Translations under genes and position numbers: made by a program
Part shown: piece after piece, positions 1 through 64,000 of the stretch
Layout of the letters: every line of letters starts with the position of its first letter
Numbering within the stretch: position 1 is the first letter of the stretch
The notes under the pieces: model-generated
What the model was told of the DNA's origin: nothing
The model's database searches: none
The model's input: the letters and a program-made list of their open reading frames with translations, nothing else
Assembly: GCA_041694835.1 (NCBI GenBank)
Contig: JBGFRZ010000082.1
Coordinates: forward strand, 52,266 to 116,265
Length of the DNA: 64,000 nt
Direction: 5' to 3'
DNA from: Ignavibacteria bacterium
GTDB taxonomy: Bacteria; Elusimicrobiota; Endomicrobiia; PHAN01

Positions 1-1511
1 ACAATGCCTTTTTCAATTTTTTCCTTGTTCGCTTCGTAAATTTTGTTCCATTTATCTTTTGTGCCGTAATACCTCTGCGAAATCGACTGCAACGTTTCTC
101 CGGGAAGCACCTTATGCGTTCTTGCGGCAGGTGGCGGCGGTGTTCTTTCAGGACGTCTGCGCATCTCCTCGGAAATAACAGACGGACTGGAGACCTCTAC
201 ATTTAAAATATCGGTAATGTTTTTTTCGGGAGTTTTTGTAAATTCCGCCGGTGAGGGCGGGGTTGATATTAAAACCGGAATAATCTCTTTTTTCTGGACA
301 GGCGCATAAGTGGATATTTCAGCGGTAAACTCCGTTAGAAGTAAGTCACCAGAGGCGGCCGGCCCCGATGAATATAGGGGAACTTCTAACGGGATAAATT
401 GTTTTTCTTGCACGAGAGCGGGTTCAGGCGGTGGTATCGGCAACTTTCTGTGTTCTTCGAATTTGACGGGATGGAATGTTTCCCGCGTTTTAACGACATC
501 TTTTTTTCTTTCACCGAAATAAACCGAAATACCGAACATATGACTCCCCGACATTTCAGACATACCCCCTAAAGGATACAACATCGCATAGTCGAAAGAA
601 ATATTTTTAATGTTCATTCCGAGACCCGCTGTAATCCTCCTGTAATTATTGCTGCCAAAATTGAACCCTGTCCTCAAAACAAGTACTTCGTTTAACAATT
701 TCTTTTCGACTCCCAAATTGACCGTCTGCCGTTCGGACGATATTACATAATCGGCGGCAAGCAGAAAATCTTTTTCCTCGTATGACGCTCCGAATACATT
801 TCCGGCCGGTCTCTTGTATTTTTTATTATCTTCGCTTTCAATCTCCGTGTGATAACCAAATTTTATATTGCCGAACCGCAAAATAACTCCCAATGGAAAA
901 GACATGAAATCTCTGTTATACGGTTCTCTAAATACGGGGTCGACTTTTTGATAATTATCTCGTATGGGAATTCTTATCAAATAATTTTTGACGCCAGCGC
1001 CGACGAAAACAAAATTATGCGGGTTCCACGAAAAGTTGAGCGCATAAATTTCTTCAGAATAATAATCACCGAGGGAAAGACCGCTGTAGCCTGCGCCAAA
1101 ACCGAAATTTCTAAAAGGTATTCCGAAAGAAAAAGAAGCGTTTGATATATTGCTCCTGTCATCTAGACCAATATGCAGTTTGCTGTAGCCAAACGAGAGA
1201 GTCGTATTTCTAAGAGACGAAACGCTCGATGGATTAAAAAACACAACTCCCGCATCCTCCGTCATAGAAGCCGCTGCCATACCGAGAGAACTTATGCGAG
1301 CGAAAGCAGGTTTTTCCTCGAAAGCCGCATAAAGGCAGACAATAGGCAATAGGCAGTGGGCAATAGTAAAATATAGGCAATAGGCAATAGGCAGTAGGCG
1401 GTAGTAGTTGGCGGTTGGCGATTTGTGATATGAATAACGAGCCACAAGCCACGAGCCACGAGCCACCAATAAACTTTTAAACTCTTGAACTATCCTCTGT
1501 CTTTTATTCAT
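1..1511 (-). CDS. FadL/OmpP1/PorV-like outer-membrane beta-barrel with C-terminal LysM domain (3' end runs off window start; start codon uncertain: ATG at 1511 or internal ATG ~1285/1264)
   Basis: Hand translation of the minus strand is open from 1511 to position 1. The N-terminal motif ARISSLGMAAAS..EDAGVVFFNPSSV matches the FadL-family signature SxGLGxA..ADDA...NPA. The same motif occurs in the ORF at 15423-17057. The C-terminus HKVLPGETLQSISQRYYGTKDKWNKIYEANKEKI is a typical LysM. It is not in the ORF track because there is no stop codon inside the window. Confidence 0.5.
   Translation of the reverse strand, partial: MNKRQRIVQEFKSLLVARGSWLVARYSYHKSPTANYYRLLPIAYCLYFTIAHCLLPIVCLYAAFEEKPAFARISSLGMAAASMTEDAGVVFFNPSSVSSLRNTTLSFGYSKLHIGLDDRSNISNASFSFGIPFRNFGFGAGYSGLSLGDYYSEEIYALNFSWNPHNFVFVGAGVKNYLIRIPIRDNYQKVDPVFREPYNRDFMSFPLGVILRFGNIKFGYHTEIESEDNKKYKRPAGNVFGASYEEKDFLLAADYVISSERQTVNLGVEKKLLNEVLVLRTGFNFGSNNYRRITAGLGMNIKNISFDYAMLYPLGGMSEMSGSHMFGISVYFGERKKDVVKTRETFHPVKFEEHRKLPIPPPEPALVQEKQFIPLEVPLYSSGPAASGDLLLTEFTAEISTYAPVQKKEIIPVLISTPPSPAEFTKTPEKNITDILNVEVSSPSVISEEMRRRPERTPPPPAARTHKVLPGETLQSISQRYYGTKDKWNKIYEANKEKIEKGI
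1290..1470. repeat. imperfect 7-8 bp periodic low-complexity repeat (ataggca / ggcaatag units, then agccacg units) overlapping the predicted signal-peptide coding region of the FadL/LysM gene
   Basis: The DNA shows aggcaataggcaataggcagtgggcaatag...ggcaataggcaataggcagtaggcggtag and gagccacaagccacgagccacgagccacc. On the minus strand this reads as a hydrophobic LLPIAYCLYFTIAHCLLPIVCLYAAF stretch. Confidence 0.6.
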
Positions 1512-1529
1512 TTCTATCGCCTGTCTTTT

Positions 1530-4500
1530 TTATCTCGCCACCACGACTGTGCCGTTTTTTATTTTATCTCCGACTTTCAACTGATAGATGTAAACTCCCG
1601 TCGGAAGCGCTCCGCCCGATTGTTCTTTGCCATTCCAAACCACCCATAAATCGCTCTTTTTCTCCATCTCTGCCACTTTATAGCCGCTCAAATCAAAAAT
1701 CTCACCCGTGACACTTTCGGAGAAAGGATTTTCGAAAGTTACATTAAACTCATCGTTTATCCCATCGCCGTTGGGTGTGAAAACTTTCGGCCATGCGTTT
1801 AAAATTTTAAACTCCACCGCTCTTTGAAGAGAGCGAACCCTGAACTCCCCCGAGTATCTCGCATCTGCAATTAAATATGCCCCCAAATATCTCCCGCCAA
1901 GATTGACCCACTCCACTCCGTTAAACCAGAAGACAGCATAACTGGCGACTTCTGAAGGTGTCTTTGAAACTGCGGGCGACGAAGCAGTGAGGTTTTCAAG
2001 TTGAAATTTAAGAGTCAGAGGTTTTTTGAATCCAGTTTTTATCAATGCCCCTTCCCTATCCATTATTTCAACCATATACGAGAGTTTCGTCTTCTGGTCG
2101 TCGGGTGGGTTTTCTTTCTTTGTAATTTTAACGGAATAATCCGGTCTTAAAATTTCGGGTTCAGCAACAATTTGGAATTTGCCGTTTTCCGAATGATGAA
2201 TGTTTTGATTTGGTTCGCCTGCCACCAATACTGCCGATGGCTCGCCAAGGACTCCAAGTGTATTTATTGCTCTAACCATATAATAGATATTAACGTCAGA
2301 GACCAAAGCGAGTGTCAATGTGCTAGAAGATGCGGGGACAAATGCCACATGGTTAGAAGTAAACAAGTCGTCAAATCTATGGGCCACGTAAACCCTGAAG
2401 CCTGCGAGGTTTCCTGGAGAGGAACCATCTGTATTTTTAATGGGCGCAGTCCACGAAAGGACTATATCTTTTGTATTTGGGATATCAAACTTAAAGTTCG
2501 TTGGAGGCAGGGGTCTTGCTGAAGGGTTTGTATAAAAACTCCAGTCAGTTGTTGGCGTAGAGCGACTCGTTTTATCTACTGCATAAACCCGCCAGTAATA
2601 GGTGCTGTCGACCAAGAGGGTCTTATCGAGGGGGACTTGATACGACAAAGAAGCAATATTTGAAACAACTTTTCTTGAAGAAAAATCGGGCGATGTCGAA
2701 TGCCATAACTCATAAACCACAAAGTCTTCAGGGTCTGGGTCAAAAGAAGATGACCACGAGAAATTAGGCATAAGCGTTTCTATAATGGCCCCGTTGGCTG
2801 GGGAAAGCAGAGAAAACGCCGAAGGATTTTCTTCAATTGAATTTACCTTGAAACTTAAAACACTTGACCATCTCTGATTGCCCCATATATCGCAAGCAAC
2901 TGCCCTCCACCAATAAGTTCCGTTCTCTTTAAGTTCCAGGGTTATATATGAAGTGGTTGTAATTCCGACTGAAGACACAAAGACATTGAAATTTTCATAA
3001 GACGAATAATGGACATCATACCAGAATGTATCCGATTCGGGGTCTGAACTTGGTGACCATATTAAAGTTGGCGTTCTAGTCGAAATTATCCCTGATGGAC
3101 TAACAGGAACAAAAGGGTTTGGTGGCAGATTGACTGCAATAAAACTTCGCGATAGTGTATCTGTTGAACCCGTAAGTGTTGAATGCGCCGTAACATACCA
3201 GTAATATGTCGTGTTGTTGGACAGGTCACTTTGAAATGTATATGAGGTAATATATATCGGAGAAATCTGAGTTTTAATGGCAAAAAGCGAATTCGTGGAA
3301 TAAGTCAGAGTGTAATAATACACATAATCATAAGGGTCAGGGTCTGTTGTTTCCTGCCACAAAAGAGTGGGCTTGAGATAACTATAAAAAGAGCCATCCA
3401 GTGGCGAAAGCAGAGAAAAAGCTTTTGGATTTTCTGAAGTTGCATCAACTATAAAAAACCAGGTTGAGGAATGCGTCATGGCATTAAAGGAATCAATAGC
3501 AATAACATACCACCAATATGTAGTGTTTTCATTTAGCGATGTAGTGACCGAAAAAGGTGGGGAACTAATTCCGACTGAAGAGACAAAAATAGAGAAATTT
3601 GAGACGGAAGAATAAAAGATGGAGTAGGTGACGGTGTCCCCATCCGGATCGATTGCACTTTGCCAACTTAAAGACAGCGTCTGGGTTCTAATTATTCCCG
3701 AAGATGCGAGCAAATTGAAACTGCCCGGCGGAAAATTTACCGCTTTTACCGTAAAACTTGAAATTTCCGATTGCGTCGTCAGGTTATCCGGAGACGACCT
3801 TGCGACAACTCTCCACCAATACACCGCATCTTCCTGTAAATCTATCAATTGATAGTAGGTGGTGAGTATATCGAAAATGACTGGCGGGGCTGGAGTGGCT
3901 GTGGTTGAAGAGTAAGAAATTCCGTAATATACAGTATTGCCGGGGTCTAAATCAATAGCGATGCTCCATCGAAGTGTCGGTGATGATGTAAAAATCATTG
4001 TGCCGCCCGTGGGCCAGAGAAGTGAAAATGGCTGAGGCGGTTCATTCACAGTATTTAATCTAAAACTGCCGGTTGACGACGAAACGGTTTCGCGGCCCGT
4101 CGTGTCTCTTGCATGAACCTTCCAGAAATACCTGGCGTTTTCAGTTAAATTCCACCACGGCGACCAGGATAACTGATTAATGCCCGACACTCTGGTAGAA
4201 ACATTTGATTCAAAACTGATAGATGTAGAAATATAAACATTATAAACAACAAAATCTGCAGGGTCAGGGTCGGAAGAAGCGTTCCACCAAAGCGTCGGCT
4301 GAAGGGTACCGGTTTCTATGGTGTCATTTATCGGCTGAATAAGCGAAAAAGCCGTCGGCGATTCGCTCGTCGCATTTACAACAAACTGAGGGGTGCCGGT
4401 TACTCCCAATGAAAGTAGTCCTTCTGAATCCCTCGCATAGACACGCCAGTAGTATGTCGTGTTTTCGTTTAGCGCGGGGGTTGTCCAATTTGTCTGGGTT

Positions 4501-5168
4501 ATATTCTCCACAACGCTTTTTGGCGAAAAATTGCTTGCGGTTGAATACCAAAGGATGTAACTCGTTATACTGTCGCCGTAGATATTGTCTGTGCCGACAG
4601 GAAATCCACCGGCATTTGTCACATCGCCCCATGCCAGAAAGACCAATGAAGAAAAAACAACTGTTGTCGGGGTTCCTGTGTAGTTGTAGCCACTTACATT
4701 CCCAGGTGAGTTGTTCTGAGTCGCCGACTGGGGCTCAGGACTTGAAGTGTCAAGCAGCGACCAGTTGATGTTGTCCGTCGAAGATTTTATCGCAAAAAAA
4801 TATGTTATATTATTTACAAGAGATGAAACGACTCTCATCTCCGAGTTGCTGGAAGAAGTTGAAGTCGAAAATTTTATCCTGTAGGGGTAAGAAATCGATG
4901 TGGAGTTGTTTGTCCAGTCGGCTTCTGCGACTATTACCCGGTAACTCGAAACTCTTACCTCGTACCATTGAGGCGCTCCTTCCGGCCCACCTGGAGCTGT
5001 CCATTGAAGGGTTATGTGTCTGAAGCCGCTTGATCTTATTGAGAGATCGGTGACCTGATTTGGAACAGCGTTCAGGGTCGTTAATCCAAATAAAAAAAGT
5101 ATCGTCGGCCAAAAAAAACGAACGGGGCGAAACTTATCGATATCCGACAGTTTTGTCCGATGTTTCAT
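1530..5168 (-). CDS. large secreted surface protein (1212 aa): signal peptide, >=8 Fn3/Ig-like ~100-aa repeats, C-terminal T9SS type-B sorting domain (gliding-motility-associated CTD)
   Basis: Recurring repeat motifs PTLxWxxxxDPDxDxxxYxxxxSTxxxF appear throughout. The last ~85 aa, FTPNGDGINDEFNVTF...WNGK...GVYIYQLKVGDKIKNGTVVVAR, match the TIGR04131-type FxPNGDGxND CTD. The N-terminus has a hydrophobic signal-like segment. Confidence 0.6.
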   Translation of the reverse strand: MKHRTKLSDIDKFRPVRFFWPTILFLFGLTTLNAVPNQVTDLSIRSSGFRHITLQWTAPGGPEGAPQWYEVRVSSYRVIVAEADWTNNSTSISYPYRIKFSTSTSSSNSEMRVVSSLVNNITYFFAIKSSTDNINWSLLDTSSPEPQSATQNNSPGNVSGYNYTGTPTTVVFSSLVFLAWGDVTNAGGFPVGTDNIYGDSITSYILWYSTASNFSPKSVVENITQTNWTTPALNENTTYYWRVYARDSEGLLSLGVTGTPQFVVNATSESPTAFSLIQPINDTIETGTLQPTLWWNASSDPDPADFVVYNVYISTSISFESNVSTRVSGINQLSWSPWWNLTENARYFWKVHARDTTGRETVSSSTGSFRLNTVNEPPQPFSLLWPTGGTMIFTSSPTLRWSIAIDLDPGNTVYYGISYSSTTATPAPPVIFDILTTYYQLIDLQEDAVYWWRVVARSSPDNLTTQSEISSFTVKAVNFPPGSFNLLASSGIIRTQTLSLSWQSAIDPDGDTVTYSIFYSSVSNFSIFVSSVGISSPPFSVTTSLNENTTYWWYVIAIDSFNAMTHSSTWFFIVDATSENPKAFSLLSPLDGSFYSYLKPTLLWQETTDPDPYDYVYYYTLTYSTNSLFAIKTQISPIYITSYTFQSDLSNNTTYYWYVTAHSTLTGSTDTLSRSFIAVNLPPNPFVPVSPSGIISTRTPTLIWSPSSDPESDTFWYDVHYSSYENFNVFVSSVGITTTSYITLELKENGTYWWRAVACDIWGNQRWSSVLSFKVNSIEENPSAFSLLSPANGAIIETLMPNFSWSSSFDPDPEDFVVYELWHSTSPDFSSRKVVSNIASLSYQVPLDKTLLVDSTYYWRVYAVDKTSRSTPTTDWSFYTNPSARPLPPTNFKFDIPNTKDIVLSWTAPIKNTDGSSPGNLAGFRVYVAHRFDDLFTSNHVAFVPASSSTLTLALVSDVNIYYMVRAINTLGVLGEPSAVLVAGEPNQNIHHSENGKFQIVAEPEILRPDYSVKITKKENPPDDQKTKLSYMVEIMDREGALIKTGFKKPLTLKFQLENLTASSPAVSKTPSEVASYAVFWFNGVEWVNLGGRYLGAYLIADARYSGEFRVRSLQRAVEFKILNAWPKVFTPNGDGINDEFNVTFENPFSESVTGEIFDLSGYKVAEMEKKSDLWVVWNGKEQSGGALPTGVYIYQLKVGDKIKNGTVVVAR

Positions 5169-5716
5169 ATCTTTATATGTGTGTAATTAAGCCATCTTAT
5201 GATTTTTGAGAATACGCTCTTTTTCTCATTCCTCACAATCTTGAGTGATGTGAGTTTAAGGTTTAATCTTCTTATCTCGTCCTCATACTGCTTGAGAGTA
5301 TTTTTATGGCCGCTTATTGCGACCGATTGAGTATCGATAATATCTTCTTTTTTGTGCAGCACAAGCAAGAAATCTTTTCGCCAGTTTGCGAATTCTTTCG
5401 CCTGAACGGAAATCTTCGCCAACTCGTTTTTCAGAGTTTCTATCTCGTCGCGAAGTTTTTCGTTTTCTTCCCTTATGCTGTTTTTCTCATCCTCAAGAAG
5501 TTGCATTTTTTGATTGCCATCCTCCGCCATCCGAGATAAAATCTCATTCTTTTTGTTTAAATCAGATCTCAGTCTTGTGATTTCGCTCATATACAGATTG
5601 TTTTTCTCTCTGAACAAAGATGATTCTGGCATTTCACCACGACAACCGAATTCATCCTCGAGGCGCTCTATCTTTTTAAGAAGCTCTGAAACTTTAGTTG
5701 CTCTTTGGCTTGCCAT
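5165..5716 (-). CDS. coiled-coil protein (183 aa), E/K/L-rich heptads
   Basis: Track ORF. It overlaps the downstream gene by 4 bp (ATGA) and the upstream gene by ~23 bp, suggesting translational coupling within the operon. Confidence 0.4.
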   Translation of the reverse strand: MASQRATKVSELLKKIERLEDEFGCRGEMPESSLFREKNNLYMSEITRLRSDLNKKNEILSRMAEDGNQKMQLLEDEKNSIREENEKLRDEIETLKNELAKISVQAKEFANWRKDFLLVLHKKEDIIDTQSVAISGHKNTLKQYEDEIRRLNLKLTSLKIVRNEKKSVFSKIIRWLNYTHIKI

Positions 5717-8700
5717 CGTTTCTCCTTATCTTGATTATGGGTTCGTTCAGGTTTTCCCAGAACTTCTTAAACGACGATGCCTTCTTTCCTTCTGAAAACT
5801 CTCCCTCGCCCTCTTTATCGACAAATTTCCTAATCGCCTTCTTGAGTTCATTTATTTCCTCGTCCTTAATTGAGATTTCAATCTCACGGGCTTTGTATTT
5901 TTTTGTTATTTCATCTATAATTTCTTTCAGCTCAAATACATCCGAGGTTGCGATTTTGGTCGCTGAATTTTTCAGATTTTCATAAGCGTCCGATATCTCT
6001 CTCTTCTGAGATTCCATCTCCTCAATTTTTCCGCGATACTCGCTATTTAAAAGCGATATATTTTTCTCGAGGTTCTCCGCTCTCGCTTTTAGTACCGCTC
6101 TTTCCTCTTCTTTCGCCTTTAACTCGGAATCTTTCAAAGACAGTTCTTCCTGTGCGGTCTTTATTGAGTGCTCCATTTCGGCTCTTATTTCACTTAACTC
6201 TGAATTCAGGGCGGATTTCATCTGCGATTTTTCTTTTAAAAGGGTTTCAATCTGATTTCTGTATTTCTCCTCCATCTCCCTTTGAATTTCCAATTCCTTC
6301 CGCCTGTAGTCGAGATGAAGCCTCTCGATTTCTCCCTCTTTCGAAATGATATCGGCTTTAAGTCTGTCTTTTTCATCGTACCACTTTGTGAGCATCTGCT
6401 CATAATTTTTTTTAGACTCTTCGACCTCTTTCCTAAGACGTTCGAACTCAAAGGCATTTTCCATCTCCACTTCCCTTCTCACTTCAAGCTCCATCTGCTT
6501 CCATTCGGCATTCATATTTCTTATCTGGTTTTCTTTTAGAACAATATCCTGTTTGATGTTGTTTGCTTCTTTTTGAGCCGATGAAATCTCCTCTCTGAGT
6601 TTAACGGTTTCTATCTGATAGTTCTTCTTCTCTAATTCAAGAGAAGTGATTTTTCTTTCAATCTCGCCTTTCTCAATCCTAGAATTATTCAGAATCTCCT
6701 GCTCTTTCATCAACTGCTCGGCGAGCTTTCTGTTTAACTCTTCCTTCTGTCTGGCGAATTCATTTTGGACTTCCCTGATTCTTGCGTCGGCATCTTTTTC
6801 TCTGAGTAAAATCGCGTGATTCAGATCGGACACCGCTTTTCTTGCATGTTCAAGCTCAAAACGAATGTGCTCCGCCTCTTTTGAGAGCGCATTACAGCGC
6901 GACTCTTCCTTTGAAAAACTCTCTATCAGACGATGAATTTCCCCGTTAAGCTCCGATATTTTGCTTTCATATCCGCCGATAGTTTTTGATTTTTCCCTCT
7001 CAAATTCTTTTGCAAGGTTTGCGACTTCTCTTTCCGCATCTCGCTGAATATTTACAACATCATTCCTGAGCGACGTGATTTTGGCCTCACTTTCGCTCGT
7101 CAACCTTGATATAGTCTCCTGATAATTCTTTTCAATTTCCTTTATCCTGACTTCGGCCTCCCTCTCTTTTAGCTCGATAGCGTGATTGCTCTCCGCTATC
7201 TTATGACTTGCGTTATCGAGCTCAAAAGTTATCGATGCGATTTTCTGCGAGTATGAATCGTTTTTAGATGATAACTCGACTATATGACTTCTAGAGTCGG
7301 TCAGATCTTTCTCCATGATTTTTTTGTCCTGTTCCAACCGCAAACTCCTCATTTCAAACTCTTTCATTCGCGCCGCGTACTGTTGCATCTGATTTTCATA
7401 TAAAGAGTCACTTCTCTGTGCGTCCTGTCTCAGGATAGAAATTTTCTGCTCATACTCCGCTTCTTTCTGTTCAAGCCTCTGCAACCATTGGGCTTCGGCG
7501 ATTCCGAGTTGAGCTTCCTTTGAGCTAAGTTTTGAGTCGTATTCGGCCGAAAGGGTTCTCAATTTTTCTTCGTAATGCCTTTTAATGTTTTCGAGTTCGG
7601 TTTCCTTCAAACGGACGGCGCTATTAAAATCTCTTTCGTGATCGGCGAAATATACCTTCAGAGATTTTATCTCCTCTTCCTTCTTTTGTATCTCAAAACC
7701 AGATTCCTGGATTTTTTTGTTAAGCTGTTCCTTGTAAAATAATATCTCCCTGAGAAGTTTGTCCTGTTCTGTTTTAGTCTTCCCCTGGAAAAGCGCAAAC
7801 TGCGTCTTCAGGAGAAAATACTCCTTCTCTTTCGCTTCGGCACATTTGACGAGTTCGTTTTTCTCGGTTCTCATCTTTTCAATAAGATGGACGAGCTTCT
7901 CGCCCTTTTCTTTCTGCTCCCTTAATTGAACCGAAGACATTGCAATCTGCGCCTTTATCGCAAGAAACTCTCTATCTCTTTCTTCAAGTTGTTTCAGGAG
8001 AATATTTTTTTCTTCCTGATTTTTTGCGACAGATTCCTTCAAGTCCCTCAAAGCGGCGTCTCTGTCGGATTCCATCCTTGAAATCCTGTTTTCAAAGTCG
8101 TCTTTTTGTTCAAGCAGATTTTTCTCGAATGCAAGCTTCAGTTTCGAGAGCTCTTCTTCTTTATTTCTCAGAGATGTGGACCATCCAAGTTTTTCTTCGT
8201 GCCATTTTCTCTCGAGATCTTTTATCTTCAGGGAAAACTGTTCTTCAATCTCTGTCTCCTGGAAGTCCCTCTGCTGCATCTGTGTCTTTAACGTCTGAAC
8301 CCATGTTTCTCTCTCTTGAGAGAGTCTTTCCTCAAGTTCTTTTATCTTCGATTCGGCTTTCGCTTTCGCTTCCTCTATTTCCTGCTCTCTTTTTTCCCGC
8401 CTGAGGCGTTCTTGAATGTCTTTTATAGATTCCTCGACTTTGGAGGCCATCGCTTCTTCTTCCTTAGACTTCATCATCTGTAAGAGAAGTTTTTCCCTTT
8501 CCTGCTGAAGTTGATTCTGAAGTTCTATTATCTGCTGTTGAAGTTTGGTGGCGGACGCGTCGGAGGCGGGGGTGTCCAAGATGGGCAGATGCTGTGCGGG
8601 CGGCTTCAGAGGCAGCCCGGTCCTTTTGGGGAGTACGGGCGAGCCCGAAGATGGTTTCGGGGGCAGCGGTAGATTTGGTTTTCCTCCTGCGTGTTGACCT

Positions 8701-8741
8701 TTCGATGGCAAAGGCGGAAGTTTGGGTTTTTTATCTTCCAT
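5694..8741 (-). CDS. giant coiled-coil protein (1015 aa) with proline-rich N-terminus (PKLPPLPSKG...PLPPKPSSG)
   Basis: Track ORF. The protein is an almost continuous E/K/L/Q heptad coiled coil. It overlaps the upstream 1616-aa gene by 11 bp. Confidence 0.5.
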   Translation of the reverse strand: MEDKKPKLPPLPSKGQHAGGKPNLPLPPKPSSGSPVLPKRTGLPLKPPAQHLPILDTPASDASATKLQQQIIELQNQLQQEREKLLLQMMKSKEEEAMASKVEESIKDIQERLRREKREQEIEEAKAKAESKIKELEERLSQERETWVQTLKTQMQQRDFQETEIEEQFSLKIKDLERKWHEEKLGWSTSLRNKEEELSKLKLAFEKNLLEQKDDFENRISRMESDRDAALRDLKESVAKNQEEKNILLKQLEERDREFLAIKAQIAMSSVQLREQKEKGEKLVHLIEKMRTEKNELVKCAEAKEKEYFLLKTQFALFQGKTKTEQDKLLREILFYKEQLNKKIQESGFEIQKKEEEIKSLKVYFADHERDFNSAVRLKETELENIKRHYEEKLRTLSAEYDSKLSSKEAQLGIAEAQWLQRLEQKEAEYEQKISILRQDAQRSDSLYENQMQQYAARMKEFEMRSLRLEQDKKIMEKDLTDSRSHIVELSSKNDSYSQKIASITFELDNASHKIAESNHAIELKEREAEVRIKEIEKNYQETISRLTSESEAKITSLRNDVVNIQRDAEREVANLAKEFEREKSKTIGGYESKISELNGEIHRLIESFSKEESRCNALSKEAEHIRFELEHARKAVSDLNHAILLREKDADARIREVQNEFARQKEELNRKLAEQLMKEQEILNNSRIEKGEIERKITSLELEKKNYQIETVKLREEISSAQKEANNIKQDIVLKENQIRNMNAEWKQMELEVRREVEMENAFEFERLRKEVEESKKNYEQMLTKWYDEKDRLKADIISKEGEIERLHLDYRRKELEIQREMEEKYRNQIETLLKEKSQMKSALNSELSEIRAEMEHSIKTAQEELSLKDSELKAKEEERAVLKARAENLEKNISLLNSEYRGKIEEMESQKREISDAYENLKNSATKIATSDVFELKEIIDEITKKYKAREIEISIKDEEINELKKAIRKFVDKEGEGEFSEGKKASSFKKFWENLNEPIIKIRRNDGKPKSN

Positions 8742-11700
8742 TTTTCCCTCCTGATTTGTTATTTATCTTGTTTGTTAATTCCTTCTCAAAGCTAATCAGA
8801 TTCTCGTTTTTAGGTTCTATGGATATCGCCTTTTTTATCGCCATAAGAGCGTCATCCAGTTTGTCTGTGTTATAAAAGCATAAGGACATATACTGCTGTG
8901 CTTCCGCGCTGGATGGATTATTCCGAGTGAACTCCCTCAGTATTTCCAAAGACTCGGAGTAACTGCCTTGTTCGCAAAGTTCTACGGCTCTTTTCAAAAG
9001 CATCGGTCTGACTTCTTTTGGTGTCTGTCCATAAGAAACCATCTTTCCCATAAAGTCGTCGGCGAATTTCTTAAGATTTTCCCTCATCTCCCGTCGACGA
9101 ATGCTTTCTGCCATTATTTCTTTTGTAGTCATTTGCATACCGGCCTCGAGCACATCGAGTTGATTCATCTTAAGTTCAAGCAGTTTTGTGAATCTATCTT
9201 TTTCCGACATTATAGAGTTTTCAAGTTCTGATATTTCCCGAACCATAGAGATAAGTTCGGTGTTTTTATCCTCATAAAGCTTTAACTGAGCGGATATCTC
9301 CGGAGAATCCTTCATATAAGAGGCTCCCGCATCCGCAAGCTCTTTTCTTAAATTCTCTATGGCTTGAGATGAGAGTTTATGCTGCGACTTATTCTTATCG
9401 ATTGTCTCTTCCAGAACTCCTTTTAGTTCATCAATATATTTTTGGAGCTCTTCTCCGCGCTTTTTTGTTTCATTTTGCAGACGCTCATTTCTCAACTCAA
9501 GTCGTTTTGAGAGGGTGGTTATCTTTTCTTCTTCCATATAGATTTTGTTTTTAGACTCTGACAAATAATCGTTGTATTTCCTGAGAAGTTCCGTCAAATC
9601 TTTTTCGAGCTTTTTCAAGAGGTTCTTGCTTTTTTTCTCATGCCTCAATCGCGCAGTCTCGAACTCGGACTTCGAAAGTGCCACTTTGAGTTTTCTGGAT
9701 TCTATTTCCTTTTCAATCTCTCCGATTATCTTTGCCGAAGAGTTCTCGCTTTCTTTCAACTTACTTTCCCAAAGATTCACTTCGGCGAGGAGCGTTTCTC
9801 TCTCTTTAAGAAGCTTCGCTTCCTGAAGGACCCATTCGGATTCGAGGCGATTTTTTTCATCGTCATATTTTGCCTCTAGTTCTCTTTGCGTTTTTATTTT
9901 CCCGGAAATCGTTTCCCCGGTTTCCTTCTTTAACTTTTCCATTTCAGACGACAACTTTTCCATCTCTCGCTCGATCTTTTCTTTCTCGGCGAGGTGTTCT
10001 TTCGTTATTCGTTGCTCTTCGTCGGTCACATAGGATTCCCATGTTGTTATTTTGTTTCCGAGCTCTTTCATCTCTTCTTCTTTTTGCGATTTTAAATTGC
10101 TCCAGTAATCGCCTTGCTCTCTGATAGTCTTTTGAAGAGTTGATATCTGCTCTTCAAGTCTTTTATTCGTATCAGTCCAGGTTGTCTCTTTATTCTTTAG
10201 TTCATTTTTTGTCTGTTCAAGAGATGCCTGTGATTTATTGATGAACGCATTCAGCTCGCTCGTCTTGGAGCAAAGCGCGGTTTTGCCCGCATTCTGAACT
10301 TCCAAAAAGTTGTTTTGGAGCATCGTCAGTTCTTCGGCCAGAACTTTTCTCTCGTTTTCATAATTTTCGTTTTGCTTTTTTTCCTCCTCGTGCCATGATT
10401 TTTCTCTTAAAGCCATCTGCGTCTTCAGGACATAAAGTTGCCTGTCCAGAATCCTTACTTCATCGCGATTCGTTCCGACTAGAGCTTTTAGCTTATGTTC
10501 TAACTCATCCCTCTTCCTATCAAGCGAATGTTTCTCGGCGGCATAATTCTGTGATGAGTTTTCAAACTTTGTTTTCATTTCATCTTCCAATACTTTTAGA
10601 TTCTGCTGTCCAACTTTCAGTTTTTCTTCAACTTCGGATAACTCTTGCTCCTGCTTGATTTTTATGGCTTTCATCTGGTTTTCAAGATTTTCTTTCCTTT
10701 TTTCAATTCTTTTGACGAACTGCTCATGCGATTGAAAATATGAATCTCTATTTTTTGTGTAATTATCCTCCTGTTCCTTCAATTTCGCATTTAGTTCCTG
10801 AATCTGCTGCTGCCTTGTGGCAACCATCCCCGGATGTTTTTCTTCCAACTGCGCAAGTTCCATTTCATTCGATGTAATTTTGGAAATCAGCAGTTCTTTG
10901 ACTTTATTAAACTCGCTTTCCATATGATTCAACCTGGCTTTATACTCCTGTTCAAACCTCAAGTGGTCCGACTTAAGCTTTTCAATTTCACGCTTTTTCT
11001 CCGCCAGCAACTCCGCATGGCGGGATTTCATCTCTTCCGATTCATTTTCAATCTTTTCTATTTCCTCATTTATGAGCTTTTTTTCATTTTCATTTTCTAA
11101 CTCAAGAATTTTTATTTCTTTTTCATATTTGTGAATGTTGGTTTCACGAGATGCGTTTAAAAAAGTTATCTTGTTATCGAACTCTATTAAGATATCAGCA
11201 TGTTTTTTTCTTGTTTCATCAAGTTTTTTTGAAGATTCTTCGAGTTTTTTTCTGACCAACTCAAGCTCCGCGCTTATTATGCTCTCCTTTTCTTCTATCT
11301 CATATTTATTTGCCGAAATTAAATCATTCACTTTTTTACTTATCGCTTGTATATGTCTTTCGGACTCCGAAATTTCACTTTCGCATTTTTCTTTAAAAAA
11401 ATTAAACCCGACTTTCGTCCTTTCAAGCGACTCTATCGCTATCTTCTTCTTGCCTTCAAGTTCAAAGCGGGTGGCGTCCAAATTTTTTTGTAACACCGCT
11501 GTCTTTTCCAAAAGAACTTTTTCTAACTGATTGTTCTCATCGTTTTTCGCGCTTACGGTCTCATCAAATCTCTTTTGTTCTGAAATCACCACACTATTCA
11601 ATTCCTCTATTTTAGCCTCAATACTTCCTTTTTCTTCTTTTAGTTTTACATTAAAACTTTCAAGCGCAAGAGAATGATTTTTCTTTTCATCTTCCATCTT

Positions 11701-13581
11701 TTGCATCAAAGACTGATGGACATTTTCAAGTTCCTTCATGTTTTTTGAATGTTCTTTTTCAAGCGATATTTTTTGAGAGTCAATCTCGTCTATGTCGGCC
11801 TTTATTGAATCGATTTCGGCCGAGAGTTTATCGACTGACTGATGGTATCTACTTTCAAGCATATTTTCCTGATGGGCAAAACGTTGCTTCAAACTTAAAT
11901 AATCTCTTTCCTTTTCTGCCATCTTCTGCTTAAAATCCATCTCAAGACGCGCTTTTTTACTTTCAGCGACCTTCAGCTTTTCTTTATAAGGTTCAACTTC
12001 CACAAAAAGTTTCTTTTTAGCGTTCTCAAAAGACCTGGTGCTTTCCAAAAGTTCCGCTTCCACTGAATTTTTTGCGGCTTCAACCTGGGATTTCTTTTGA
12101 GAAAGAAGTGAAGAGTACTCCGTCTTTATTTTCGAAAAATCTTCCTGGAACTTTTGATATTTATCCTCGATGAGTTTTTTCTCCTCGGAAAGAATTTCAA
12201 TTTGATGTTTATGTTGAAGATTCTTCTGTTCCTGGTTCGATTGCCAATCGTTTTTGAACTTTTCCATCTCTTCGTACTTTCCGGAGAGTTCACTTTGATA
12301 TTCTATTTTCTGGTTCAAAACTTCTTTTTCAAGATCAGTACATCTCAAAGAGATTCTCTTTTTTTCATTTTCAATATTTGTTTTGTATTTTTCTATTTCT
12401 GCGTTTTTCTCCCTTATCTTTATTTGAGCCTGGATTTTAATGTCTTCTATATCCTGATCCGCGACTCTTATCATATTCTCCCATTCGGATTTTTCCTGCT
12501 CATATTTCTGATGAAGCTCCTTGAGCTGTTTTTCAGCCAGAGATTTTGCCTCTTTGAACTCGTTGAAACGTTTTTCGCGAGCGGAACTTTCCTGCGTTTC
12601 CTGAAGCATCATGTCAATTTTTAGTTTATTGAAAGCATCTTCCCTCTCTTTCAATAGTTTCTCGTATTTCTCCTTTTCGGAAAGCGACTCCCTTTCCATC
12701 TCACTCATCTGAGCCACTAACTTTTCTTTTAAATCCTTAAGCAATATCTTTTTCGCATTCAGTTCCTGCTCATATATTATCTGACGCTGTTTCAAAGCCG
12801 AGCTGAATGCAAGCAATCCCTCTTTTTTATCGTTATAAATTTTCTGGAAGTTTGCTCTCATTTCGGAAAGATTTTTTTCAACACCATTCAACTGATTATT
12901 GTAATTGCCTTCTAATTCTTTTTTCTCCCGATGAAATTTTTCCTCTTCCTGCCGGGACTGGTTGACTCTGAGGGATATCTGTGCTTTTAATGCCACGATT
13001 TCCTCTTCCCTGCCTTTCAGTCTTGTTACAAATTCCCCTATTTCCTGCTGTGCTTTTTTCTCGAAGGCAAGAAGCTGACTTTCTATCTCTCTTAATTCCT
13101 GAGTGGATGAAATTATCTCTTTTTCATCTTCGGCTTTTTTTTCGTTTTCCCTGGTTTGCAAATTTACTTTTGTTTCGTCTATCTCGGTTATGATAGCTCT
13201 GATTTTTTGACCCCACTCTTTATCCTCTTCTTCTATCTTGCGCTCAACCCTTTGCAGTTCGTCATTCCATTTTTTTCTAAGCGAATTTATCGAGTCCTGA
13301 TGAAGTTGCATGTTGTTTGAAAGTTCGAGTTCAACAAGTTCAAGATGGATGGAAAGTTTTATTTTTTCATCTTCTTTCTCTTTTTCTTTCTTCCTGTAAT
13401 TTTCCCGCTCAACTTCGAGCATCTTTTCTATGTTTTCAAGTTGCTCACGCGCCGTTTTTTTTATGCTTTGTAAATCATGGCTGGCGGTAAGCTCTATCTT
13501 TTTCTCGTCGCACTCAATATCCGATGTCGCTTTTTTTTCGGCGACTGGTTCCTCTTTGTGTTTGATTAGCCACTTCCACAT
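8731..13581 (-). CDS. giant coiled-coil protein (1616 aa) with C-terminal TPR-like repeats
   Basis: Track ORF. It reads as ~1500 aa of SMC/myosin-tail-like coiled coil followed by LEILREFTRNNPSSAEAQQYMSLCFYNTDKLDDALMAIKKAISIEPKN (TPR). Confidence 0.5.
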   Translation of the reverse strand: MWKWLIKHKEEPVAEKKATSDIECDEKKIELTASHDLQSIKKTAREQLENIEKMLEVERENYRKKEKEKEDEKIKLSIHLELVELELSNNMQLHQDSINSLRKKWNDELQRVERKIEEEDKEWGQKIRAIITEIDETKVNLQTRENEKKAEDEKEIISSTQELREIESQLLAFEKKAQQEIGEFVTRLKGREEEIVALKAQISLRVNQSRQEEEKFHREKKELEGNYNNQLNGVEKNLSEMRANFQKIYNDKKEGLLAFSSALKQRQIIYEQELNAKKILLKDLKEKLVAQMSEMERESLSEKEKYEKLLKEREDAFNKLKIDMMLQETQESSAREKRFNEFKEAKSLAEKQLKELHQKYEQEKSEWENMIRVADQDIEDIKIQAQIKIREKNAEIEKYKTNIENEKKRISLRCTDLEKEVLNQKIEYQSELSGKYEEMEKFKNDWQSNQEQKNLQHKHQIEILSEEKKLIEDKYQKFQEDFSKIKTEYSSLLSQKKSQVEAAKNSVEAELLESTRSFENAKKKLFVEVEPYKEKLKVAESKKARLEMDFKQKMAEKERDYLSLKQRFAHQENMLESRYHQSVDKLSAEIDSIKADIDEIDSQKISLEKEHSKNMKELENVHQSLMQKMEDEKKNHSLALESFNVKLKEEKGSIEAKIEELNSVVISEQKRFDETVSAKNDENNQLEKVLLEKTAVLQKNLDATRFELEGKKKIAIESLERTKVGFNFFKEKCESEISESERHIQAISKKVNDLISANKYEIEEKESIISAELELVRKKLEESSKKLDETRKKHADILIEFDNKITFLNASRETNIHKYEKEIKILELENENEKKLINEEIEKIENESEEMKSRHAELLAEKKREIEKLKSDHLRFEQEYKARLNHMESEFNKVKELLISKITSNEMELAQLEEKHPGMVATRQQQIQELNAKLKEQEDNYTKNRDSYFQSHEQFVKRIEKRKENLENQMKAIKIKQEQELSEVEEKLKVGQQNLKVLEDEMKTKFENSSQNYAAEKHSLDRKRDELEHKLKALVGTNRDEVRILDRQLYVLKTQMALREKSWHEEEKKQNENYENERKVLAEELTMLQNNFLEVQNAGKTALCSKTSELNAFINKSQASLEQTKNELKNKETTWTDTNKRLEEQISTLQKTIREQGDYWSNLKSQKEEEMKELGNKITTWESYVTDEEQRITKEHLAEKEKIEREMEKLSSEMEKLKKETGETISGKIKTQRELEAKYDDEKNRLESEWVLQEAKLLKERETLLAEVNLWESKLKESENSSAKIIGEIEKEIESRKLKVALSKSEFETARLRHEKKSKNLLKKLEKDLTELLRKYNDYLSESKNKIYMEEEKITTLSKRLELRNERLQNETKKRGEELQKYIDELKGVLEETIDKNKSQHKLSSQAIENLRKELADAGASYMKDSPEISAQLKLYEDKNTELISMVREISELENSIMSEKDRFTKLLELKMNQLDVLEAGMQMTTKEIMAESIRRREMRENLKKFADDFMGKMVSYGQTPKEVRPMLLKRAVELCEQGSYSESLEILREFTRNNPSSAEAQQYMSLCFYNTDKLDDALMAIKKAISIEPKNENLISFEKELTNKINNKSGGKNGR

Positions 13582-13596
13582 ATTATTCCTCCGCTT

Positions 13597-15411
13597 TTAT
13601 TTTCTTGATGCCTCGAGTTTTATCTGTTCAATAAAGTTTGACAGCTCCGTGTCATTTGGGTTTATGTTTAACACCGCTTCATAATTTGCAATCGCTTCGT
13701 CATATCTTCCGAGAGCATAATATGAAGCGGCAATATAACTGTAGGCGTCGGTCAAAGTGTTGTCGATTGAAAGGACGTACTCAAGATAGCTTATGGCATC
13801 CTCATAGTTTCCCGCTTCATAACTGGAGAGTCCTGCCTGATAGTAATCCGCAGCGTCACCTTCCGAAGGAGCGGCTTCTTCGTCAACAACCTCTTCACCC
13901 TCAAGAGCGCTGCTTTTCGGCTTTTCTCTTATAAAGATTTTACCGTCATCTTCAAGTTTTCTTATGACATCCATTATTTTCTTTCTTCCTTCTTCTGTCT
14001 GTAACGGCGTTACGGATTGGGTGTACTGCATTTCTTCTTGAATAAGTTGGACCGCGTTAGACGACATGTTGGCAAAAAACTTATTTACCACATCCTGAGG
14101 CACTCCTTTGAGTGAGCGGGCAAGAAGTTCCGAATTTTTCAAATCTGGAAAGTTAAGTATTGTCTGCATCGTCTGATCCGTGAAGTTCTTAATGTCATCA
14201 AACTTCAATATAAACTTTCTGACCCTGTCGTAGAGTTCCGGTTTTTCGTTCTGTAGATAATCCAGTATGTTGTCCCTTGTTACGTTGTCAACCTGATCAA
14301 GCACTTTCAAAAGATGCTCTATGCCGCCTATTAGGAAGTCTATCTTTTCTTTTATGTCGTCGTCTATCTTCATTACCTTATCCCTCGTCATCTGTCTTAT
14401 GGTCGCCATCTCTATGGCCACCTGCGACTGAACCTGCGCCGAAAGGCTGAGAAGTATCTCTTTGACATGCTCGGGTTTAAGATAACTTATTACGAGAGCT
14501 ATTATTCTTGCGCTTTCTTTCCTTATTAAATATATAAGTCTTTTAAGATTTTCGTCATCTACATAGTGAAACGGTTTGTACTTTTTTTTCTCCTCTTCCA
14601 GCGCTTCAAGCTCAGCCGCAGAAAGAGCGCCGCCTCCGCCTCCTCCTTCACCGCCTTCTGGCTCCCCCTCGGGGTTTTCGAATTTTGAATCCACGGTAAC
14701 TTCTGTTCCGCCCTTTTCCCTCATCGTTTTTACATATGCACGGAAAAAGCCAGCAAGAGGACCGAAAAGAAAAAATAAAAGAAGAAATGCTATAACAAGA
14801 GGTATCAAAACAAGCGGCTTCAGCAGCTCTTCAAAAAATCCCGTCGTGAATTTTGTTTTCTTAAAATCTATCCGGTCACCGCGCTTTTGATCTATTCTGA
14901 GAGCGGAAGTAATAGCATCTTTTACGGCTTCAAGTTTCGACTCGGGAACTTTTTCATCGTGCAAAACAGTCACTATCTGTTTTTTCAGAGCAATTTTGAC
15001 CTCGACAGTTATTTTTTCCTGCTGGCCGGCCTCTTCTTTCGATTCGCCGACTTGATCCGCTTGAGAAACCGCTCTGGGCGCCGGAACACCCGGCAGCAGA
15101 TACTCCACCTCGCCTATCGGCTTCTTTTTTTCGGCCTTTCTTTCCCTGACGAAGGTTTTTCTGGTTATCGTATCAAGACCGAATTCGACATCGACTATGG
15201 CTATCGCTTTATCCGGTCCAAGTATCCTGTCAAGGATGTCTTTCTGAACGTACTCCGTCTTTTCTTTTTCGTACTTGAGTTCATGTTCTATCAGTGAGAT
15301 TTCCGCAGACTGCGGGGTCATCTGTCCATAAAGATAAACAAAAGAAGAAAGAGCCAGTAAAAGTGCCACCGCGCTTTGTTTCAAATTTTTAAGCTGTTTT
15401 AATTTTTTCAT
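13597..15411 (-). CDS. membrane protein fusing FliF/YscJ-like periplasmic ring-building motif, TM helix, FliG-like middle+C-terminal domains and C-terminal TPR repeats (604 aa)
   Basis: N-terminal signal/TM anchor MKKLKQLKNLKQSAVALLLALSSF. The periplasmic segments AIAIVDVEFGLDTITRKTFVRERK and ITVEVKIALKKQIVTVLHDEKVPESKLEAVKDAITSALRIDQKRGDRIDF resemble FliF ring-building regions (compare SARVHLAMPKPSLFVREQK and VTVTLEPG...VVHLVSSAVAGL). A second TM helix is PLVLIPLVIAFLLLFFLFGPLAGFF, followed by a Gly-rich linker. Then ESARIIALVISYLKPEHVKEILLSLSAQVQSQVAIEMATI ... DIKNFTDQTMQTILNFPDLKNSELLARSLKGVPQDVVNKFFANMSSNAVQLIQEEMQY..EEGRKKIMDVIRKLEDDGKIFI follows the FliG/MgtE-N fold pattern. TPR repeats lie at the C-terminus. 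Confidence 0.5.
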   Translation of the reverse strand: MKKLKQLKNLKQSAVALLLALSSFVYLYGQMTPQSAEISLIEHELKYEKEKTEYVQKDILDRILGPDKAIAIVDVEFGLDTITRKTFVRERKAEKKKPIGEVEYLLPGVPAPRAVSQADQVGESKEEAGQQEKITVEVKIALKKQIVTVLHDEKVPESKLEAVKDAITSALRIDQKRGDRIDFKKTKFTTGFFEELLKPLVLIPLVIAFLLLFFLFGPLAGFFRAYVKTMREKGGTEVTVDSKFENPEGEPEGGEGGGGGGALSAAELEALEEEKKKYKPFHYVDDENLKRLIYLIRKESARIIALVISYLKPEHVKEILLSLSAQVQSQVAIEMATIRQMTRDKVMKIDDDIKEKIDFLIGGIEHLLKVLDQVDNVTRDNILDYLQNEKPELYDRVRKFILKFDDIKNFTDQTMQTILNFPDLKNSELLARSLKGVPQDVVNKFFANMSSNAVQLIQEEMQYTQSVTPLQTEEGRKKIMDVIRKLEDDGKIFIREKPKSSALEGEEVVDEEAAPSEGDAADYYQAGLSSYEAGNYEDAISYLEYVLSIDNTLTDAYSYIAASYYALGRYDEAIANYEAVLNINPNDTELSNFIEQIKLEASRK

Positions 15412-15422
15412 ATATTTACCCT

Positions 15423-17057
15423 TTATCTAAGTTGGTTCAGGAACTGCGGAACCACTCTGTTTGTTGGATCTATTTCGAGCACCCGCATCCAGACCTCTTT
15501 TGCTTTTTCCGGCTGATCCATCATAAAGAAAGCGCTTCCCATAATTTCGTAAGCTGTCACATGGTTCGGTTCAAGATTCAGCACTTCCTGGGCTTTAATA
15601 AGGGCTTTGTCATATTTGCCGTCTATTATGGCTTGTCTTGCGTCGAAGATCTTCTGATCTATTATAGTAAATCCTGCGATTGTTTCCTTGAATGCTTCCG
15701 TAGGCGGGATGCCCATTTCTTTTTCAATCCTGTTCAACAAAGCAAGTAGCTTCATGTTCTCGGGTTTTTTGTAATAAGCATATCTGAAAGAGTTTATGGC
15801 GCCCGTGTCGTCGCCTTCTATATATGCTACAATCCCTTTTCTTGTCGCTACGGCATCTTCAGTATCTCCTACCACAGTGTCTATGTGACCTATTATTACC
15901 TGTAGTTTTTTGGACATATTCTGTGCATCTTTATTGGCCGGGTCTATATCAAGAAGTTTTTCAAGTCGATTGTGGGAAAGAAGCATGTCTCCTTTTCTGT
16001 AGGATTCTATAGCTTCTTTCATAAGACGCACCACTATAGCCGCTCTGTTAGCGCTTACCGATTCCCCTATTTTCCACGAACCGGATATTCTATGTGAAAG
16101 TCCGAGCTCATGCAAAGCAAACGCATAATCAAGCCCGTAATCTTTATATTTGAAACCAAAACCAGCGGTTGTCTCTCTTATTCTACCTTCGCCCTCGAAT
16201 CCGAGACGCATGGCAAGATAATTCATAAGCCAGTATTCTGTCCCTATGTGCCAGCCGAGATTTGCGTTAAGCGATTTTTCAATATCAAACGCCAGTAAAA
16301 ACTTTTTTTTCATAAACGGATGGGCCGCGCCGACTCTGAATATCATAGGAAGTTTGTCTTCCGTATCGCCAAAGCTCGTAGAAATTATGTTCCTGACACC
16401 GAAAGCAATTTTTATATCGGGCAACGTGTCATTTACTCCTTCAAGGAGCAGCGCAAGATCGAATGTTAGGGCTCCGCTTATAGAATCGGCCAGAGCATGG
16501 TTCATGTACTTCCCAGAAAGACCTATGGAGAGATTTTCTCTTATTCTTCTGCCGTATGCTGCCATTAAAGCCAGACGGGAATCTTCAAATGTGCCTAAAT
16601 TTTCAATCTTAACTATGTCCTGTGTAGTTGGGTCTATGTTTATCGCTATTTTTTCAAAACCGCCCGAGTGGAGACGGACGATGTTTGCTCCGAAAACTCC
16701 CAACTTTGCGGTTGGATGCACATACGACAGAAAGTTATAGTTGGTATCGGCAAAAAGCGTGGCATGGAGAGCCATAACTTCTTTCCTGTCAAGCTGGGTC
16801 AGAGCTGCCGGATTCCAGTAAGTAGCGGAGGCATCGTCGGAAACCGCGAAAAACGCTTTTCCCATACCAAGTGATTTAGCGCCAGCACCCCATGAAAGGA
16901 ACTGCCCAGGCTGGCCGCCGGTGGCAGCGGCAAAGACAGAGGATAGCGGCGAGAGACAAGAGACGAGAGAACAAATAAAAACAAAAGCCATCCCTGACAA
17001 AGTTTTTGCGACTTTGTTCGCTAGTTTTGTCGAGAGTTTTGTTTTTGAATTTTTCAT
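15423..17057 (-). CDS. FadL/OmpP1/PorV-like outer-membrane beta-barrel with C-terminal TPR domain (544 aa)
   Basis: A signal peptide is followed by GAKSLGMGKAFFAVSDDASATYWNPAAL, the FadL-family N-terminal signature. The body is beta-strand-rich. The C-terminal ~200 aa are TPR repeats. Confidence 0.55.
   Translation of the reverse strand: MKNSKTKLSTKLANKVAKTLSGMAFVFICSLVSCLSPLSSVFAAATGGQPGQFLSWGAGAKSLGMGKAFFAVSDDASATYWNPAALTQLDRKEVMALHATLFADTNYNFLSYVHPTAKLGVFGANIVRLHSGGFEKIAINIDPTTQDIVKIENLGTFEDSRLALMAAYGRRIRENLSIGLSGKYMNHALADSISGALTFDLALLLEGVNDTLPDIKIAFGVRNIISTSFGDTEDKLPMIFRVGAAHPFMKKKFLLAFDIEKSLNANLGWHIGTEYWLMNYLAMRLGFEGEGRIRETTAGFGFKYKDYGLDYAFALHELGLSHRISGSWKIGESVSANRAAIVVRLMKEAIESYRKGDMLLSHNRLEKLLDIDPANKDAQNMSKKLQVIIGHIDTVVGDTEDAVATRKGIVAYIEGDDTGAINSFRYAYYKKPENMKLLALLNRIEKEMGIPPTEAFKETIAGFTIIDQKIFDARQAIIDGKYDKALIKAQEVLNLEPNHVTAYEIMGSAFFMMDQPEKAKEVWMRVLEIDPTNRVVPQFLNQLR
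16911..16991. repeat. pyrimidine/purine-skewed low-complexity tract (ggcagcggcaaagacagaggatagcggcgagagacaagagacgagagaacaaa) encoding the signal-peptide h-region MAFVFICSLVSCLSPLSSVFAAATGG
   Basis: Direct reading of the DNA and its minus-strand translation. Confidence 0.55.
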
Positions 17058-17093
17058 TTCATCAAACCCTGTCCTCTACTCTCTCCTCCGCTT

Positions 17094-17462
17094 TTAATGT
17101 ATGACTCCAATTTTTCTTAAAGCCACTATCTTCCCGCCATCGACGGAAACCACACAGATATATCCGCCCTTGGCGACGTAATGACCGTTTTCGTCGCGAC
17201 CGTCCCACAGGATTGTATCTCCAAAAAATTCGAGATGCTTGACGGGGCGGCCAAAAAGATCGAAAATTTTTACCGCAATTCCAACGTCGGTCTGATTTGA
17301 TTTTTTTACAAGGATGCTTGTGGAAGTTTTTCTCGAATCGAACGGATTGGGATAGTTTGAAAGAAATATGTCAGAAGATGATGCGACGGATGCCGTCAAC
17401 AAAAGAATTGATGAGGCGAAAGGGATAAGTAAAAGATAATTTAAAAAGTTGATGTGCTTCAT
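17094..17462 (-). CDS. small secreted protein consisting of a signal peptide plus T9SS type-A C-terminal sorting domain (FlgD-Ig-like CTD) only (122 aa)
   Basis: LSNYPNPFDS...VKIFDLFGRPV..L....ILWDGRDENGHYVAKGGYICVV...KIVALRKIGVIH matches the TIGR04183/PF13860 CTD pattern. It is the first gene of the operon. Confidence 0.5.
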   Translation of the reverse strand: MKHINFLNYLLLIPFASSILLLTASVASSSDIFLSNYPNPFDSRKTSTSILVKKSNQTDVGIAVKIFDLFGRPVKHLEFFGDTILWDGRDENGHYVAKGGYICVVSVDGGKIVALRKIGVIH

Positions 17463-17971
17463 AAATTGCCTTCGGTAACCCGGCCGCCATAATCTCGCAT
17501 TTTGCTTGATGTTAGGCCCGTATCCTGACCTATAGTCAGAATGACCCGATTCAACATCGGGATCGGCTTTGCGTCCTCCGGTTTCCCGGAGTTTGCCATT
17601 TATCGGACAATCCTTACGTTTCCATCTCCGCCACGGCGGAAGGGGGCTATCAAAATAAAAATGCTACCGAACTTCCGCCCGGTAGCATAAAGATAGGGGG
17701 TCCTAAAACTTGTTGCAAACCACTACAACCGCAACCGCTAACAAATTAAACTTACTACACCTTCTCTCGGTAGCCCGGCCAGCTCCCCCGACATTATGTC
17801 GGGGGCATCGCTCCGATTTCCCGAAACGATTTTGATAGCCCCCTATCTTTAGCTCCGCGGCTTTGCGTCCTCCGGTTTCCCGAAGTTTGCCTTTATCGCA
17901 ATATATATATAATAAAATTTATGACATTTGTCAAGGTTTTTTTAACAGCCGAAATTCTGCCAAAAATTGCA
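17463..17971. other. structured 510-bp non-coding leader/element: two 41-bp direct repeats (17565-17605, 17859-17899) flanking ~250 bp with perfect hairpins and a 15-bp inverted repeat
   Basis: The direct repeat ggctttgcgtcctccggtttcccg(g/a)agtttgcc(a)tttatcg occurs twice. gggggctatcaaaat at 17641 pairs with attttgatagccccc at 17826. The hairpin cccccgacattatgtcggggg has a 9-bp stem and gctaccgaacttccgcccggtagc a 7-bp stem. No ORF >=60 aa lies in this region. Confidence 0.5.
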
Positions 17972-18817
17972 CTAAACATTGTCTATCAGCCTTGTCCTGC
18001 CAACCTTGGCGGCTATCAGGATTCTTAAATTATTTTTCAGCGATATTCTCCCCTCAATATTCGTTAACGTTTTCGGATCGACAATTTCTACATATTCAAG
18101 ATTTATCCCGGAGATTTTTGAAACCGCTTTAGTTATATATTTTTTTACCGATACAATGTCTTTAAGATACCCCTCTGAAATTTTGACTTTCGCGTCCGAT
18201 ATCGCTTTATAAATTAATGCCGAATCTAATTTTTGACCCGTCGAAAGATATTTATTTCTGCTTGAAAACGCCAGTCCGAATTTTTCTCTTATAGTCGGAC
18301 ACGAAATGATTTTCACGGGGATATTTAAATCATCTACCATTTTTTCTATGATTTTCAGTTGTTGAAAATCCTTCGTGCCGAAATACGCTCTTGTCGGTTG
18401 GATAATGTTAAACAGTTTTAAGACGACGGTTGTAACTCCGCGAAAATGTCCCGGGCGGAATTTTCCGCAAAGTATGTCTGAAAGATTTTTCACTTCAACA
18501 AAAGTCAGATGCTCTTGTTTATAGATATCGTTTGTGGAAGGATAGAAAATTATGTCGACGCCAGTTTGTCGACAAATTTTTTTGTCTTGGCGAAATGTGC
18601 GTGGATATTTTTCAAAATCCTCGTTTTTGCCGAACTGCGCGGGATTTATAAATATCGAAACGACAACGAGAGCATTTTCTTTGCGAGCCCTTTTTATCAA
18701 AGAGAGATGTCCTTCGTGGAGCGCCCCCATCGTAGGGACAAAGCCGATTGTTTTGCCACACTTTTTAAGCTTTACAAAATATCTTTGGGCAACAACGGGT
18801 GAAGTGATTATCTTCAT
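17972..18817 (-). CDS. panC: pantoate--beta-alanine ligase (pantothenate synthetase)
   Basis: MKIITSPVVAQRY...GFVPTMGALHEGHLSLI (HxGH motif) ... FGKNEDFEKYPRT. Length and motif order are typical of PanC. The track ORF starts 19 codons upstream, but MKIITSP is the likely start. Confidence 0.85.
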   Translation of the reverse strand: MKIITSPVVAQRYFVKLKKCGKTIGFVPTMGALHEGHLSLIKRARKENALVVVSIFINPAQFGKNEDFEKYPRTFRQDKKICRQTGVDIIFYPSTNDIYKQEHLTFVEVKNLSDILCGKFRPGHFRGVTTVVLKLFNIIQPTRAYFGTKDFQQLKIIEKMVDDLNIPVKIISCPTIREKFGLAFSSRNKYLSTGQKLDSALIYKAISDAKVKISEGYLKDIVSVKKYITKAVSKISGINLEYVEIVDPKTLTNIEGRISLKNNLRILIAAKVGRTRLIDNV

Positions 18818-19018
18818 TTTGAAACCGCTGAAAAACCTGTCAATAGTCCACAGTCCGCAGATTCTGTCGACCATCGACTATCGACTAAATTCTTTTGGGT
18901 GTCAGAAGGCCTTTTTCAATACCCTCATTTTACAAATGTTCGATGCTTCAGACGATAAAAATCGACAATATTTAACAATGCTCCGACGATAAATTCGAAC
19001 AAATGTTCGAATTTTCAG

Positions 19019-19891
19019 TCAGAGATTTTTGCTAAAAAATCTCGTTATTGTTTTCTTATACTCATCCGTATGCTCTATATAAGCTGTGCCATGGCCGTGC
19101 GAATCGAAAACGACCAGTTCCTTGGGTTCCTCCGCTTTTTCATAAACCCTTTTTACCGCTTCAACCGGAATGTTTTCATCGCCAGAAGTAGCCAACAAAA
19201 GAACCGCTGTCGGCGAAACTTTCGATATATTTCGCATCGGAGAGTATCTCTCGGGCGAATGACCCAGGCGGATTATCGCACCCAGAATCGTAAGAACAAC
19301 AAGTGGGTGCCGCGGGAGATTAAGAAAAAGTTTCGCATGGTGGGCTGTAATTTCGTTGAAAGAATCAAAAGGGCTTTCGGCCACAACTGCGTTTATTCTT
19401 TTGTCTTTGGAAGCAGCGTATATTGCAGCGACACCACCCATAGAAAATCCGAAAACGCCTATCTTCGCCGACAGAGAAGGTTTTTCCTCTTTGAGATATT
19501 TCACGGCTGAGAGCATGTCCTCAGATTCATATTTTCCCATGGAGGTTTTATTTCCGCCACTTTCTCCGTGATTCGTAAAATCGAAATATAGAAGATTGTA
19601 ATGCTGATGGAGAAAAAATGTCGAATATAAAACATCGCCTTTAGAAGCGCCCCATCCGTGACAAATTATTATAGTTTTGGAAGTATTTTTCTGCGAAGTT
19701 ATAAACCAACCTGATATTTTTCGTCTGCCGGATTTAAACTCTATTTTTTCAAAAGGAATTTTTAAGTTGTCCGGCGTTACATAATCTCTTATGCGAGGTG
19801 CATTTAAAATTAAACGAGACGAAAACCATGCCCAAATTAAACAAGTGGTTAGAAAAATAAGTGCCCAAAAAACCGCAGGGTTGAGTTTCAA
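19019..19891 (-). CDS. alpha/beta-hydrolase fold protein with N-terminal TM anchor
   Basis: HGWGASKGD...FDFTNHGESGG and nucleophile elbow GFSMGG. C-terminal His/Asp follow. Confidence 0.6.
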   Translation of the reverse strand: MKLNPAVFWALIFLTTCLIWAWFSSRLILNAPRIRDYVTPDNLKIPFEKIEFKSGRRKISGWFITSQKNTSKTIIICHGWGASKGDVLYSTFFLHQHYNLLYFDFTNHGESGGNKTSMGKYESEDMLSAVKYLKEEKPSLSAKIGVFGFSMGGVAAIYAASKDKRINAVVAESPFDSFNEITAHHAKLFLNLPRHPLVVLTILGAIIRLGHSPERYSPMRNISKVSPTAVLLLATSGDENIPVEAVKRVYEKAEEPKELVVFDSHGHGTAYIEHTDEYKKTITRFFSKNL

Positions 19892-19892
19892 T

Positions 19893-21317
19893 CTATATCT
19901 TCCCCCATGGTTTTCTTTTTACAAATCGCCCGTGTCCGACGGTGCCGGTAAATTTTCCGTCTTTCGCTACGATTTTTCCGCGAGAGATTGTAACGGCGGG
20001 GTAACCTTTTAATTTCATACCCTGGAAAGGCGACCAGTCGCATCTGGTCTGCATATTATTAAAATCAATAACAACCCGTTTATTTGGGTCAAAGACGCAG
20101 ATATCGGCGTCGGAGCCGACTTTGATTGTTCCTTTCTGAGGGTATAGTCCGAAAATTTTGGCGGGGTTCGTTGAGACGACTTCCACGAATCTGTTGAGCG
20201 AGAGTTTTTTCTTGTTAACACCCGCGGTAAATATCGTCGGAACCATCGTCTCAAGCCCCGGTATACCGAATGGAATTTTTGTAAAATCCCCCTGCCACAT
20301 CGCTTTTTGTTTTGTGTCAAATGTGCAGGTGTCGGTTCCTATGGTGTCAATGTATCCTTTTTTCAATCCTTCCCAAAGACCCAGCTGGTCGTGTTTCTTT
20401 TTTACCTGCGGACAAATGCCGTAAAGGTGTCCCGTTTCCCTGGATTTATAAACATCGTCGGTCAAAAGGAGATAAGTCGGACAGGTCTCCGCCCATATTT
20501 TTACGCCGTCTCTTTTCGCCTCGCGCACAATCTCGGCGCTTTCCGACGCCGACATATGGACGATAAAAAGCCGTCCGCCCGTTTCTTTTGCCCAAGTCGC
20601 CGCGCGGCGGACCGCCTCGTATTCTGTATAACAAGGACGAGCCATCGCGTGAAGATAGGCGCCGTATTTATTCATCATCTCCTGCGTGTGGTATCTCTCA
20701 ATAAGGAGGTCCAGGACAATCGCACTCTCGGCGTGGACAAGGATTAGTCCTCCGTGTTTTGCCGTTTCCTCAAGCCCTTGAAAAAGTATTCCGTCGTCAG
20801 CCATCCAGCCCTGAGAGCGATAAATCATAAACATCTTAAAAGAGGTCACACCGTCCTTTACGAGGTCGCTCATATCTCTTCTCACATTCTCGTTCCACTT
20901 GGTTATTCCGCCGTGAAGAGCGTAATCCACGCACACTTTTCCGTCGGCTTCTTTCTTCCTCGCCTCAACGGTTTCAATAAGAGAACCCCCTTTGTCCTGT
21001 ATGGCTATGGCGAAATCAATAACGGTGGTCACGCCGCCGCATGCCGCGGCTTTCGTGCCATTTTCAAAATCGTCGCATGAAACCGTTCCGCAAAAAGGCA
21101 GCTGCAAATGCACATGGGCATCAATCGCGCCGGGAAAAACAAGCAATCCCCTGGCATCGAGCATATGGGCGCCATCTGCTCTGATGTCTTTTTTGACCGA
21201 GACGACTTTCTCTCCTTTGATGGCGATGTCGGCAACAAATGTCTTTTCGGCAAGAACGATTTTTCCGCCTTTAACGACTAAATCAAATGACATAAAACCT
21301 CCTCTTAATATAGGCAA
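19893..21317 (-). CDS. dihydropyrimidinase / D-hydantoinase (cyclic amidohydrolase)
   Basis: GAIDAHVHLQLPFCGTVSCDDFENGTKAAACGGVTTVIDFA parallels the dihydropyrimidinase metal-binding N-terminus (GGIDPHTHLQMPFMGT..DDF..GTKAAL.GGTT). Confidence 0.8.
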   Translation of the reverse strand: MPILRGGFMSFDLVVKGGKIVLAEKTFVADIAIKGEKVVSVKKDIRADGAHMLDARGLLVFPGAIDAHVHLQLPFCGTVSCDDFENGTKAAACGGVTTVIDFAIAIQDKGGSLIETVEARKKEADGKVCVDYALHGGITKWNENVRRDMSDLVKDGVTSFKMFMIYRSQGWMADDGILFQGLEETAKHGGLILVHAESAIVLDLLIERYHTQEMMNKYGAYLHAMARPCYTEYEAVRRAATWAKETGGRLFIVHMSASESAEIVREAKRDGVKIWAETCPTYLLLTDDVYKSRETGHLYGICPQVKKKHDQLGLWEGLKKGYIDTIGTDTCTFDTKQKAMWQGDFTKIPFGIPGLETMVPTIFTAGVNKKKLSLNRFVEVVSTNPAKIFGLYPQKGTIKVGSDADICVFDPNKRVVIDFNNMQTRCDWSPFQGMKLKGYPAVTISRGKIVAKDGKFTGTVGHGRFVKRKPWGKI

Positions 21318-21321
21318 AGAA

Positions 21322-21600
21322 AAATAGGAAATAGGGAACGATGGAAAGAACGGTGCCAGATGTCAGATGCAGGTTAAAACGACAGATACACGTTGTAGCG
21401 GCACCGCCTTGCAGTGCAAATAATTGGCATCGTAAAGCTTGTCCTCGCAGGGGAACGATGCATCTACCTGTATTCTGTATTTGCTTTTCCTTTATCCTGC
21501 ATCCTGTATCTGTTTTTTGGTATCCGGGATCCGGTATCCGCTATCGCTTTTGTCTGTTCTACTGCTCCGACCTCTGACCTCTCATCTCTGACCTCTGTTT
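21322..21600. repeat. long imperfect hairpin-like intergenic element: purine-rich arm (aggcaaagaaaaataggaaatagggaacgatgg...cagatgtcagatgcagg) then pyrimidine-rich arm (ttcctttatcctgcatcctgtatctg...gacctctgacctctcatctctgacctctg)
   Basis: Word-level reverse complementarity between the two halves, e.g. gatgcagg versus cctgcatc and cagata versus tatctg. No ORF is present. Confidence 0.45.
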
Positions 21601-22072
21601 ATTCCAGCATATATTCTTCAAAAGGAATTCCTTTCTTAATCAATTCTTCGCGCCAGAGTTGTTTTGCCTTCGGCATTTTTTCGCGTGAGCGTCTCACCCA
21701 TTTTGATTCGGGCGGCGAAAAGAGTTCCGCCGCCGTCTGATACCATACATATGCATATTTTATTGACGATTCTTCTCGTTCTCTTTTATTGTTAAACTCA
21801 ATGATTTCTGTTTGTATTTCGTATTCTTTCTGTGAGATTTTTTTTGAATCCAACTTCTTTTGAAGTGATGTTTTTTCTTTGGAGAGTTTTTCGTCAAAAA
21901 ACTTCTCTTTTAATTGAGGGTTTTCGTGCCATGCCCAAAACTTTTCGCCTTCAAGATACGCCGAGCGAGCACGCATTACAACATCAACATAAATGAGCGC
22001 ATAAACTGCAATTATGGTAGCAACGACCGAGGCGGCAATTCTTTGCCATTTTTTAGGAAATAATTTATTCAT
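21599..22072 (-). CDS. hypothetical membrane-anchored protein (157 aa)
   Basis: Track ORF with an N-terminal TM segment (IAASVVATIIAVYALIYV). No recognisable motif. Confidence 0.3.
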   Translation of the reverse strand: MNKLFPKKWQRIAASVVATIIAVYALIYVDVVMRARSAYLEGEKFWAWHENPQLKEKFFDEKLSKEKTSLQKKLDSKKISQKEYEIQTEIIEFNNKREREESSIKYAYVWYQTAAELFSPPESKWVRRSREKMPKAKQLWREELIKKGIPFEEYMLE

Positions 22073-22469
22073 CTTTGTTTTTTATCTTTTTATGTCTTTA
22101 ATGTCGTGCGTCCGATAAAAATGTTCTTTTAATCTCTATAATCGTTTTCAACCTGCTCTTCTTTTTCCACAAACTCTTTTATCTACCTGCGATGATTCGG
22201 TTACTCCAAAAAATTTTCGTCTTGTTTTTCTCATTTGAGCGAGCACATTAAGAGAGGTTTAAAAATTTTTCTTCGTTGAGCGATTCTGCTTCTTCGTAAC
22301 TTCCCTGTCTCCAATAGATTTTTCTTCCATCTGATATTTTTTTCTAATTTTCATAATAGTGTTCCGGACAATGTTTTCATTGGTTTATTTCGCACAGAGG
22401 ATTTTTAATTGAGACCCGTCTCCAATTCCATCCAATTCCAAATTCTGACAATTTACCACTGCTTTTATT

Positions 22470-23474
22470 CTAAACAGATAGTAATTTTAATTGATGAATA
22501 TGTTGATACCGATAATGATTACGTTTAATCAAAGAATGCTTTTTTTCAATGTCAACTTCTTTCAATCTTCGAATAGCAATTTTTACATATTCACTATTAG
22601 AATCAATTCCAATGTATTTCTTTTCTAATATCTTGGCAGCGACTGTCGTGGTAGCGCTCCCAACAAAAGGGTCTAATATAATGGCATTTTTAGAAAAAGC
22701 CGATAACTGAATCAAATATTCACAGATCGCTAATGGTTTCACTGTTTTATGTAGATTATAATCTCCTTTTTCTTTCTTTGATGGTTTGGGCAACAGGAAC
22801 ACTTTATCAATCTCAGTGTTTATGTTTTCAGTGGTAATTACATTTGCTGGATACATATTTTTACCCAATCTAATATTCGTATTTACCAAACCAACTTTGT
22901 ATTTCAACATGTTGTTTAGATAAGTAGTGTCTGTCGGTTTTTGCGCCACAGCAATAGGTTCAAAACAAGATTTAATCTGCGGGGTCTTCCATCCGTGCAA
23001 TCTTTCTCTAATAATATTTTTTTGGTCATTGCCAGCTCCCATCTTATCAATAAAATGATTAAGCCCCATTGCCTTTGCCTGATTTTGAGTATAGAGCCAC
23101 ATGAAAACATCTCTGATCTCAAATCCCGCATCGTCCAATGCTGATGCCATTCTATGATATAGGCGAGGACTAGAAAATGAAAAGAAAAATCCACCGGGTT
23201 TCAATAATCTGATAATTTCCTTTGATATTTTTAAATACCAACTATAAAATCTGACGCCTTGTTCTCTCTCAAATTTCATTCCAGCTGGCAATGACTTTAT
23301 GATGTAGTGATTGCGTGTATTAGTTACTACTTCATGATTCCATTGGTTGTCCAGTTTATCTAAAAAATACGGGGGGTCAGTTATAACAAGATCTATTGAA
23401 TTGCTTTCAATTTGCGGAAGCACGTTTAATGCATTATCACATATAATTTTATTCAAAAATTTTTTGTTTTTCAT
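22470..23474 (-). CDS. DNA methyltransferase, N6-adenine/N4-cytosine (PF01555-type, DPPY motif)
   Basis: LVITDPPYF is motif IV. ILDPFVGSATTTVAAKILEKKYIGIDSNSEYVKIAIRRL is the C-terminal AdoMet motif I. The gene is visibly AT-richer than its flanks. Confidence 0.8.
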   Translation of the reverse strand: MKNKKFLNKIICDNALNVLPQIESNSIDLVITDPPYFLDKLDNQWNHEVVTNTRNHYIIKSLPAGMKFEREQGVRFYSWYLKISKEIIRLLKPGGFFFSFSSPRLYHRMASALDDAGFEIRDVFMWLYTQNQAKAMGLNHFIDKMGAGNDQKNIIRERLHGWKTPQIKSCFEPIAVAQKPTDTTYLNNMLKYKVGLVNTNIRLGKNMYPANVITTENINTEIDKVFLLPKPSKKEKGDYNLHKTVKPLAICEYLIQLSAFSKNAIILDPFVGSATTTVAAKILEKKYIGIDSNSEYVKIAIRRLKEVDIEKKHSLIKRNHYRYQHIHQLKLLSV

Positions 23475-23477
23475 ACT

Positions 23478-23972
23478 CTATTTTATTTCGGAAGGTTTTT
23501 TACCGTCAAACTTATCATATAGAATTTTGTAAATTTTTATTTTTATCTCTCTATCGCAAGTTCTTACCACATTTGAATCGGCAACTTTTATTACTCTGCC
23601 TTTTTCGTCATAAACCCATCTATTCCTATCTCCACGATTACACTTTTGACATTGAGGAATAATATTATCCGCAACTAATGGTTTACGAGGATTCATATGA
23701 GCTTTTTGTAATTTTGTTTTTGTGGCAGGCCAATGCAAATGAGGCAGTCCTTCTTCGGAACCACATGTGGCGCATCTAAAATGATATTTTTCTTTCATCT
23801 TACTCCAATCGTCCGTATCACTAATTCTATGTCCTTTTTTAAAAGATGGGTAGGGCTTTTCTAATGTGTATAATTGATACTCCCCCCTTTTAAGATTCAA
23901 GACGATATTATCTCTGCCCCCTGCCACAATCCACCAACCTTTTTGTGCTCCTAAATGCCTGGCCTGTTGCAC
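23478..23972 (-). CDS. HNH endonuclease (probable restriction-endonuclease partner; 5' part appears frameshifted, with a protein-like reading continuing to ~24190 in two frames)
   Basis: FRCATCGSEEG...NIIPQCQKCNRGDRNR is an HNH/Zn-finger motif. The track ORF begins at a GTG. Upstream, the same frame continues protein-like (..LVYLAQNYPYTNKVTKEELTRFIREFDPDVND) up to a TAA. A 45-codon ATG ORF (MDKNEIYRIYHTIIKECHAKHLEKYGVGLPRLHDASGNFKRMRLF) sits in another frame. Confidence 0.45.
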   Translation of the reverse strand: MQQARHLGAQKGWWIVAGGRDNIVLNLKRGEYQLYTLEKPYPSFKKGHRISDTDDWSKMKEKYHFRCATCGSEEGLPHLHWPATKTKLQKAHMNPRKPLVADNIIPQCQKCNRGDRNRWVYDEKGRVIKVADSNVVRTCDREIKIKIYKILYDKFDGKKPSEIK

Positions 23973-24205
23973 ATCATTGACATCAGGGTCAAACTCTCGA
24001 ATAAATCTCGTTAGTTCTTCTTTAGTAACTTTATTCGTATATGGATAGTTCTGAGCTAAATAAACTAAAACAAGCGCATCCTTTTAAAATTGCCAGAAGC
24101 ATCATGAAGTCTAGGTAAACCAACCCCATATTTTTCCAAATGTTTTGCATGACACTCTTTAATAATAGTGTGATAAATTCTATATATTTCGTTCTTATCC
24201 ATATT

Positions 24206-25414
24206 TTATGTTTTCATTTCGAGTGTCACGCAGGATTCTACGGGGCAAATCACGGCGCAGAGGCCGCATCCGACGCATTTTTCTTCGTCGACCGACGGCA
24301 AACGGTTGCTGTCAAGGGTAATCGCTTGATGTCCCCCGTCGGAACATCCAAGATAACAAAGGTCACATTTCTCGCAGGTTTCTTTGTCGATTTTGCTGAC
24401 CGGCTTTTTTTCTCTTGAAAGAGCGACGTGCGAAGAGATTTTTTGTGCAGAAACGCCGACCATGTCGGATATTTTTGCAAAGCCCTTGTCGTCCATGAAG
24501 TTTGAAAGTCCGTCTTTGAGGTCCTCGACGATTCTATAGCCGTAATGCATTGCCGCTGTACAGACCTGAAGTCCCGACGCTCCCATAAGTAAAAACTCGG
24601 CAGCGTCCCGCCAAGTGGTTATTCCGCCCATTCCCGATATCGGAAGACCCAGACGTTCGTCGAGATAAAGTTCGGTAATGAATCTGAGCGCAATCGGTTT
24701 TACGGCGGGACCTGACAATCCTCCGAGAGCGGATTTTCCGTTTACCGTTGGGAGCGGAATCAGTGTTTCAAGGTCAACACCAATTACCGCCTGAACGGTG
24801 TTTATCGCGGCTATGGCATCCGCTCCGCCGTTTTTTGCGGCAAGAGCGGGCTCTCTCATATCTGTGATATTAGGTGTGAGTTTTGCAAGAACAGGCATTT
24901 TGCCCGCGGCTTTTTTTACCCATCCGCAGACCTTCTCGACGTTTGAAGGCGATTTCCCCGTCGCAGAGCCCATTCCTTTTTCAGGCATTCCGTGGGGACA
25001 TCCGAAGTTTAATTCAAGTCCGTCGACGCCGCAGTCAAGCACTTTTTTCGTTATTTCCGTCCACGACTCTTCGTCGTTTGCAACCATTAGCGACGCTACT
25101 ACGACATTTTTTGGATATTTTTTTTTCGTCTCGCGGATTTCTTTTAAGTTTACTTCAAGGGTTCTGTCGGTTATCATCTCTATGTTTTCAAGCGCGATGA
25201 GTTTTTTGTCCTCGTAGTCAAGTCCGGCAAGGCGCGGGCTGACGTTGACAATCGGAGTTTTTTCTTCCAATCCGAGAGTTTTCCAGACGGCGCCGCCCCA
25301 GCCGGCGTCAAACGCCCTCTGAATCATCTCGCCGGTATTTGTCACCGGACTTGAAGCCAACCAGAACGGATTTTGGGATTTGATACCACAAAAATCAATC
25401 GAAATGTCCGCCAT
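24206..25414 (-). CDS. preA: NAD-dependent dihydropyrimidine dehydrogenase subunit PreA-like (DHOD-like TIM barrel + two 4Fe-4S ferredoxin motifs)
   Basis: The N-terminus MADISIDFCGIKSQNPFWLASSPVT and the NFGCPHGMPEKGMG motif are PreA/DPD-like. The C-terminus CEKCDLCYLGCSDGGHQAI...CVGCGLCAVICP carries 2x[4Fe-4S] motifs. Length is 402 aa. Confidence 0.75.
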   Translation of the reverse strand: MADISIDFCGIKSQNPFWLASSPVTNTGEMIQRAFDAGWGGAVWKTLGLEEKTPIVNVSPRLAGLDYEDKKLIALENIEMITDRTLEVNLKEIRETKKKYPKNVVVASLMVANDEESWTEITKKVLDCGVDGLELNFGCPHGMPEKGMGSATGKSPSNVEKVCGWVKKAAGKMPVLAKLTPNITDMREPALAAKNGGADAIAAINTVQAVIGVDLETLIPLPTVNGKSALGGLSGPAVKPIALRFITELYLDERLGLPISGMGGITTWRDAAEFLLMGASGLQVCTAAMHYGYRIVEDLKDGLSNFMDDKGFAKISDMVGVSAQKISSHVALSREKKPVSKIDKETCEKCDLCYLGCSDGGHQAITLDSNRLPSVDEEKCVGCGLCAVICPVESCVTLEMKT

Positions 25415-25430
25415 AAAACCTCCTGACTCC

Positions 25431-25545
25431 GCTATAGCGGGAAGTTAAAGGTCAAAGGATAAAGGGTAAAGGTCAAAATATTTAGATTTTATACCTTTAA
25501 TTTTAACCTTTCACCTTAAATTTTAACCTTTATATTCTTCTTATC
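25431..25545. repeat. purine-arm/pyrimidine-arm imperfect hairpin element (aaaggtcaaaggataaagggtaaaggtcaaaat ... tacctttaattttaacctttcaccttaaattttaaccttt)
   Basis: The two arms are reverse complements at word level. The element is intergenic between the M20 amidase and preA. Confidence 0.45.
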
Positions 25546-26757
25546 AATCTCCAAAACTGTGTTTAGTAAAACATTTATGCCTTTGCAACAGTCATCAAGT
25601 GATGTAAATTCTAACTCGCAATGACTGTGTCCGTCTTTAGACGGAACAAAAATCATCGTGGCGGGAATTATATCGGCGACATACTGAGCGTCGTGACCTG
25701 CTCCGCTGTACATCTTTTTGCTTGTGTATCCGAAGGCGTCCGCACTTTTTTGGACAAGAGCGACTAATTCTTCGTTGAATCTGACCGTTTTGCGCGACCA
25801 TGCCTCTTCGCATTTCACTTCGCACTTGTCAAATTCTTTTGGAATGTTTTTGATTATTTCCACAACTTGTTTTATGACTTCCGGTTCCTTGTGTCTTGCG
25901 TCCAATGAAAAATCCACATAGTCGGGTATGACGGTATGGATATTCGGATGGCAGATTATATTACCCGTCGTATAGACAAGAGCGCTGTCAAGTTTGTCAA
26001 GTTCCCGGTGAAGATATTTAATCGCGGAAGCCGCGGCCAATAGAGCGTCTCGTCTGAACTTCATCGGCGTTGTTCCCGCGTGGTCGGACTGCCCATAAGT
26101 TCTTATTCTGTAATTTACCATTCCCAAAACACCTTCTACAACACCGATTTCTTTTTTTTCGGCTTCAAGCACGGGGCCTTGTTCAATATGCAACTCCAAC
26201 ATCGCTATGTAATCTTTCGGATTGAGCCGGTTCGATTGAGCGCCGACGTATCCACTCTCTTTTAGCGCTTCGCCGAATGTTTTTCCGTCGGGGCTTTTTG
26301 ACGAGAGTATTTTTTCTTTTTCAAACTTGCCGCAGACGACGCCTGATGAGAGCATCGCCGGAGGATAGAGTGAGCCCTCTTCGTTGGTCCAGATCATAGC
26401 GGTAACAGGGTGATTGTGGGGAATTTTTTGCGTAGCGAGTGTTTCCACTACTTCAAGAGCCGCAATGACTCCCAAAATGCCGTCGTAGTTGCCACCGTTT
26501 CTTACGGAATCGCAGTGGGAAGCAATCACAATTTTCGGAAGGCCTTTTTCGGGACCGGGGTGCGTCGCATACATATTTGCCATGTCGTCGGTTACGGTTT
26601 TTGCGCCTACTGAATTCATTCTTTTGACAAACTCGGCTCTTGCCTGAAGGTCTTCTTTCGACAGCGAAAATCTCGTTATTCCGCCGCGGGCCGTAGCGCC
26701 GAATTTCGCGAAAGTTTCGATTTTATTTTTTACTCTTTCTTTGTTGCAAGTCAGCAT
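25516..26757 (-). CDS. M20-family hydantoinase/carbamoylase-type amidase (N-carbamoyl-beta-alanine / N-carbamoyl-amino-acid amidohydrolase, beta-ureidopropionase-like)
   Basis: ASHCDSVRNGGNYDGILGVIAALEV and the HIEQGPVLE motif are typical of the allantoate amidohydrolase/AmaB family. Confidence 0.7.
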   Translation of the reverse strand: MLTCNKERVKNKIETFAKFGATARGGITRFSLSKEDLQARAEFVKRMNSVGAKTVTDDMANMYATHPGPEKGLPKIVIASHCDSVRNGGNYDGILGVIAALEVVETLATQKIPHNHPVTAMIWTNEEGSLYPPAMLSSGVVCGKFEKEKILSSKSPDGKTFGEALKESGYVGAQSNRLNPKDYIAMLELHIEQGPVLEAEKKEIGVVEGVLGMVNYRIRTYGQSDHAGTTPMKFRRDALLAAASAIKYLHRELDKLDSALVYTTGNIICHPNIHTVIPDYVDFSLDARHKEPEVIKQVVEIIKNIPKEFDKCEVKCEEAWSRKTVRFNEELVALVQKSADAFGYTSKKMYSGAGHDAQYVADIIPATMIFVPSKDGHSHCELEFTSLDDCCKGINVLLNTVLEIDKKNIKVKI

Positions 26758-26769
26758 ATTCTATACCCC

Positions 26770-26900
26770 GGCGACATAGCGACGCATCGACTCAGCGACA
26801 TAATAGCAGAGCAACAGAGCAGTAGCGAGTAGCGGGTAGATAGTAGATAGGGGGAACAACCCTCGCTACTCGCTACCATCTACTATCTACTATTCGCTAT
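26770..26900. repeat. purine-arm/pyrimidine-arm imperfect hairpin element (cagagcagtagcgagtagcgggtagatagtagatag-ggggaacaacc-ctcgctactcgctaccatctactatctactattcgc)
   Basis: Sub-words are exact reverse complements: tagcgagtagcg pairs with cgctactcgcta, and gtagatagtagatag pairs with ctatctactatctac. The element is intergenic. Confidence 0.5.
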
Positions 26901-26903
26901 TTG

Positions 26904-28742
26904 CTATCTACCATCCAACTCCAGTTCTTTCAACTTTTCCTGCTTCGGTATTCCTTCTTCATCCCATCCGCGATGGACATAATACTCCATAACCATTTTT
27001 GCGACATTCGGGACCACGCCTTTCGCTTTTCCTTCTTTTTTCGGATATACGGTAATTCTCGACGGTTCCAGGTCATCTTTTCTTGAAATGCCGAGGCGCG
27101 TGTTGTAGAGCCGTTTTAAATCGAACAATCGCTCGCCTGTTTTCATATAGTCGTCGAGTGTCCAGTCCCATCCACAAACGGCGTTGACCCAGTTTGAAAT
27201 CTGCGACGGACCCACACGGGCGTGAAACAGAAATTTACAGAGTCCGAGCGGATTAAATAATGATATAAAATTTTGCATCTCAAAAACAATTTTCGGTTTG
27301 TCGGTTTCTTCAAACTGGTTCGGCGGGGCGGTGATTCCCAGATCTTTGCAAGGGACGCCCCTATCAAGAAAGTATGTGAGACCTTCAAGATGACACGCAC
27401 CTCTTGCGGCGGTCGCGTAGTTGATTGCCATAGAGACATGTCCTCTCGGGTCGTGGGCGGGAAAGTCAAGTCCTTTGTTGTGAGAAACATACTCGATAGT
27501 ATTTTTGCCGATGGCTTTTGCCGCATCTCTGACACCTTTTGCAAGGAGAACACCGATGTTTTTTTTGTAAGCGGTCATCTTAATTATTTCAACGAGAGTC
27601 TTCGCGTCGCCCCATTTGAACTCAACGTCTCCAGTGTCTGCTCTTGTGATTTTTCCTTTCTCGTAACACTCAATCGCAAACGCGGCGACAGAGCCCATGG
27701 AAATCGTATCCATACCGAGCTTATTTGTGAGTTCGTTTATATACGCCAATACATAGAGGTCGTTATTTAAAACATTTGAGCCGAGCATCGCGACGGTCTC
27801 ATACTCGGGATAGTGGCCACAGAAACTTCCGAAGTTCTTTAACTCGCCCTTGACGAGCTTGCCGCAGCCGATGGGACATGCCCAGCAAGCGTAGTGCTTG
27901 ACCCAGATTTTTTCTCTCATCGCCTGTCCCGAAATTTTTACAATATCGGGATACGTTCCAATGGCGTAATTTTTTATCGGAAGGTCGCCGAACGACTCAA
28001 CTGCAGGAGAGCCGCCGGCAGTACCAAATTCTCCGAGGGCTTTTGCATTTTCTTTTATCGCGGGTATTTCTTCTTTAAGCAGTGCTCTTAATTTTTCGGG
28101 GTCTGCGACGGCGACTCTTTTCCCCTGACCTTTTACGACGATAGCTTTAAGGTTTTTTGAGCCCATGTTGGCACCGATGCCCGAGCGCGCCGCAAAACGG
28201 GAATTGGGCGGGTCAAAACAAATTGCGGCTATACTGACAAGATTTTCTCCAGCAGGGCCTATCGCGGCGACGAGATGCTTCTCATGTCTCTTTGAGAGAA
28301 TTTCACCGGTTTCGTAGGTATCCTTTCCCCACAAATCACTGGCATCCTGTATCCTGCATCCTGCATCTATTATTAGATAAACCGGCTTATTGGATTTTCC
28401 CGTTATTAAAATTCCGTCATATCCGAGCATCCTGAATTCCGTCGGCCAATGGCCGCCCACGGTCGCTTCGTTCCAAATGCCCGTAAGCGGCGATTTTGCG
28501 CAGACGGACATTTTGCAGGCAGTCGGCACGACTGTCCCGGTTAAAAGCCCCGACAAAAACAAAATTGGATTTTCTTCTGAAAGTGGCGCGAGGTTAACAG
28601 GGGCTTCGTTGTAAAGAATCTTTGCGGCAAGACCCGAGCCGAGCGTATATTTTTTGACATCCGTCTCATTGATTGGTTTCTCGCCGATTTTTCCCGACGA
28701 CAAATCAACGGTTAAAATTTTCCCATGAAATCCGTTCGGCAT
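26904..28742 (-). CDS. aldehyde:ferredoxin oxidoreductase (tungsten-containing AOR family)
   Basis: The N-terminus MPNGFHGKILTVDLSSGKIGEKPINETDVKKYTLGSGLAAKILY matches the AOR N-terminus pattern (M.G..GKILRVDL..G.I). Length is 612 aa. Confidence 0.8.
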   Translation of the reverse strand: MPNGFHGKILTVDLSSGKIGEKPINETDVKKYTLGSGLAAKILYNEAPVNLAPLSEENPILFLSGLLTGTVVPTACKMSVCAKSPLTGIWNEATVGGHWPTEFRMLGYDGILITGKSNKPVYLIIDAGCRIQDASDLWGKDTYETGEILSKRHEKHLVAAIGPAGENLVSIAAICFDPPNSRFAARSGIGANMGSKNLKAIVVKGQGKRVAVADPEKLRALLKEEIPAIKENAKALGEFGTAGGSPAVESFGDLPIKNYAIGTYPDIVKISGQAMREKIWVKHYACWACPIGCGKLVKGELKNFGSFCGHYPEYETVAMLGSNVLNNDLYVLAYINELTNKLGMDTISMGSVAAFAIECYEKGKITRADTGDVEFKWGDAKTLVEIIKMTAYKKNIGVLLAKGVRDAAKAIGKNTIEYVSHNKGLDFPAHDPRGHVSMAINYATAARGACHLEGLTYFLDRGVPCKDLGITAPPNQFEETDKPKIVFEMQNFISLFNPLGLCKFLFHARVGPSQISNWVNAVCGWDWTLDDYMKTGERLFDLKRLYNTRLGISRKDDLEPSRITVYPKKEGKAKGVVPNVAKMVMEYYVHRGWDEEGIPKQEKLKELELDGR

Positions 28743-28763
28743 ACTTCCTCCGAAGTCATTAAC

Positions 28764-28955
28764 TTATGTACCAGTTTTAATAAAGTCAATAGCACAATCA
28801 TCACATAAAGGCGCCCATGCCTGTTCAGTATAAAAAGCATCGTATTGGTTATTGTCTTTTTTCTTTGCTTCATCTTCGTCAATATAACCGAATCTTACTT
28901 CAACCGCCATTGTCTCGTTATCAAATATTTCTTCACATTTTTCACATTTCCACAT
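28764..28955 (-). CDS. small C4 zinc-ribbon protein (63 aa), AT-rich, possibly part of the adjacent R-M island
   Basis: CEKCEEIF ... CDDCAIDF. No further support. Confidence 0.25.
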   Translation of the reverse strand: MWKCEKCEEIFDNETMAVEVRFGYIDEDEAKKKDNNQYDAFYTEQAWAPLCDDCAIDFIKTGT

Positions 28956-29027
28956 AAATTCTCTTAAATCGAAACAGAAACCTTCGTGCCGAAATTAAAT
29001 CGAAAGCATATTTGTAATAAGGAGCAA

Positions 29028-29816
29028 CTATTTCAAAAAATCACAGATAGACCCAACTAAACCAGAAAAATTGCCAATACCGTCAAGATGGTCGTAATTA
29101 TTCAAAACAAACAATCCCCCTCCAAGTTTAATATCATCAATAATCAGTTGCACTTCTGTCTGTTTTACTGTTTTTCTGGTTTTTCCACTTTCATTATATT
29201 TATCAAAATCCCTATATCTTGCCCAATCAAGAGTAATAAAACCATATTTGATTTGTAAATTTTCTTTTGTAAAAATGACCGTATATTTATCTTTACCATA
29301 TTTTGCATTTAATACATCTTGATCCATCAAAAATAAATGAGATAAAAATTGTCCGATTCTTTCTCTTGTTGTACCTTTTGCCGATAATATAAAAGCCTTT
29401 TTTATTTTTTCAAAATTATCTTTAACAACTACAATATCACTATCAAATTTCTTGATGTGACTTGTATTTTTTCTCACAAGACACAGAGAATTGGTAACAT
29501 AAGAAATAATATCGTTATAAGTTTTGTGGTTTGTTGCCAAATAATTTAATTTATTTTCCTTGAAGTAAGCATTGAGTAAATATACTATACTTTCTTCTAC
29601 CAATTTTCCAAGAACCGAATCTTTGCTTGATTTTTCTTGCCTTGCTTCGTCCTCTGTTTTCTTCTTATCAAATTGCGAAGCATATTTTTTAGCATATTTA
29701 TTTGCATCTGAAAAAATGAAGTATTTATTCAAGTTTACCCCAACATTTAAACTACCTTTGTCTTTTATCACTTTGCCTAATTTTCCTTCTAAATAACTTT
29801 TGTGAACTAAATCCAT
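29028..29816 (-). CDS. hypothetical protein, candidate type II restriction endonuclease (partner of adjacent methyltransferase)
   Basis: Immediately downstream (18-bp gap) of the MTase gene. It is AT-rich with no recognisable family motif. The call rests on gene context only. Confidence 0.35.
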   Translation of the reverse strand: MDLVHKSYLEGKLGKVIKDKGSLNVGVNLNKYFIFSDANKYAKKYASQFDKKKTEDEARQEKSSKDSVLGKLVEESIVYLLNAYFKENKLNYLATNHKTYNDIISYVTNSLCLVRKNTSHIKKFDSDIVVVKDNFEKIKKAFILSAKGTTRERIGQFLSHLFLMDQDVLNAKYGKDKYTVIFTKENLQIKYGFITLDWARYRDFDKYNESGKTRKTVKQTEVQLIIDDIKLGGGLFVLNNYDHLDGIGNFSGLVGSICDFLK

Positions 29817-29833
29817 AATAAACCCTCTTTCCT

Positions 29834-30706
29834 TTATAAAAGTTTAGGTTGTCTTGCAACAATCTTTATATTTTTTTCTGCTATTTCACAATATTCTCGG
29901 CAATTATCTATATAAATATATTTTCTTTCAGTTTTTACACTAACAACTGGAACTGTTCCAGTTCCCCCAAAAGGGTCTAAAACTATATTATCAATGTATG
30001 AATAAAATTTAACTAAACGATATATAAGTTTTTCTGGAAAGGGTGCCGGATGTCCTTTTGGTTGAGTTTGAGGTTTTATGTCCCAAAATGAATTTGAAAA
30101 TTCTATAAATTCCTCTTTTGTAATATCTATCTTTTTAGGTTCTCCCTCTAATTTTTTTTCTTCTTTACTAAACACTAATACGAATTCATACGGTTGAACA
30201 ACATAAGGATTTGATGGAGATTTCCAAGAACCCCAAGCAGTTCTTTTCGAAATTGCTTGTTTATACCACAATATATCACCTCTCATAATATAGCCAATTT
30301 TTCTCATTTGATTAACGACATCTACAAAAAGTGGTTGATATTGTCCGTCAGCCGTCACACTTGGTACATTTATGCAAATTCTACCTCCTTTAATTAAAAC
30401 ACGATAGCATTCAAACCAAACTTTTTCAAGCCAATCTAGATATTCCTTGTAAGGCATATTATCATAATGGTTCTTGTATGGTTTTCCTACATTATATGGT
30501 GGGGATGTAATTATAAGATGAATAAAATTTTCCGGCATTAATTTCATAACTTCTACACAATCACCACAAATAACTTGATTTATAAACCTATTTTCCGATT
30601 GAACAAGAATTTCTTTTTGAGTAATTGTGTGATATGGTATTACCGTTTCTTCCAACAAATTATTCTTTGTTACTTTCTTTTTTTTATATTCCATTGATTT
30701 ATCCAA
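29834..30706 (-). CDS. DNA methyltransferase, N6-adenine/N4-cytosine (PF01555-type, SPPY motif)
   Basis: ITSPPYNVGKPY is motif IV. VLDPFGGTGTVPVVSVKTERKYIYIDNCREYCEIAEKNI is motif I. The gene is AT-rich. Confidence 0.8.
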   Translation of the reverse strand: MDKSMEYKKKKVTKNNLLEETVIPYHTITQKEILVQSENRFINQVICGDCVEVMKLMPENFIHLIITSPPYNVGKPYKNHYDNMPYKEYLDWLEKVWFECYRVLIKGGRICINVPSVTADGQYQPLFVDVVNQMRKIGYIMRGDILWYKQAISKRTAWGSWKSPSNPYVVQPYEFVLVFSKEEKKLEGEPKKIDITKEEFIEFSNSFWDIKPQTQPKGHPAPFPEKLIYRLVKFYSYIDNIVLDPFGGTGTVPVVSVKTERKYIYIDNCREYCEIAEKNIKIVARQPKLL

Positions 30707-30822
30707 AATCGATAAGTACTGTTCATCGGTTACTACTTATACTTACCATATTCTTTTAGTATTTCTTTTGCGGGAAACAATTTATAAAAGTTTGCTGCGA
30801 CTTAAAGAATGTCGTTCACATC

Positions 30823-31959
30823 CTAAATGTTTGACATTATCTCATCGGTGTGTTCGCCAAGAAGAGGGGCGGGCTTAAAATGTTTGTCGTCGCATCCGTC
30901 TATTTTTATCGGGGTGCCGGCGACTTTGATTTTTCCTATTTTTTTCTGATTCAATTCTACTATCATGTTCCTGTGGATTATCTGCGGATGTTTACAAACG
31001 CGGGATATGTCGTTCACAGGCCCGCAGGGAACGCCATGTCTGTTGAGGTTGTTTAAAAGTTCCTTTATCGTGTGCGCTTTTGTATATCTCTCGATTATCG
31101 ATTTCAGTTTTTTCTCGTTTTTCAAACGCTTTTCATTGTTTTCGAAGTGTTTGTTGTGTATCAAATCTTCGCGGCTTATCGCCAGGCAAAACTCCATCCA
31201 GAGATCCTCGTTTCCGCAGGCTATCGCCAAAAATCCGTCTTTTGCCTTAAATATGTCGAACGGGCAGAGAGACGGATGAAGCGAGCCTATGCGCTCGGGA
31301 GTTTTATTAGTAGCGTTATATCTTACTATGGCATTTTCAAGAACCGCTACGATGGAATCGACCATTGATATGTCAATACGGCAGCCCAATCCTGTTTTTT
31401 CTCTTCCGTAAAGGGCTGTAGTTATGCCGTAAGCCGCAAACATGCCGGCAAGTACATCTGCCATTGAAGTTCCGACTCTCGTCGGAGGCGTGTCGGGATA
31501 ACCTGTGATGCTCATTATTCCGCCGACAGCTTGGGCGATAACGTCGTATCCGGCGTATTGCGAAAGCGGCCCCGTCTGGCCGTATCCGGTTATCGAAGCA
31601 TAAATGAGTTTTGGATATTTTTTTTTGAGCGAGTCATAATCAAGACCTAATTTTTTCATTGTTCCCGGACGAAAGTTTTCAAGAAGAATGTCAGTATTTT
31701 TAAGCAATCGCTTAATAATTTTTATTGACTCTTTATTTTTTAAATCCAAAACAACGCTTTTTTTTCCGCGGTTTACGCTTATAAAATATCCGCTCTGTCC
31801 GTCGATAAACGGTCCGAAGAGTCTTGAATCGTCGCCGGTCTTCGCTCTTTCAATCTTTATGACCTCGGCCCCCATGTCGGCAAGCATCATAGAGCAATAT
31901 GGGCCGGAAAGCACCCTTGTAAAATCAATGACTTTCACGCCTTTAAGCGGTTTTTTCAT
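30823..31959 (-). CDS. CoA-transferase family III (CaiB/BaiF-type)
   Basis: GVKVIDFTRVLSGPYCSMMLADMGAEVIKIE is the family III N-terminal signature. Confidence 0.8.
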   Translation of the reverse strand: MKKPLKGVKVIDFTRVLSGPYCSMMLADMGAEVIKIERAKTGDDSRLFGPFIDGQSGYFISVNRGKKSVVLDLKNKESIKIIKRLLKNTDILLENFRPGTMKKLGLDYDSLKKKYPKLIYASITGYGQTGPLSQYAGYDVIAQAVGGIMSITGYPDTPPTRVGTSMADVLAGMFAAYGITTALYGREKTGLGCRIDISMVDSIVAVLENAIVRYNATNKTPERIGSLHPSLCPFDIFKAKDGFLAIACGNEDLWMEFCLAISREDLIHNKHFENNEKRLKNEKKLKSIIERYTKAHTIKELLNNLNRHGVPCGPVNDISRVCKHPQIIHRNMIVELNQKKIGKIKVAGTPIKIDGCDDKHFKPAPLLGEHTDEIMSNI

Positions 31960-31998
31960 ATATCAACTCTTCGTCCAATGTAACCTGGGGCACTGCAC

Positions 31999-32049
31999 TA
32001 TTTTTCTATCCCCTATTTTCTATCCCCTATTTTCTATCCTCTATTCTTT
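31999..32049. repeat. 3 tandem copies of a ~14-bp unit (tattttctatcccc)
   Basis: The DNA reads ctatttttctatcccctattttctatcccctattttctatcctctattc, intergenic between the biotin-carrier and CoA-transferase genes. Confidence 0.6.
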
Positions 32050-32337
32050 GACCTTAACAAGTATATCATTTTTTCCAACTTTATTGCCAACTTTCACGAA
32101 AATCTTCTCTATTTTCCCTTTAACTTCTGAAATTATCTCGTTTTCCATTTTCATCGCTTCCAGAATTATAATCGTTTCTCCCGACGATACGGCATCCGTT
32201 TCTTTTTTTTTGACTTCAATTATAACGCCGGGGATAGGCGAAGCGATAAGATAAGGATTATTGGCCTTTTCTGCACGGATTTTTTTGTCCGGAAATTCGG
32301 TAATATACTCTCCGTCTTCAAGAATCAGTTTGTCCAT
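32041..32337 (-). CDS. biotin carboxyl carrier / biotin-lipoyl attachment domain protein
   Basis: EAMKMENEI carries the AMKM biotinyl-lysine motif. The start was chosen at MDKLILEDGEY, because the track ORF's extra 21 N-terminal codons are read through a low-complexity hairpin element (32338-32449). Confidence 0.7.
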   Translation of the reverse strand: MDKLILEDGEYITEFPDKKIRAEKANNPYLIASPIPGVIIEVKKKETDAVSSGETIIILEAMKMENEIISEVKGKIEKIFVKVGNKVGKNDILVKVKE

Positions 32338-32449
32338 AATCAGAGACAAGAGAACAGAGGTGAGAGGACAGAGGTCAGGGAAAAACCTCTCACCTCTCAT
32401 CTCTCTCCTCTATTCGCTATTCGCTGTCCACTATTCTCTATTCCCCAAT
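32338..32449. repeat. purine-arm/pyrimidine-arm imperfect hairpin element (cagagacaagagaacagaggtgagaggacagaggtcaggg-aaaaac-ctctcacctctcatctctctcctctattcgc...)
   Basis: Direct reading of the DNA. It has the same architecture as the elements at 21322, 25431 and 26770. Confidence 0.45.
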
Positions 32450-33985
32450 TTACAGCGGAATGTTGCCGTGTTTTCTGTCGGGTTTTTTTGAACGTTTGTT
32501 TTTCATAACGGAAAGCGCTGAAACAATTTTAAGACGCGTTTCTTCGGGCAGAATAACATCGTCGATATAGCCGAACGACGCCGCAATGTAAGGCGAAGCG
32601 AATTTTTCGGTGTATTCTTTCATCTTGTCCTGTCTTGTTTTTTCGGGTTGGGACGAGGACTCTATCTCTTTCTTGAAAATTATGTTTGCCGCGCCAAGCG
32701 GACCCATAACAGCTATCTCGGCCGAAGGCCATGCGAACACAAAGTCGGCCCCGAGATGGCGGCTGCACATCGCTATGTATCCACCACCGTAGGCCTTCCT
32801 CAATATCACGGTAAGTTTCGGAACGGTCGCCTCAGAATATGCATAAAGCATCTTCGCTCCGTGCCTGATGACGCCCGAATGCTCCTGCTCAATGCCGGGG
32901 AGATATCCCGGGATATCGGCGAAAGTTACGATAGGTATGTTAAATGAATCGCAAAATCTTATGAATCTTGCAGCCTTGTTGGAAGAATCTACGTCAAGAA
33001 CGCCGGCGAGAAACTTGGGCTGATTGGCGATTATACCGACGGATTCCCCGTCGAGATGTGCAAAACCTACGACTATATTTTTCGCGTGCATCGCCTGGAC
33101 TTCAAAAAAATCTCCGTCATCGAAAACGGCTTTTATGACGTCCCTGACATCATACGGTTTTTTGGGGTCGGAGGGAACAATCGAATTTAAGTCGGCAGAA
33201 GGTGGGGGGCGCCGCTCGGCGAGGGGTGGTTTTTGTGCGTTATTATCTGGCAAGTAAGAAAGCAAAGTTTTAATCTGTTCAATACACTCCTTTTCACTTT
33301 CGGCATAAAAATGCGCATTGCCGGTTATTTCGTTATGAACCCTTGCGCCGCCGAGATCTTCCATACTTATTTCCTCTCCAAGAACGGTCTTTATAACCTC
33401 CGGGCCGGTGATAAACATCTTCGATATTTTGTCAACCGTAAAAACAAAGTCAGTCAGAGCGGGGGAGTAAACCGCTCCTCCGGCACAAGGCCCGAGTATG
33501 ACCGAAATCTGCGGGATTACCCCGGAAGAAAGGGTGTTTCTGTAAAATATTTCTCCGTAACCGGCGAGAGCGTTGATGCCTTCCTGTATCCTCGCTCCAC
33601 CTGAGTCGTTTATGCCTACTAGCGGGATACCTGAACTTAACGCGAAATCCATTATTTTAGTAATCTTCCTGGCGTGCATCTCTCCCAGAGAACCTCCGGC
33701 GGACGTGAAGTCTTGAGAAAATACAGCGAGACACCTCTCGTTAACTTTTCCATGACCAACAATTACGCCATCGGCCGGAATTTCTTTTTTGTCAAGTCCG
33801 AAATTGGATGAGCGGTGTTTAACGAAAGGGTCTATCTCGACGAAGCTTCCCTTGTCAAACAGCAAATCAAGCCTTTCCCTTGCTGTAAGCTTGCCGGAGT
33901 CGTGCTGTTTTTTAACAGCGACGCTGCCGCCGAGAGAAATTAGATTCCCGCGACTTTTGCCGAGTTCTTCGTTTTTATCCGTCAT
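32450..33985 (-). CDS. acyl-CoA carboxyltransferase (methylmalonyl-CoA decarboxylase alpha / propionyl-CoA carboxylase beta family)
   Basis: GINDSGGARIQEG and the two-domain carboxyltransferase layout. Length is 511 aa. Confidence 0.85.
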   Translation of the reverse strand: MTDKNEELGKSRGNLISLGGSVAVKKQHDSGKLTARERLDLLFDKGSFVEIDPFVKHRSSNFGLDKKEIPADGVIVGHGKVNERCLAVFSQDFTSAGGSLGEMHARKITKIMDFALSSGIPLVGINDSGGARIQEGINALAGYGEIFYRNTLSSGVIPQISVILGPCAGGAVYSPALTDFVFTVDKISKMFITGPEVIKTVLGEEISMEDLGGARVHNEITGNAHFYAESEKECIEQIKTLLSYLPDNNAQKPPLAERRPPPSADLNSIVPSDPKKPYDVRDVIKAVFDDGDFFEVQAMHAKNIVVGFAHLDGESVGIIANQPKFLAGVLDVDSSNKAARFIRFCDSFNIPIVTFADIPGYLPGIEQEHSGVIRHGAKMLYAYSEATVPKLTVILRKAYGGGYIAMCSRHLGADFVFAWPSAEIAVMGPLGAANIIFKKEIESSSQPEKTRQDKMKEYTEKFASPYIAASFGYIDDVILPEETRLKIVSALSVMKNKRSKKPDRKHGNIPL

Positions 33986-33988
33986 AAT

Positions 33989-35197
33989 TCACTTCCTCTC
34001 AGAGATATTTTTTATAGACCTCAAAGCGGACGGCGGATGCCTGTAGATTTTGCCATTCTCAGAAGCGCTCCAAAAATGCTTTCCATCGCTCCCGAAGGCG
34101 ATGAGCCTGTAATCCTTTTTTTCGTATTCGGGAAAAACATAGATTTTTTCGAGAATTAAATCTTCGGGAGACATCTTGAAAATCCTGTTGGTCTTTGAAT
34201 CCGCCAAATAAAAATGCTTCTTGTATTTTGTGAAACCACATGGATTTTCAACAGGTATATCGTATGAAGTTATCACAACAAGAAGATTATCTATCTTTTG
34301 TTTGTATATTTTTTTCGTATGAATGTCGTATGACCATATGATATCGCCGTCCAGATAAACACCCGTGGGCGAAGGGCCGGGGGATTTATGCTCCTTTTTA
34401 AATGTTACTTGCGGCAAGGTCTTTTTCTCTCGGGACTTGAGAAAATGAAAGAAGAATCCCTGAAGAGAATCCGCTATCCAAAAATTTTCCGCATCGACGG
34501 CTACGGCCGTCGGCTGGGCTTTATCCTGATTGAGCGCGTCTATCAGCTTAAAATTATTTTTATCATAAACATATATGCCATAATCCATCCAGTCGGAGAC
34601 ATAAACGGCATCGGAATTTATACAGATGTAAGATATATTTTTCGACCGGAAATCGAACGATGCGCCGCTATCGCGAAAGAGTCTCGACTTTATGAGGAAA
34701 ACCAACGATGAGAGAACGGCAAGAGTAAAAAAAATGAGAATGTAAGAGTAGCGGGAAGTTTTCCCAATTGACGGGGCTTTTGCTTTTTTGGCTTCCTTTT
34801 TAACCTGTTGCATGTTTTCCGTCGTGGGTATGGTTTTTTCAACGGCTTTTCTCAATTCTTCCATTCTGAAAGGTTTTGAAATTTTGGATGAGGCGCCCGA
34901 TTTCATCGCGCTCTCAAGCAAAGTTTCGTCGCTGCCTATGCCTTCCATCACGACCACATTCGAGTTCGGACTCGCTTTTTTAAGATCCGCGACAGCTCCC
35001 CGAACCGCATTGACTTCGGATATTTCAGGGAGTTGTATGTCGATGAAAATAATCTCCGGTTTCTCCTTTTGAGCGAGTTCCACGGAAGATTTCATCTCTT
35101 CTGATTCAATAAACTCCGTCTCGCATAAAGAAGAAAGGGAGTTCATCAGAACTTGTCTCATTGTTTTATCGTCGTCGATAATCAAAATTTTTGTCAT
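33989..35197 (-). CDS. response-regulator receiver domain protein with TM helix and C-terminal beta-propeller-like (NHL/YVTN-like) domain
   Basis: MTKILIIDDDKTMRQ....IIFIDIQLP (REC) ... KPFRMEEL; TM YSYILIFFTLAVLSSLVFLI; then repeated Y/W-rich beta-strand blocks. The start was moved to MTKIL, giving a 4-bp overlap with the fumarase-alpha gene. Confidence 0.5.
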   Translation of the reverse strand: MTKILIIDDDKTMRQVLMNSLSSLCETEFIESEEMKSSVELAQKEKPEIIFIDIQLPEISEVNAVRGAVADLKKASPNSNVVVMEGIGSDETLLESAMKSGASSKISKPFRMEELRKAVEKTIPTTENMQQVKKEAKKAKAPSIGKTSRYSYILIFFTLAVLSSLVFLIKSRLFRDSGASFDFRSKNISYICINSDAVYVSDWMDYGIYVYDKNNFKLIDALNQDKAQPTAVAVDAENFWIADSLQGFFFHFLKSREKKTLPQVTFKKEHKSPGPSPTGVYLDGDIIWSYDIHTKKIYKQKIDNLLVVITSYDIPVENPCGFTKYKKHFYLADSKTNRIFKMSPEDLILEKIYVFPEYEKKDYRLIAFGSDGKHFWSASENGKIYRHPPSALRSIKNISERK

Positions 35198-36036
35198 ATA
35201 GTGACTTCTCCGCGCCGCAAGCTGTGGCACTGTATGCTTATCGCACACGGGAGCGAAGCGATGTGTACCGGGAGCGCGGTTATATAAACCGCCAAAGCCG
35301 TCGTTTTGCCGCCGGTGCCCATCGGCCCGATGCCGGTCAGATTTATCAGATGCAGGAGTCTTTTTTCTTTTAAATCGTAAAATTTATCTGGATTTTTCGC
35401 TCCTATATTTCTAAAAAGCGCCTTTTTTGCAGCGGCCGGGGCTGATGAAAAATTTCCACCCACCGCCACGCTGACAACCACCGGTGGACACGAATAGAGA
35501 GCTTTTTGATATACGTTTTCGAGTATATATCCCTCCAAAGAATCCCAAGAGACGTTGGGGGTAAAGAAATTGATTGAACTTGAATTTTCTGAGCCGGCGC
35601 CTTTTAGAAGAACTTTCAATTTTATATTATCGCCTTCGCTCGTTTCGACATAAACCGAGGCAGGGGTGTTGTCTTTTGTATTTTCTCTTTTGAATGGATC
35701 CCTTACGATTGATTTTCTGAATTTTTCATTCAGGTAGGCCGCAGAAACGCCTTCGTTAACAGCATCTTCCAGTCGTCCGCCAATTATCTTTACAGAGCGT
35801 CCGAGTCTGGCAAAAACCTCGACGGCGCCTGTGTCCTGACAAAGCGGGCTCTCGTTTTTTTCGGCGATCCGGAGATTCTCCATTATCTGAAACAGGGTAT
35901 TTCTTGCCAGAAGGTTTTTCTCCCTCTTTCTCGCTTTTTTAAGGGCGGCGGAAACGTCTCCAGGAAGGACATAATTTATTTTTATACAAAGTTTTTTTAC
36001 GGCATCTGCGATTTTTTTATATTCTATTTTGCTCAT
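35194..36036 (-). CDS. class I fumarate hydratase / L(+)-tartrate dehydratase alpha subunit (Fe-S hydro-lyase)
   Basis: KIEYKKIADAVKKLCIKINYVLPGDV...CQDTGAVEVFARLG is typical of the FumA/TtdA N-terminal catalytic domain. No beta subunit is adjacent. Confidence 0.65.
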   Translation of the reverse strand: MSKIEYKKIADAVKKLCIKINYVLPGDVSAALKKARKREKNLLARNTLFQIMENLRIAEKNESPLCQDTGAVEVFARLGRSVKIIGGRLEDAVNEGVSAAYLNEKFRKSIVRDPFKRENTKDNTPASVYVETSEGDNIKLKVLLKGAGSENSSSINFFTPNVSWDSLEGYILENVYQKALYSCPPVVVSVAVGGNFSSAPAAAKKALFRNIGAKNPDKFYDLKEKRLLHLINLTGIGPMGTGGKTTALAVYITALPVHIASLPCAISIQCHSLRRGEVTI

Positions 36037-36060
36037 CGGAGGAGGGTTTGACGCTTTGTA

Positions 36061-37125
36061 CTATTGTCCGGCGATTTCAGATATGTAGACATCCACTATT
36101 TTAGGATCGAATCTGATTTCTTTTCCCATGGCAAGCATTTTGTTAACCGTAGCATCATCCATTCCGTTTGCCTTCATCTCGTCTATAGTTTCCGCCACAT
36201 ATAAAATTCTTGATGCAAGCGGTATCTGTTCACCCGAAAGTCCGTCCGGGAATCCCGTCCCGTCGTAATTTTCGTGATGATGCTTTATTATGACAGCGGC
36301 CCCCTTCAAAAGATTTATGGGTTCAAGCATGCTGGCCCCGATAGACGGATGCTTCGTGTCGATGTCGATATCGGAGCCGGATGTGATAAATATTCCTTCG
36401 GTTATCACTTTGTTTCCTTTTACAAAAAGTCTCCCTATGTCGTGAAGCATTGCACCGTAATAAAGGTCTTTGTATTCTTTGCCTGTAAGCCCCATGTGTC
36501 TGCCTATCATGGTAGTCAGCTGCGTGACTCTGGTGTGATGACCAAGGAGTTTGTTGTCCTGCGCCTCTATGGCAGCCACAAGAACTTCGAGCATGTTTAC
36601 AAAAAAGTTTCTCTGGTCTTCAGATAACTTTGCGTTGTGGATGCTTACAGCCGCAAGATCGGCCAAGGTCGCCAGAATCTCCTGGTCATCCAGGGTGTAT
36701 TGTCCTTCTTTCTTATTAAGAACCTCGACGATGCCGATGAGTTCGTTTTCTATGAGCATCGGGACGCAGAGAATCATCCTCGTCATAAATCCGCTAGATT
36801 TATCAAGCACGCCCGTAAACCTCGGGTCCATCGATACATCGTTTACAATCGTTGGTTTTTTGTTTTCTGCAACCCACCCCGCTATTCCATGACCAACCGG
36901 AACTTTCATTCTCTGGATGATGCCGCCTTTCGTTCCACTGGCCACCTTAAACGAAAGATTTTTTTTATCTTCGTCAAGAAGCATTATGGAAGACGCCTCC
37001 GAACTGAGATGCTCTTCGGCAAGTGCGCTTATCTTTTTGAGCAGTATATCAACATCAAGCGTCGTGGCTATGTTTTTGGCTATCAAAAAAATACTCTTAA
37101 AAATCTCTCTGGTTTTTGGATCCAT
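36061..37125 (-). CDS. GAF-domain HD-GYP phosphodiesterase (c-di-GMP)
   Basis: GHHTRVTQLTTMIGRHMGL is the HD motif. HHENYDGTGFPDGLSGEQIPLASRI is the HD-GYP motif. The N-terminal half is GAF-like. Confidence 0.75.
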   Translation of the reverse strand: MDPKTREIFKSIFLIAKNIATTLDVDILLKKISALAEEHLSSEASSIMLLDEDKKNLSFKVASGTKGGIIQRMKVPVGHGIAGWVAENKKPTIVNDVSMDPRFTGVLDKSSGFMTRMILCVPMLIENELIGIVEVLNKKEGQYTLDDQEILATLADLAAVSIHNAKLSEDQRNFFVNMLEVLVAAIEAQDNKLLGHHTRVTQLTTMIGRHMGLTGKEYKDLYYGAMLHDIGRLFVKGNKVITEGIFITSGSDIDIDTKHPSIGASMLEPINLLKGAAVIIKHHHENYDGTGFPDGLSGEQIPLASRILYVAETIDEMKANGMDDATVNKMLAMGKEIRFDPKIVDVYISEIAGQ

Positions 37126-37133
37126 GCATTCCT

Positions 37134-38849
37134 CTATTGTGCCGAAGACAGAAGCTCTTCGACTGTGCTTAAACCCTGGGCTACCTTAATGAGACCGTCA
37201 GCAAAAAGCAACCTCATTCCTCTTTTTACAGCCAAATCCCTTATCGGCCCTGCTGCTATTTCCGTAAGTAAAAGCCTCCTTATCTCCTCATCCATAATGA
37301 GCAATTCGTGTATGCCCAACCGCCCCTTATAGCCGGAGCCCCTGCAGGTTTTGCATCCGACCGCTTGATAAAACTTTGTGCCTTTCATGTCTATCCCATA
37401 TTTTTTATATAACTCTATATACTTATCCTCCAAAGGAGCCGGCTGCTTGCATTCGCCGCAAAGTCGTCTTATCAAACGTTGAGCCAAAACCCCTTCTATG
37501 GACGAAGCTATCAAAAAAGATGGAATGCCCATCTCATGAAGCCTCGCTACGGCGGAAGGGGCATCGTTCGTGTGAATAGTCGAAAAAACAAGATGGCCCG
37601 TCATGGCGGCCTCCATGCCGATCTGCGCCGTCTCCTTGTCTCTTATTTCTCCGACCATTATTATGTCCGGGTCCTGTCTCAAAAATGCCCTCAGGGCAGC
37701 GGCGAAATCAAATCCTATTTCCTGAATCACGTTCACCTGCATTATTCCGGCAAGATTGTACTCAACTGGATTTTCCGCCGTGAGTATTTTTACATCAGGG
37801 GTGTTAATGGAGTTCAAAGCGGCATAAAGCGTCGTAGATTTTCCGGAGCCCGTTGGACCACAAACGAGTATAAGTCCGTACGGTTTTTCAAGCAAGGTCT
37901 GAAATTTACCAAATGTATCGGGAAGAAAACCGAGTTTTTGAAGATCGACCTGCACGGAAGCCCTATCCAAAACCCTCATTACGCAAGATTCGCCGAAAGC
38001 CGTAGGGATTATATTTACCCTAAACTCTATTGGATTCCCCTTGGCGATGACCTGTATCCTTCCGTCCTGTGGTCTCCTGCGCTCGGTTATATCCATCTGG
38101 TTAGTCATGATTTTCAACTTGGCTATGAGGGCGTTTTTGAACGCCGGCGGCACGGGATGTCGCCATTCGTTGAGGACGCCGTCAACCCTGAATCTTACGA
38201 TGAATTTTTTCTCGAGCGGCTCCATGTGTATATCAGATGCCTTCATTGAAATAGCGTCGAGTATGATGGCGTTTACAAGTTTCTCAACCTCGGGGGCGCT
38301 TGCGTCAAGCTCCGTGATATCGGTCGGTTCTTGTGGCGCAGCCGCGGCGAGTTCGATGCCTTCCGTGTCTCTCTTTTCAATATCGCTTAGAAGTTTATCT
38401 ACCACTTCCGTTCCACCTATCCCGTAAGCCTTGTCGAGACATTTTGTTATATCGTCGGACATAGCCAAAAAAGGCTGAACGTTTATATTCGTTCTAAGAT
38501 GTATGTCCTCGACGGCAAAAATGTCTTTTGGGTCGGCCATAGCGACGTAGAGGTAGTCCTCTTCTTTCGCGAAAGGAACCGTTCTGTGACGGCGGGCAAG
38601 CGCTTCCGGGATGATTTTTACTATCTCCGGATCTATCTCGATGGCATCCAGATCCATCGACTTTACACCCCACTCCACCGAAAGAAGTTTCAGCAAAGCG
38701 AGTCTGTCAATTAATCCGAGTTTTATTATTGTTTGTTCAAGCGGCTGGTTCGTCCTTCTTGTCTCCGAAAGGGCGTGGTTAAACTGCTCATCAGATATGA
38801 GTTTTTTTTCGGTCAGAATTTCTTTTACCGTTTTTCTTCTGCCGGCCAT
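37134..38849 (-). CDS. type II secretion / type IV pilus assembly ATPase (GspE/PilB family) with N-terminal T2SSE_N-like domain
   Basis: Walker A GPTGSGKSTTLYAAL. Asp/His boxes and a tetracysteine CGEC..C.TCRGSGYKGR are present. Length is 571 aa. Confidence 0.85.
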   Translation of the reverse strand: MAGRRKTVKEILTEKKLISDEQFNHALSETRRTNQPLEQTIIKLGLIDRLALLKLLSVEWGVKSMDLDAIEIDPEIVKIIPEALARRHRTVPFAKEEDYLYVAMADPKDIFAVEDIHLRTNINVQPFLAMSDDITKCLDKAYGIGGTEVVDKLLSDIEKRDTEGIELAAAAPQEPTDITELDASAPEVEKLVNAIILDAISMKASDIHMEPLEKKFIVRFRVDGVLNEWRHPVPPAFKNALIAKLKIMTNQMDITERRRPQDGRIQVIAKGNPIEFRVNIIPTAFGESCVMRVLDRASVQVDLQKLGFLPDTFGKFQTLLEKPYGLILVCGPTGSGKSTTLYAALNSINTPDVKILTAENPVEYNLAGIMQVNVIQEIGFDFAAALRAFLRQDPDIIMVGEIRDKETAQIGMEAAMTGHLVFSTIHTNDAPSAVARLHEMGIPSFLIASSIEGVLAQRLIRRLCGECKQPAPLEDKYIELYKKYGIDMKGTKFYQAVGCKTCRGSGYKGRLGIHELLIMDEEIRRLLLTEIAAGPIRDLAVKRGMRLLFADGLIKVAQGLSTVEELLSSAQ

Positions 38850-38882
38850 AGTTGTTTATTAAACAAAATAATTAAAATAAAG

Positions 38883-39893
38883 TCAAACATCGGAGACGGT
38901 AGTTCTGTTTCTCCCGAGCTGTTTTGATTTGTACAGCGCCTCGTCGGCGTTTTTTATCAGTTTCAGAGCGTCCATTTTGATTGAAGAGCCCGCGACGCCA
39001 GCCGATATCGTCACTTTAAGAACCCTGCCCTCATGGTTGAACATCGTCTCCGCTATACTTTCCCTAAGACGTTCGGCCCCTTGATGGGCGTCCGATATAT
39101 GTGTCTGGGGCATTATGACCGCGAACTCCTCGCCGCCGTAGCGCGATTTTACATCTGAAAAACGGAAAGCGTCTTTCAGGAGCCTTGCTATTTCTTTTAT
39201 TACAAAGTCGCCCGCGAGATGGCCGTAGCTGTCGTTGAACCTCTTGAAAAAATCTATGTCAAAAATCATAAGCGACAAATCCAATCCGTATTTTTGGGAA
39301 AGATTCAGCTCGTCGGCGAGTCTCTTTTTGAAATAATTCTGATTGTAAAGTCCCGTCATCGGCTCGCTCACGGTGACTTTTTCAAGCACAGCGTTTTTGA
39401 GTGACTTAGAGGCAAGAGCAGCCATTATCCTAAGCGTCTCTTTTTCAAAATTCGCAACATCATGGAGACTTAAAACCCCGAGATGTTCCTGGCGATGTGT
39501 CAGAGGTATTACAAGCAAAGAACCACCCTTAAGAGGCTTCGTCTGCTCCTGAAAGAATCTTTTGTATCTGCTATCGCTCGATACTTCGTGGATAAATACT
39601 ATATCGTTTACCTTAAGCGCCTCTCCCACAACTCCCTGCGACGGAGAAAGTCTGACCGTTTTCCATGCCGCGGGGGAAAGCCCGGATGCCGCCCTTACGC
39701 TTAAAAGTCCGTCTTCGTCCGGAACCATCAGAGATGCCTTTTTCGTTTTCGTAAACTCCATGAAACTCTCCACGATGGCTCCGACAAGACGCTCGTAGCA
39801 TTTTGCGTTCCCTATCTTTTTTACAGCGTCAGAAAGCTCCTTATTGCCTTGAGAATCTTTCCGAAATAATCCTATTGATTTCAACATTATCAA
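38883..39893 (-). CDS. GAF-domain diguanylate cyclase (GGDEF)
   Basis: RYGGEEFAVIM is the GGDEF motif. There is an N-terminal GAF-like region. The track start overlaps the phoA 3' end by ~50 bp, so the true start may be a downstream ATG. Confidence 0.7.
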   Translation of the reverse strand: MIMLKSIGLFRKDSQGNKELSDAVKKIGNAKCYERLVGAIVESFMEFTKTKKASLMVPDEDGLLSVRAASGLSPAAWKTVRLSPSQGVVGEALKVNDIVFIHEVSSDSRYKRFFQEQTKPLKGGSLLVIPLTHRQEHLGVLSLHDVANFEKETLRIMAALASKSLKNAVLEKVTVSEPMTGLYNQNYFKKRLADELNLSQKYGLDLSLMIFDIDFFKRFNDSYGHLAGDFVIKEIARLLKDAFRFSDVKSRYGGEEFAVIMPQTHISDAHQGAERLRESIAETMFNHEGRVLKVTISAGVAGSSIKMDALKLIKNADEALYKSKQLGRNRTTVSDV

Positions 39894-40953
39894 TAAATCC
39901 TTTTATGTCGTCGGTCTTTGTGTCCGACACCGCCATTATCACGGGAATAGACGTATGCTGTCTGCTGACCCAATAAATGCCTTTTAAATTTTTCAACTCT
40001 TCAATCGTTGGATACCCGTAATCCTTCGATTTCTGAGTTATAGCAACTCCTCCTGTGTCGTGATCGGCGGTGACTATTACAACCGTTTCGGGATTTTTCT
40101 TTTTGTATTCAAGAACAACCCCTATAGCGTCGTCGAACTCCAGAAAATCCTCTATAATGTCTTCCGCCGAGTTTGCATGACCGGCGTGGTCTATCCTGCC
40201 GCCTTCGACCATTAGGAAAAAACCGTCCTTTGACTTTGAAAGAAAATCGAGCGCCGATTTCGTCATCTCCGGAAGCGAAGGCTCGGTGGGTCTTCTGTCC
40301 TTGTAGTAACTCATCTCGTTCTGGTTGAAAAAACCGAGGACGTAATTGGATTTCATAGACGGAAGTTTCTTGAGTTCTTTCTTTGCGTAAATTGTGGCGT
40401 ACCCTTTTGATTTTGAAGTTGCTTCGTCGAAGTATTTAGCGCCTCCGCCGAAAATAAGATTTACTTTTTTTTCAAGTTGCTGGATGGCTATCTCTTCCTT
40501 GTTCGCCCTCGCCGTAACGTTCGCGGAAAAAGCGGCGGGGGTGGCGTCTACGACCTCGCAGGTCGTCACAAGCCCCGTCATCATTTTTCTTTCATGGGCC
40601 AAATCCAATAGCGAGCGAAGCGGGTTTCCTTTTTCGTCGACTCCCACCGCTGTGTTATATGTTTTTTTGCCGCAGGCGATGGATGTGGCCGCAGCGGCGG
40701 AATCAGTAATAAGATGTGAGGCGGAATAAGTTGTAACGAGAGAAATTTTAGTGTCGGCTCTATTCATAAAATTTACTATGTTCATTTCAGATTTTCCAAG
40801 AACAAAGTCGTTGTAGTATTTGGCAAGACCTATAACTCCAGGCCCCATCCCGTCGCCTATCATCAGTATTATCTTCGGAGATTGAGCGAATAAAAGTGAA
40901 GCAAATAGCAAGCAATAAGTGCTAAGTAACAAGAAACGATGCGATTTTTTCAT
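39841..40953 (-). CDS. alkaline phosphatase (PhoA family), secreted
   Basis: IGDGMG is the N-terminal motif. TDSAAAATS carries the active-site Ser. A signal peptide is present. Confidence 0.8.
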   Translation of the reverse strand: MKKSHRFLLLSTYCLLFASLLFAQSPKIILMIGDGMGPGVIGLAKYYNDFVLGKSEMNIVNFMNRADTKISLVTTYSASHLITDSAAAATSIACGKKTYNTAVGVDEKGNPLRSLLDLAHERKMMTGLVTTCEVVDATPAAFSANVTARANKEEIAIQQLEKKVNLIFGGGAKYFDEATSKSKGYATIYAKKELKKLPSMKSNYVLGFFNQNEMSYYKDRRPTEPSLPEMTKSALDFLSKSKDGFFLMVEGGRIDHAGHANSAEDIIEDFLEFDDAIGVVLEYKKKNPETVVIVTADHDTGGVAITQKSKDYGYPTIEELKNLKGIYWVSRQHTSIPVIMAVSDTKTDDIKGFIDNVEINRIISERFSRQ

Positions 40954-40977
40954 AAATCCTCCAAATAGATAATAAAT

Positions 40978-42888
40978 TTATTTTCTGAAAACTTCCGGAA
41001 GTTTGCCGGGCAGTTTTTCGCCAATCTTTTTTTTCAGCTCTTCTTCGGCTTTCTTTTTTTCTATCTCAACATATTCTTTAATGCGGTTTTCAATCTCTTC
41101 AACTTTCGCTTTTGATTCGTCTATCCTGGAGCGAACTTCCTTCTGCTTGTCGATGTATTGTTTTTGTACAGATTCTTTTTTGGAGTTGAATTCTTTCATC
41201 ACCTCGTTTTTCTTCTCGTTAGTTAGACGAACTATTTCGGCTCTGATTTTCTTGTGAAATTCGGCGATTTTTTCTCCGAAAAGCGCTTTCAATCTTTTGG
41301 AAAATATCTTTTCGATATTTGAATTGACCGAAACTTTCAGGTTGTCCGACGGGCCGAGAACTCTTGCGTCGATATTTATGGCATCCATTCCCGACCAGAG
41401 GTTTTTCACAATTTCTTTGACCTCGTCGTCTTCTGGCGCTCGCGCTGAAACTTCGTCCATTGTGAGATTTAATCCACAGTCAATGATGTCGCCGTCCTTC
41501 ACGAACTTGGCGGAGATTCTCGAATTGCTTTTCTCAAAAGATGGCAGATAATCCGAAGACGGCAATCCAAGAGATTTTGATTCCAATCCAATGTAACTTA
41601 TATTCAGGGAGTCGTAAGGCGTTGATTGTGTGTGATCCAACTTGGCTGAAATTTCAATCTTTTTTTTGCCTTTATATCCTTTTATGTCCACAAGCATCGG
41701 ACGGCCTAAAAGAACGGGTTCTGAAGTTATGTCGGTCACCTCCCCTATAAATCCAAGAGGTTCTTCCTGACCAAATGCACCCGAGAGCGAGATTTTTTTT
41801 ATCAGGAAATCTGGCGATGTACCCTTTTTAGGGAAGATGACATCCGTACCCCTTAGACGTTTCCTGACGACTTTTTCCTCCTTTTTCCTGGCGGGCATGT
41901 ATTTTCGGGCAAGATGAATGTAGTACATTACATTATTGACCCTTTCAATCCATACCCTTCCGAAAATCGCCTCGGAGATGTTGCCAAAAGAAACCGGGGG
42001 AAGTTTCAACTTGTCGGCGAAAGCCCTGTAATCTTTCTCTTTAAGTTCGTTTAACCTGCCAAGTAAATTTTTTTCCGATCCGAAGTCGACGGAGATACTA
42101 TCCGATATTTGCATAATTTCCAAATACGATTTTTCGAGCTCCTGTTTCGAGCGGTTCAGTTCGTTTATGACCTGCTTTGCATTTTCGATGTCTTTTGCAT
42201 CCTGTATTTTTATTTGTCTTGCCATCTGCAGGGCGCTCTCGGCCGCTGCAAGTTGAGGGCTGAGCTTTAAATCCGAGAGTTTTGTTTCATAGTGAGAGTA
42301 TTTCTGCGAGTAGCTTTCTTTAAGTGCGTCCATCTCCTTGACCGAGCCAAGCTCGTCGAACTTTACAACTTTGTCAATCGATATTTCCTTGATTTCTTTC
42401 TCATATGATTTTATCTTAGAAAGAGCGGGGAGGGATGCTATCTCGCTCTCCGCTTTCTTTTTCAGTTTTCCGTAAAGCTCAGATGTCAGCCCCTGTTTTT
42501 TCTTCTTTTTCTCTATCTGCACCACCTTTTTCGGCGCAAGAGCGCCTGAAGTTTTACGAGGTGTTCCGGTTTTTATGCCTTCGACGGACATCTCCTCAAT
42601 TATGAATTTTTTCGAAAGAAGCGGGACGGGCTTCACGGCGAATCTGATATCGGATATCTCAAATAAATTCTTCCATGGGTCGTTTTTATCGGCAACTTGC
42701 AGATTTGATATCCCGACAGAGAGGTTTCTGAATTTTGTTTTAAGTGAACCAACATCGACTTTAGCACCGAATATCATCTCTCCCGAAGCCACCAGCGATT
42801 TCTTGAGCAGAATATCCAGCAAAAGGATATTAAAAAGCGTGATAAGAAAAATTATTGCCAACGCTGGAAGTAAAAATTTCCATCTCAT
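40978..42888 (-). CDS. membrane-anchored hypothetical protein (636 aa), possibly AsmA-like
   Basis: It has an N-terminal TM helix and a long coiled-coil middle. There is only weak resemblance to an AsmA N-terminus. Confidence 0.3.
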   Translation of the reverse strand: MRWKFLLPALAIIFLITLFNILLLDILLKKSLVASGEMIFGAKVDVGSLKTKFRNLSVGISNLQVADKNDPWKNLFEISDIRFAVKPVPLLSKKFIIEEMSVEGIKTGTPRKTSGALAPKKVVQIEKKKKKQGLTSELYGKLKKKAESEIASLPALSKIKSYEKEIKEISIDKVVKFDELGSVKEMDALKESYSQKYSHYETKLSDLKLSPQLAAAESALQMARQIKIQDAKDIENAKQVINELNRSKQELEKSYLEIMQISDSISVDFGSEKNLLGRLNELKEKDYRAFADKLKLPPVSFGNISEAIFGRVWIERVNNVMYYIHLARKYMPARKKEEKVVRKRLRGTDVIFPKKGTSPDFLIKKISLSGAFGQEEPLGFIGEVTDITSEPVLLGRPMLVDIKGYKGKKKIEISAKLDHTQSTPYDSLNISYIGLESKSLGLPSSDYLPSFEKSNSRISAKFVKDGDIIDCGLNLTMDEVSARAPEDDEVKEIVKNLWSGMDAINIDARVLGPSDNLKVSVNSNIEKIFSKRLKALFGEKIAEFHKKIRAEIVRLTNEKKNEVMKEFNSKKESVQKQYIDKQKEVRSRIDESKAKVEEIENRIKEYVEIEKKKAEEELKKKIGEKLPGKLPEVFRK

Positions 42889-42918
42889 AATTTTTCTCCT
42901 GTGAAATCCTTCGGATTT

Positions 42919-43431
42919 CTATTTCAGTTTGTCGTATATCCCGTAAATTTTCGTAAGTTTAAGCACCTTCACTATTTTCAACTTTTCCACTTTCGTTTTC
43001 AGATTGGTGCGGTAGTAAATTATGAATTTTTTGGCGAGCAGATATACAGGAACAAAAAGTATAATCGAAATCAAAATGCTACCGAGAACAACGGTGTTGT
43101 TGAATCTAGTGAAAGGAACAATGGGCAGGTTGTAAAGATAACTCCAAAAAGGAGCAAGTAAGCGGGCATCCACAAGCAGAGCGTAGCCGAAGATATCGGC
43201 CAGCGGATCCGCAAAATAGGCCACGAGCTTGAACAAAAGCGCCGAAAATAAAGCTGCTCCTATGTTCACCTTAAGCAAGAATATCAACAGAAATACGAAG
43301 ATGCCGAGAACTAAGCTTAAAGGCACAAGACCAAGTATTACACCGAAAGCCACTCCGGCGGCGATCTCGGACGGAGAAATTTCACTGTGTAACAACCTTA
43401 TGATTTTCTGAATTATCTTTAGCCAAAACAT
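42919..43431 (-). CDS. DUF2062-family membrane protein
   Basis: SPSEIAAGVAFGVILGLVPL..L..FVFLLIFLLKVNIGAALFSALLF is the typical DUF2062 pattern. The gene is flanked by two copies of the palindrome gaaatccttcggatttc (42903 and 43448). Confidence 0.45.
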   Translation of the reverse strand: MFWLKIIQKIIRLLHSEISPSEIAAGVAFGVILGLVPLSLVLGIFVFLLIFLLKVNIGAALFSALLFKLVAYFADPLADIFGYALLVDARLLAPFWSYLYNLPIVPFTRFNNTVVLGSILISIILFVPVYLLAKKFIIYYRTNLKTKVEKLKIVKVLKLTKIYGIYDKLK

Positions 43432-43701
43432 CGATTCCCTCCCATGAAATCCTTCGGATTTCTACATGAGTGTGTATCAGTGCCGACTTAGGCATTCGCT
43501 TCCTGCAAACATTATAGTAATTATTTTTGGTTTTTCAAAAGGTGCTACACTCAAATGTACTGCGGGGGTTGACCCCGTTAGAAATTATAGCGCTCTTAAG
43601 AGGAAATTAAAAGTTTCCCTGAACTCCTCAAATCATCAGAGATTTCTAACGGGGTTGACTAAAAAATTCGTATTTGATAGAATAACTCGCATATAATTTG
43701 A

Positions 43702-43787
43702 CGCCGGGGTGGCGGAACTGGCAGACGCAAGGGACTTAAAATCCCTCGGGGGGCAACCTCCATGTGGGTTCGATTCCCACCCTCGGC
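43702..43787 (+). tRNA. tRNA-Leu (anticodon UAA), long variable arm
   Basis: GCCGGGGTGGCGGAACTGGCAGACGC-AAGGGACTTAAAATCCCTC-GGGGGGCAACCTCCATGT-GGGTTCGATTCCCACCCTCGGCA gives a cloverleaf with a 7-bp acceptor stem, an anticodon loop CTTAAAA and a T-arm GGGTTCGATTCCC. A TATAAT lies 6 bp upstream. Confidence 0.8.
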
Positions 43788-43799
43788 AAAAGGAGAATT

Positions 43800-43940
43800 T
43801 ATGGTAAAAAGGACATTCCAGCCGAAGGTTAGGAGGAGGAACAAAAGAATCGGTTTTCGTTCAAGGATGAAAACAAGCGGCGGGCGAAAAACCATATCCC
43901 GACGAAGAAAAACCGGAAGAAAGAGACTTTCCGTCGCCTG
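43800..43940 (+). CDS. rpmH: 50S ribosomal protein L34
   Basis: Hand translation gives [46 protein letters not shown] (46 aa). This is below the track cutoff. An RBS aaaggag lies upstream. Confidence 0.85.
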
Positions 43941-44294
43941 ATGCCCCATAAATTCTACTACTCCGAAAGACTTCACGGCAAGAAGGAGTTTGGCGTTGTA
44001 CTCAACGGCGGGTCTTACATAAACTCTGATTTTCTAACTATCATCTTTTACAAAAATCCTTTGCATAAAATCGTCCGTCTCGGATTGATCACAAAAAAGT
44101 CTGTGGGTCAAGCCGTTGAAAGAAACAGGGCCAAAAGAAGGCTGAGAGAAATCTTCAGGCTAAACAAAGACCGCCTTCTTAAGGGGCTTGACATCGTATT
44201 TATGCTCAAGCCGCCAATAATAAAGATGAGTTACGGTGAAATAGAAACAAAAGCGATGGAGATGCTCGCCAAAAAAAACCTCATATTAAAGTGA
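43941..44294 (+). CDS. rnpA: ribonuclease P protein component
   Basis: SERL....EF......G....N..F...F...........R.G..V.KK.G.AV.RNR.KRR.RE is the RnpA pattern. The start overlaps the rpmH stop (ATGA-type coupling). My hand count puts it 1 nt lower than the track. Confidence 0.85.
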   Translation: MPHKFYYSERLHGKKEFGVVLNGGSYINSDFLTIIFYKNPLHKIVRLGLITKKSVGQAVERNRAKRRLREIFRLNKDRLLKGLDIVFMLKPPIIKMSYGEIETKAMEMLAKKNLILK

Positions 44295-44434
44295 GCCCCG
44301 TCAGAAATTACCGGGATTCTATGAAAAATAAAAAAGTTCGGCTCTTCTCCAAATGTTTTTATACGCACAACAAAAAATGGCGAAGACCCGAAAGTTTTAA
44401 CAAACCTTACAAATATCGGAAAGTTTCTTGTAGT

Positions 44435-44641
44435 ATGAAAAAGATAGTTTTTTTTATCATCGATTTCGTAAAAATGTTTCGCTTAATACCGGGTGCGGCT
44501 TGCCGTTTTCATCCATCCTGCTCCGTTTACACCAAGGAGGCCGTGGAGAAATACGGAATAACGCGAGGAATTTTGATGGGAGCGATGAGGGTTCTTAGAT
44601 GCCACCCTTTTTCAAAAGGTGGCTATGCTCCTTTAAAGTGA
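44435..44641 (+). CDS. yidD: membrane protein insertion efficiency factor YidD
   Basis: CRFHPSCSVYTKEAVEKYGITRGILMGAMRVLRCHPFSKGGYAPL. The start was chosen at MKKIVFF, because the track's GTG-initiated 48-codon extension looks non-genuine. Confidence 0.7.
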   Translation: MKKIVFFIIDFVKMFRLIPGAACRFHPSCSVYTKEAVEKYGITRGILMGAMRVLRCHPFSKGGYAPLK

Positions 44642-44842
44642 ATTCGCGAACCCGCTTTGCGATTTTCATATAACTCTATCACTTTACTACCCTGTTATTT
44701 TTTACCGCTCTGCGACAGAAACCGATAAACCCTGCAAACGGGGTAAATCGGCGACTACATATATCAATTATCCGTGGCGCAGAACATCACTCGTTGTCTC
44801 TGCGGGCTTTGTAGTCGGAGTTTATTACATAGGAGGAAAAAA

Positions 44843-46351
44843 ATGAAAAAAAACACAATAATTGCTGTGATTTTATCGATTGCTTTTCTGATACTTTGGA
44901 CGCGTTTTTATCAAGTCCCGAAGCAAAAAGAGAAAGTCGCTTTTCAGGAGACGACGCCGCCTCAAAATCAGAGGCAGGAAATCGTTGAACCACCCAAAGA
45001 AGCCGCCAAAATGCGGGCGCCCGAAGAAAAAACGAGCACGATGGATAGGGTTAAATCAAAAATCACTTTCACAAGCAATGGCGGCGCCGTAAAAAAATAC
45101 GAGGTGAAAGAAAAAGACAAGATTACGGATATAGTTTTTAAGGGAAGTGAATTTTTCTCGACTTATCCCGATACGTCGGCAAAAATAACGACAACGAAAA
45201 ACGCTGTCATATCAAGGCAGGAAATAGACGGACTCGTAATTCAAAAGACATACCTCTTGAACGACGACAGCATAGAGAAGTTGAAGATAGAGCTCGCAAA
45301 CCAGCGAAGGGTGAAGGTTTCCTCGGAGTTTAAGATGAAAGTCTCCGGCGGGCTCGCTTCAGATTCTCCCGATGAAAAAGAAAACATAGACTTGAATAAA
45401 GTGCACATCTACTCTCAAAAAAAACCGCAGGTTGTCAAATCCGGAAAAAGAAGCCTTGAAAACGTGAAGTGGTTTACAAACGACAACAGATACTTCCTGC
45501 TTGCACTGATGCCCGTAAAATACCAAAAAGAAGAAATAGAGGTAGTGCCGAAGACAAAAACCTCGCCACCTGTGGTCTATTTGACCACAAACATTTCTCT
45601 GGAGGCGGGAGAAAAAAAATCGCTTGAATACGGTGTATACATAGGCGGCAAATCATATTTTGAACTGACTAAAACAAACACGGGCCTTGAAAAAACCATT
45701 GCTCTCGGTCTCCTCGACGGGATGGCTAAATTCTTCCTTAAAGCGCTCTCTGCCATAAACAAAATTTTGGGAAACTACGGTTGGGCGATAATAATCCTCT
45801 CCCTTGGAATACAACTTATAACATCTCCACTTTCCATAAAATCCATAAAAGCGGCAGCCGATATGAAGCGGCTTCAGCCTCATCTTAAAGAAATACAGCA
45901 GAAGTTCAAGAACGACCCAAAAAGACTCAACGTCGAGGTAATGAATCTTTACAAAACTCACCGCGTGAACCCTTTGAGCGGTTGCTTGCCGATGCTTCTT
46001 CAAATGCCAATATTTTGGGCACTTTTTTCGACACTGCAAAACGCTTACGAACTAAGACATGCCCCGTGGATTTTATGGATAAAAGACCTCTCCTCTCACG
46101 ACCCTTATTATGTTCTTCCCCTTCTAATGGGTGCGGGAATGTTCGCTCAGCAGATAATGTCCGGAACAACGCACGATCCACAGAATAAGATGATGAGTTA
46201 TATCTTCCCGGCGGTTTTTACGTTTATGTTTTTGAAATTCCCGTCGGGGGTAGTTCTCTACTGGCTGATGAACTCGGTCCTCACGATAATTTTGCAGTTG
46301 CTCTTTTTGGAGAAAGAAGTGATAAAAGAACACCATATTGTTAAACGTTAA
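44843..46351 (+). CDS. yidC: membrane protein insertase YidC
   Basis: The C-terminal core LPLLMGAGMFAQQIMSGT...FPSGVVLYWLMNSVLTIILQLLF is present. The start was chosen at MKKNTIIAVIL, which has an aggagg RBS. Confidence 0.85.
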   Translation: MKKNTIIAVILSIAFLILWTRFYQVPKQKEKVAFQETTPPQNQRQEIVEPPKEAAKMRAPEEKTSTMDRVKSKITFTSNGGAVKKYEVKEKDKITDIVFKGSEFFSTYPDTSAKITTTKNAVISRQEIDGLVIQKTYLLNDDSIEKLKIELANQRRVKVSSEFKMKVSGGLASDSPDEKENIDLNKVHIYSQKKPQVVKSGKRSLENVKWFTNDNRYFLLALMPVKYQKEEIEVVPKTKTSPPVVYLTTNISLEAGEKKSLEYGVYIGGKSYFELTKTNTGLEKTIALGLLDGMAKFFLKALSAINKILGNYGWAIIILSLGIQLITSPLSIKSIKAAADMKRLQPHLKEIQQKFKNDPKRLNVEVMNLYKTHRVNPLSGCLPMLLQMPIFWALFSTLQNAYELRHAPWILWIKDLSSHDPYYVLPLLMGAGMFAQQIMSGTTHDPQNKMMSYIFPAVFTFMFLKFPSGVVLYWLMNSVLTIILQLLFLEKEVIKEHHIVKR

Positions 46352-46412
46352 TAGTTCAAGAGTTTATTGGTGGTTCGTGATTCGTTTCCTCCAGCCACCA
46401 GCCACTTTTTTT

Positions 46413-47051
46413 ATGAACTACGAATTCAGGGGAAAAAGCGTCAAAGAGGCCCTTCAGAAATCCCTCAAAAAACTTTCGCTTGCCGAAGACGAGGTGGAAG
46501 TAACAATCCTTGACGAGGGAAAAAGGGGCCTTTTTTCGCTTGAAGGAAAGCAACAGGCGGTTATTCTCGTAAAACCCAGAAAAACGCAACTAACCGCAGC
46601 AGACTTTATAGAAATCCAAAAAAAAATCAAAAAGCATCTTTCCGAAATCCTGAGGTGCGCGGGGATTCCGTTTAAAAAGATAAATACGACTATGATGACT
46701 GGAAGGATATTCATCAATATCATCTGCGGCAAAAACCCGATGGACGAAGATTTCTTGTTCGCCCTTGAATCAATCATTTACGAAATCATAAATAAAGACA
46801 AAACTTCCTCCCTGAAAATACACCTCGATTCAAACTTCATAATTAAAAAAATGGAAGAAAATCTCAGAGAGAAAACCATAAAGATAGCTCATATCGTTAA
46901 AAAAACCGGAAAACCGCATAAATTTAGCGAGCCTTTGAGATTTTTTTTCAGAAAAATAGTCCATGACGCCGTAAGGGAAGTGCCGGGAACAACATCCGTC
47001 TCACACGGAAGCGGGGAAGAGAAAACGGTCGAGATATACCCGAAGCCGTAG
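46413..47051 (+). CDS. jag: Jag/KhpB-like RNA-binding protein (Jag_N + KH/R3H-like)
   Basis: Position between yidC and mnmE. The Jag-N-like start MNYEFRGKSVKEALQKSLKKLSL is present. Confidence 0.55.
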   Translation: MNYEFRGKSVKEALQKSLKKLSLAEDEVEVTILDEGKRGLFSLEGKQQAVILVKPRKTQLTAADFIEIQKKIKKHLSEILRCAGIPFKKINTTMMTGRIFINIICGKNPMDEDFLFALESIIYEIINKDKTSSLKIHLDSNFIIKKMEENLREKTIKIAHIVKKTGKPHKFSEPLRFFFRKIVHDAVREVPGTTSVSHGSGEEKTVEIYPKP

Positions 47052-48433
47052 TGAATAAAATGTATAGCGCAACCGAAACCATAACTGCAATCTCCACGCC
47101 CCCTCAGCTTTCTGCCATAGCGATAATACGTATAAGCGGGAAAAAATCTCATGAGATACTCTCACGGATATTCAGACCAGCCGCCGGCAAAATCATTCCA
47201 AGAATGGCGTTGACGGGAAGCATCTTTGACGGTCAAAAACAGATAGACGAGGTCATAGCGATTCAATTCAACGGCCCCAACTCATACACAGGCGAGGACA
47301 TGGCCGAAATCCACTGTCACGGAAGCCCCTTCGTCGTCCAGAAGATACTGAAACTCATATATAGTTTCGAAGGAACAAGACTCGCCGAAAGGGGGGAGTT
47401 TACATACAGGGCTTTCCTCAACGGTAAAATGGACCTTACTCAGGCAGAAGCGGTGGTTAAGATCATAGAGTCAAAATCGGAGCTTTCGCTAAAAAGTGGG
47501 TTGGGGCAGCTCAAAGGCAGACTCTCCGGGAAAGCAAAAGAATGGAAATCAGAGCTTGTGGGCATTTTGTCCACAATAGAGGCGTCTATAGAAGATTATG
47601 AGGACACGGAGACCCCAAATACCGGAAATATCACAGAAAAAATAAATAATTTGGTTGACGACATGGAAAAAGTTCTCGAAAAAACCGGCGAGTTCCTTTC
47701 AACGGACATACCGGTTGTTATAGTGGGTAAGCCCAACGCAGGAAAATCTTCGGTTTTTAACGCCCTGGCCGGCGAAGAAAGGGTGATAGTTACCCCCATA
47801 GCCGGGACCACGACCGACATCGTCTCGGAGACGCTCCAGTGGGACGGGCTTTCATGGAAGCTCCACGACACAGCCGGAATAGGAAGCAATCCTACCGACA
47901 TAATCGAAGAGATTGGTCAGAGCAAAACCCACCGCAAACTAAAAGAATCCGAGGTTATACTCTTTGTCCTGGATTCGTCGGTCCCCATGGACGCGATAGA
48001 CACTGAGATTATGAAAAAGATAGAACTGGTCGAAAACAAACTGCTCGTTTTTGTGCTTAACAAATCGGACAAATCCAGCGTGGTAAAAAAAGCCGACATT
48101 GAAGCTTTTTTCAAAAAAGAGGGAATAATCGCCGTCGAGCTGTCGGCAAAAACAGGCTTCGGAATAAGAACGTTAAAGGAAACTATGACAAAACTTTGTG
48201 GCGGCGACGTTGAAAACTCCGAGGAGATAGTGGTGGGTTCGATGAGACAGAAAAATGCCATAAAAAACTCTGCCAACATCCTTAAAAAAGCAGTTTCGGA
48301 ACCAGGAGACGACGAAGAGGTTTTGGCTCACCACATAAAACTCGCAATCGACCAGATAAGGGAGCTTTTGGGCGAGATAACCGCTGACGATGTCCTTGAT
48401 GAAATATTTTCAAGATTCTGTGTCGGGAAATAA
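47051..48433 (+). CDS. mnmE: tRNA modification GTPase MnmE
   Basis: AISTPPQLSAIAIIRISG is the N-terminal motif. The G domain is VVIVGKPNAGKSSVFNAL ... DTAG. The C-terminus is CVGK. The start overlaps the jag stop. Confidence 0.9.
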   Translation: MNKMYSATETITAISTPPQLSAIAIIRISGKKSHEILSRIFRPAAGKIIPRMALTGSIFDGQKQIDEVIAIQFNGPNSYTGEDMAEIHCHGSPFVVQKILKLIYSFEGTRLAERGEFTYRAFLNGKMDLTQAEAVVKIIESKSELSLKSGLGQLKGRLSGKAKEWKSELVGILSTIEASIEDYEDTETPNTGNITEKINNLVDDMEKVLEKTGEFLSTDIPVVIVGKPNAGKSSVFNALAGEERVIVTPIAGTTTDIVSETLQWDGLSWKLHDTAGIGSNPTDIIEEIGQSKTHRKLKESEVILFVLDSSVPMDAIDTEIMKKIELVENKLLVFVLNKSDKSSVVKKADIEAFFKKEGIIAVELSAKTGFGIRTLKETMTKLCGGDVENSEEIVVGSMRQKNAIKNSANILKKAVSEPGDDEEVLAHHIKLAIDQIRELLGEITADDVLDEIFSRFCVGK

Positions 48434-48674
48434 TGTAGGGGCTTTCTAATGCTCTGTGCCATAAATAATTGACATTTTATCACAGAGACGCGGAGAAAAG
48501 TGAAAGTATCACAAAGAAATTACCAACGGAGATTTGAACTCTGTGTTTTTTCTCTGTGTTCTTTGTGCCTCTGTGGTAAGGCTTTTCAGTTCTGTGTTAT
48601 TAAAACCCTTAACCACGAAGACACGAAAACGCGAAAAATATCGTTCTCTTTTTGTAAATCCCCCTGCTTCGCTT

Positions 48675-48710
48675 CCCCCTTTACAAAAGGGGGTTAGAGG
48701 GGGATTTTCC
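48675..48710 (+). terminator. candidate intrinsic terminator hairpin ccccctttacaaaaggggg followed by ttagagggggatttt
   Basis: A perfect 8-bp G/C-rich stem with a U-tract nearby. It lies 240 bp downstream of mnmE, in a repeat-rich spacer. Confidence 0.3.
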
Positions 48711-48893
48711 ATGATTTCTAACTTTCGCGCTTTCGTGGTAAAGTTTTTTCTCTGTGTTCTCCTTGCCCCGTTAGATGCTTGCTATCTAACGGAGTGAATG
48801 TCTCTGTGGTGAATTTTAGCGAAGCGCCAGTGAACCCTAAATATCATCTGTGGGCGGCGCCTTATATGACTTTCGGCAGGAGCTATTGACTTT

Positions 48894-49691
48894 ATGTCTA
48901 CAAAATACGGACAAAACTTTCTCATCGACAAAAACATAGCGCTCAAAATAGCCGAAGCCGCGGAAATTTCCGCTTCCGACACAGTCATAGAAATAGGCCC
49001 TGGCAAAGGGATAATAACCGAACATCTACATGAGAGGGCGAAAAAAGTCATTGCAGTTGAAATAGATAAAAATCTCGCCGGACTTCTGAGCGAAAAATTT
49101 AAACACGGAAGAATTGATGTAATAAACGAAGATGTACTGAAAGTTGACCTTGCAAAACTCGCCGGAGCTGACAAAATAACGTTCGTAGGCAACCTCCCTT
49201 ACTACATATCAACTCCGATATTGCATAAGATAATGACGGGAGAATACTGGAAGACCGCCATATTCACCTTCCAGAAAGAGGTCGCCGAAAGAATTGTGGC
49301 TAAACCATCTAAAAAGAATCCTAAAAATTATGGCTATCTTTCAGTAATCTGCACTCTCTACTCCGAGTCAAACATAATAATGAAAATACCACCCGAGGCT
49401 TTTTTTCCGAGACCAAAAGTAATGTCGGCTGTCGTTAAGTTCAAGCCCATTTTTCCGAAAATAATAAAAGACGCCGATACGGAAAGACTCTTTTTTAAGA
49501 CAGTCGGGACGGCTTTCGCTCAAAGAAGAAAAAAAATTTCGAACTCCATAGCGGCTGCGAGCGAAATTGAAAAAGAAAAAATAATAGAGATTCTGAAGCA
49601 ATCCGGAATACCTTCCGACTCCAGGGCCGAAGAGCTCGGTTTGAGCGACTTCCTAAATTTGACTTACCACTTTAAAAATAGTATAATCTGA
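48894..49691 (+). CDS. rsmA: 16S rRNA (adenine1518/1519-N6)-dimethyltransferase
   Basis: GQNFLIDKNIALKIAE...VIEIGPGKGIITEHL is the KsgA signature. Confidence 0.85.
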   Translation: MSTKYGQNFLIDKNIALKIAEAAEISASDTVIEIGPGKGIITEHLHERAKKVIAVEIDKNLAGLLSEKFKHGRIDVINEDVLKVDLAKLAGADKITFVGNLPYYISTPILHKIMTGEYWKTAIFTFQKEVAERIVAKPSKKNPKNYGYLSVICTLYSESNIIMKIPPEAFFPRPKVMSAVVKFKPIFPKIIKDADTERLFFKTVGTAFAQRRKKISNSIAAASEIEKEKIIEILKQSGIPSDSRAEELGLSDFLNLTYHFKNSII

Positions 49692-49776
49692 TATCTAAAA
49701 ATCCGCTTCTATTTAAGGTTATATCAACTATTACATCTGTCTAAATAACAAAATATGACATTAAAAGGCAAAAAAA

Positions 49777-49826
49777 GATATCAACAAAAAGATATCAACA
49801 AGTGTTGATAATTTTGTGGATAACAT
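49777..49826 (+). promoter_or_regulatory. DnaA-box cluster upstream of dnaA: perfect box tgtggataa (49815-49823), 1-mismatch box tgttgataa (49803-49811), two copies of agatatcaaca
   Basis: The consensus TTATCCACA is read on the complementary strand. The perfect box is 13-21 bp before the dnaA ATG. Confidence 0.6.
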
Positions 49827-49835
49827 AAGTTTGAA

Positions 49836-51236
49836 ATGGAAAACATTCAAGACATCTGGAAAAAGATAATAGAGGGGCTTAAAGGAAGGTTAACATCAGA
49901 AGTTGTGGAGCTCTGGCTGGGCCCGGTTAAACTCCTAAAAAAAGAGGGTGCCGGCGAGTTATCTTTTGTTATAAAGGTGCCGAACAAATTCTTCAAAAAT
50001 TGGATTGAAGAAAATCGCATAGTTGATGAGATAAAAAGGGCAATATCCGAAAAATACTCGCTCCACGACGATTCGTCCATATCCATAGAATACCTGGAAC
50101 TTCAGGATTTGTCGGCCTCAAAATCGGAAGGATTTTCCGCCGGCTTCAAACTTCAGAAAAGCGAGACGCAAGTAACAACCCGCCAGGAACAGGCCGTGGT
50201 TTCTTCGACGATTTTTAATCCCAAACTCACATTTTCAAGGTTCATAGTGGGAAAACAAAATCAATTCGCATATTCCGGGGCATGGGCGGTGGCTAATGAT
50301 CCCGGAAAACAGTACAATCCTCTTTTCATATGGGGAGGAGTAGGGCTTGGTAAAACCCATCTTTTGCATGCCATAGGCAATCGGATAAAAGAAAAATCCC
50401 CGTCTTTAAAAACGCTCTATATCCAAACCGAAACCTTCATAAATGACTTTATAGATTCTCTCAGGTTCGATAAACCCGCTTCCTTCAGAAACAAATATCG
50501 CTCGGTTGAATGCCTGCTTATCGACGACATACAATTTCTTGCTGGAAAAACAAGCTGTCAGGAAGAGTTCTTCTACACATTCAACGCCATATACGACTTC
50601 AAAAAACAGATAGTCCTCACTTCAGACAAACCCCCCAAAGACATTGAAGGTCTTGAGGAAAGACTAATATCCCGTTTTGTTTGGGGGCTCGTTGTTCCCA
50701 TGGACCCGCCGGATCTTGAAACAAGGATAGCTATCTTGCGCTCAAAAGCCGAAGAAGAAAGGGTGTATGTTTCTGAGGACATAATACTCTATCTCGCCAA
50801 CGAGATAAAAACGAACATAAGGGTCCTCGAGGGGGCTCTAACAAAAGTTGTCGCCACCGCCGCCCTGCTTGATACCCCGTTAACTCTTGATGTCGCCAAA
50901 AAGATGCTCAGCGACATAATAACAAAAGAAAATGTTGGCGTTCCAATAAACATAGAAAGAATACAGAAAATCGTGGCGGAACATTACAACATAAAGGTTT
51001 CGGATTTAAAGTCGAAGAAAAGAACGGAGATGCTCGCCATGCCCCGACAGATAGCGATGTATCTGTCGAGAGAGATGACGAGCGAATCTCACACCTCTAT
51101 AGGTGACGCCTTCGGAGGGAAAGATCACAGTACGGTCATCCACGCAATAAACAAAATAAAATCGAAGGTTGTGGCAGATCCTTTTTTCAGCGCTGAAATA
51201 AACAAAATAGCTAAAAAAATAACTTTCAGCGAGTGA
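49836..51236 (+). CDS. dnaA: chromosomal replication initiator DnaA
   Basis: NPLFIWGGVGLGKTHLLHAIGN is the Walker A. LLIDDIQFL, the sensor motifs and a C-terminal DNA-binding domain are present. Confidence 0.95.
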   Translation: MENIQDIWKKIIEGLKGRLTSEVVELWLGPVKLLKKEGAGELSFVIKVPNKFFKNWIEENRIVDEIKRAISEKYSLHDDSSISIEYLELQDLSASKSEGFSAGFKLQKSETQVTTRQEQAVVSSTIFNPKLTFSRFIVGKQNQFAYSGAWAVANDPGKQYNPLFIWGGVGLGKTHLLHAIGNRIKEKSPSLKTLYIQTETFINDFIDSLRFDKPASFRNKYRSVECLLIDDIQFLAGKTSCQEEFFYTFNAIYDFKKQIVLTSDKPPKDIEGLEERLISRFVWGLVVPMDPPDLETRIAILRSKAEEERVYVSEDIILYLANEIKTNIRVLEGALTKVVATAALLDTPLTLDVAKKMLSDIITKENVGVPINIERIQKIVAEHYNIKVSDLKSKKRTEMLAMPRQIAMYLSREMTSESHTSIGDAFGGKDHSTVIHAINKIKSKVVADPFFSAEINKIAKKITFSE

Positions 51237-51484
51237 ATCTGTGTTGAATGAGTGTTGGGATTTTGTTAATAACTCTTTAAAACCGTAGATAATTTCAAAA
51301 ACCGTTGAAAAAAAGAAGTTATCAGAAAAATTTCAACTTAAAGATAAACTTTAAACATCCGCTAAAAGGTGATATTTTTACTGATAAAAAAACGGCTTTC
51401 GAAAATTTTCAACAGAATTAACATCGCTAATACTACTAACACTAAATTAAAGATATAGTATTAAATCAACATTAAGGAGGATTT
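51237..51484. promoter_or_regulatory. AT-rich dnaA-dnaN spacer (candidate oriC/DUE region)
   Basis: About 248 bp that are strongly AT-rich with A-tracts. Only weak DnaA-box-like words (ttatcagaa) are present. Confidence 0.3.
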
Positions 51485-52636
51485 ATGTTTATCAAAGCGC
51501 CGAAGGAAAAATTTGTATCTATGCTAAATGTAATACAAAATGCCGTATCCCAAAAGACGACGATGCAGATACTGAACAACTTCTACATAGGCATAAAAGG
51601 AAAGAAGGTCCATCTTTCCGCCACGGACCTCGAGATATATGTTGAAGGAGAATTCGACATTGACGATGGGACGAAATCCGAAAAAGAGAAAATAGAGCTT
51701 AAGGATGGCGAGTGCGCTATTCCAGCCAAGAGGTTCATAGATATGCTCAAAGAACAAGAGTCCGGAAAGATGCTTTCGGTTGAGATTGGAGAGTCAAACA
51801 GGGTGGATGTGAAATGCGGAAGGTCGCACTTTAATCTGCCCGGGTTTTCGGCGAAAGACTATCCCGAACCCCTTGAGTTTCCGAAACAGAAAGTCATCGC
51901 GGTTTCGTCAGTTCTTATGAAAGACATAATAGAAAAAACACTCTTCGCTGTATCGGCCGAGGACATAAGATATGCCCTCAACGGCGTTTATTTTATAGTT
52001 GAAAAAGATACTCTGAAGCTGGTTTCAACCGACTCTCGCCGCCTTGCTTTTGTAAGCGGGGATATAGACGGCTCCAAATTCACCCACAGCGCTATAGTTC
52101 CGCAGAAAGCCCTAAACGAACTTCTTCGTCTTATAGACTTACTGCAGCCGACGTCGATTAAAATAGGATTTTCGGACAATCAGGTTTCTTTCGAGTTGAA
52201 CGAGGTTACTTTGAGCTCCAGAATTATCGACGGCGAGTTTCCGAACTACGAAAGGGTGATTCCAAAAACATCCGCCATATCTGCCAAGATAAAGGCTAAA
52301 GATCTTCTTTCAGGTCTCAGGCAGTTGCAGTTTCTGTCACAGGACAAATCCAGTGCGGTGAAGTTTTCGTTCAAAAAAGGAGTCCTCACGCTTGTGGCGT
52401 CTGCACAGGGCATAGGGCAGGGGGAGGTGGAGCTCGACATAGATTACAGCGACAAGCCGCTCGATATAATCTTCAATATGAATTATCTTTTCGATTTTTT
52501 AAAAGTTGTAAAAGAAAGCGAACTCAAGATTGAGCTGAATTCCGGGGTAAACCCGGCCATATTTTCACTGGCTTCGGAAATGATGCCGAACGTGAAGAAA
52601 TATCTTTACATCGTCATGCCGATAAGAACGGAATAA
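51485..52636 (+). CDS. dnaN: DNA polymerase III beta sliding clamp
   Basis: LKLVSTDSRRLAF and the three-domain length (383 aa). An RBS aaggagg lies upstream. Confidence 0.9.
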   Translation: MFIKAPKEKFVSMLNVIQNAVSQKTTMQILNNFYIGIKGKKVHLSATDLEIYVEGEFDIDDGTKSEKEKIELKDGECAIPAKRFIDMLKEQESGKMLSVEIGESNRVDVKCGRSHFNLPGFSAKDYPEPLEFPKQKVIAVSSVLMKDIIEKTLFAVSAEDIRYALNGVYFIVEKDTLKLVSTDSRRLAFVSGDIDGSKFTHSAIVPQKALNELLRLIDLLQPTSIKIGFSDNQVSFELNEVTLSSRIIDGEFPNYERVIPKTSAISAKIKAKDLLSGLRQLQFLSQDKSSAVKFSFKKGVLTLVASAQGIGQGEVELDIDYSDKPLDIIFNMNYLFDFLKVVKESELKIELNSGVNPAIFSLASEMMPNVKKYLYIVMPIRTE

Positions 52637-52641
52637 TAAGC

Positions 52642-52920
52642 GTGGTAACGAAGGCGAAGGATATAGTCGAGCTTGTATTCAAGAAATTTGGTTTTTCTTC
52701 GAGAACTCAGGATATTTTTGAAGCGTGGGCTAGCCTCGATAGAGCCATAACGCTTGATTCGGAGCTTTGTGAGGTTTGCCGCGGAGTTCTTTATGTTAAA
52801 GTGAGGTCTCCGATGGCATTTAATAGCTTGTACTACAACAAACGTAAGATAATACACTCGCTTAATGCGAGGCTCAAAGAAAAGGTTGTAAAAGATATAA
52901 AATTTGAAATGGCTCTTTAG
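52642..52920 (+). CDS. DUF721-family (DciA-like) small protein between dnaN and gyrB
   Basis: IFEAWASL....L..VCRGVLYVKVRSPMAFNSLYYNKRKIIHSLN fits the DUF721 pattern (W...G.L.V.V.S..W..EL......I...LN). No recF is present. Confidence 0.5.
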   Translation: MVTKAKDIVELVFKKFGFSSRTQDIFEAWASLDRAITLDSELCEVCRGVLYVKVRSPMAFNSLYYNKRKIIHSLNARLKEKVVKDIKFEMAL

Positions 52921-52969
52921 AGCATTCGTATAGAATATACAACGGCGAAAAGAGAGTTTCTTCCGTTAG

Positions 52970-55450
<2,481 letters not shown>

Positions 55451-55467
55451 AATCGTAAAAAAGTAGA

Positions 55468-56484
55468 ATGAAAACAAAGGTAAAATGTAAACAAAGAGAG
55501 AACAAACAATCGTTTGTAAGAGAGAACGTAACCTCATCACTTTCTTATCGGATAACTATACCAAATTTTGAATATGGTGCTATTTGGGAAGACCCGATTA
55601 GCGGACATAAAATTGGCTGCCTTGATGTATCAAAAAAGGAAGATGTTGAAAGGCTGATGCAGGGCAAAAAAGCAATCTTAGCGGTTCAAGACCCGCCGTA
55701 TAATGTTGATATAAATGACGAGTTTGGAAACTTGCCTTTGGAAAAATACATTAACTGGAGCGAAAAGTGGGTTGATAATACAATAGATATTCTTGATAAA
55801 AATTCCTCTCTTTATATTTGGCTTGGTGCAGATATTAGAAATGCCTTGCAACCACTACCAGATTTTATGATTATGATGAGAAACAAACCCGTTCAAATTA
55901 GAAACTTTATTACAATGAGAAATCAACGGGGGTACGGAACTCAGAAAAACTGGATGGCAATACGGCAAGAATTGCTTTACTACATAAAAGGCGAGCCGAT
56001 TTTTAATGTTCAAGCCGAATATACAGACATACTAAAAAAAACAAAGGGATACTATAAAGAAGTAAACGGAAAAGTTACGGAAAATTTTGAGAGAAGCAAA
56101 TCCTTAACTATCAGAGCAGGAAATGTTTGGCACGATATACAACAGGTTTTCTATTTAATGCATGAGAATGTAGAGGGTTGTTTTGCTCAAAAACCACTTA
56201 AATCAGTAAAAAGAATTATTGAAGCAAGTAGTAATAAGGGCGACATTGTCATAGATTTTTTCGGCCATTCCGGTTCTACTTTGTTGCAAACGGAATTAAG
56301 TAAAAGAAAATGTTATACGATGGATATAAATCCCGCATATTGCAAAATAATGGCCGCCCGCCTGCTCCATTATCGCCGAACAGGCGAAACTGGCTGGGGC
56401 AGGACAAAAATTTTAAAGGATGGGAAAATTTTAGTGCAGGACGAACAATTATTAGGCACACCAACCTTATTAGATTTAATTTAA
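55468..56484 (+). CDS. DNA methyltransferase, N6-adenine/N4-cytosine (PF01555-type, DPPY motif), inserted between gyrB and gyrA
   Basis: AVQDPPYNVDI is motif IV. IDFFGHSGSTLLQTELSKRKCYTMDINPAYCKIMAARL is motif I. The gene is AT-rich. Confidence 0.8.
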   Translation: MKTKVKCKQRENKQSFVRENVTSSLSYRITIPNFEYGAIWEDPISGHKIGCLDVSKKEDVERLMQGKKAILAVQDPPYNVDINDEFGNLPLEKYINWSEKWVDNTIDILDKNSSLYIWLGADIRNALQPLPDFMIMMRNKPVQIRNFITMRNQRGYGTQKNWMAIRQELLYYIKGEPIFNVQAEYTDILKKTKGYYKEVNGKVTENFERSKSLTIRAGNVWHDIQQVFYLMHENVEGCFAQKPLKSVKRIIEASSNKGDIVIDFFGHSGSTLLQTELSKRKCYTMDINPAYCKIMAARLLHYRRTGETGWGRTKILKDGKILVQDEQLLGTPTLLDLI

Positions 56485-56489
56485 ACAAT

Positions 56490-57221
56490 ATGGACAAAAG
56501 GAATTTAGACAAAAAACTGGAAGAATGGATTAAAGAATTACCACAGGAAAGTAAGAAATCTTTACTGGCTCGTTTAAGCGGTTTGAAATCTATTTATCCG
56601 TTCAATGAATACGAATATCGTTTGATGTATCTTTTGGATAAGAAAATTATTACTTTCCGAGAGTATGAGGATTTGAGAAATTCCTATGTTAATGCCAATC
56701 CTTATCTGAATCTCTATAGTATTTCGCCGCGAGTGTTTGGTGAAATTTGGGCCCAACAGCATTTAGTTGATATTGATGCAAGATTTAAGAAACCGTCAAA
56801 AAAAATTGATAAAAAGTATTCCGGCGATTATGACCTTTATCTTGAAAACGAAAAGAAAATAATAAAAGTTGAAGTTAAGGCATGTCGGGCAATCAATACA
56901 AAACTTCGTGGCGGACTGGAAACCAAAGCGTTAAGCTTTGAATCAGACGAGCCGTATTGGATGAATTTTCAGCAGATTAAATTGGACATAGCGGATGTTT
57001 TCGTTTTTGTCGGCGTTTGGGTAGATAAAATTCTTTATTGGGTTTTAACGAATAAAGAGGTTAAGAAACACCCAACCAGAAGTCATCAACACAGAGGCGG
57101 TATTGAATACCAAATTGGCATTACAGAAAAGAATATAAAGGAATTTAAGAAATTTTTAGTTAAACCAAATCGATTAGTTGATAATATAAAATCAAACTTG
57201 CTAAAGGATGGAATTACTTAA
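56490..57221 (+). CDS. candidate type II restriction endonuclease with PD-(D/E)xK-like motif
   Basis: [19 protein letters not shown] has the D...E-V-K spacing. It lies immediately downstream of the MTase and is AT-rich. The start was chosen at MDKRNLDKK, because the track ORF overlaps the MTase by 175 bp. Confidence 0.4.
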
Positions 57222-57223
57222 TT

Positions 57224-59746
57224 ATGACGGAACAGAATGAAAAAAATTTAGAAAAAAATCAAAAACAAGAAATCTTACCGACGGGCATAACCCCCAGAAA
57301 CATTGAAGACGAGATGAAGTCGTCATTCATTGATTATTCGATGAGCGTTATAATGAGCCGCGCTCTTCCCGATATTCGCGACGGTTTGAAACCCGTTCAT
57401 CGAAGAATTTTATTCACAATGAAAGAAATGGGTCTTCGACATAACGTTGCATATAAAAAGTCAGCCCGCGTCGTCGGTGATTGCCTTGGAAAGTATCATC
57501 CGCACGGCGACACCGCCGTCTATGATTCAATGGTCAGAATGGCTCAGGATTTTTCGCTCAGATACCCGCTTGTCGACGGACAAGGCAATTTCGGCTCAGT
57601 CGACGGCGATAGCCCTGCCGCTATGAGATACACGGAAGTAAGAATGAAGACCATAGCCGACGAACTCTTGTCAGACCTTGACAAAGAAACGGTGGATTTT
57701 GTCCCGAACTACGACGGTTCACTTGAAGAGCCGTCCATACTTCCAGCAAAACTTCCCAATCTTTTAATCAACGGCTCGTCGGGCATTGCCGTCGGTATGG
57801 CAACGAACATACCGCCGCATAACCTGTCTGAGGTTATAGACGGAACGCTCGCCGTCATCGATGACCCTGAAATAACGGTTCAGGGGATTTCAAAAATCGT
57901 CAAAGGCCCAGATTTTCCGACGGCAGGAATAATTCAAGGAAAATCCGGAATAAAGAGTTATCTTGAAACCGGTCGCGGCTCCGTCAAGATGCGCGCCAAA
58001 GCCGAGCTCGAGGAGATGAAGGGCAACCGCGAGGCGATAATAATAAACGAGCTCCCCTACCAAGTGAACAAAGCGTCCCTGCTTGAAGCCATAGCCGACC
58101 TTGTAAAGGACAAAAAACTCGACGGTATATCAGATCTCAGAGATGAGTCCGACAGAAAAGGGATGAGGGTGGTCATAGAGCTCAAGCGCGACGCAAACGC
58201 TCAGATAGTTTTGAACCAACTGTTCAAGCACACCCAGATGGAGAGTTCGTTCGGCGTAATAATGCTTGCAATCGTCGACGGCAAACCGCGAATATTGAAC
58301 ATAAAACAACTCCTTGAAAACTATATCGAGCACAGAAAAGTAATCGTCATAAGGCGGACAAAATATGAATTAAAAAAAGCCGAGGCTCGCGCCCATATCC
58401 TTGAAGGATTGAAAATCGCTCTCGACCATCTCGACGCCGTCATAAAGACGATAAGAGAATCAAAGGATGTTGAGTCGGCTCGCGAACGTCTGATAGAAAA
58501 ATTCAAACTCACAAAAATTCAGGCGCAGGCGATACTGGAAATGAAACTCCAGCAATTGACAAATCTCGAAAGAAAGAAAATCGACGACGAATATCTTGAG
58601 TTGATAAAGTTGATTGATAAATTGAAATCAATTCTGGCAGATACCCGAAAGGTATTGAACGTCATCAGGACGGAACTGGAAGAACTGAAAGAAAAACACG
58701 GCGACGCCCGCCGCACAAGGATTGTTGCCCAGATGGTCGAACTCGACGAGGAAGATTTGATTCAGCATGAAGAAGTCGCGGTAACGCTTTCGCATACCGG
58801 CTACATTAAAAGGATACCACTCTCTACTTACAGAGCTCAGGGTCGCGGTGGTAGGGGCGTTACGGGAATGACAACGAAAGACGAGGACTTCGTCGAACAT
58901 CTCTTTACGACCGACACTCATGCGTATCTCTTGCTTTTCACGAATAAAGGACGATGTCACTGGCTCAGGGTCTATGAAATTCCCGAAGGAACTCGCGCGG
59001 CGAAAGGCAAGGCGGCGGTTAATTTTATTCAGATCAGCTCCAATGAAAAAATAACGGCGGCCATACCCATCAAGTCATTTGAGGAAGAAAAAGAATCGTA
59101 TCTTCTGATGGCGACAAAAACGGGAACGATAAAGAAGACACCCCTTTCCGAATATTCAAACCCTAGAAAAGGCGGAATAATAGCGCTCAATCTTGAAACC
59201 GGAGATGAACTCATAGATGTCAAGCATACCGACGGCGAATCCGAAGTGCTCATGGCCACCAGAGACGGCATAGCCATAAGATTCAAGGAGACGGATGTCA
59301 GACCGATCGGCCGCGCAGGAAAAGGCGTAAGAGGTATAAAACTTGAAAAAAACGACTCTGTCGTAGGCATGGAAGCCGTCAGAAAAGACGACATATTTCT
59401 TACCGCCACCGAGAACGGCTACGGAAAAAGAACAGAGGTCGGCAAATATCGTCTTCAATCGCGTAGCGGAAAAGGCGTCAAAAATATGAAAACGACCGAT
59501 AGAAACGGAAGAGTCGTAGGGATAAAGAAAGCGATCGATACAGACGACCTTATGCTTATGACTCAAAAAGGCGTGACTATACGGCTTGCGTGTCAGTCAG
59601 TTGGTATAATAGGAAGAAATGTGCAAGGCGTTCGACTTGTGCGTCTTGATGAAGGCGATAAACTTTCTGCCATAGCGACCGTCGTTAAAGAAGAAAACGG
59701 CGACTCGGCCGCTAACCCCGAGAAATCGGAGAAATCTCAGCAGTGA
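57224..59746 (+). CDS. gyrA: DNA gyrase subunit A
   Basis: AMRYTE carries the active-site Tyr region. The QRDR-like region and the C-terminal beta-pinwheel repeats are present. Confidence 0.95.
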
Positions 59747-59812
59747 TAAATTTCTCAGACGAGAAATTCGAACAAATGTTCGAAAGTTCCGACGAGAGAA
59801 TTCGGGGGTTTA

Positions 59813-60232
59813 ATGGAAGGCTTCAAGCTAATAAACCACACCGCCGATACAGGGATAGAAGTCGCAGGTCATACCCTTGAAGAGCTTTTTGTAAATTCGG
59901 CTCGCGGCTTATATTGCATACTTCTTGGCGAAAAAGTTGAATCCCGCCTCAAAAAAAAACTTCCCCAAAAAAGCAATATCTCCCTCGATGCCCCGGATAT
60001 AGAAACCCTAATAGTTGAATGGCTTAATGAGATTCTTTTTTTTGCCGTAAATAAAAACAAGTATTTTGATAAAATAGAGTTAAAGATATCTGGCAACGCG
60101 CTGAAAGCGTCGCTTGCCGGCGGCATATTTGAAGGCGGTTTCCGTCACGAGGTAAAATCGACGACATATCACGACTTAAAAATCGAAAAAACAAAAAAAG
60201 GTTACAGAACAAAAATAATATTCGACATCTGA
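59813..60232 (+). CDS. archease
   Basis: MEGFKLINHTADTGIEV and length (139 aa). It lies upstream of rtcB, as is typical. Confidence 0.8.
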   Translation: MEGFKLINHTADTGIEVAGHTLEELFVNSARGLYCILLGEKVESRLKKKLPQKSNISLDAPDIETLIVEWLNEILFFAVNKNKYFDKIELKISGNALKASLAGGIFEGGFRHEVKSTTYHDLKIEKTKKGYRTKIIFDI

Positions 60233-60254
60233 AGCAGCGAAGCGAATAAAAATC

Positions 60255-61706
60255 ATGGAACTTTCACTTACTAAAGTTGATAGCTACAGGTGGAAAATCG
60301 AAAAAAGTGTTCCAATGAGAGTCGAAGGCTTGATTTTCGCCTCAGAGAAGATGATTCCTCATATACGTTCACAGAAAGCGGTCCAGCAGGTCTCAAATGT
60401 GGCTACGCTTCCTGGAATTGTTGGTATGTCCCTGGCTATGCCGGACATCCACTGGGGATACGGCTTTCCGATAGGTGGCGTGGCTGCTTTCGACGTAAAT
60501 ACAGGAATAATTTCTCCCGGAGGAGTCGGCTACGATATTAATTGTGGAGTGAGGCTTCTGAGAACAAATCTGAAAAAGCAAGACATAAAAATTCCCCCCC
60601 TTGTTGAAGAGCTTTTCAGAAATATCCCCTCGGGCGTGGGCTCGACCGGAAAACTGACACTGACGCAAACAGAAGTAAAAAATGTTTTGGTGGAAGGCGC
60701 CAAGTGGGCGGTAAAAAAAGGATTTGGTTTTCTTGAGGATATTAAACGCACGGAGGAAGGGGGAGCCATGGCCGGCGCCGACTATGATGATGTTTCGGCT
60801 AGGGCGATAGAGAGAGGAAAACCTCAACTCGGAACGCTTGGGGCCGGAAATCACTTTCTCGAGATTCAGGAGCTCGTCGAGATTTACGACGAAAAAGCGG
60901 CGGCGGTTCTCGGAGTATTCAAGGGACAGATAATGATAATGATTCATACCGGTTCCCGCGGGCTCGGGTATCAGGTCTGCGATGACTACCTTAAAATGCT
61001 ACAGCATGCGATTCAAAAATACAACATTTTCCTTCCCGACAGGCAGCTAGCCTGCGCCCCGGTTGATTCGCCCGAAGGCAAGAAATACTTCTCGGCTATG
61101 GCCGCCGCTGCAAACTACGCATGGGCCAACAGGCAACTCATAACCCACTGGACGAGGGAATCATTCATAAGAGCGCTTTCAAAATCAATTTCGGATATCG
61201 GGCTTGAGGTCGTCTATGATGTCGCCCACAACATAGCGAAGTTTGAAGAGCATATCGTTTCCGATGACAATGCCCAAGAAGGCCGTCGGCGACGGCTTCT
61301 TATTCACAGAAAGGGCGCCACGCGTTCTTTTCCCGCGAAGCATCCCGACATTCCGAAAGATTACATAACCGTAGGACAACCCGTGATAGTACCGGGAACG
61401 ATGGGAACCGAGAGCTATCTCCTTATAGGGACAGAATACGCGATGAAAGAAACATGGGGCTCCACTTGCCATGGGGCGGGCCGAATGATGAGCCGCTCCC
61501 AGATTTTAAGACAGGTGAGGGGGGAAGAGTTGAAGAATCGCTTACGCGATCAGGGCATCAGTGTCTTGTCCGAATCATGGAAGACGCTTGCCGAGGAAGC
61601 GCCCGAGGCGTATAAGGATGTCACAGAAGTTGTCGATGTCTGCCACAATGCCGGGATTTCGAAAAAAGTTGCCAAGATGAAACCCCTTGGCGTTATAAAA
61701 GGGTGA
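60255..61706 (+). CDS. rtcB: RNA-splicing ligase RtcB
   Basis: PDIHWGYGFPIGGV, GAGNHFLEIQ and CHGAGR are the conserved RtcB metal- and GTP-binding motifs. Confidence 0.9.
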   Translation: MELSLTKVDSYRWKIEKSVPMRVEGLIFASEKMIPHIRSQKAVQQVSNVATLPGIVGMSLAMPDIHWGYGFPIGGVAAFDVNTGIISPGGVGYDINCGVRLLRTNLKKQDIKIPPLVEELFRNIPSGVGSTGKLTLTQTEVKNVLVEGAKWAVKKGFGFLEDIKRTEEGGAMAGADYDDVSARAIERGKPQLGTLGAGNHFLEIQELVEIYDEKAAAVLGVFKGQIMIMIHTGSRGLGYQVCDDYLKMLQHAIQKYNIFLPDRQLACAPVDSPEGKKYFSAMAAAANYAWANRQLITHWTRESFIRALSKSISDIGLEVVYDVAHNIAKFEEHIVSDDNAQEGRRRRLLIHRKGATRSFPAKHPDIPKDYITVGQPVIVPGTMGTESYLLIGTEYAMKETWGSTCHGAGRMMSRSQILRQVRGEELKNRLRDQGISVLSESWKTLAEEAPEAYKDVTEVVDVCHNAGISKKVAKMKPLGVIKG

Positions 61707-61780
61707 CGCAACTTTATTAAAAATATATTATTTTTTTGTATAATGAGCTCGTTGAAAAACCTTAATCTTTTGAACGATTT

Positions 61781-61885
61781 GGCAGTTTTAGGTTAAAAGT
61801 TGAAATCGTTTAGACCGCAATGTCCGACGAGCAAAGCGAGGAGTTTTGCGGTCTGATTGAAACTTTTAACCGTTAAGAAACTGCC
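61781..61885 (+). ncRNA. candidate cis-regulatory RNA: ~105-nt extended imperfect stem-loop in the leader of the COG1900 homocysteine-synthesis operon
   Basis: ggcagtttt/aaactgcc, ggttaaaagtt/aacttttaacc and agaccgcaa/ttgcggtct are nested complementary pairs around the loop tgtccgacgagcaaagcgaggagt. Confidence 0.35.
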
Positions 61886-61933
61886 CTTTAAGTGAAAAAG
61901 ATGGGTTTTTCAATAATCTCATAATATCTTGCT

Positions 61934-63097
61934 ATGAAGCAAATACGTTCTTATGCAGAAATTAACGAGAAGATAAAAAATGGGAGAGCGGTGGTTCTCA
62001 CCGCCGAAGAATTCATAAAACTCTCAAAAAAAGAAGGGCTCAAATCCGCTGCTAAAAAAGTGGACATAGTCACAACCGCCACTTTCGGTCCGATGTGCTC
62101 TTCGGGCATTATCCTCAACTTCGGACACTCTGATCCGCCAATAAAAATGCAGAGCGTCTGGCTCAACGACGTTCCCACCCACGCGGGTCTTGCCGCCGTG
62201 GACATATATCTCGGCGCGACAGAAATTTCGACGACGAAAGGGATGGAATATGGTGGTGCTCATGTAATAGAAGATCTTATCAGGCGCAATAAAGTAACGC
62301 TCAAGGCCGTTGCCTACGGAACCGACTGCTATCCGAGGAAAGACATAAAAACAAAGTTCACGCTTGATTCAATAAATCAGGCGATAATGCTCAATCCTCG
62401 CAATGCGTACCAGAATTACTCCGTCGCAGTTAACTCGTCAAACAGGACGCTTTACACATACATGGGTGTGCTTCTTCCCAATCTTGGGAACGCTACTTAC
62501 TGTAACGCAAGCCAACTTTCGCCGATGATAAAAGATCCCCTTTACAGAACTATCGGCGTTGGAACGAGGATTTTCTTCGGCGGCGCCGTCGGATATGTAG
62601 CGTGGGAAGGAACTCAACACAATCCAACAAATGAGCGCGATCCGAATACGAAGATACCTTACACTCCATCTGGAACACTCTGTCTCATCGGCGATCTAAA
62701 AAATATGTCGACCGATTTTATCAGGGCCGCTTTGTTTCATAAATATGGAACGACTCTTTATGTCGGCGTTGGTATTCCTATACCTGTTCTGGATGAGGAT
62801 ATGGCAAGACATCTCGCTGTGACCGACGACAAAATTTTCGCTACGATAATCGACTACAGCGTCCCGAAGAGGGCGAAGCCGAAACTAGGAAGGGTTTCGT
62901 ATGCCGAGCTCCGTTCGGGTTACATAGAGATAGAAGGAAAAAAAGTTCCGACGGCTCCACTTTCAAGTTACGCCAAGGCGAGAGAGATTTCCTCAATACT
63001 TAAAAAGTGGATTGAAAGCGGCAAGTTCCCGATCACACAGCCCCTGGAAAGACTTTCCCTTGAAAGCACCTTCAAGCCGCTCGATGTGATGGAGTAA
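61934..63097 (+). CDS. COG1900/DUF39 homocysteine biosynthesis protein (sulfide-dependent, methanogen-type)
   Basis: MKQIRSYAEINEKIKNGRAVVLTAEEF and the overall DUF39 pattern. It is paired with a NIL-ferredoxin gene directly downstream. Confidence 0.7.
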   Translation: MKQIRSYAEINEKIKNGRAVVLTAEEFIKLSKKEGLKSAAKKVDIVTTATFGPMCSSGIILNFGHSDPPIKMQSVWLNDVPTHAGLAAVDIYLGATEISTTKGMEYGGAHVIEDLIRRNKVTLKAVAYGTDCYPRKDIKTKFTLDSINQAIMLNPRNAYQNYSVAVNSSNRTLYTYMGVLLPNLGNATYCNASQLSPMIKDPLYRTIGVGTRIFFGGAVGYVAWEGTQHNPTNERDPNTKIPYTPSGTLCLIGDLKNMSTDFIRAALFHKYGTTLYVGVGIPIPVLDEDMARHLAVTDDKIFATIIDYSVPKRAKPKLGRVSYAELRSGYIEIEGKKVPTAPLSSYAKAREISSILKKWIESGKFPITQPLERLSLESTFKPLDVME

Positions 63098-63099
63098 CT

Positions 63100-63507
63100 A
63101 TGGCGGTTAAACGAATTGTTTTATATTTTCCTCAGAAACTGATAGACAAGCCGATAATCTACCATCTTGTGAAGGATTACGCCCTCGTCACGAATATATT
63201 GAGGGCGAACGTTGAACCTGACGAAGCGGGGAGGATGGTTATCGAGATTTCCGGGACACCTTCGGGTATAAGCAAGGGGATAAAATTTTTAAAGAAGCAA
63301 AAAATAGAGATAGAGTATCTTGCGAGAGAGATTTCTGTAGATGTCAAATCCTGTGTTGACTGCGGTGCCTGCACTGCCGTCTGCCCTCAGGACGCTTTGG
63401 ATATAGGGGAGCCCGACTGGAGGCTTAAATTCGACAAAAACAAATGCATACTCTGTGGTTTATGCGTCCCCGCCTGCCCGGTCGGAGCCATAAAAATAAA
63501 AGTGTAA
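63100..63507 (+). CDS. NIL-domain + 2x[4Fe-4S] ferredoxin partner of COG1900 protein
   Basis: CVDCGACTAVCPQDAL and CILCGLCVPACPVGAI. The N-terminal ~75 aa is NIL-like. Confidence 0.7.
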   Translation: MAVKRIVLYFPQKLIDKPIIYHLVKDYALVTNILRANVEPDEAGRMVIEISGTPSGISKGIKFLKKQKIEIEYLAREISVDVKSCVDCGACTAVCPQDALDIGEPDWRLKFDKNKCILCGLCVPACPVGAIKIKV

Positions 63508-63641
63508 TTTAGAACAAAGGACCGCTCAACAAAAACCAACAAGTATTTTCGCTCTTTTTCTCTCTCCACCAAGTCGTGTCGCCCTGAAGTTTTCCACCTC
63601 CAAAATAGCGGGGATGAATCTTTGTTCTCAAGAGTTTTTCA

Positions 63642-64000
63642 GTGAAACATAAATTCTGGGATGTAAGGTCCTACAGAAACTTTTCCGAAAAAGACAAAAA
63701 CGAAAATAGACTTAAATACTTCAACGCGACCGTAGAAGAATCTGACATTTTTTTCCTCGCCGAGAGGGATCTTTCAGAAAATGCAATTAAACTCATAAGG
63801 CGTTTCAGGAAAGATATTGAAAGTTATATCGTAATTCATCCCAATTTTTTGAGAGCATTTACTTCCATCAAAGCGATTGGAAATCCGCCCGATATCGTAA
63901 AAGATATGATTCATTTTTCGAAAATCGCTAATGTCGGCCCGATGGCGGGCGTCGCCGGAGCGATAGCGGAATATGTCGGCAGGGAGCTTTTGAAGTTGAG
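63642..64000 (+). CDS. hypothetical protein, 5' partial at window end (GTG start)
   Basis: The reading frame is open from 63642 to the window end, ending ANVGPMAGVAGAIAEYVGRELLKL. It is not in the track because there is no stop codon. Confidence 0.3.
   Translation, partial: MKHKFWDVRSYRNFSEKDKNENRLKYFNATVEESDIFFLAERDLSENAIKLIRRFRKDIESYIVIHPNFLRAFTSIKAIGNPPDIVKDMIHFSKIANVGPMAGVAGAIAEYVGRELLKL

Follow-up and report, generated by a model that had tools for sequence, protein, structure and literature searches.

The 510-bp repeat-rich stretch reads, with a probability of roughly 85%, as a minus-strand 5' leader with two class-I c-di-GMP riboswitches that controls the operon downstream of it (Table 1). 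This estimate is for three things taken together: that the element consists of tandem c-di-GMP-I riboswitches, that these lie on the minus strand and that they control the operon; the direction of regulation is graded separately. An earlier reading made from the letters alone (the sequence-only reading) had offered three identities for the stretch. The first, a riboswitch or long 5' UTR, is borne out by Rfam matches to two c-di-GMP-I aptamers and by a position directly 5' of a minus-strand operon, while the other two, a small RNA gene and a MITE-like insertion, are not. The features it had listed are all present where it placed them, but the strand, the RNA family, the tandem nature and the role of the 7-bp hairpin as a terminator had escaped it. 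Along the minus strand the order is promoter, aptamer 1, a 64-nt spacer, Y1 and terminator T1, Y2, aptamer 2, SD and AUG.

Table 1. Features of the leader and of the operon 3' of it, in coordinates of the window.
Feature	Position or size	Strand	Basis or remark
Sigma-70-type promoter, putative	TTGACA 17934-17929, 17-nt spacer, TATATA 17911-17906	(-)	Read from sequence
Aptamer 1, c-di-GMP-I (GEMM-I)	17900-17765	(-)	RF03167 60.0 bits (gathering score 59), E = 1.2e-11 over the window
Element X, apex of aptamer-1 P3, UAAAGAUAGGGGGCUAUCAAAAU	17829-17851	(-)	Invariant or nearly so in 12/12 tandem loci
Insertion in aptamer-1 P3, lineage-specific	17785-17828	(-)	Two hairpins, (b) and (c)
Y1, CCCCCUAUCUUUA, complement of X1	17688-17700	(-)	Directly 5' of T1
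Intrinsic terminator T1	17651-17688	(-)	Terminator scan; lies between the aptamers
Y2, AUUUUGAUAGCCCCCU, perfect 16-nt complement of X2	17641-17656	(-)	Just after T1, overlaps the distal U-tract
Aptamer 2, c-di-GMP-I	17607-17471	(-)	RF01051 45.2 bits (gathering score 35)
SD GAAGG (17473-17469) and AUG (17462-17460) of first operon gene	17460-17473	(-)	MFE and centroid structures
Operon predicted to be regulated, seven tightly packed genes, ~16 kb	17462-1530	(-)	Surface/secretion-type proteins
Gene 1	122 aa		Signal peptide and T9SS-CTD-like; little beyond the T9SS-type C-terminal domain
Gene 2	544 aa		PorV/PorQ-family protein with TPR
Gene 3	604 aa		FliG-like protein with TPR
Further operon proteins	1616, 1015 and 183 aa		
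Operon protein	1212 aa		T9SS type-B sorting domain

Family membership is established by covariance models. The Rfam scan that the sequence-only reading had suggested as a check was run over the entire window (the whole 64-kb stretch of DNA analysed) and returned two c-di-GMP-I aptamers, both above their gathering scores and on the minus strand only; no further riboswitch was found in the 64 kb. Within clan CL00126, aptamer 2 passes the gathering score by RF01051 and aptamer 1 by RF03167, its best-scoring clan member. Against the main reading, aptamer 1 lies just 1 bit over the cut-off of this top-ranked model, the score of aptamer 2 is modest (45 bits), and both aptamers carry insertions of ~40-45 nt that covariance models cannot align. 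The orthologous aptamer 1 of relatives reaches 80-88 bits with RF01051.

These relatives were fetched with the PorV-like second gene of the operon and comprise loci from Endomicrobiia/Elusimicrobia MAGs (L001-L003) and from metagenomes (L010-L036). A tandem leader precedes the orthologous operon in L001, L003, L008, L010, L012-L017, L032, L033 and L035, i.e., wherever the gene order matches and the upstream sequence is long enough. The PorV-like proteins of these loci are only 56-77% identical to that of the window, and the retention of two aptamers at all of them despite this divergence marks the tandem as an old, conserved part of the operon and not an insertion. The small first protein has 153 homologues, of which those with a named source are from Elusimicrobia, apart from one from Margulisiibacteriota.

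Both aptamers show the expected architecture, with a P2 hairpin of the GNRA type (GAAA loop in both) and a P3 hairpin that are supported by covariation. In aptamer 1, P1 is formed by CG 17898-17897 and CG 17769-17768, the P2 hairpin spans 17890-17865, and the strands of P3 are 17861-17852 (5') and 17783-17773 (3'). Tested on an 11-locus alignment of aptamer 1 and Y1-T1, the state that combines aptamer 1 with T1 is paired in 98.8% of cells; sliding the partners by 1-3 columns lowers this to 22-43%. Compensatory change affects six pairs, among them five of the six in P2. Element X (general form UAAAGAUAGGGG(G)CUAUC, nearly invariant) contains hairpin (a), GAUAG-GGGG-CUAUC at 17847-17834, as well as the segments X1 (17851-17839), which is complementary to Y1, and X2 (17844-17829), which is one arm of an inverted repeat. 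The lineage-specific insertion in P3 consists of hairpin (b) at 17828-17809, with a GAAA loop, and hairpin (c) at 17805-17785. The latter is the perfect 9-bp-stem hairpin already spotted in the sequence-only reading, with arms of 10 nt. Both hairpins appear in every predicted fold and show compensatory substitutions between the window and L001, the only two loci that possess them (none of the other 10 does). Aptamer 2 has a two-hairpin insertion of its own at the P3 bulge, roughly at 17558-17521, between GCC and CGG. The Rfam model alone mis-aligned this aptamer, and a canonical threading was used instead; across the four loci that have the P3-bulge insertion, 97.4% of the cells in P1, P2 and P3 are paired under this threading and four pairs show compensatory change.

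The fold of the minus-strand leader has a free energy of -180.3 kcal/mol (z = -5.4 against dinucleotide shuffles). The earlier remark that no ORF is present stands: the overlapping ORFs (41-89 aa) are merely mechanical and none is conserved as coding. Transcription from the putative promoter is predicted to start around 17899-17897, at the 5' edge of aptamer 1. The same arrangement, TTGACA-N17-TATAT(A/T/G/C), is also present 5' of aptamer 1 in L001, L008, L016, L017 and L032. A promoter consensus scan, which demands a T at position 6 of the -10 element, gave only an overlapping weaker site.

The first aptamer is equipped with an expression platform, as T1 sits before aptamer 2 and has a conserved alternative antiterminator pairing. 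The gctaccg..cggtagc hairpin of the sequence-only reading is, on the minus strand, a stem of 12 pairs (17688-17661; 17688-17677 with 17672-17661) with a GGAA loop that runs into a U-tract (17661-17652). A T1-like stem with U-run is kept in 12 of 12 loci, and the T1 stem is 100% paired in the alignment. The 5' strand of T1 (GCU-A-CCG-GGC) mimics the 3' strand of P3 (GCU-GG-CCG-GGC), so that the P3 5' strand together with X is able to pair with Y1 (general form CCCC(C)UAUCUUUA) together with the T1 5' strand. This antiterminator comprises 22 bp in the window. Over the 11 loci, about 92.2-94.3% of the cells of its helix are paired with one compensatory swap, and the length of the G-run in X (4 or 5) equals that of the C-run in Y1 at 10 of them. 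With the 3' strand of T1 withheld, to mimic the point at which the choice is made, folding gives the antiterminator as the MFE structure in 11/11 loci. Adding T1 yields -1.5 to -6.1 kcal/mol in the free RNA versus -3.6 to -14.8 kcal/mol with P3 enforced (11 loci). The antiterminator also uses up a UAAAG segment that matches the tetraloop-receptor region, so that the antiterminator and docking stabilised by the ligand exclude each other. Two observations speak against this part of the main reading: the X1:Y1 core of the antiterminator does not itself overlap T1, the overlap being made through a weaker, bulged extension, and some pairs of this extension fail in relatives (columns 43/161 and 50/154).

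Riboswitch 1, i.e., aptamer 1 with T1, would operate at the level of transcription. With c-di-GMP bound, P3 would be held intact, T1 would form and transcription would stop; with no ligand, the antiterminator would form and RNA polymerase would read through. The stretch that separates the aptamer from Y1 would allow time for the ligand to bind, in agreement with the kinetic control known for the c-di-GMP-I class. From this folding model, riboswitch 1 is probably an OFF switch.

The inverted repeat X2:Y2 is harder to place. Reported before as 15 bp long, it is in fact a 16-nt repeat with 100% complementarity (17641-17656 / 17829-17844). Y2 cannot set the termination decision because it is transcribed only after it. 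In the MFE structure of the full leader, X2:Y2 is used together with T1. A shorter (A)GCCCCC follows T1 in eight of the 12 loci, L001 not being one of them, and a similar GCCCCC motif occurs after aptamer 2 in distant relatives. The duplex energies of the post-T1 linker with aptamer 1 beat those of shuffles in some loci (z = -2.8, -3.0 and -2.4). One role of Y2 may be to refold read-through RNA, taking the antiterminator and aptamer 1 out of play; another may be stabilisation of the 5' end. Still, X2:Y2 is the most conspicuous feature of the stretch and the main reading leaves it without an explanation; the repeat is also missing from L001, the closest full relative. The leader might instead be a coupled multi-state tandem riboswitch with X as a three-way switching element, rather than two switches in series. 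X would then pair with its own P3 strand in the ligand-bound state, with Y1 and the T1 5' strand, or with Y2; read-through RNA would refold to a locked state that retires aptamer 1 and passes control to aptamer 2, and the P2 stems and the P2-like GAAA hairpin of the insertion would be held identical by gene conversion or selection. The 16 perfect pairs in the window suit such a coupling, which we nevertheless regard as unlikely.

For two OFF-switching units in series, the second decision would fall on translation. Aptamer 2 ends 8 nt before the AUG, and the strand 17618-17606 (CGUA..GAUUGUC) is predicted to extend its P1 into the translation start: GAUUGUC (17612-17606) pairs with GGCAAUU (17470-17464) and CGUA (17618-17615) with UAUG (17463-17460). 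This extension helix covers the start codon and part of the SD. L001, the other of the two full sequences available for the lineage, has the same helix as AAUUGUC:GGCAAUU. Opening the SD-AUG region is predicted to cost 4.2-5.4 kcal/mol, but 6.5-8.6 kcal/mol with the aptamer core enforced, the ligand energy being excluded from these values. The ligand should accordingly stabilise the helix that covers SD and AUG, and riboswitch 2 (aptamer 2) is, by a slight preference on this model, a translational OFF switch. A discrete ON-state competitor was not found by folding, and riboswitch 2 may be a simple, stability-tuned translational OFF switch. Against the main reading, the helix covering the SD is the MFE structure already without ligand, which makes the size of the ligand effect uncertain, and the SD (GAAGG) is weak. 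In one suboptimal fold, the post-T1 linker (Y2 plus CCGCCGUGG) seemed to act against aptamer 2 and thereby to free the SD; this candidate was ruled out, as its duplex energies with aptamer 2 are no better than those of shuffles in any of the 11 loci (z from -1.1 to +1.0) and the segment is absent from L001. More distant relatives have ~170 nt and a second intrinsic terminator 3' of aptamer 2. Two OFF switches responding to one ligand would make repression of the operon at high c-di-GMP steeper and more digital.

The opposite direction has its own precedent. Many c-di-GMP-I riboswitches 5' of adhesin and surface-protein genes are ON switches, and the operon studied here encodes surface/secretion-type proteins. 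ON switching has also been predicted for several c-di-GMP-I riboswitches in a review (PMC9481103). One or both switches could accordingly be ON, so that c-di-GMP induces the operon, or an ON and an OFF switch could be mixed into a band-pass filter. The folding of riboswitch 2 leaves the direction unfixed, the SD helix forming with or without the aptamer constraint. For riboswitch 1, however, no competitor of T1 was found once aptamer 1 is folded, and the T1 5' strand has a single competitor, formed by the P3 5' strand with X, which the ligand should sequester. Likewise, P1 of aptamer 2 and the SD-covering helix are coaxial, and the ligand should strengthen that helix. We therefore hold ON or mixed switching to be rather improbable.

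Both aptamers are predicted to sense c-di-GMP from the nucleotides at the ligand-contact positions. In the Vc2 aptamer, c-di-GMP is contacted by G20, A47 and C92 (PMC4744006). The equivalents, mapped via the Rfam consensus alignment with consensus columns matched to Vc2 numbers by counting, are G, A and C in both aptamers: 17891, 17864 and 17770 in aptamer 1 and 17597, 17570 and 17475 in aptamer 2. The top rank of RF03167 for aptamer 1 had raised the candidate of a true GGC-variant aptamer, the meaning of 'GGC' being taken from the consensus of that model. Its core consensus is GCGAA, versus GCAAA in RF01051. Both window aptamers read GGACGCAAAGCC, and GCAAA is present in every aptamer of the 12 loci, including those that rank RF03167 first. 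The variant is thus ruled out by a core that mismatches the model in the alignment, and the top rank is a scoring artefact.

It could be argued from the same rank that each aptamer has a ligand of its own (for example, c-di-GMP and 3',3'-cGAMP, or the ligand of a 'GGC' variant that would itself be unknown) and that they together form a two-input logic gate. An A in place of G20 has been linked to selectivity for c-AMP-GMP (PMC9481103), and aptamer 1 has an A at this position in L008, L016, L017 and L032. Those four loci could be c-AMP-GMP or mixed-input systems. They differ in this from the window, where both aptamers have G20, A47 (GCAAA) and C92, and GCAAA recurs throughout the 12 loci. A two-ligand gate is thus very unlikely for the leader studied here.

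Also very unlikely is a leader whose main product is a trans-acting small RNA of ~250 nt (aptamer 1 with T1), control of the operon being secondary. Terminated riboswitch leaders that act in trans are known, namely the SAM riboswitches of Listeria, and a strong promoter with a strong terminator 250 nt further on would yield an abundant short RNA at high c-di-GMP. Yet no trans target is evident, the arrangement always lies directly 5' of the same operon, and the second aptamer abuts the SD. The free-standing small RNA gene of the sequence-only reading finds no support, and a terminated leader of ~250 nt would be a by-product of the two riboswitches.

The direct repeats that first drew attention to the stretch are the conserved 5' halves of the two aptamers, i.e., the P2 GAAA hairpin plus GACGCAAAGCC. 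Each is composed of AA(A/U)GGCAAAC, a P2 strand, GAAA, the other P2 strand and GGACGCAAAGCCG. The earlier description of the repeat, two 41-mers with one mismatch, is not quite accurate: 33 nt with one mismatch are followed by a 1-nt indel and seven matching nt. The ungapped repeat measures 37 nt (17564-17600 / 17858-17894; 95% identical). Additional copies, which had been put forward as something to look for, do not occur in the 64-kb window: a search for the 41-mer with at most three mismatches (0 expected by chance) recovered only copy 1 there, copy 2 being missed because the indel splits the repeat. Conservation and covariation in relatives, whose absence had been listed among the refuting conditions, are both present.

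These repeats of ~37 nt bracket ~250 bp that hold inverted repeats, which resembles a MITE-like or otherwise mobile insertion with a duplicated target, or repeats that serve as recombination substrates without an RNA function. If the two copies recombined, a single chimeric aptamer would remain, and single-aptamer relatives do exist. The probability of this explanation is negligible, as the repeats are the cores of two Rfam-recognised aptamers and not target-site duplications, have no more copies in 64 kb and enclose a segment whose inverted repeats are internal instead of terminal, while distant relatives keep both aptamers and the same architecture at the orthologous position, with compensatory base changes. 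The relatives with one aptamer differ in gene order and have hairpin (a) standing alone, and are no deletion product. A tRNA/tmRNA integration site was also considered and rejected: ARAGORN gives only a tRNA-Leu at 43.7 kb, and the 300-aa ORF upstream is panC, not an integrase.

Most of the 37-nt repeat is conserved family-wide, but the P2 stems differ between genomes. Within a genome, the paired P2 stems are identical or one base apart in the window, L001, L010/L012, L017, L032 and L033. The mean P2 difference is 2.8 within genomes versus 4.8 between genomes (permutation p = 0.005). This pattern points to homogenisation of the P2 stems by concerted evolution, for example by gene conversion within the tandem. 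Each of four Logan contigs from close relatives starts inside P2 of aptamer 2, consistent with a repeat that is longer than the k-mer of the assembler.

Compared with the prototype Vc2 of Vibrio cholerae (RF01051), both aptamers share P1/P2/P3, the GAAA tetraloop of P2, the CUAA(A)G / UAUGG-type receptor region in P3, the GGCAAAC and GACGCAAAGCC blocks, the equivalents of G20, A47 and C92, and the location in a 5' UTR. They differ from it by their insertions of ~40-45 nt, at the P3 apex in aptamer 1 and at the P3 bulge in aptamer 2. Usually, the antiterminator of a c-di-GMP-I riboswitch recruits the P1 3' strand, whereas that of riboswitch 1 is built from the P3 5' strand and the P3 apex. Aptamer 1 resembles the RF03167 variant in overall fold and in top score, but is not a member in view of its GCAAA core. 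The c-AMP-GMP (3',3'-cGAMP) riboswitches of GEMM-Ib have the same fold, with an A20 that is matched in aptamer 1 of some relatives; the window aptamers have G.

The tandem arrangement itself is well known, and the locus adds another example. The c-di-GMP-I class is the commonest tandem riboswitch class, with 347 doublets and 12 triplets (Sherlock et al. 2022, PMC9481103), and its tandems are interpreted as pseudo-cooperative and more digital (PMC9481103). The triple tandem Bc3-5 of Bacillus thuringiensis has been validated experimentally (PMC4759541). As in these systems (PMC9481103, PMC4759541), a single leader holds more than one aptamer of its class, here two, and the first unit has its own intrinsic terminator, so that independent action and a sharper dose-response are possible. 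Unlike in the known tandems, the host is of the Elusimicrobia type and the target would be a T9SS-like, FliG-like operon. The second unit abuts the SD and is predicted to be translational, distant relatives having a second terminator instead; a segment of 16 nt that follows T1 pairs with part of aptamer 1, and the P2 stems are nearly identical within a genome. Less ordinary features, as far as the models go, appear to be the P3-built antiterminator, the large insertions in both P3 arms, the proposed combination of transcriptional and translational control, and the homogenised P2 stems.

For RNA biology, the locus would add c-di-GMP-I aptamers that tolerate large P3 insertions, an expression platform made from the P3 5' strand and the tetraloop-receptor region, and a clear example of tandem aptamers that evolve in concert; the way riboswitches are currently understood is unchanged. 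For the host, a conspicuous non-coding stretch receives a function, and tight repression by c-di-GMP is predicted for a 16-kb operon of unknown function. The riboswitch would offer a handle on when the apparatus with PorV-like, FliG-like and T9SS-sorting-domain proteins is made in an uncultured lineage of Elusimicrobia, and it is plausible that high c-di-GMP would repress it. The two very large proteins of the operon have no Pfam matches, and the order of the first three genes is the same in relatives. Upstream of the leader lies panC (18874-17972); both genes flanking the leader are on the minus strand. Further away, the 20 large ORFs scanned in 21-64 kb include no GGDEF or EAL gene, and the sole c-di-GMP-related match among them is an MshEN-domain ATPase.

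Several relatives of the tandem c-di-GMP-I leader, which come from Endomicrobiia/Elusimicrobia MAGs and metagenomes and are designated by L numbers, differ at the ligand-contact position G20 (Vc2 numbering). Aptamer 1 carries an A for G at this position, within AAUAGCAAAC, in L008, L016, L017 and L032. Aptamer 2 of L008, L016 and L017 retains the G, and in L032 both aptamers, aptamer 2 included, have the A. An A at G20 is a signature linked to c-AMP-GMP-selective GEMM-Ib riboswitches (PMC9481103). The L008, L016 and L017 loci may be natural two-input tandem switches, responding to cGAMP plus c-di-GMP.

In distant relatives (L003, L008, L010, L012, L013, L016, L017, L032, L033 and L035), a motif (G/C)UCUUU(A/C)A is conserved 5-20 nt upstream of aptamer 2. 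It is missing in the window and in L001, and is similar to the 3' part (CUUUA) of Y1, the antiterminator partner of the aptamer-1 P3 apex. The motif could be a further pairing partner for the UAAAG segment in the tetraloop-receptor region of P3. The same motif lies ahead of the aptamer in L021-L024, loci with a different gene order and a single aptamer each. Here, a TTGACA-N17-TATAAT-like promoter is directly followed by a stand-alone hairpin, GGAUAGGGGGCUAUCC, about 100-150 nt upstream of the aptamer, and the tandem loci have this same hairpin as the P3 apex of their aptamer 1. Hairpin (b), which lies inside the aptamer-1 P3 insertion, is capped by a GAAA tetraloop, and its stem is similar to that of the GAAA-capped P2 in each genome (window, UUUCGG-GAAA-UCGGAG versus CUUCGG-GAAA-CCGGAG; the resemblance in L001 is comparable). 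Hairpin (b) may have arisen as a copy of P2, or may serve as an alternative donor of the tetraloop.

In Logan assemblies of close relatives, four contigs (L004, L005, L006 and L007) all begin within the aptamer-2 P2 hairpin (positions 1-30), consistent with assembly graph breaks at the intragenomic aptamer repeat. Short-read assemblies may systematically lose tandem riboswitch leaders.

Coordinates of features in the window and in related loci
Feature	Locus	Position	Strand
Operon under predicted riboswitch control	window	1530-17462	minus
Hairpin (b), within aptamer-1 P3 insertion	window	17809-17828	
Hairpin (b)	L001	about 556-575	
N6/N4 DNA methylase gene	window	22470-23474	
PilB/T2SSE-type ATPase with N-terminal MshEN domain	window	37134-38849	minus
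dnaA	window	49836-51236	
N6/N4 DNA methylase gene	window	55468-56484	
Aptamer 1, A at G20	L008	1357-1445	
Aptamer 1, A at G20	L016	1603-1691	
Aptamer 1, A at G20	L017	1474-1561	
Aptamers 1 and 2, A at G20	L032	1572-1660; 1804-1902	

The regulated operon encodes a 604-aa protein in which FliG middle and C-terminal domains are combined with TPR repeats and a FliF-C-like segment. The T9SS-like products of the operon are a small CTD-only protein, a TPR-bearing member of the PorV/PorQ family and a 1212-aa protein that carries a type-B sorting domain; neither the 1616-aa nor the 1015-aa operon protein matches a Pfam family. Together, the FliG-like rotor protein and the T9SS-type components could point to an uncharacterised kind of envelope machine in this Elusimicrobia-type genome.

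Elsewhere in the window, no GGDEF/EAL genes were found among 20 large ORFs scanned at 21-64 kb. The MshEN domain is a c-di-GMP-binding module, and its presence in the PilB/T2SSE-type ATPase would suggest that c-di-GMP use in this organism extends to the protein level. Two N6/N4 DNA methylase genes are also present. Near 43-44 kb the minus orientation of the genes gives way to plus, and tRNA-Leu, yidC, mnmE, ksgA, dnaA, dnaN, gyrB and gyrA follow; this region (about 43000-60000) is the chromosomal replication-origin neighbourhood.

Follow-up and report, generated by a model that had tools for sequence, protein, structure and literature searches.

Layout of the gene cluster

The window analysed here, a stretch of 64,000 nt, derives from an Endomicrobiia-like Elusimicrobiota genome and holds a cluster of minus-strand genes near the replication origin. 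In the direction of transcription the cluster comprises an MmdA/PccB-like acyl-CoA carboxyltransferase (32450-33985; Pfam Carboxyl_trans, 653 bits), a biotin carboxyl carrier protein (BCCP; 32041-32400; Pfam Biotin_lipoyl), a family III CoA-transferase (30823-31959; Pfam CoA_transf_3, 439 bits), a tungsten-type aldehyde:ferredoxin oxidoreductase (AOR; 26904-28742), an amidase of the M20 hydantoinase/carbamoylase family (25516-26757), a PreA-type catalytic subunit of dihydropyrimidine dehydrogenase (DPD; 24206-25414), the 157-aa single-pass membrane protein p157 (21599-22072), a dihydropyrimidinase (PydB; 19893-21317), an alpha/beta-fold hydrolase (19019-19891; Pfam Abhydrolase_1 and others) and pantoate--beta-alanine ligase PanC (17972-18874). 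A fumarase gene is located just upstream. PreA, dihydropyrimidinase, M20 amidase, PanC and AOR all lie where an earlier note on this DNA had placed them. The AOR, which according to that note precedes the pyrimidine set, contains both expected domains at curated thresholds (AFOR_N 234.5 bits, AFOR_C 413.8 bits).

The window copy of the cluster is split by two restriction-modification insertions on the minus strand, neither of which belongs to the pathway. The first (29028-30706; Pfam N6_N4_Mtase and RE_BsaWI) encodes an N6/N4 methyltransferase (29834-30706) and a BsaWI-like endonuclease (29028-29816). Its GC content is 0.37 as compared to about 0.45 in the flanks, and at this site relatives show CoA-transferase and AOR genes side by side, or a BrnT toxin module instead. 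The second (22470-23972; Pfam N6_N4_Mtase; GC 0.34) consists of a methyltransferase (22470-23474) and a Cys-rich putative endonuclease of 164 aa (23478-23972). It is missing from the equivalent site in the related loci L001, L005 and L176, and L094 carries a HicA toxin module there. The conserved neighbour of PreA is not the Cys-rich ORF but p157, which invariably follows PreA in PreT-less Elusimicrobiota clusters; homologues 59-76% identical are found directly after PreA in L176, L001, L094 and L005. Among Pfam and NCBIfam models p157 has no match.

The order conserved in relatives is carboxyltransferase, BCCP, family III CoA-transferase, AOR, ureidopropionase, PreA, p157 and dihydropyrimidinase, with genes that overlap or almost abut. 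L001 and L005 keep the part from carboxyltransferase to AOR. BCCP overlaps each neighbour by 4 nt in L001, and CoA-transferase and AOR are 2 nt apart in L005 and overlap by 1 nt in L008. In one relative an NCS1 nucleobase transporter heads the cluster. Since at least 15 related loci, counted without redundancy, group the same pyrimidine genes together, this arrangement is not due to chance. The three uracil/thymine-degrading genes are part of a larger conserved cluster.

Identity of the pyrimidine enzymes

PreA (NF006183, 601.6 bits, cut-off 335), dihydropyrimidinase (TIGR02033, 472 bits, cut-off 393), M20 amidase (TIGR01879, 382 bits, cut-off 204; NF006771, 542 bits, cut-off 399) and PanC (TIGR00018, 324.8 bits, cut-off 213; Pfam Pantoate_ligase, 342.8) all pass curated family thresholds. 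PreA is composed of an FMN domain and a C-terminal 2x[4Fe-4S] domain, retains the catalytic GCPHGM motif of DPD and two CxxCxxCxxxC motifs, and finds its top solved-structure match in the FMN domain of pig DPD. The M20 amidase fills the exact slot held by a nitrilase-type (CN_hydrolase) beta-ureidopropionase in the closest relatives, and its solved relatives include the N-carbamoyl-beta-alanine amidohydrolase 8C46 and yeast beta-alanine synthase. A homologue 70% identical belongs to a Treponema primitia cluster (L095) of dihydropyrimidinase, ferredoxin-type DPD, M20 amidase, aminotransferase and Fe-ADH, and M20 and PreA are also paired in the Endomicrobiia locus L094. We propose that the M20 enzyme is the beta-ureidopropionase (PydC) and replaces the nitrilase-type enzyme of the relatives. 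Its nearest relatives (81-84% identity, Clostridia) stand alone, outside pyrimidine clusters, which counts against the catabolic pathway proposed below.

Alternatively, dihydropyrimidinase and M20 amidase might be a D-hydantoinase and L-carbamoylase pair for hydantoins or N-carbamoyl amino acids. Indeed, the top solved matches of the dihydropyrimidinase are bacterial D-hydantoinases/dihydropyrimidinases, labelled D-hydantoinase, and several M20 homologues are annotated as N-carbamoyl-L-amino-acid hydrolases. However, bacterial "D-hydantoinases" are dihydropyrimidinases (TIGR02033 is an equivalog model), hydantoin utilisation requires no DPD catalytic subunit, and both the nitrilase in the M20 slot of relatives and the T. 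primitia cluster, which ties the M20 clade to DPD, aminotransferase and Fe-ADH, point to pyrimidines. A hydantoin pathway is therefore extremely unlikely, and the PreA motifs, the M20 slot and the T. primitia cluster bear out the earlier assignment of the three enzymes to uracil and thymine degradation.

Family scans of the called ORFs of at least 100 aa, leaving out overlapping and probably spurious ones, found no PanD, PreT/GltD-like protein or class-III aminotransferase among the genes of the 64 kb, and tblastn of the window with PreT and aminotransferase references, as well as with an unverified E. coli PanD sequence, gave no match. Thus, panD is absent from the window as noted earlier, and the lack of a PreT partner, previously reported for the vicinity of PreA, extends to the window as a whole.

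An AOR clade linked to pyrimidine degradation

The AOR has P. furiosus AOR (1AOR) as its top solved match (phmmer, 390 bits), and shares with P. furiosus AOR/FOR the two-domain architecture, the Fe-S motif (CWACPIGC) and the catalytic Glu/His; E313 and H448 of 1AOR correspond to E315 and H451. P. furiosus FOR prefers acid-substituted aldehydes, e.g. succinic semialdehyde. Its identity to 1AOR appears moderate. In contrast to the P. furiosus enzymes, the window AOR falls into a separate clade with invariant residues of its own (H435, D460, R461) and a constant genomic association with pyrimidine genes. Scans of genomes and metagenomes gave 147 non-redundant AORs, and in their neighbour-joining tree this clade has 19 members and takes up all pyrimidine-linked AORs. 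At least two Pyd genes accompany the AOR in 15 of the 19 loci as compared to 0 of 128 outside (Fisher 3e-17), and 18 of the 19 have some pathway gene. Hence, the link between AOR and pyrimidine genes is specific to one clade. It covers Elusimicrobiota, Spirochaetota and unassigned contigs in at least six gene orders, some with the AOR embedded between ureidopropionase and dihydropyrimidinase. Twelve of the 19 loci have a class-III aminotransferase inside the cluster or adjoining it.

A CoA-transferase adjoins the AOR, or is encoded elsewhere in the 10-kb flank, in 13 of the 19 loci. Eight are of family III, and in five a two-subunit family I enzyme directly follows the AOR, a non-orthologous replacement. 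The best NCBIfam matches of the window enzyme are dicarboxylate CoA-transferases, all below cut-off, and its closest solved structure is the dicarboxylate enzyme YfdE of E. coli; we propose that it is a (methyl)malonate CoA-transferase. The modules further downstream in the pathway vary, yet every one uses (methyl)malonyl-CoA: carboxyltransferase and BCCP in the window, biotin carboxylase and BCCP in L008, methylmalonyl-CoA mutase, MeaB and epimerase in Spirochaetota. The window carboxyltransferase scores 833 bits against TIGR01117 (mmdA), below the cut-off of 998.8. Structurally it is closest to T. maritima 1VRG, followed by PccB and the 12S transcarboxylase subunit, and it has Ile where PccB has D422. 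BCCP shows the biotinylation motif EAMKM. The carboxyltransferase is proposed to take the carboxyl group off (methyl)malonyl-CoA. The window has no biotin carboxylase. It also lacks both the beta subunit of a membrane carboxybiotin decarboxylase and a 5S transcarboxylase subunit, which leaves carboxy-biotin without an evident fate and counts against the catabolic reading.

Taken together, we regard the locus as probably a catabolic cluster for anaerobic uracil and thymine breakdown that proceeds past beta-alanine via AOR, CoA-transferase and decarboxylation. The partnership with NCS1 transporter, AOR, CoA-transferase and (methyl)malonyl-CoA genes suggests catabolism beyond beta-alanine, with pantothenate as a side branch at most. 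The first three steps are assigned by family membership: ring reduction falls to PreA, ring opening to dihydropyrimidinase and release of beta-alanine or beta-aminoisobutyrate to the M20 enzyme. The later steps are suggested by conserved gene neighbourhood. An aminotransferase would yield malonate or methylmalonate semialdehyde, which the AOR, our proposed (methyl)malonate-semialdehyde oxidase, would convert to the free dicarboxylate under reduction of ferredoxin. The CoA-transferase would form (methyl)malonyl-CoA, and carboxyltransferase and BCCP would strip its carboxyl group, giving acetyl- or propionyl-CoA. The oxalate cycle renews its CoA donor by decarboxylation, and the same could happen here. 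The aminotransferase gene, present in the cluster of other lineages, is missing from that of the window and its closest relatives, so the substrate supply of the AOR depends on a gene outside the DNA seen here, a point against this reading. Because PreT is absent, ferredoxin is proposed as electron donor of PreA. More speculatively, this could be the ferredoxin reduced by the AOR, and ring degradation would then be redox-neutral; PreT encoded elsewhere in the genome could also be the partner.

AOR, CoA-transferase, carboxyltransferase and BCCP could instead be chance neighbours from an unrelated fermentation such as the succinate-propionate type, kept adjacent by shared ancestry. Propionate fermentation typically involves fumarate hydratase and an MmdA-like carboxyltransferase, the window cluster has no aldehyde-making aminotransferase, and synteny among close relatives is explained by descent. 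But within the AOR clade the association with pyrimidine genes holds in more than one phylum and in several gene orders, whereas it is never seen among the 128 AORs outside. In addition, a different CoA-transferase family takes the same position, and the L005 cluster lacks fumarase. This makes a chance association decidedly unlikely.

The route might also run in reverse, from acetyl-CoA via malonyl-CoA, malonate and AOR-generated malonate semialdehyde to beta-alanine, as a new biosynthesis for PanC. Acid reduction by AORs is possible in some organisms, and PanC is adjacent in the window. In L008 an ATP-dependent biotin carboxylase lies next to BCCP, CoA-transferase and AOR. It fits carboxylation better than decarboxylation and counts against the catabolic reading. 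Nevertheless, reducing an acid with ferredoxin is thermodynamically demanding, pyrimidines already provide the cluster with beta-alanine, the window has neither biotin carboxylase nor aminotransferase, and the nucleobase importer, nucleoside phosphorylases and methylmalonyl-CoA mutase module of relatives make sense for breakdown only. We consider this direction very improbable.

The proposed catabolic pathway shares its first three reactions and enzyme families with known Pyd pathways. Many related clusters also have the aminotransferase that leads to the semialdehyde, and the end product likewise is acetyl- or propionyl-CoA-level carbon. Reported extensions of PydABC are PydD and PydE leading to 3-hydroxypropionate in Bacillus smithii (PMC6816092), and PydD with a CoA-acylating malonic semialdehyde dehydrogenase leading to acetyl-CoA in Bacillus megaterium (PMC7082587). 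Whereas these pathways use NAD(P)-dependent dehydrogenases or reductases, here a ferredoxin-linked tungsten-type AOR would produce the free acid, which would be re-activated by CoA-transferase and then decarboxylated or isomerised; moreover, the window cluster has no PreT. In the literature searched we found no description of an AOR step in pyrimidine breakdown beyond beta-alanine.

Malonate is decarboxylated via malonyl-CoA, and the oxalate cycle couples formyl-CoA transferase/YfdE with oxalyl-CoA decarboxylase. In both, as proposed here, the CoA-transferase is of family III with a short dicarboxylate as its substrate, and paired decarboxylation renews the CoA donor. The decarboxylase of the oxalate cycle is a ThDP enzyme, whereas here a biotin carboxyltransferase/BCCP pair would act, on a substrate deduced from its neighbours. 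A ferredoxin-dependent DPD without NAD(P)H module, PydAc of Clostridium chromiireducens, has been shown biochemically (PMC7332683). Like PydAc, the window PreA has no FAD/NAD(P)H module and belongs to a strict-anaerobe pyrimidine cluster, and ferredoxin is the likely donor in both. However, PydAc has N-terminal and C-terminal Fe-S domains, an architecture also present in T. primitia L095, whereas PreA has the C-terminal one only, which counts against ferredoxin as donor.

The link to PanC

The earlier note placed the pyrimidine genes immediately upstream of panC. They do share its strand, but the hydrolase separates dihydropyrimidinase from PanC, and the second insertion and p157 separate PreA from dihydropyrimidinase. 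The clustering with panC is real in the window, and two very close relatives share it (PreA 91% and 85% identical), but it is not a conserved link: it is missing from the remaining 16 non-redundant members of the AOR clade. The PanC adjacency is a recent, local, lineage-specific add-on.

The three enzymes might nonetheless chiefly supply beta-alanine to PanC in an organism without aspartate decarboxylase. No panD lies within the 64 kb. In the window and the two close relatives the genes for dihydropyrimidinase, hydrolase and PanC lie close together in one orientation. L001-3 and L176 retain their order, and in L001 the hydrolase, which has an N-terminal hydrophobic segment and travels with PanC, overlaps PanC by 4 nt. 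The close relative L176 keeps the genes from PreA via p157, dihydropyrimidinase and hydrolase to PanC, and its short contig carries neither AOR nor ureidopropionase gene; an unrelated surface protein gene directly upstream of PreA there counts against the catabolic reading. A precedent is Rhizobium etli, whose genome lacks panD and for which PanD-independent beta-alanine formation from uracil degradation was shown genetically (PMC7142369). In both organisms a pyrimidine-pathway beta-alanine synthase could feed PanC, but here adjacency is what is seen, confined to a shallow clade, in which PreA identity is 85% or more. Furthermore, the deeply conserved partners (nucleobase transporter, AOR, CoA-transferase, (methyl)malonyl-CoA enzymes) use up the carbon skeleton instead of sparing it, a full transporter-equipped pathway is unnecessary for vitamin-level demand, and PanC adjoins PanB in another Endomicrobiales genome. 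Supply of PanC as the main role of the cluster is therefore unlikely. As a side branch of the catabolic pathway it is plausible: more speculatively, the co-oriented downstream PanC could draw on the beta-alanine intermediate. The model alignment of PanC begins at residue 20-24, and its true start is likely Met-20 at position 18817.

Gene content and conserved order of the cluster

The ORF list and family scans delimit a gene cluster at 17.9-34.0 kb of the window, every gene of which lies on the minus strand. From high to low coordinates it encodes an acyl-CoA carboxyltransferase (32450-33985; Carboxyl_trans, 653 bits), a biotin carboxyl carrier protein (BCCP, 32041-32400) with the biotinylation motif AMKM, a family III CoA-transferase (30823-31959, by family scan), a tungsten-type aldehyde:ferredoxin oxidoreductase (AOR, 26904-28742), an M20 carbamoylase-family amidase (25516-26757), PreA, the catalytic subunit of dihydropyrimidine dehydrogenase (DPD; 24206-25414; NF006183, 601.6 bits), a 157-aa membrane protein (p157, 21599-22072), a dihydropyrimidinase (19893-21317; equivalog TIGR02033, 472 bits against a cut-off of 393), an alpha/beta hydrolase (19019-19891, by family scan) and PanC (17972-18874). 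The M20 amidase and PanC score above curated NCBIfam cut-offs, PreA likewise exceeds its NCBIfam cut-off, and solved-structure relatives were found for the dihydropyrimidinase; p157 has no family match and was identified by alignment to a conserved protein that follows PreA in relatives. Gene calls and family scans thus agree with an earlier note that had placed the pyrimidine genes, an AOR and PanC in this region. The note had also described the pyrimidine genes as lying immediately upstream of PanC on the same strand; the common strand holds, but other genes intervene. As the note had stated, panD is missing, and so is any ORF resembling PreT, the NAD(P)H/FAD subunit of DPD, anywhere in the 64 kb. 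Matches to a promoter consensus (52 versus 38 expected) were uninformative.

The closest homologues of PreA (91, 85 and 76% identical) come from metagenome-assembled genomes of Elusimicrobiota/Endomicrobiia, and the same gene block is present on their contigs. In GCA_002841695.1 and two metagenomes (loci L001-3) the order is carboxyltransferase-BCCP-CoA-transferase III-[BrnT toxin module]-AOR-CN_hydrolase-PreA-p157-[6-kb insertion]-dihydropyrimidinase-hydrolase-PanC, CN_hydrolase being a nitrilase-type, beta-ureidopropionase-like amidase. The 76% relative shows the order NCS1 nucleobase transporter-carboxyltransferase-BCCP-CoA-transferase-AOR-CN_hydrolase-SatD-PreA-p157-dihydropyrimidinase, followed by an ATP-cone/uridine-kinase-family gene in the place of PanC. 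Carboxyltransferase, BCCP and CoA-transferase genes overlap by 4 nt in L001, and the CoA-transferase and AOR genes are 2 nt apart in L005 and overlap by 1 nt in L008; operons are therefore indicated.

Two blocks interrupt the cluster on the minus strand of the window, a methyltransferase with a BsaWI-like endonuclease (29028-30706, by family scan) and a 164-aa Cys-rich ORF with a further methyltransferase (22470-23972). Their GC content dips to 0.37 and 0.34, respectively, versus about 0.45 in the flanks, and because relatives lack them at those sites both blocks are insertions. The 164-aa ORF (23478-23972) was considered as the conserved small neighbour of PreA and rejected, since alignment places the conserved protein at 21599-22072; the ORF is part of the restriction-modification insertion. 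Altogether the 64 kb hold three restriction-modification-like islands, these two splitting the metabolic cluster and a third (55468-57221) between gyrB and gyrA. Among the relatives, the BrnT toxin-antitoxin module lies between CoA-transferase and AOR in L001 (6469-6968), a HicA toxin-antitoxin module between PreA and p157 in the Endomicrobiia locus L094 (3047-3477), and the 6-kb insertion of L001 separates p157 from dihydropyrimidinase. It looks as if selfish modules have repeatedly landed in the cluster, which has nonetheless been kept. The window also carries rnpA-yidC-mnmE and dnaA-dnaN-gyrB-gyrA, and near 43.7 kb both strand and skew change over, which places the cluster in the vicinity of the replication origin. 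A tRNA gene (43703-43788, plus strand) marks the strand-switch point, followed by rnpA, yidD, yidC, jag, mnmE, rRNA dimethylase and dnaA (43941-51236, plus strand) in a typical origin-proximal layout.

An AOR clade associated with pyrimidine degradation

For AOR sampling, the window AOR served as query against species-representative genomes, and an alignment of its clade served for metagenome contigs. The matches listed from these pattern-seeded scans comprised 176 loci, annotated by BLAST against reference proteins of the window and its relatives, and 147 AORs after collapse at 95% identity. Counting loci with at least 3 kb of flank, two or more genes of reductive pyrimidine degradation (Pyd) were found, among the matches listed, in the flanks of 8/8 AORs at least 55% identical to the window AOR, 6/10 at 49-55%, 1/43 at 45-49% and 0/67 below 45% identity. 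In a simple neighbour-joining tree of the matches listed, 19 sequences descend from the last common ancestor of all pyrimidine-linked AORs. At least two Pyd genes accompany 15 of these 19, as compared to none of the 128 AORs outside the clade with two such genes (Fisher 3e-17, among the matches listed), and three more clade loci, on short contigs, contain dihydropyrimidinase, aminotransferase or CoA-transferase. Members of the clade come from Elusimicrobiota, Spirochaetota and unassigned contigs and show several differing gene orders, for example CN_hydrolase-AOR-...-dihydropyrimidinase-aminotransferase-PreT-PreA and AOR-aminotransferase-dihydropyrimidinase-CN_hydrolase-PreA. Since the linkage spans phyla and varied gene orders, it has been maintained and is not just a legacy of common descent.

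The window AOR has AFOR_N and AFOR_C domains, the CxxCxxxC cluster motif and the catalytic Glu and His, E315 and H451, which correspond in the alignment to E313 and H448 of 1AOR. Three clade-specific invariant residues, H435, D460 and R461, are near the catalytic His451 in sequence. A 3.2-kb contig assigned by binning to Syntrophomonadaceae/Bacillota encodes a protein, named 'putative oxidoreductase YdhV', that shares at least 90% identity with the window AOR; mis-binning of the contig or recent transfer is the probable explanation.

Recurrent IclR-Fe-ADH-AOR-CoA-transferase III-ABC transporter modules characterise a sister AOR group (45-48% identical; L147 7781-17493, and also L114, L120, L123, L136 and L145), and another AOR group adjoins a carboxyltransferase (L110-L113). 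Both kinds of module may serve alcohol-to-acyl-CoA oxidation of other substrates. AOR and CoA-transferase as a working unit fits the recurrent sister-group modules.

Predicted route from the pyrimidine ring to beta-alanine

PreA of the window (402 aa) consists of DHO_dh and Fer4_21 only, matches residues 531-852 of pig DPD and is devoid of the FAD/NAD(P)H domain. It keeps the GCPHGM motif with the catalytic Cys and two CxxCxxCxxxC motifs, i.e. eight Cys for two clusters. The gene directly ahead of PreA is PreT in L008, L010, L032, L099-L103, L108 and L117; in all Elusimicrobiota loci (window, L001, L005, L009, L094, L176) PreA has no PreT beside it. It is possible that preT is encoded elsewhere in the genome. 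A ferredoxin-dependent DPD without NAD(P)H module, PydAc, has been characterised (PMC7332683). Like PydAc, the window PreA has no FAD/NAD(P)H domain; PydAc, however, keeps both ferredoxin-like domains with four clusters (PMC7332683), whereas the window PreA is without the N-terminal Fer4_20. Direct reduction of PreA by ferredoxin, possibly ferredoxin reduced by the adjacent AOR, would be plausible.

The protein p157 is confined to PreT-less clusters and always follows PreA (window 21599-22072, minus strand; L176 3766-4242; L001 11309-11785; L094 3493-3969; L005 11207-11677). It has one N-terminal transmembrane helix and no Cys, and its C-terminal half is strongly conserved (ESSIKYAYVWY..ELFSPPESKWV). 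A more distant PreT-less Elusimicrobiota locus (L009 1-4584, on a contig shared with L012) has the order AOR-CN_hydrolase-HycI-NCS1-carbonic-anhydrase-like-PreA-dihydropyrimidinase; HdrA-like, MvhD/FlpD-like, Fe-S and FAD-binding proteins are encoded upstream and might form an alternative electron-supply module.

Between AOR and PreA, where relatives encode the nitrilase-superfamily amidase that is matched best, among solved structures, by the beta-ureidopropionases of Drosophila and human, the window encodes the M20 amidase. A second Endomicrobiia metagenome-assembled genome has an M20 gene beside PreA (L094, M20-PreA-HicAB-p157), and in Treponema primitia ZAS-2 (L095) a 70% identical homologue lies within a textbook pyrimidine cluster of dihydropyrimidinase, DPD (Fer4_20, DHO_dh and Fer4_21, a ferredoxin-type architecture), M20, class-III aminotransferase and Fe-ADH. 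Both N-carbamoyl-beta-alanine amidohydrolase and the beta-alanine synthase of yeast are among the solved relatives of M20. Because of the shared slot, the two genomic contexts and the solved relatives, M20 is read as a predicted in-place, non-orthologous replacement of ureidopropionase. The alternative of a hydantoin-related or L-carbamoylase activity, which the earlier note had named as speaking against its proposal, is not supported. Homologues 80-84% identical occur in the Clostridia Alkaliphilus, Clostridium and Natronincola. The expectation that these closest homologues sit within pyrimidine clusters was rejected: the two examined are stand-alone genes, and pyrimidine-cluster contexts were found in Endomicrobiia and Treponema. 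The identity of M20 to the Clostridial proteins is far above that of other cluster genes to anything outside Elusimicrobiota; recent passage of the gene between phyla is suggested.

Candidate fates of beta-alanine

In described extended pathways, a class-III aminotransferase converts beta-alanine to malonate semialdehyde. Such an aminotransferase is found in or beside 12/19 clade clusters among the matches listed; none is encoded within the 64-kb window. AOR holds the position of the semialdehyde dehydrogenase or reductase of aerobes. A CoA-transferase adjoins AOR or lies within its 10-kb flank in 13 of the 19 clade loci among the matches listed, belonging to family III in eight and being a two-subunit family I enzyme directly after AOR in five; outside the clade, none of the matches listed has the two-subunit type. 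Substitution of one CoA-transferase family by another speaks for a free acid as product of AOR, which must then be re-activated. The closest similarities of the CoA-transferase in the window are to two enzymes that act on dicarboxylates, YfdE (acetyl-CoA:oxalate) and succinate-hydroxymethylglutarate CoA-transferase.

The genes after the CoA-transferase vary by lineage, yet always handle (methyl)malonyl-CoA: a PccB/MmdA-type carboxyltransferase and BCCP in the window, biotin carboxylase and BCCP in L008, and methylmalonyl-CoA mutase, its B12 subunit, MeaB and epimerase in Spirochaetota. Of an Mmd-type decarboxylase, the window encodes the carboxyltransferase alpha subunit, which scores 833 bits with the mmdA model (below the cut-off of 998.8), and the biotinylated carrier. 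No ORF for the membrane carboxybiotin decarboxylase (beta subunit) is among the annotated window genes; it could be encoded elsewhere in the genome. The biotin carboxylase of L008 hints at the carboxylation direction, and no 5S subunit is found within the window. The carboxyltransferase has Ile at the position of PccB D422, which is reportedly compatible with acetyl-CoA as well as propionyl-CoA.

As the aminotransferase, CoA-transferase and downstream-gene observations converge, we infer from gene neighbourhood that the aldehyde substrate of AOR is (methyl)malonate semialdehyde; all chemistry proposed downstream of beta-alanine is likewise derived from neighbouring genes. In the simplest scheme, uracil would yield malonate semialdehyde, malonate, malonyl-CoA and acetyl-CoA, and thymine would yield methylmalonate semialdehyde, methylmalonate, methylmalonyl-CoA and propionyl-CoA or succinyl-CoA, the acyl-CoA product being reusable as CoA donor. 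A route by beta-alanyl-CoA ammonia-lyase, built on a CoA-transferase and a small hot-dog protein, was dropped, because p157 is a membrane protein without family match, AOR requires an aldehyde and aminotransferases co-occur with AOR. We tentatively propose, as a rather doubtful whole, that the AOR clade oxidises (methyl)malonate semialdehyde, that the minimal PreA re-oxidises the ferredoxin, that CoA-transferase and biotin-dependent decarboxylase form a cycle and that PanC taps beta-alanine. In PreT-less Elusimicrobiota, ring breakdown would hereby be an internally redox-balanced fermentation.

To our knowledge, tungsten AORs are widespread in anaerobes and a physiological substrate has been assigned for few. 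A clade fixed to pyrimidine-degradation genes offers a concrete, testable one. Searches of full-text literature outside subscription journals turned up nothing relevant that ties pyrimidine degradation, or malonate semialdehyde in the present sense, to an AOR. Malonic semialdehyde is described as being either reduced to 3-hydroxypropionate or oxidised by a CoA-acylating route; oxidation linked to ferredoxin would bring the known fates to three. It would also explain how the pathway runs in anaerobes without the NAD(P)H subunit of DPD, and hints at how Elusimicrobiota and Spirochaetota may draw carbon, nitrogen and perhaps energy from recycled nucleobases.

The earlier proposal that the pyrimidine genes supply beta-alanine for pantothenate rested on PanC. 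Its adjacency stands in the window, L176 (PreA 91% identical) and L001-3 (85%), to which the order dihydropyrimidinase-hydrolase-PanC is confined; PanC is absent beside the pyrimidine genes of the other 16 non-redundant clade loci among the matches listed. The association thus appears to be a single recent event and does not define the cluster. In L001 the hydrolase gene overlaps panC and is translationally coupled to it; in an Endomicrobiales genome (L177) PanC follows PanB. The gene order would fit PanC drawing on beta-alanine from the pathway. Rhizobium etli provides a genetic precedent for PanD-independent supply of beta-alanine for pantothenate (PMC7142369). If true, the idea would contribute no more than a further instance of what Rhizobium has been shown to do. 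The alpha/beta hydrolase (19019-19891, minus strand) has an N-terminal hydrophobic segment, and its best match, a weak one at 65 bits and far under the cut-off, is to a family of quorum-quenching lactonases; any tie to pantoate or pantolactone metabolism would be purely speculative.

Between PanC and a 122-aa ORF (17094-17462) with a type IX secretion C-terminal domain lie tandem c-di-GMP-I riboswitch aptamers at 17765-17900 and 17471-17607 (minus strand; 60 and 45 bits, both above the gathering score). A strong hairpin with a T-run (17688-17661) was rejected as PanC terminator owing to its position between the two aptamers, to which it probably belongs. The window also encodes several c-di-GMP enzymes (GGDEF, HD-GYP-like). 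The stretches 5694-13581 and 13597-17057 (minus strand), downstream of the riboswitch-controlled small secreted protein, contain ORFs of exceptional size (1015 and 1616 aa) without Pfam match, and after these a 604-aa protein with FliG middle and C-terminal domains and TPR repeats, and a TPR/UPF0164 protein.

Follow-up and report, generated by a model that had tools for sequence, protein, structure and literature searches.

The gaps between operon genes in this DNA are occupied by fast-evolving arrays of 7-nt repeats, with a purine-rich arm and a complementary pyrimidine-rich arm. They represent a variant of bacterial "heptamer repeats", a phenomenon that is poorly understood, and do not constitute a new class of element. 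They are built from degenerate tandem 7-nt units that hold a single phase over up to 140 nt, and on the sense strand a G/purine-rich array precedes a C/pyrimidine-rich array made of the reverse-complement words. The material consisted of the whole 64-kb stretch of DNA, referred to here as the window, together with a few kilobases from relatives. Comparison of the two suggests that the elements are lineage-specific and fast-evolving within an Elusimicrobiota (Endomicrobiia-like) clade. The elements and their landmarks in the window are listed below.

1335–1475, minus strand: N1, heptamer arrays downstream of the gene for a T9SS-domain protein.
21294–21598, minus strand: A, whole spacer between a 157-aa membrane-protein gene and a dihydropyrimidinase-like amidohydrolase gene; upstream stop TAA at 21599–21601, downstream ATG at 21293, SD at 21298–21305.
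21463–21598, minus strand: purine-rich arm of A, 136 nt, about 20 in-phase heptamers directly after the stop codon.
21391–21462, minus strand: non-repetitive core of A.
21310–21390, minus strand: pyrimidine-rich arm of A.
25441–25540, minus strand: B, between an M20 peptidase/carbamoylase-like gene and a dihydropyrimidine-dehydrogenase-like gene.
25415–25515: gene-to-gene limits of the B spacer; the array extends toward the upstream gene to about 25540.
26770–26915, minus strand: C, between the AFOR gene and an M20 peptidase gene.
26758–26903: gene-to-gene limits of the C spacer; the array reaches 26915.
31995–32050, minus strand: N2, single-arm array without a hairpin, sense (TAGRRRA)x6-7.
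32338–32449, minus strand: D, fills the gap from the methylmalonyl-CoA carboxyltransferase gene to the biotin carboxyl carrier gene; upstream stop at 32450–32452, downstream ATG at 32337 with no SD beside it.
46352–46412, plus strand: X, 61-nt spacer from the yidC stop to the ATG (46413) of a jag-like gene.
48434–48893: limits of the mnmE–ksgA spacer, region E, with purine/pyrimidine hairpins of word period 8–13 nt.
48474–48580, plus strand: E1, purine-arm/pyrimidine-arm hairpin, CACAGAG... versus ...CTCTGTG, with a word period of 9–13 nt, not 7.
48606–48745, plus strand: E2, outer hairpin with period-8 words that encloses an inner G/C-rich hairpin.

A period of 7 was detected by TRF in A, B, C, D, N1, N2, and X, with autocorrelation maxima at lags 7, 14, 21, and 28. 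A sliding scan of the 64-kb window returned seven period-7 arrays and zero arrays with periods of 5, 6, or 8–11. All seven are confined to five intergenic spacers amounting to about 8% of the window, a distribution for which we estimate a chance probability of about 3e-6. Two sets of control bacterial DNA were subjected to the period-7 scan, one comprising loci from an M20 peptidase search (horizontally related Clostridia, Treponema, and similar, at no more than 84% identity) and one obtained by a metagenome search with the carboxyltransferase (nearest match 71% identity). These controls contained 2 arrays in 1.35 Mb and 12 arrays in 0.98 Mb, and period-7 arrays are thus 10- to 70-fold enriched in the window compared to the 2.3 Mb of control DNA. 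Heptamer arrays were also seen in a few other lineages (L129, L118, and L098) of the metagenome set.

Every array is intergenic and flanked by co-directional genes, and period-7 TRF rows inside genes are only short and weak, or are conserved coding sequence. The latter applies to a heptamer-like stretch at 28342–28367 within the AFOR gene, which is not an array insertion. The stop codon of the upstream gene marks the start of the array, or is overlapped by it, in A–D and N2, and the arrays continue to the ribosome-binding site or start codon of the next gene. No array is present at the junctions of recently inserted R-M cassettes. An assembly artefact is unlikely, as the elements are contig-internal, have intact flanking genes, and recur in independent assemblies (NCBI MAGs, Logan).

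At least seven word families occur within the 64 kb (CAGAGGT, AAAGGTx, GTAGCGA/GATAGxx, CCGGATA, CAGGATA, TGGCTCG, and CAATAGG), and no single fixed heptamer consensus was found to be reused across the elements of the window. Individual positions are invariant through 8–9 consecutive units of differing words. G3+ tracts are not a feature of every unit, GGG or GGGG being restricted to a few (three GGGG in N2, one in D). The 5′ half is G-rich and the 3′ half C-rich in 11 of 12 elements, E1 and E2 being left out of the count, and with the same omission this polarity holds for all elements with significant hairpin potential; the exception is N1, in which the GC skew of the 5′ half is −0.03. Two convergent arrays on opposite strands lie close together in A, B, C, D, and X, as well as in the elements of relatives.

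The original prediction had named five spacers between co-directional genes as sharing a purine-half/pyrimidine-half architecture. All five exist, with purine fractions in A–D of 0.73–0.81 in the 5′ half versus 0.17–0.37 in the 3′ half, and the placement is true of all arrays. Its fifth member, the region at 48.5 kb, does contain purine/pyrimidine hairpins, but with words of 8–13 nt region E is a looser relative of the heptamer elements. Word content had been described as differing between copies, which is partly the case; blocks of words are common to A and D, and others to C, D, and N2. That the words are tandem heptamers had been missed, as had three further members (1335–1475, 31995–32050, and 46352–46412).

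Inspection of the single elements illustrates the range of the design. In A, TRF reports period 7 at 21488–21510, 21519–21545, and 21565–21597, and autocorrelation is 0.59, 0.44, 0.41, and 0.38 at lags 7, 14, 21, and 28. Element B pairs AAAGGTx words in one arm with xACCTTT words in the other, has TRF period-7 rows at 25446–25472 and 25488–25532, and covers the last codons and the stop (25516–25518) of its upstream gene. The AFOR stop codon TAG (26904–26906) likewise sits within the array of C, which is composed of GTAGCGA, GTAGATA, and AATAGCG words and the complements of these. This element yields four period-7 TRF rows, with a lag-7 autocorrelation of 0.73 in its regular arm. On the plus strand it reads GTAGCGA GTAGCGG GTAGATA GTAGATA, a loop, and TCGCTAC TCGCTAC CATCTAC TATCTAC. 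The complementary words hence follow a direct rather than a mirror order (a a b b / a′ a′ b′ b′), bearing out the "similar but not mirror" arrangement originally described. Simple arm-to-arm templating was considered as a source of the arms and does not account for this order; full double pairing in C would amount to a sterically implausible pseudoknot.

In D, the sense strand contains nine in-phase NNNAGNG units, a loop, and CTCTGxC-type units, and the base of the hairpin brings the stop and start codons side by side. The first TAG of N2 is the stop codon of the biotin-carrier gene (32041–32043), and TRF assigns this array a period of 14/7 with 96% matches. The sense strand of N1 consists of (TGGCTCG)x4, followed by (CGCCAAC)x2 and (GCCTAYT)n, as judged by TRF and the scan. 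The compact element X reads TAGTTCAAGAGTTTATTGG TGGTTCG TGATTCG TTTCCTC CAGCCAC CAGCCAC TTTTTTT. In region E, the arms of E2 are formed by CACGAAGA CACGAAAA CGCGAAAA, paired with TTTCGCGC TTTCGTGG. A DnaA-box cluster, or oriC, was rejected as an identity for this region, no box with at most one mismatch being present in the spacer; the only perfect DnaA box lies at 49815–49823.

The sense strands are predicted to form stems of 30–50 bp in which the heptamer arm pairs with its complementary arm. Compared to whole-sequence dinucleotide shuffles, fold z-scores range from −2.6 to −4.0 (A, −83 kcal/mol, z −2.6; B, z −4.0; C, z −2.8; D, −46.6 kcal/mol, z −4.0; X, −15.4 kcal/mol, z −3.3). The complementarity also survives a stricter control, an arm-wise shuffle that keeps the purine/pyrimidine asymmetry, with z-scores of −2.7 (A), −4.3 (B), −1.9 (C), −2.2 (D), −4.4 (E1), and −5.1 (E2). 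Moreover, the 7- and 8-mers common to a purine arm and a reverse-complemented pyrimidine arm cluster within the same element (16 in C, 6 in D, 6 in E1, and 4 in E2), which indicates that complementarity resides at the level of words and not in composition alone. The single-arm array N2 has no fold (z +1.2) and the hairpin potential of N1 is weak (z +1.2), so a hairpin is not an obligatory feature. In 8 of 10 elements, the fold of the sense RNA is more stable than that of the antisense RNA (Wilcoxon p = 0.03), by 9 kcal/mol in the case of D. The energy gap is small overall, and G·U pair counts are alike in the two strands (30 vs 25), so that selection at the RNA level is weakly indicated.

Relatives reveal the turnover of the elements. 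At the A junction, the window and three other lineages (L086, L172, and L173) all carry purine-to-pyrimidine word hairpins with unrelated words and lengths from 75 to about 290 nt, in the neighborhood of a flanking gene that is 77–83% identical in nucleotide sequence across the four. L173 uses words of 8 nt or longer, as does region E. At that junction, the genes of more distant relatives overlap or are separated by ordinary spacers, and syntenic loci of relatives at 56–76% amino-acid identity are devoid of such arrays, with the exception of a mini-array in L168. This mini-array of only 24 nt and three units occupies the D junction, where CAGAGGT words in the window stand against GTGGCTG words in L167 and where the two genes overlap in HGW-Elusimicrobia-1. 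The genes flanking N2 overlap in L167, leaving no spacer, as do yidC and jag in L170 at the X junction. E1-like CACAG/CTGTG words are found in the orthologous spacer of L169 (MnmE 60% identical). Length and sequence vary at conserved positions, both at the A junction in its four lineages and at the C and D junctions between the window and L167. Between related species, the elements come and go, and their words are swapped entirely.

A second kind of similarity connects different junctions. N1, X, and the D-junction element of L167 have flanks, loop, and arm blocks in common and constitute one family, with the element inverted in L167. Positions 1436–1472 of N1 are 94.6% identical to positions 1260–1296 of L167, a non-orthologous locus, and a 72-nt alignment of the two scores 76 compared to a null of 15 ± 2.3. 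The X copies are about 95% identical between two genomes that are close to saturation at synonymous sites, with just 49–62% identity at the third codon positions of their orthologous genes. Homology also connects B with the A-junction element of L086 (score 49 vs null 17 ± 2.8). In the window and the sequence from relatives, homologous copies comprise three members of the X family and one B/L086 pair across two genomes, and most elements differ from one another.

Several other explanations were weighed against these data. A conventional cis-regulatory RNA, that is, an intrinsic terminator or attenuator or a thermometer that masks the ribosome-binding site, has a minimal chance of accounting for the elements. 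It would fit hairpins that lie just upstream of start codons and the G/C stem of X, which alone among the elements ends in U7. A–D, however, contain no site with a stem and T-tract, consistent with the original view that these are not simple terminators. The RNA thermometer raised at the same time is not supported: where an SD is present (A and B), it lies outside the main hairpin, pairing of SD and AUG is inconsistent, and the mean pairing probability at positions −15 to −4 varies from 0.31 to 0.73 without a consistent pattern. Stems of 30–50 bp are also far longer than those of known thermometers. D and X have no SD, which is not distinctive, given that about 40% of the genes in the window have a weak SD or none. 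A search of the spacers with Rfam 15 gave no match at the gathering score, and sub-threshold matches at E≤1 were solely to animal miRNA-precursor models, which represent generic long hairpins. Mobile units similar to REP/REPIN or MITE elements, inserted at gene junctions by an enzyme acting in trans (for instance a Y1 transposase of RAYT/IS200-IS605 type) and merely altered in their arms by later heptamer slippage, are an unlikely though better-founded alternative. Known elements of comparable type are REP/BIME/REPIN (Enterobacteria and Pseudomonas) and BOX (Streptococcus pneumoniae), which are scattered through extragenic DNA as imperfect palindromes, lie between co-directional or convergent genes, and are co-transcribed; REP/BIME stabilize upstream mRNA, and BOX has a variable count of internal tandem modules. 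Like them, the present elements are dispersed imperfect hairpins between genes. Mobility would agree with the occurrence of the same element, TTATTKG-(TGGCTCG)n-TTTCCTC-(CAGCCAC)n-TTTTTTT, at three unrelated junctions, in both orientations, in two diverged genomes, with the homology between B and the L086 element, and with insertions that fall precisely from stop to start codon at sites where the genes overlap in relatives. GTAG-containing words also resemble the REP 5′ tetranucleotide. Yet REPs are 20–40 nt long, near-identical, present in hundreds of copies, and tied to RAYT transposase, traits that were not seen in the material covered here, and they are free of 7-nt periodicity. The copies of the present elements are also much more heterogeneous than REP or MITE families. 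No transposase or RAYT was detected among about 30 window proteins scanned against Pfam, and neither terminal inverted repeats nor target-site duplications were seen at element ends judged by eye. Phase coherence across 20 units is better explained by growth in place. Of the options offered originally, "genome-specific structured spacers (REP-like)" nevertheless comes closest: the elements are lineage-specific, fold better than arm-preserving shuffles, and include some homologous copies at non-orthologous loci. REP membership is doubtful, with no RAYT among the window proteins scanned, copies that are not near-identical, and 7-nt tandem periodicity as the characteristic trait.

The arrays might instead be phased binding sites for an oligomeric protein that contacts RNA or DNA units 7 nt apart, with control of translation or antitermination of the downstream cistron as the effect; candidates would be a HutP-like ring (UAG-N4-UAG), cold-shock or S1-domain proteins (6–7-nt footprints), or CsrA on GGA. 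Several sense arms do present a fixed trinucleotide every 7 nt, as in (UAGNNNN)x6-7 of N2 and AUAG or NNNAGNG of C and D, and similar proposals exist for the TAACTGA repeats of Beggiatoa (PMC4679880) and for Nostoc heptamers (bioRxiv 10.1101/2022.06.06.494920). This reading is nonetheless very improbable: the words (AAGGT, CAGAGGT, CCGGATA, GTGGCTC, AAGAATT) are too varied for one sequence-specific reader, and sites in single-stranded form would be hidden once the two arms pair. The strongest competitor, possible if somewhat doubtful, is that the arrays are functionless by-products of slippage-prone replication or repair. Their restriction to non-coding gaps would reflect the frameshifts that 7-nt steps cause in genes, and their hairpin character would be a mutational side effect, for example of quasipalindrome template switching. 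Full turnover of words between species at one junction, the same operon without arrays in relatives, the non-hairpin arrays N1 and N2, the weak strand asymmetry, and array-free junctions of R-M cassettes (recent insertions) all fit such neutrality. What it does not readily accommodate is a purine-to-pyrimidine hairpin architecture kept at one junction in four lineages with the sequence wholly replaced, G-first order in 11 of 12 elements (again leaving out E1 and E2), and X copies that are about 95% identical despite near-saturated synonymous sites. Together, persistent architecture, polarity, and X identity point to selection or active copying.

Based on these considerations, the elements are probably slippage-grown, dispersed heptameric SSR hairpins that are co-transcribed as intercistronic stem-loops. 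Arrays would lengthen and diversify in DNA by slipped-strand mispairing in 7-nt steps, and local re-amplification of a unit that had acquired a point mutation would generate in-phase sub-arrays of differing words. Complementarity of the arms could be maintained by hairpin-templated repair, by selection, or by both, and entire elements would now and then be copied into new junctions. Because they are located inside operons, the elements are presumably transcribed, and the RNA would fold into a long imperfect stem-loop of 30–50 bp. Such a stem-loop would most likely be an intercistronic structure, a candidate RNase III processing site or 3′-end stabilizer. Processing sites, which were among the options offered originally, are plausible by analogy, with the RNase III-cleaved hmw hairpin of H. 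influenzae as experimental precedent. The stem-loop would hold 100–280 nt of untranslated C-rich RNA in double-stranded form, which may explain why expansions are tolerated in operons and why the G-rich arm comes first.

Several observations count against the slippage-hairpin model: the small energy difference between sense and antisense RNA; the arrays N1 and N2, which do not form hairpins; the direct word order in C, which is unexpected under simple arm-to-arm templating; the step of 7, which slippage alone does not explain; and the near-identical X copies in diverged genomes, which suggest constraint or mobility beyond plain slippage. A further proposal, to which we assign a distinctly low probability, regards the elements as selected, self-renewing "structured operon spacers" in which architecture, not sequence, is conserved through junction-to-junction copying and 7-nt slippage. 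G-first/C-second polarity and self-complementarity would then hide C-rich intercistronic RNA from Rho, and the stop codon would be kept next to the following start, examples being D and X with their SD-less start codons. Architecture as the conserved trait would explain hairpins of unrelated words at one junction in four species. In a stronger version of this proposal, a heptad-phased RNA-binding factor would read the arrays.

In many bacterial genomes, no long simple-sequence repeats are as over-represented as heptamers, which are enriched in intergenic DNA and attributed to polymerase slippage. To our knowledge, no explanation has so far been given for the 7-nt preference or for any general function of such repeats. 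With 7-nt tandem periodicity as the defining trait, the present elements are grouped with heptameric SSR/STRR-type repeats. Among their closest counterparts are the GGGAATC arrays of Xanthomonas campestris and X. axonopodis, of which 70–75 convergent inverted pairs have been described at conserved positions and with varying lengths (Rehm et al. 2015, PMC4692102). There, as in the present elements, the heptamers are tandem and intergenic and often form convergent, stem-loop-capable arrays, G-rich before C-rich, and position is conserved between related species whereas length and sequence are variable; most of the Xanthomonas arrays are transcribed (PMC4692102). The Xanthomonas pairs, however, use essentially one G3-containing word and have been discussed as G-quadruplex-forming (PMC4692102), in contrast to the several words per element seen here, in another phylum, most of them without G-tracts and differing by element and species.

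Cyanobacterial heptamers include the STRR of Calothrix and Nostoc, with GGGGAYT, TTTTGAA, and GACYAAT in Nostoc (PMC4692102, bioRxiv 10.1101/2022.06.06.494920), and Beggiatoaceae carry TAACTGA (PMC4679880). Like the present arrays, these 7-nt tandem repeats show a strong intergenic bias and frequently lie near start codons or within operons, one example being an array located between pecE and pecF; for such families, roles at the translational or post-transcriptional level have been suggested (PMC4692102, PMC4679880, bioRxiv 10.1101/2022.06.06.494920). In the STRR and TAACTGA families, a fixed heptamer is used genome-wide, mostly in single direct arrays, and paired arrays are few in Nostoc and limited to one indirect repeat among 170 sets in Beggiatoa (PMC4692102, PMC4679880, bioRxiv 10.1101/2022.06.06.494920). 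The vocabulary here is open, by contrast, and the paired purine/pyrimidine arrangement is dominant.

A transcribed heptamer SSR in the 5′-UTR of Haemophilus influenzae hmw1/hmw2 forms one arm of a hairpin whose other arm is complementary and purine-rich; RNase III cuts this hairpin, a cleavage needed for changes in SSR copy number (PMC12721329). The present elements resemble it in combining a heptamer arm with a complementary arm of opposite purine/pyrimidine bias into a long, here predicted, RNA hairpin, and by this analogy the hmw hairpin is the best mechanistic model for what they may do. It differs in being a single 5′-UTR locus of phase-variable adhesins, with the pyrimidine-rich SSR first and only one arm an array (PMC12721329), whereas the present hairpins occupy many intercistronic loci in housekeeping and metabolic operons and have arrays in both arms.

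The arrays have practical consequences for annotation and assembly. They extend or overwrite stop codons (the genes for the M20 peptidase and AFOR are examples) and make false upstream starts, so that the biotin-carrier gene, called at 119 aa, is more likely 98 aa long; they will also break short-read assemblies. More generally, Elusimicrobiota is a host phylum previously unreported for heptamer repeats. The presence of many differing words side by side argues against any single sequence-specific reader. At orthologous junctions, architecture is conserved without sequence, and the polarity is G-first (11 of 12 elements, without E1 and E2). These contrasts are what is needed to separate mutational from selective explanations.

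The hairpin spacers of this region are a real and statistically solid feature, of a kind that is already known and poorly understood. As the original prediction had it, a purine-rich half is followed by a pyrimidine-rich half in the five spacers it named (A–E), with purine fractions in A–D of 0.73–0.81 versus 0.17–0.37. The elements discussed below, and a dnaA-like ORF, are as follows.

21294–21598, − strand: spacer A
25441–25540, − strand: element B
26770–26915, − strand: element C
32338–32449, − strand: spacer D
48434–48893, + strand: spacer E, purine/pyrimidine hairpins with word periods of 8–13 nt (E1, 48474–48580; E2, 48606–48745)
1335–1475, − strand: N1, heptamer array, hairpin potential slight at most (z = +1.2)
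31995–32050, − strand: N2, heptamer array, hairpin potential slight at most (z = +1.2)
46352–46412, + strand: X, 61-nt hairpin in the yidC/jag gap
49836–51236, + strand: 466-aa dnaA-like ORF, whose homologue in a relative (L169) is DnaA

The predicted sense-strand RNA folds of A, B, C, and D have energies of −83, −35.5, −54, and −46.6 kcal/mol, lower than those of whole-sequence dinucleotide shuffles (z = −2.6, −4.0, −2.8, and −4.0). Because purine-rich and pyrimidine-rich arms pair to some degree whatever their words, a control was added in which each arm was shuffled on its own; z values for A, B, C, D, E1, and E2 were −2.7, −4.3, −1.9, −2.2, −4.4, and −5.1, and a second run confirmed them. 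The 7- and 8-mers common to a purine-rich arm and the reverse complement of a pyrimidine-rich arm fall mainly on the diagonal of an element-by-element matrix; arm complementarity is at the word level and largely element-specific. The non-mirror order proposed for the complementary words was also borne out, C reading a a b b / a′ a′ b′ b′. Of 10 elements, 8 fold more stably as sense than as antisense RNA (mean difference, 3.8 kcal/mol; Wilcoxon p = 0.03), with G·U counts similar on both strands, and these calculated energies weakly support folding at the level of the transcript.

The arm words are tandem heptamers, a trait that the original prediction did not see. TRF reports period 7 in each of A–D and in three further spacers, and a sliding period scan of the window found seven period-7 arrays and none at periods of 5, 6, or 8–11. 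All seven are intergenic, within five spacers (about 8% of the window); run on control DNA, the identical scan yielded 2 arrays from unrelated bacterial loci totalling 1.35 Mb and 12 from metagenome loci totalling 0.98 Mb. Autocorrelation peaks at lags of 7, 14, 21, and 28, and when units are stacked a single phase is maintained through sub-arrays of differing words, as in the twenty units that directly follow the stop codon in A or the nine NNNAGNG units of D. Such in-phase, multi-word stacks are the pattern expected if a single array diversified as its units mutated and were re-amplified locally, 7 nt at a time. A heptamer-like stretch inside the AFOR gene (28342–28367, − strand; GATGCAG GATGCAG GATACAG GATGCC), similar to the words of A, was rejected as an inserted array: it encodes the conserved peptide DAGCRIQDA and is therefore coding sequence.

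The DNA is a bacterial chromosome segment; its genes occupy the − strand between 1.5 and 43.4 kb and the + strand beyond 43.9 kb. Of the five flagged spacers, four belong to a single long operon (carboxyltransferase, biotin carrier, CoA-transferase, AFOR, M20 amidohydrolase, dihydropyrimidine-dehydrogenase-like protein, 157-aa membrane protein, dihydropyrimidinase-like protein, hydrolase, and PanC). The host is probably an Endomicrobiia-like member of the Elusimicrobiota, because the best matches of the lineage-restricted 157-aa protein carry Elusimicrobia or Endomicrobiia names. Two restriction–modification cassettes are inserted in the operon on the − strand, an N6_N4 methylase with a 164-aa ORF (22470–23972) and a BsaWI-like endonuclease with an N6_N4 methylase (29028–30706), the latter where the relative L167 has sucCD; neither has heptamer arrays at its junctions. 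Elsewhere on this strand, two tandem c-di-GMP-I riboswitch aptamers (17471–17607 and 17765–17900; models RF01051, 45 bits, and the GGC-variant RF03167, 60 bits) share a duplicated segment of ~40 nt and lie in the leader (509 nt) of an ORF of 122 aa without a Pfam match (17094–17462).

In the strand-switch region, the order is tRNA-Leu, yidC, jag, mnmE, ksgA, the 466-aa ORF, and a further ORF (51485–52636) in the place usual for dnaN. Candidate oriC parts flank the dnaA-like ORF: upstream (49772–49823), two copies of the perfect 14-nt direct repeat AAAAAGATATCAAC, adjoined by a perfect DnaA box (49815–49823) and a one-mismatch box (49803–49811); downstream, the AT-rich 248-nt spacer 51237–51484. 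Another dispersed palindrome family, CCCCGTTAGA ... TCTAACGGGG, does not consist of heptamer arrays; it forms three inverted pairs with differing loop lengths (330–394, 43573–43654, and 48766–48794), with 9 matches at up to one mismatch versus 2.8 expected.

The heptamer arrays fill the untranslated gap between genes. A begins at the nucleotide following TAA, the stop codon at N2 is the first TAG unit of the array, and in B and C the array ran past the point where the upstream gene once ended and now provides its last few codons and stop. The last 3–8 codons and stops of the M20 peptidase (25516–25540) and AFOR (26904–26915) genes, both on the − strand, are array sequence, and homologues align no further than residue 407 (of 413) and residue 609 (of 612), respectively; the arrays have overwritten the original gene ends. 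At their 3′ ends, A and B stop just short of a strong SD, and D and X reach the AUG without one; the predicted stem of D closes the entire spacer, so that stop and start codons adjoin. For the biotin carboxyl carrier protein, the longest ORF uses an ATG that falls within D's purine-rich arm and gives 119 aa, the length on record in the NCBI-sourced entry; homologues begin with MDKL, corresponding to the ATG at 32337 and 98 aa. The array has probably created a false N-terminal extension (32337–32400, − strand).

Orthologous junctions in the closer lineages show an architecture that persists while its sequence is replaced. At the A junction, the words are unrelated: a purine-to-pyrimidine word hairpin of 75 to about 290 nt is present in the window and in three relatives alike, built from CAGAGGT/CCGGATA/CAGGATA (window), AAGGTxA (L086), AAGAATT (L172), or GGAAATT (L173, period 8). 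The closest genome sampled (GCA_964492435.1, of which L167 and L086 are separate contigs) has GTGGCTG/CGAGCCA arms at the D junction, versus CAGAGGT arms in the window, an AAGGAAA array at the C junction, and overlapping genes at the N2 position. Among more distant relatives, the syntenic operon of HGW-Elusimicrobia-1 (157-aa protein 71% identical) has no arrays, its genes overlapping or being tightly spaced; in the ERR14788558 lineage, the sole array is a three-unit one (AAGCAGG CAACAGG CATTAGG) in a 24-nt D spacer; and in another relative yidC overlaps jag. E is a looser, more conserved relative of the class, given its 8–13-nt periods and the related CACAG/CTGTG words that a relative with 60% identical MnmE has in its orthologous spacer. 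A further relative (L170, 1978–2069; MnmE 59% identical) carries a purine-to-pyrimidine hairpin (z = −4.6) of 11-nt words containing GTATTTC in its jag–mnmE spacer, a spacer that the window lacks, and the architecture without period 7 therefore reaches further into the phylum. Multi-word heptamer arrays also occur in unrelated metagenome lineages (L129, 1786–1973; L118, 20001–20085; L098, 17822–17930); in L129, a high-GC organism, CCGCGTA, GTTCCAA, and GCCTTCC arrays fill the carboxyltransferase-to-biotin-carrier spacer, as D does, without purine/pyrimidine pairing.

Some elements share sequence between sites. N1 (1436–1472) is 94.6% identical to L167 1260–1296 at a non-orthologous junction, the alignment extending to 72 nt (score 76 versus a null of 15 ± 2.3). 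X and N1 share the 5′ flank TAGTTCAAGAGTTTA...TTGGTGG; in its loop (TTTCCTC), second arm, and T7 tail, X matches the L167 element read as its reverse complement; B aligns full-length to the L086 A-junction element (49 versus 17 ± 2.8); and an irregular 30-nt block is common to A and D, a different one to C and D. Proteins orthologous between the window and L086/L167 are 62–88% identical, with only 49–62% identity at third-codon positions of conserved residues. Some 95% across a 37-nt non-coding block is well above neutral expectation; the elements are either copied between sites or genomes or constrained in sequence. One of two main rival readings, mobile REP/MITE-like elements, we regard as unlikely; no transposase was present among the window proteins scanned.

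Polarity bears on whether the elements are neutral junk. In 11 of 12 elements (E1 and E2 left out), N1 being the exception, the 5′ half has a positive GC skew and the 3′ half a negative skew or none. Since an inverted repeat has equal polarity on both strands, polarity is a genuine two-state character, and a G-first order in 11 of 11 hairpin-forming elements is unlikely by chance (sign test about 5e-4, the elements not all being independent). Rho would have access to untranslated C-rich RNA that was transcribed first; transcribed second, that RNA would be caught at once by the G-rich arm, and the G-first order may serve as such a shield. Polymerase slippage is the cause put forward (Mrazek et al. 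[quoted passage not shown] Neutral junk is the other main rival, which we consider somewhat unlikely.

Known heptamer systems offer a guide to function. Xanthomonas has 70–75 convergent inverted pairs of GGGAATC arrays, conserved in position, variable in length, and mostly transcribed (PMC4692102). The STRR and other heptamers of Nostoc and Calothrix (PMC4692102, bioRxiv 10.1101/2022.06.06.494920) and the TAACTGA repeats of Beggiatoaceae (PMC4679880) are located within operon spacers or close to start codons, with roles proposed and none proven. The hmw 5′-UTR of H. influenzae is the sole case, of those compared, carried to mechanism: base pairing between its heptamer SSR arm and a complementary purine-rich one forms a hairpin that RNase III cleaves, and both hmw expression and SSR copy-number change require hairpin and RNase III (PMC12721329). 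By analogy, the present elements may work like these systems, belonging to no fixed-word family. A–D are not simple intrinsic terminators, as proposed, none of them having a stem plus T-run; the suggestion of RNA thermometers is not supported, pairing of the SD and AUG being inconsistent. An Rfam search of the spacers returned nothing except sub-threshold matches to generic miRNA hairpins.

Taken together, we think it rather probable that these hairpin repeats grew by slippage, were copied on occasion, and, if they act at all, do so as intercistronic RNA stem-loops. What they add to the known kind is the host phylum, multi-word arrays held in one phase, a conserved architecture without conserved sequence, a strict G-first polarity (N1 excepted), and homologous copies across loci.
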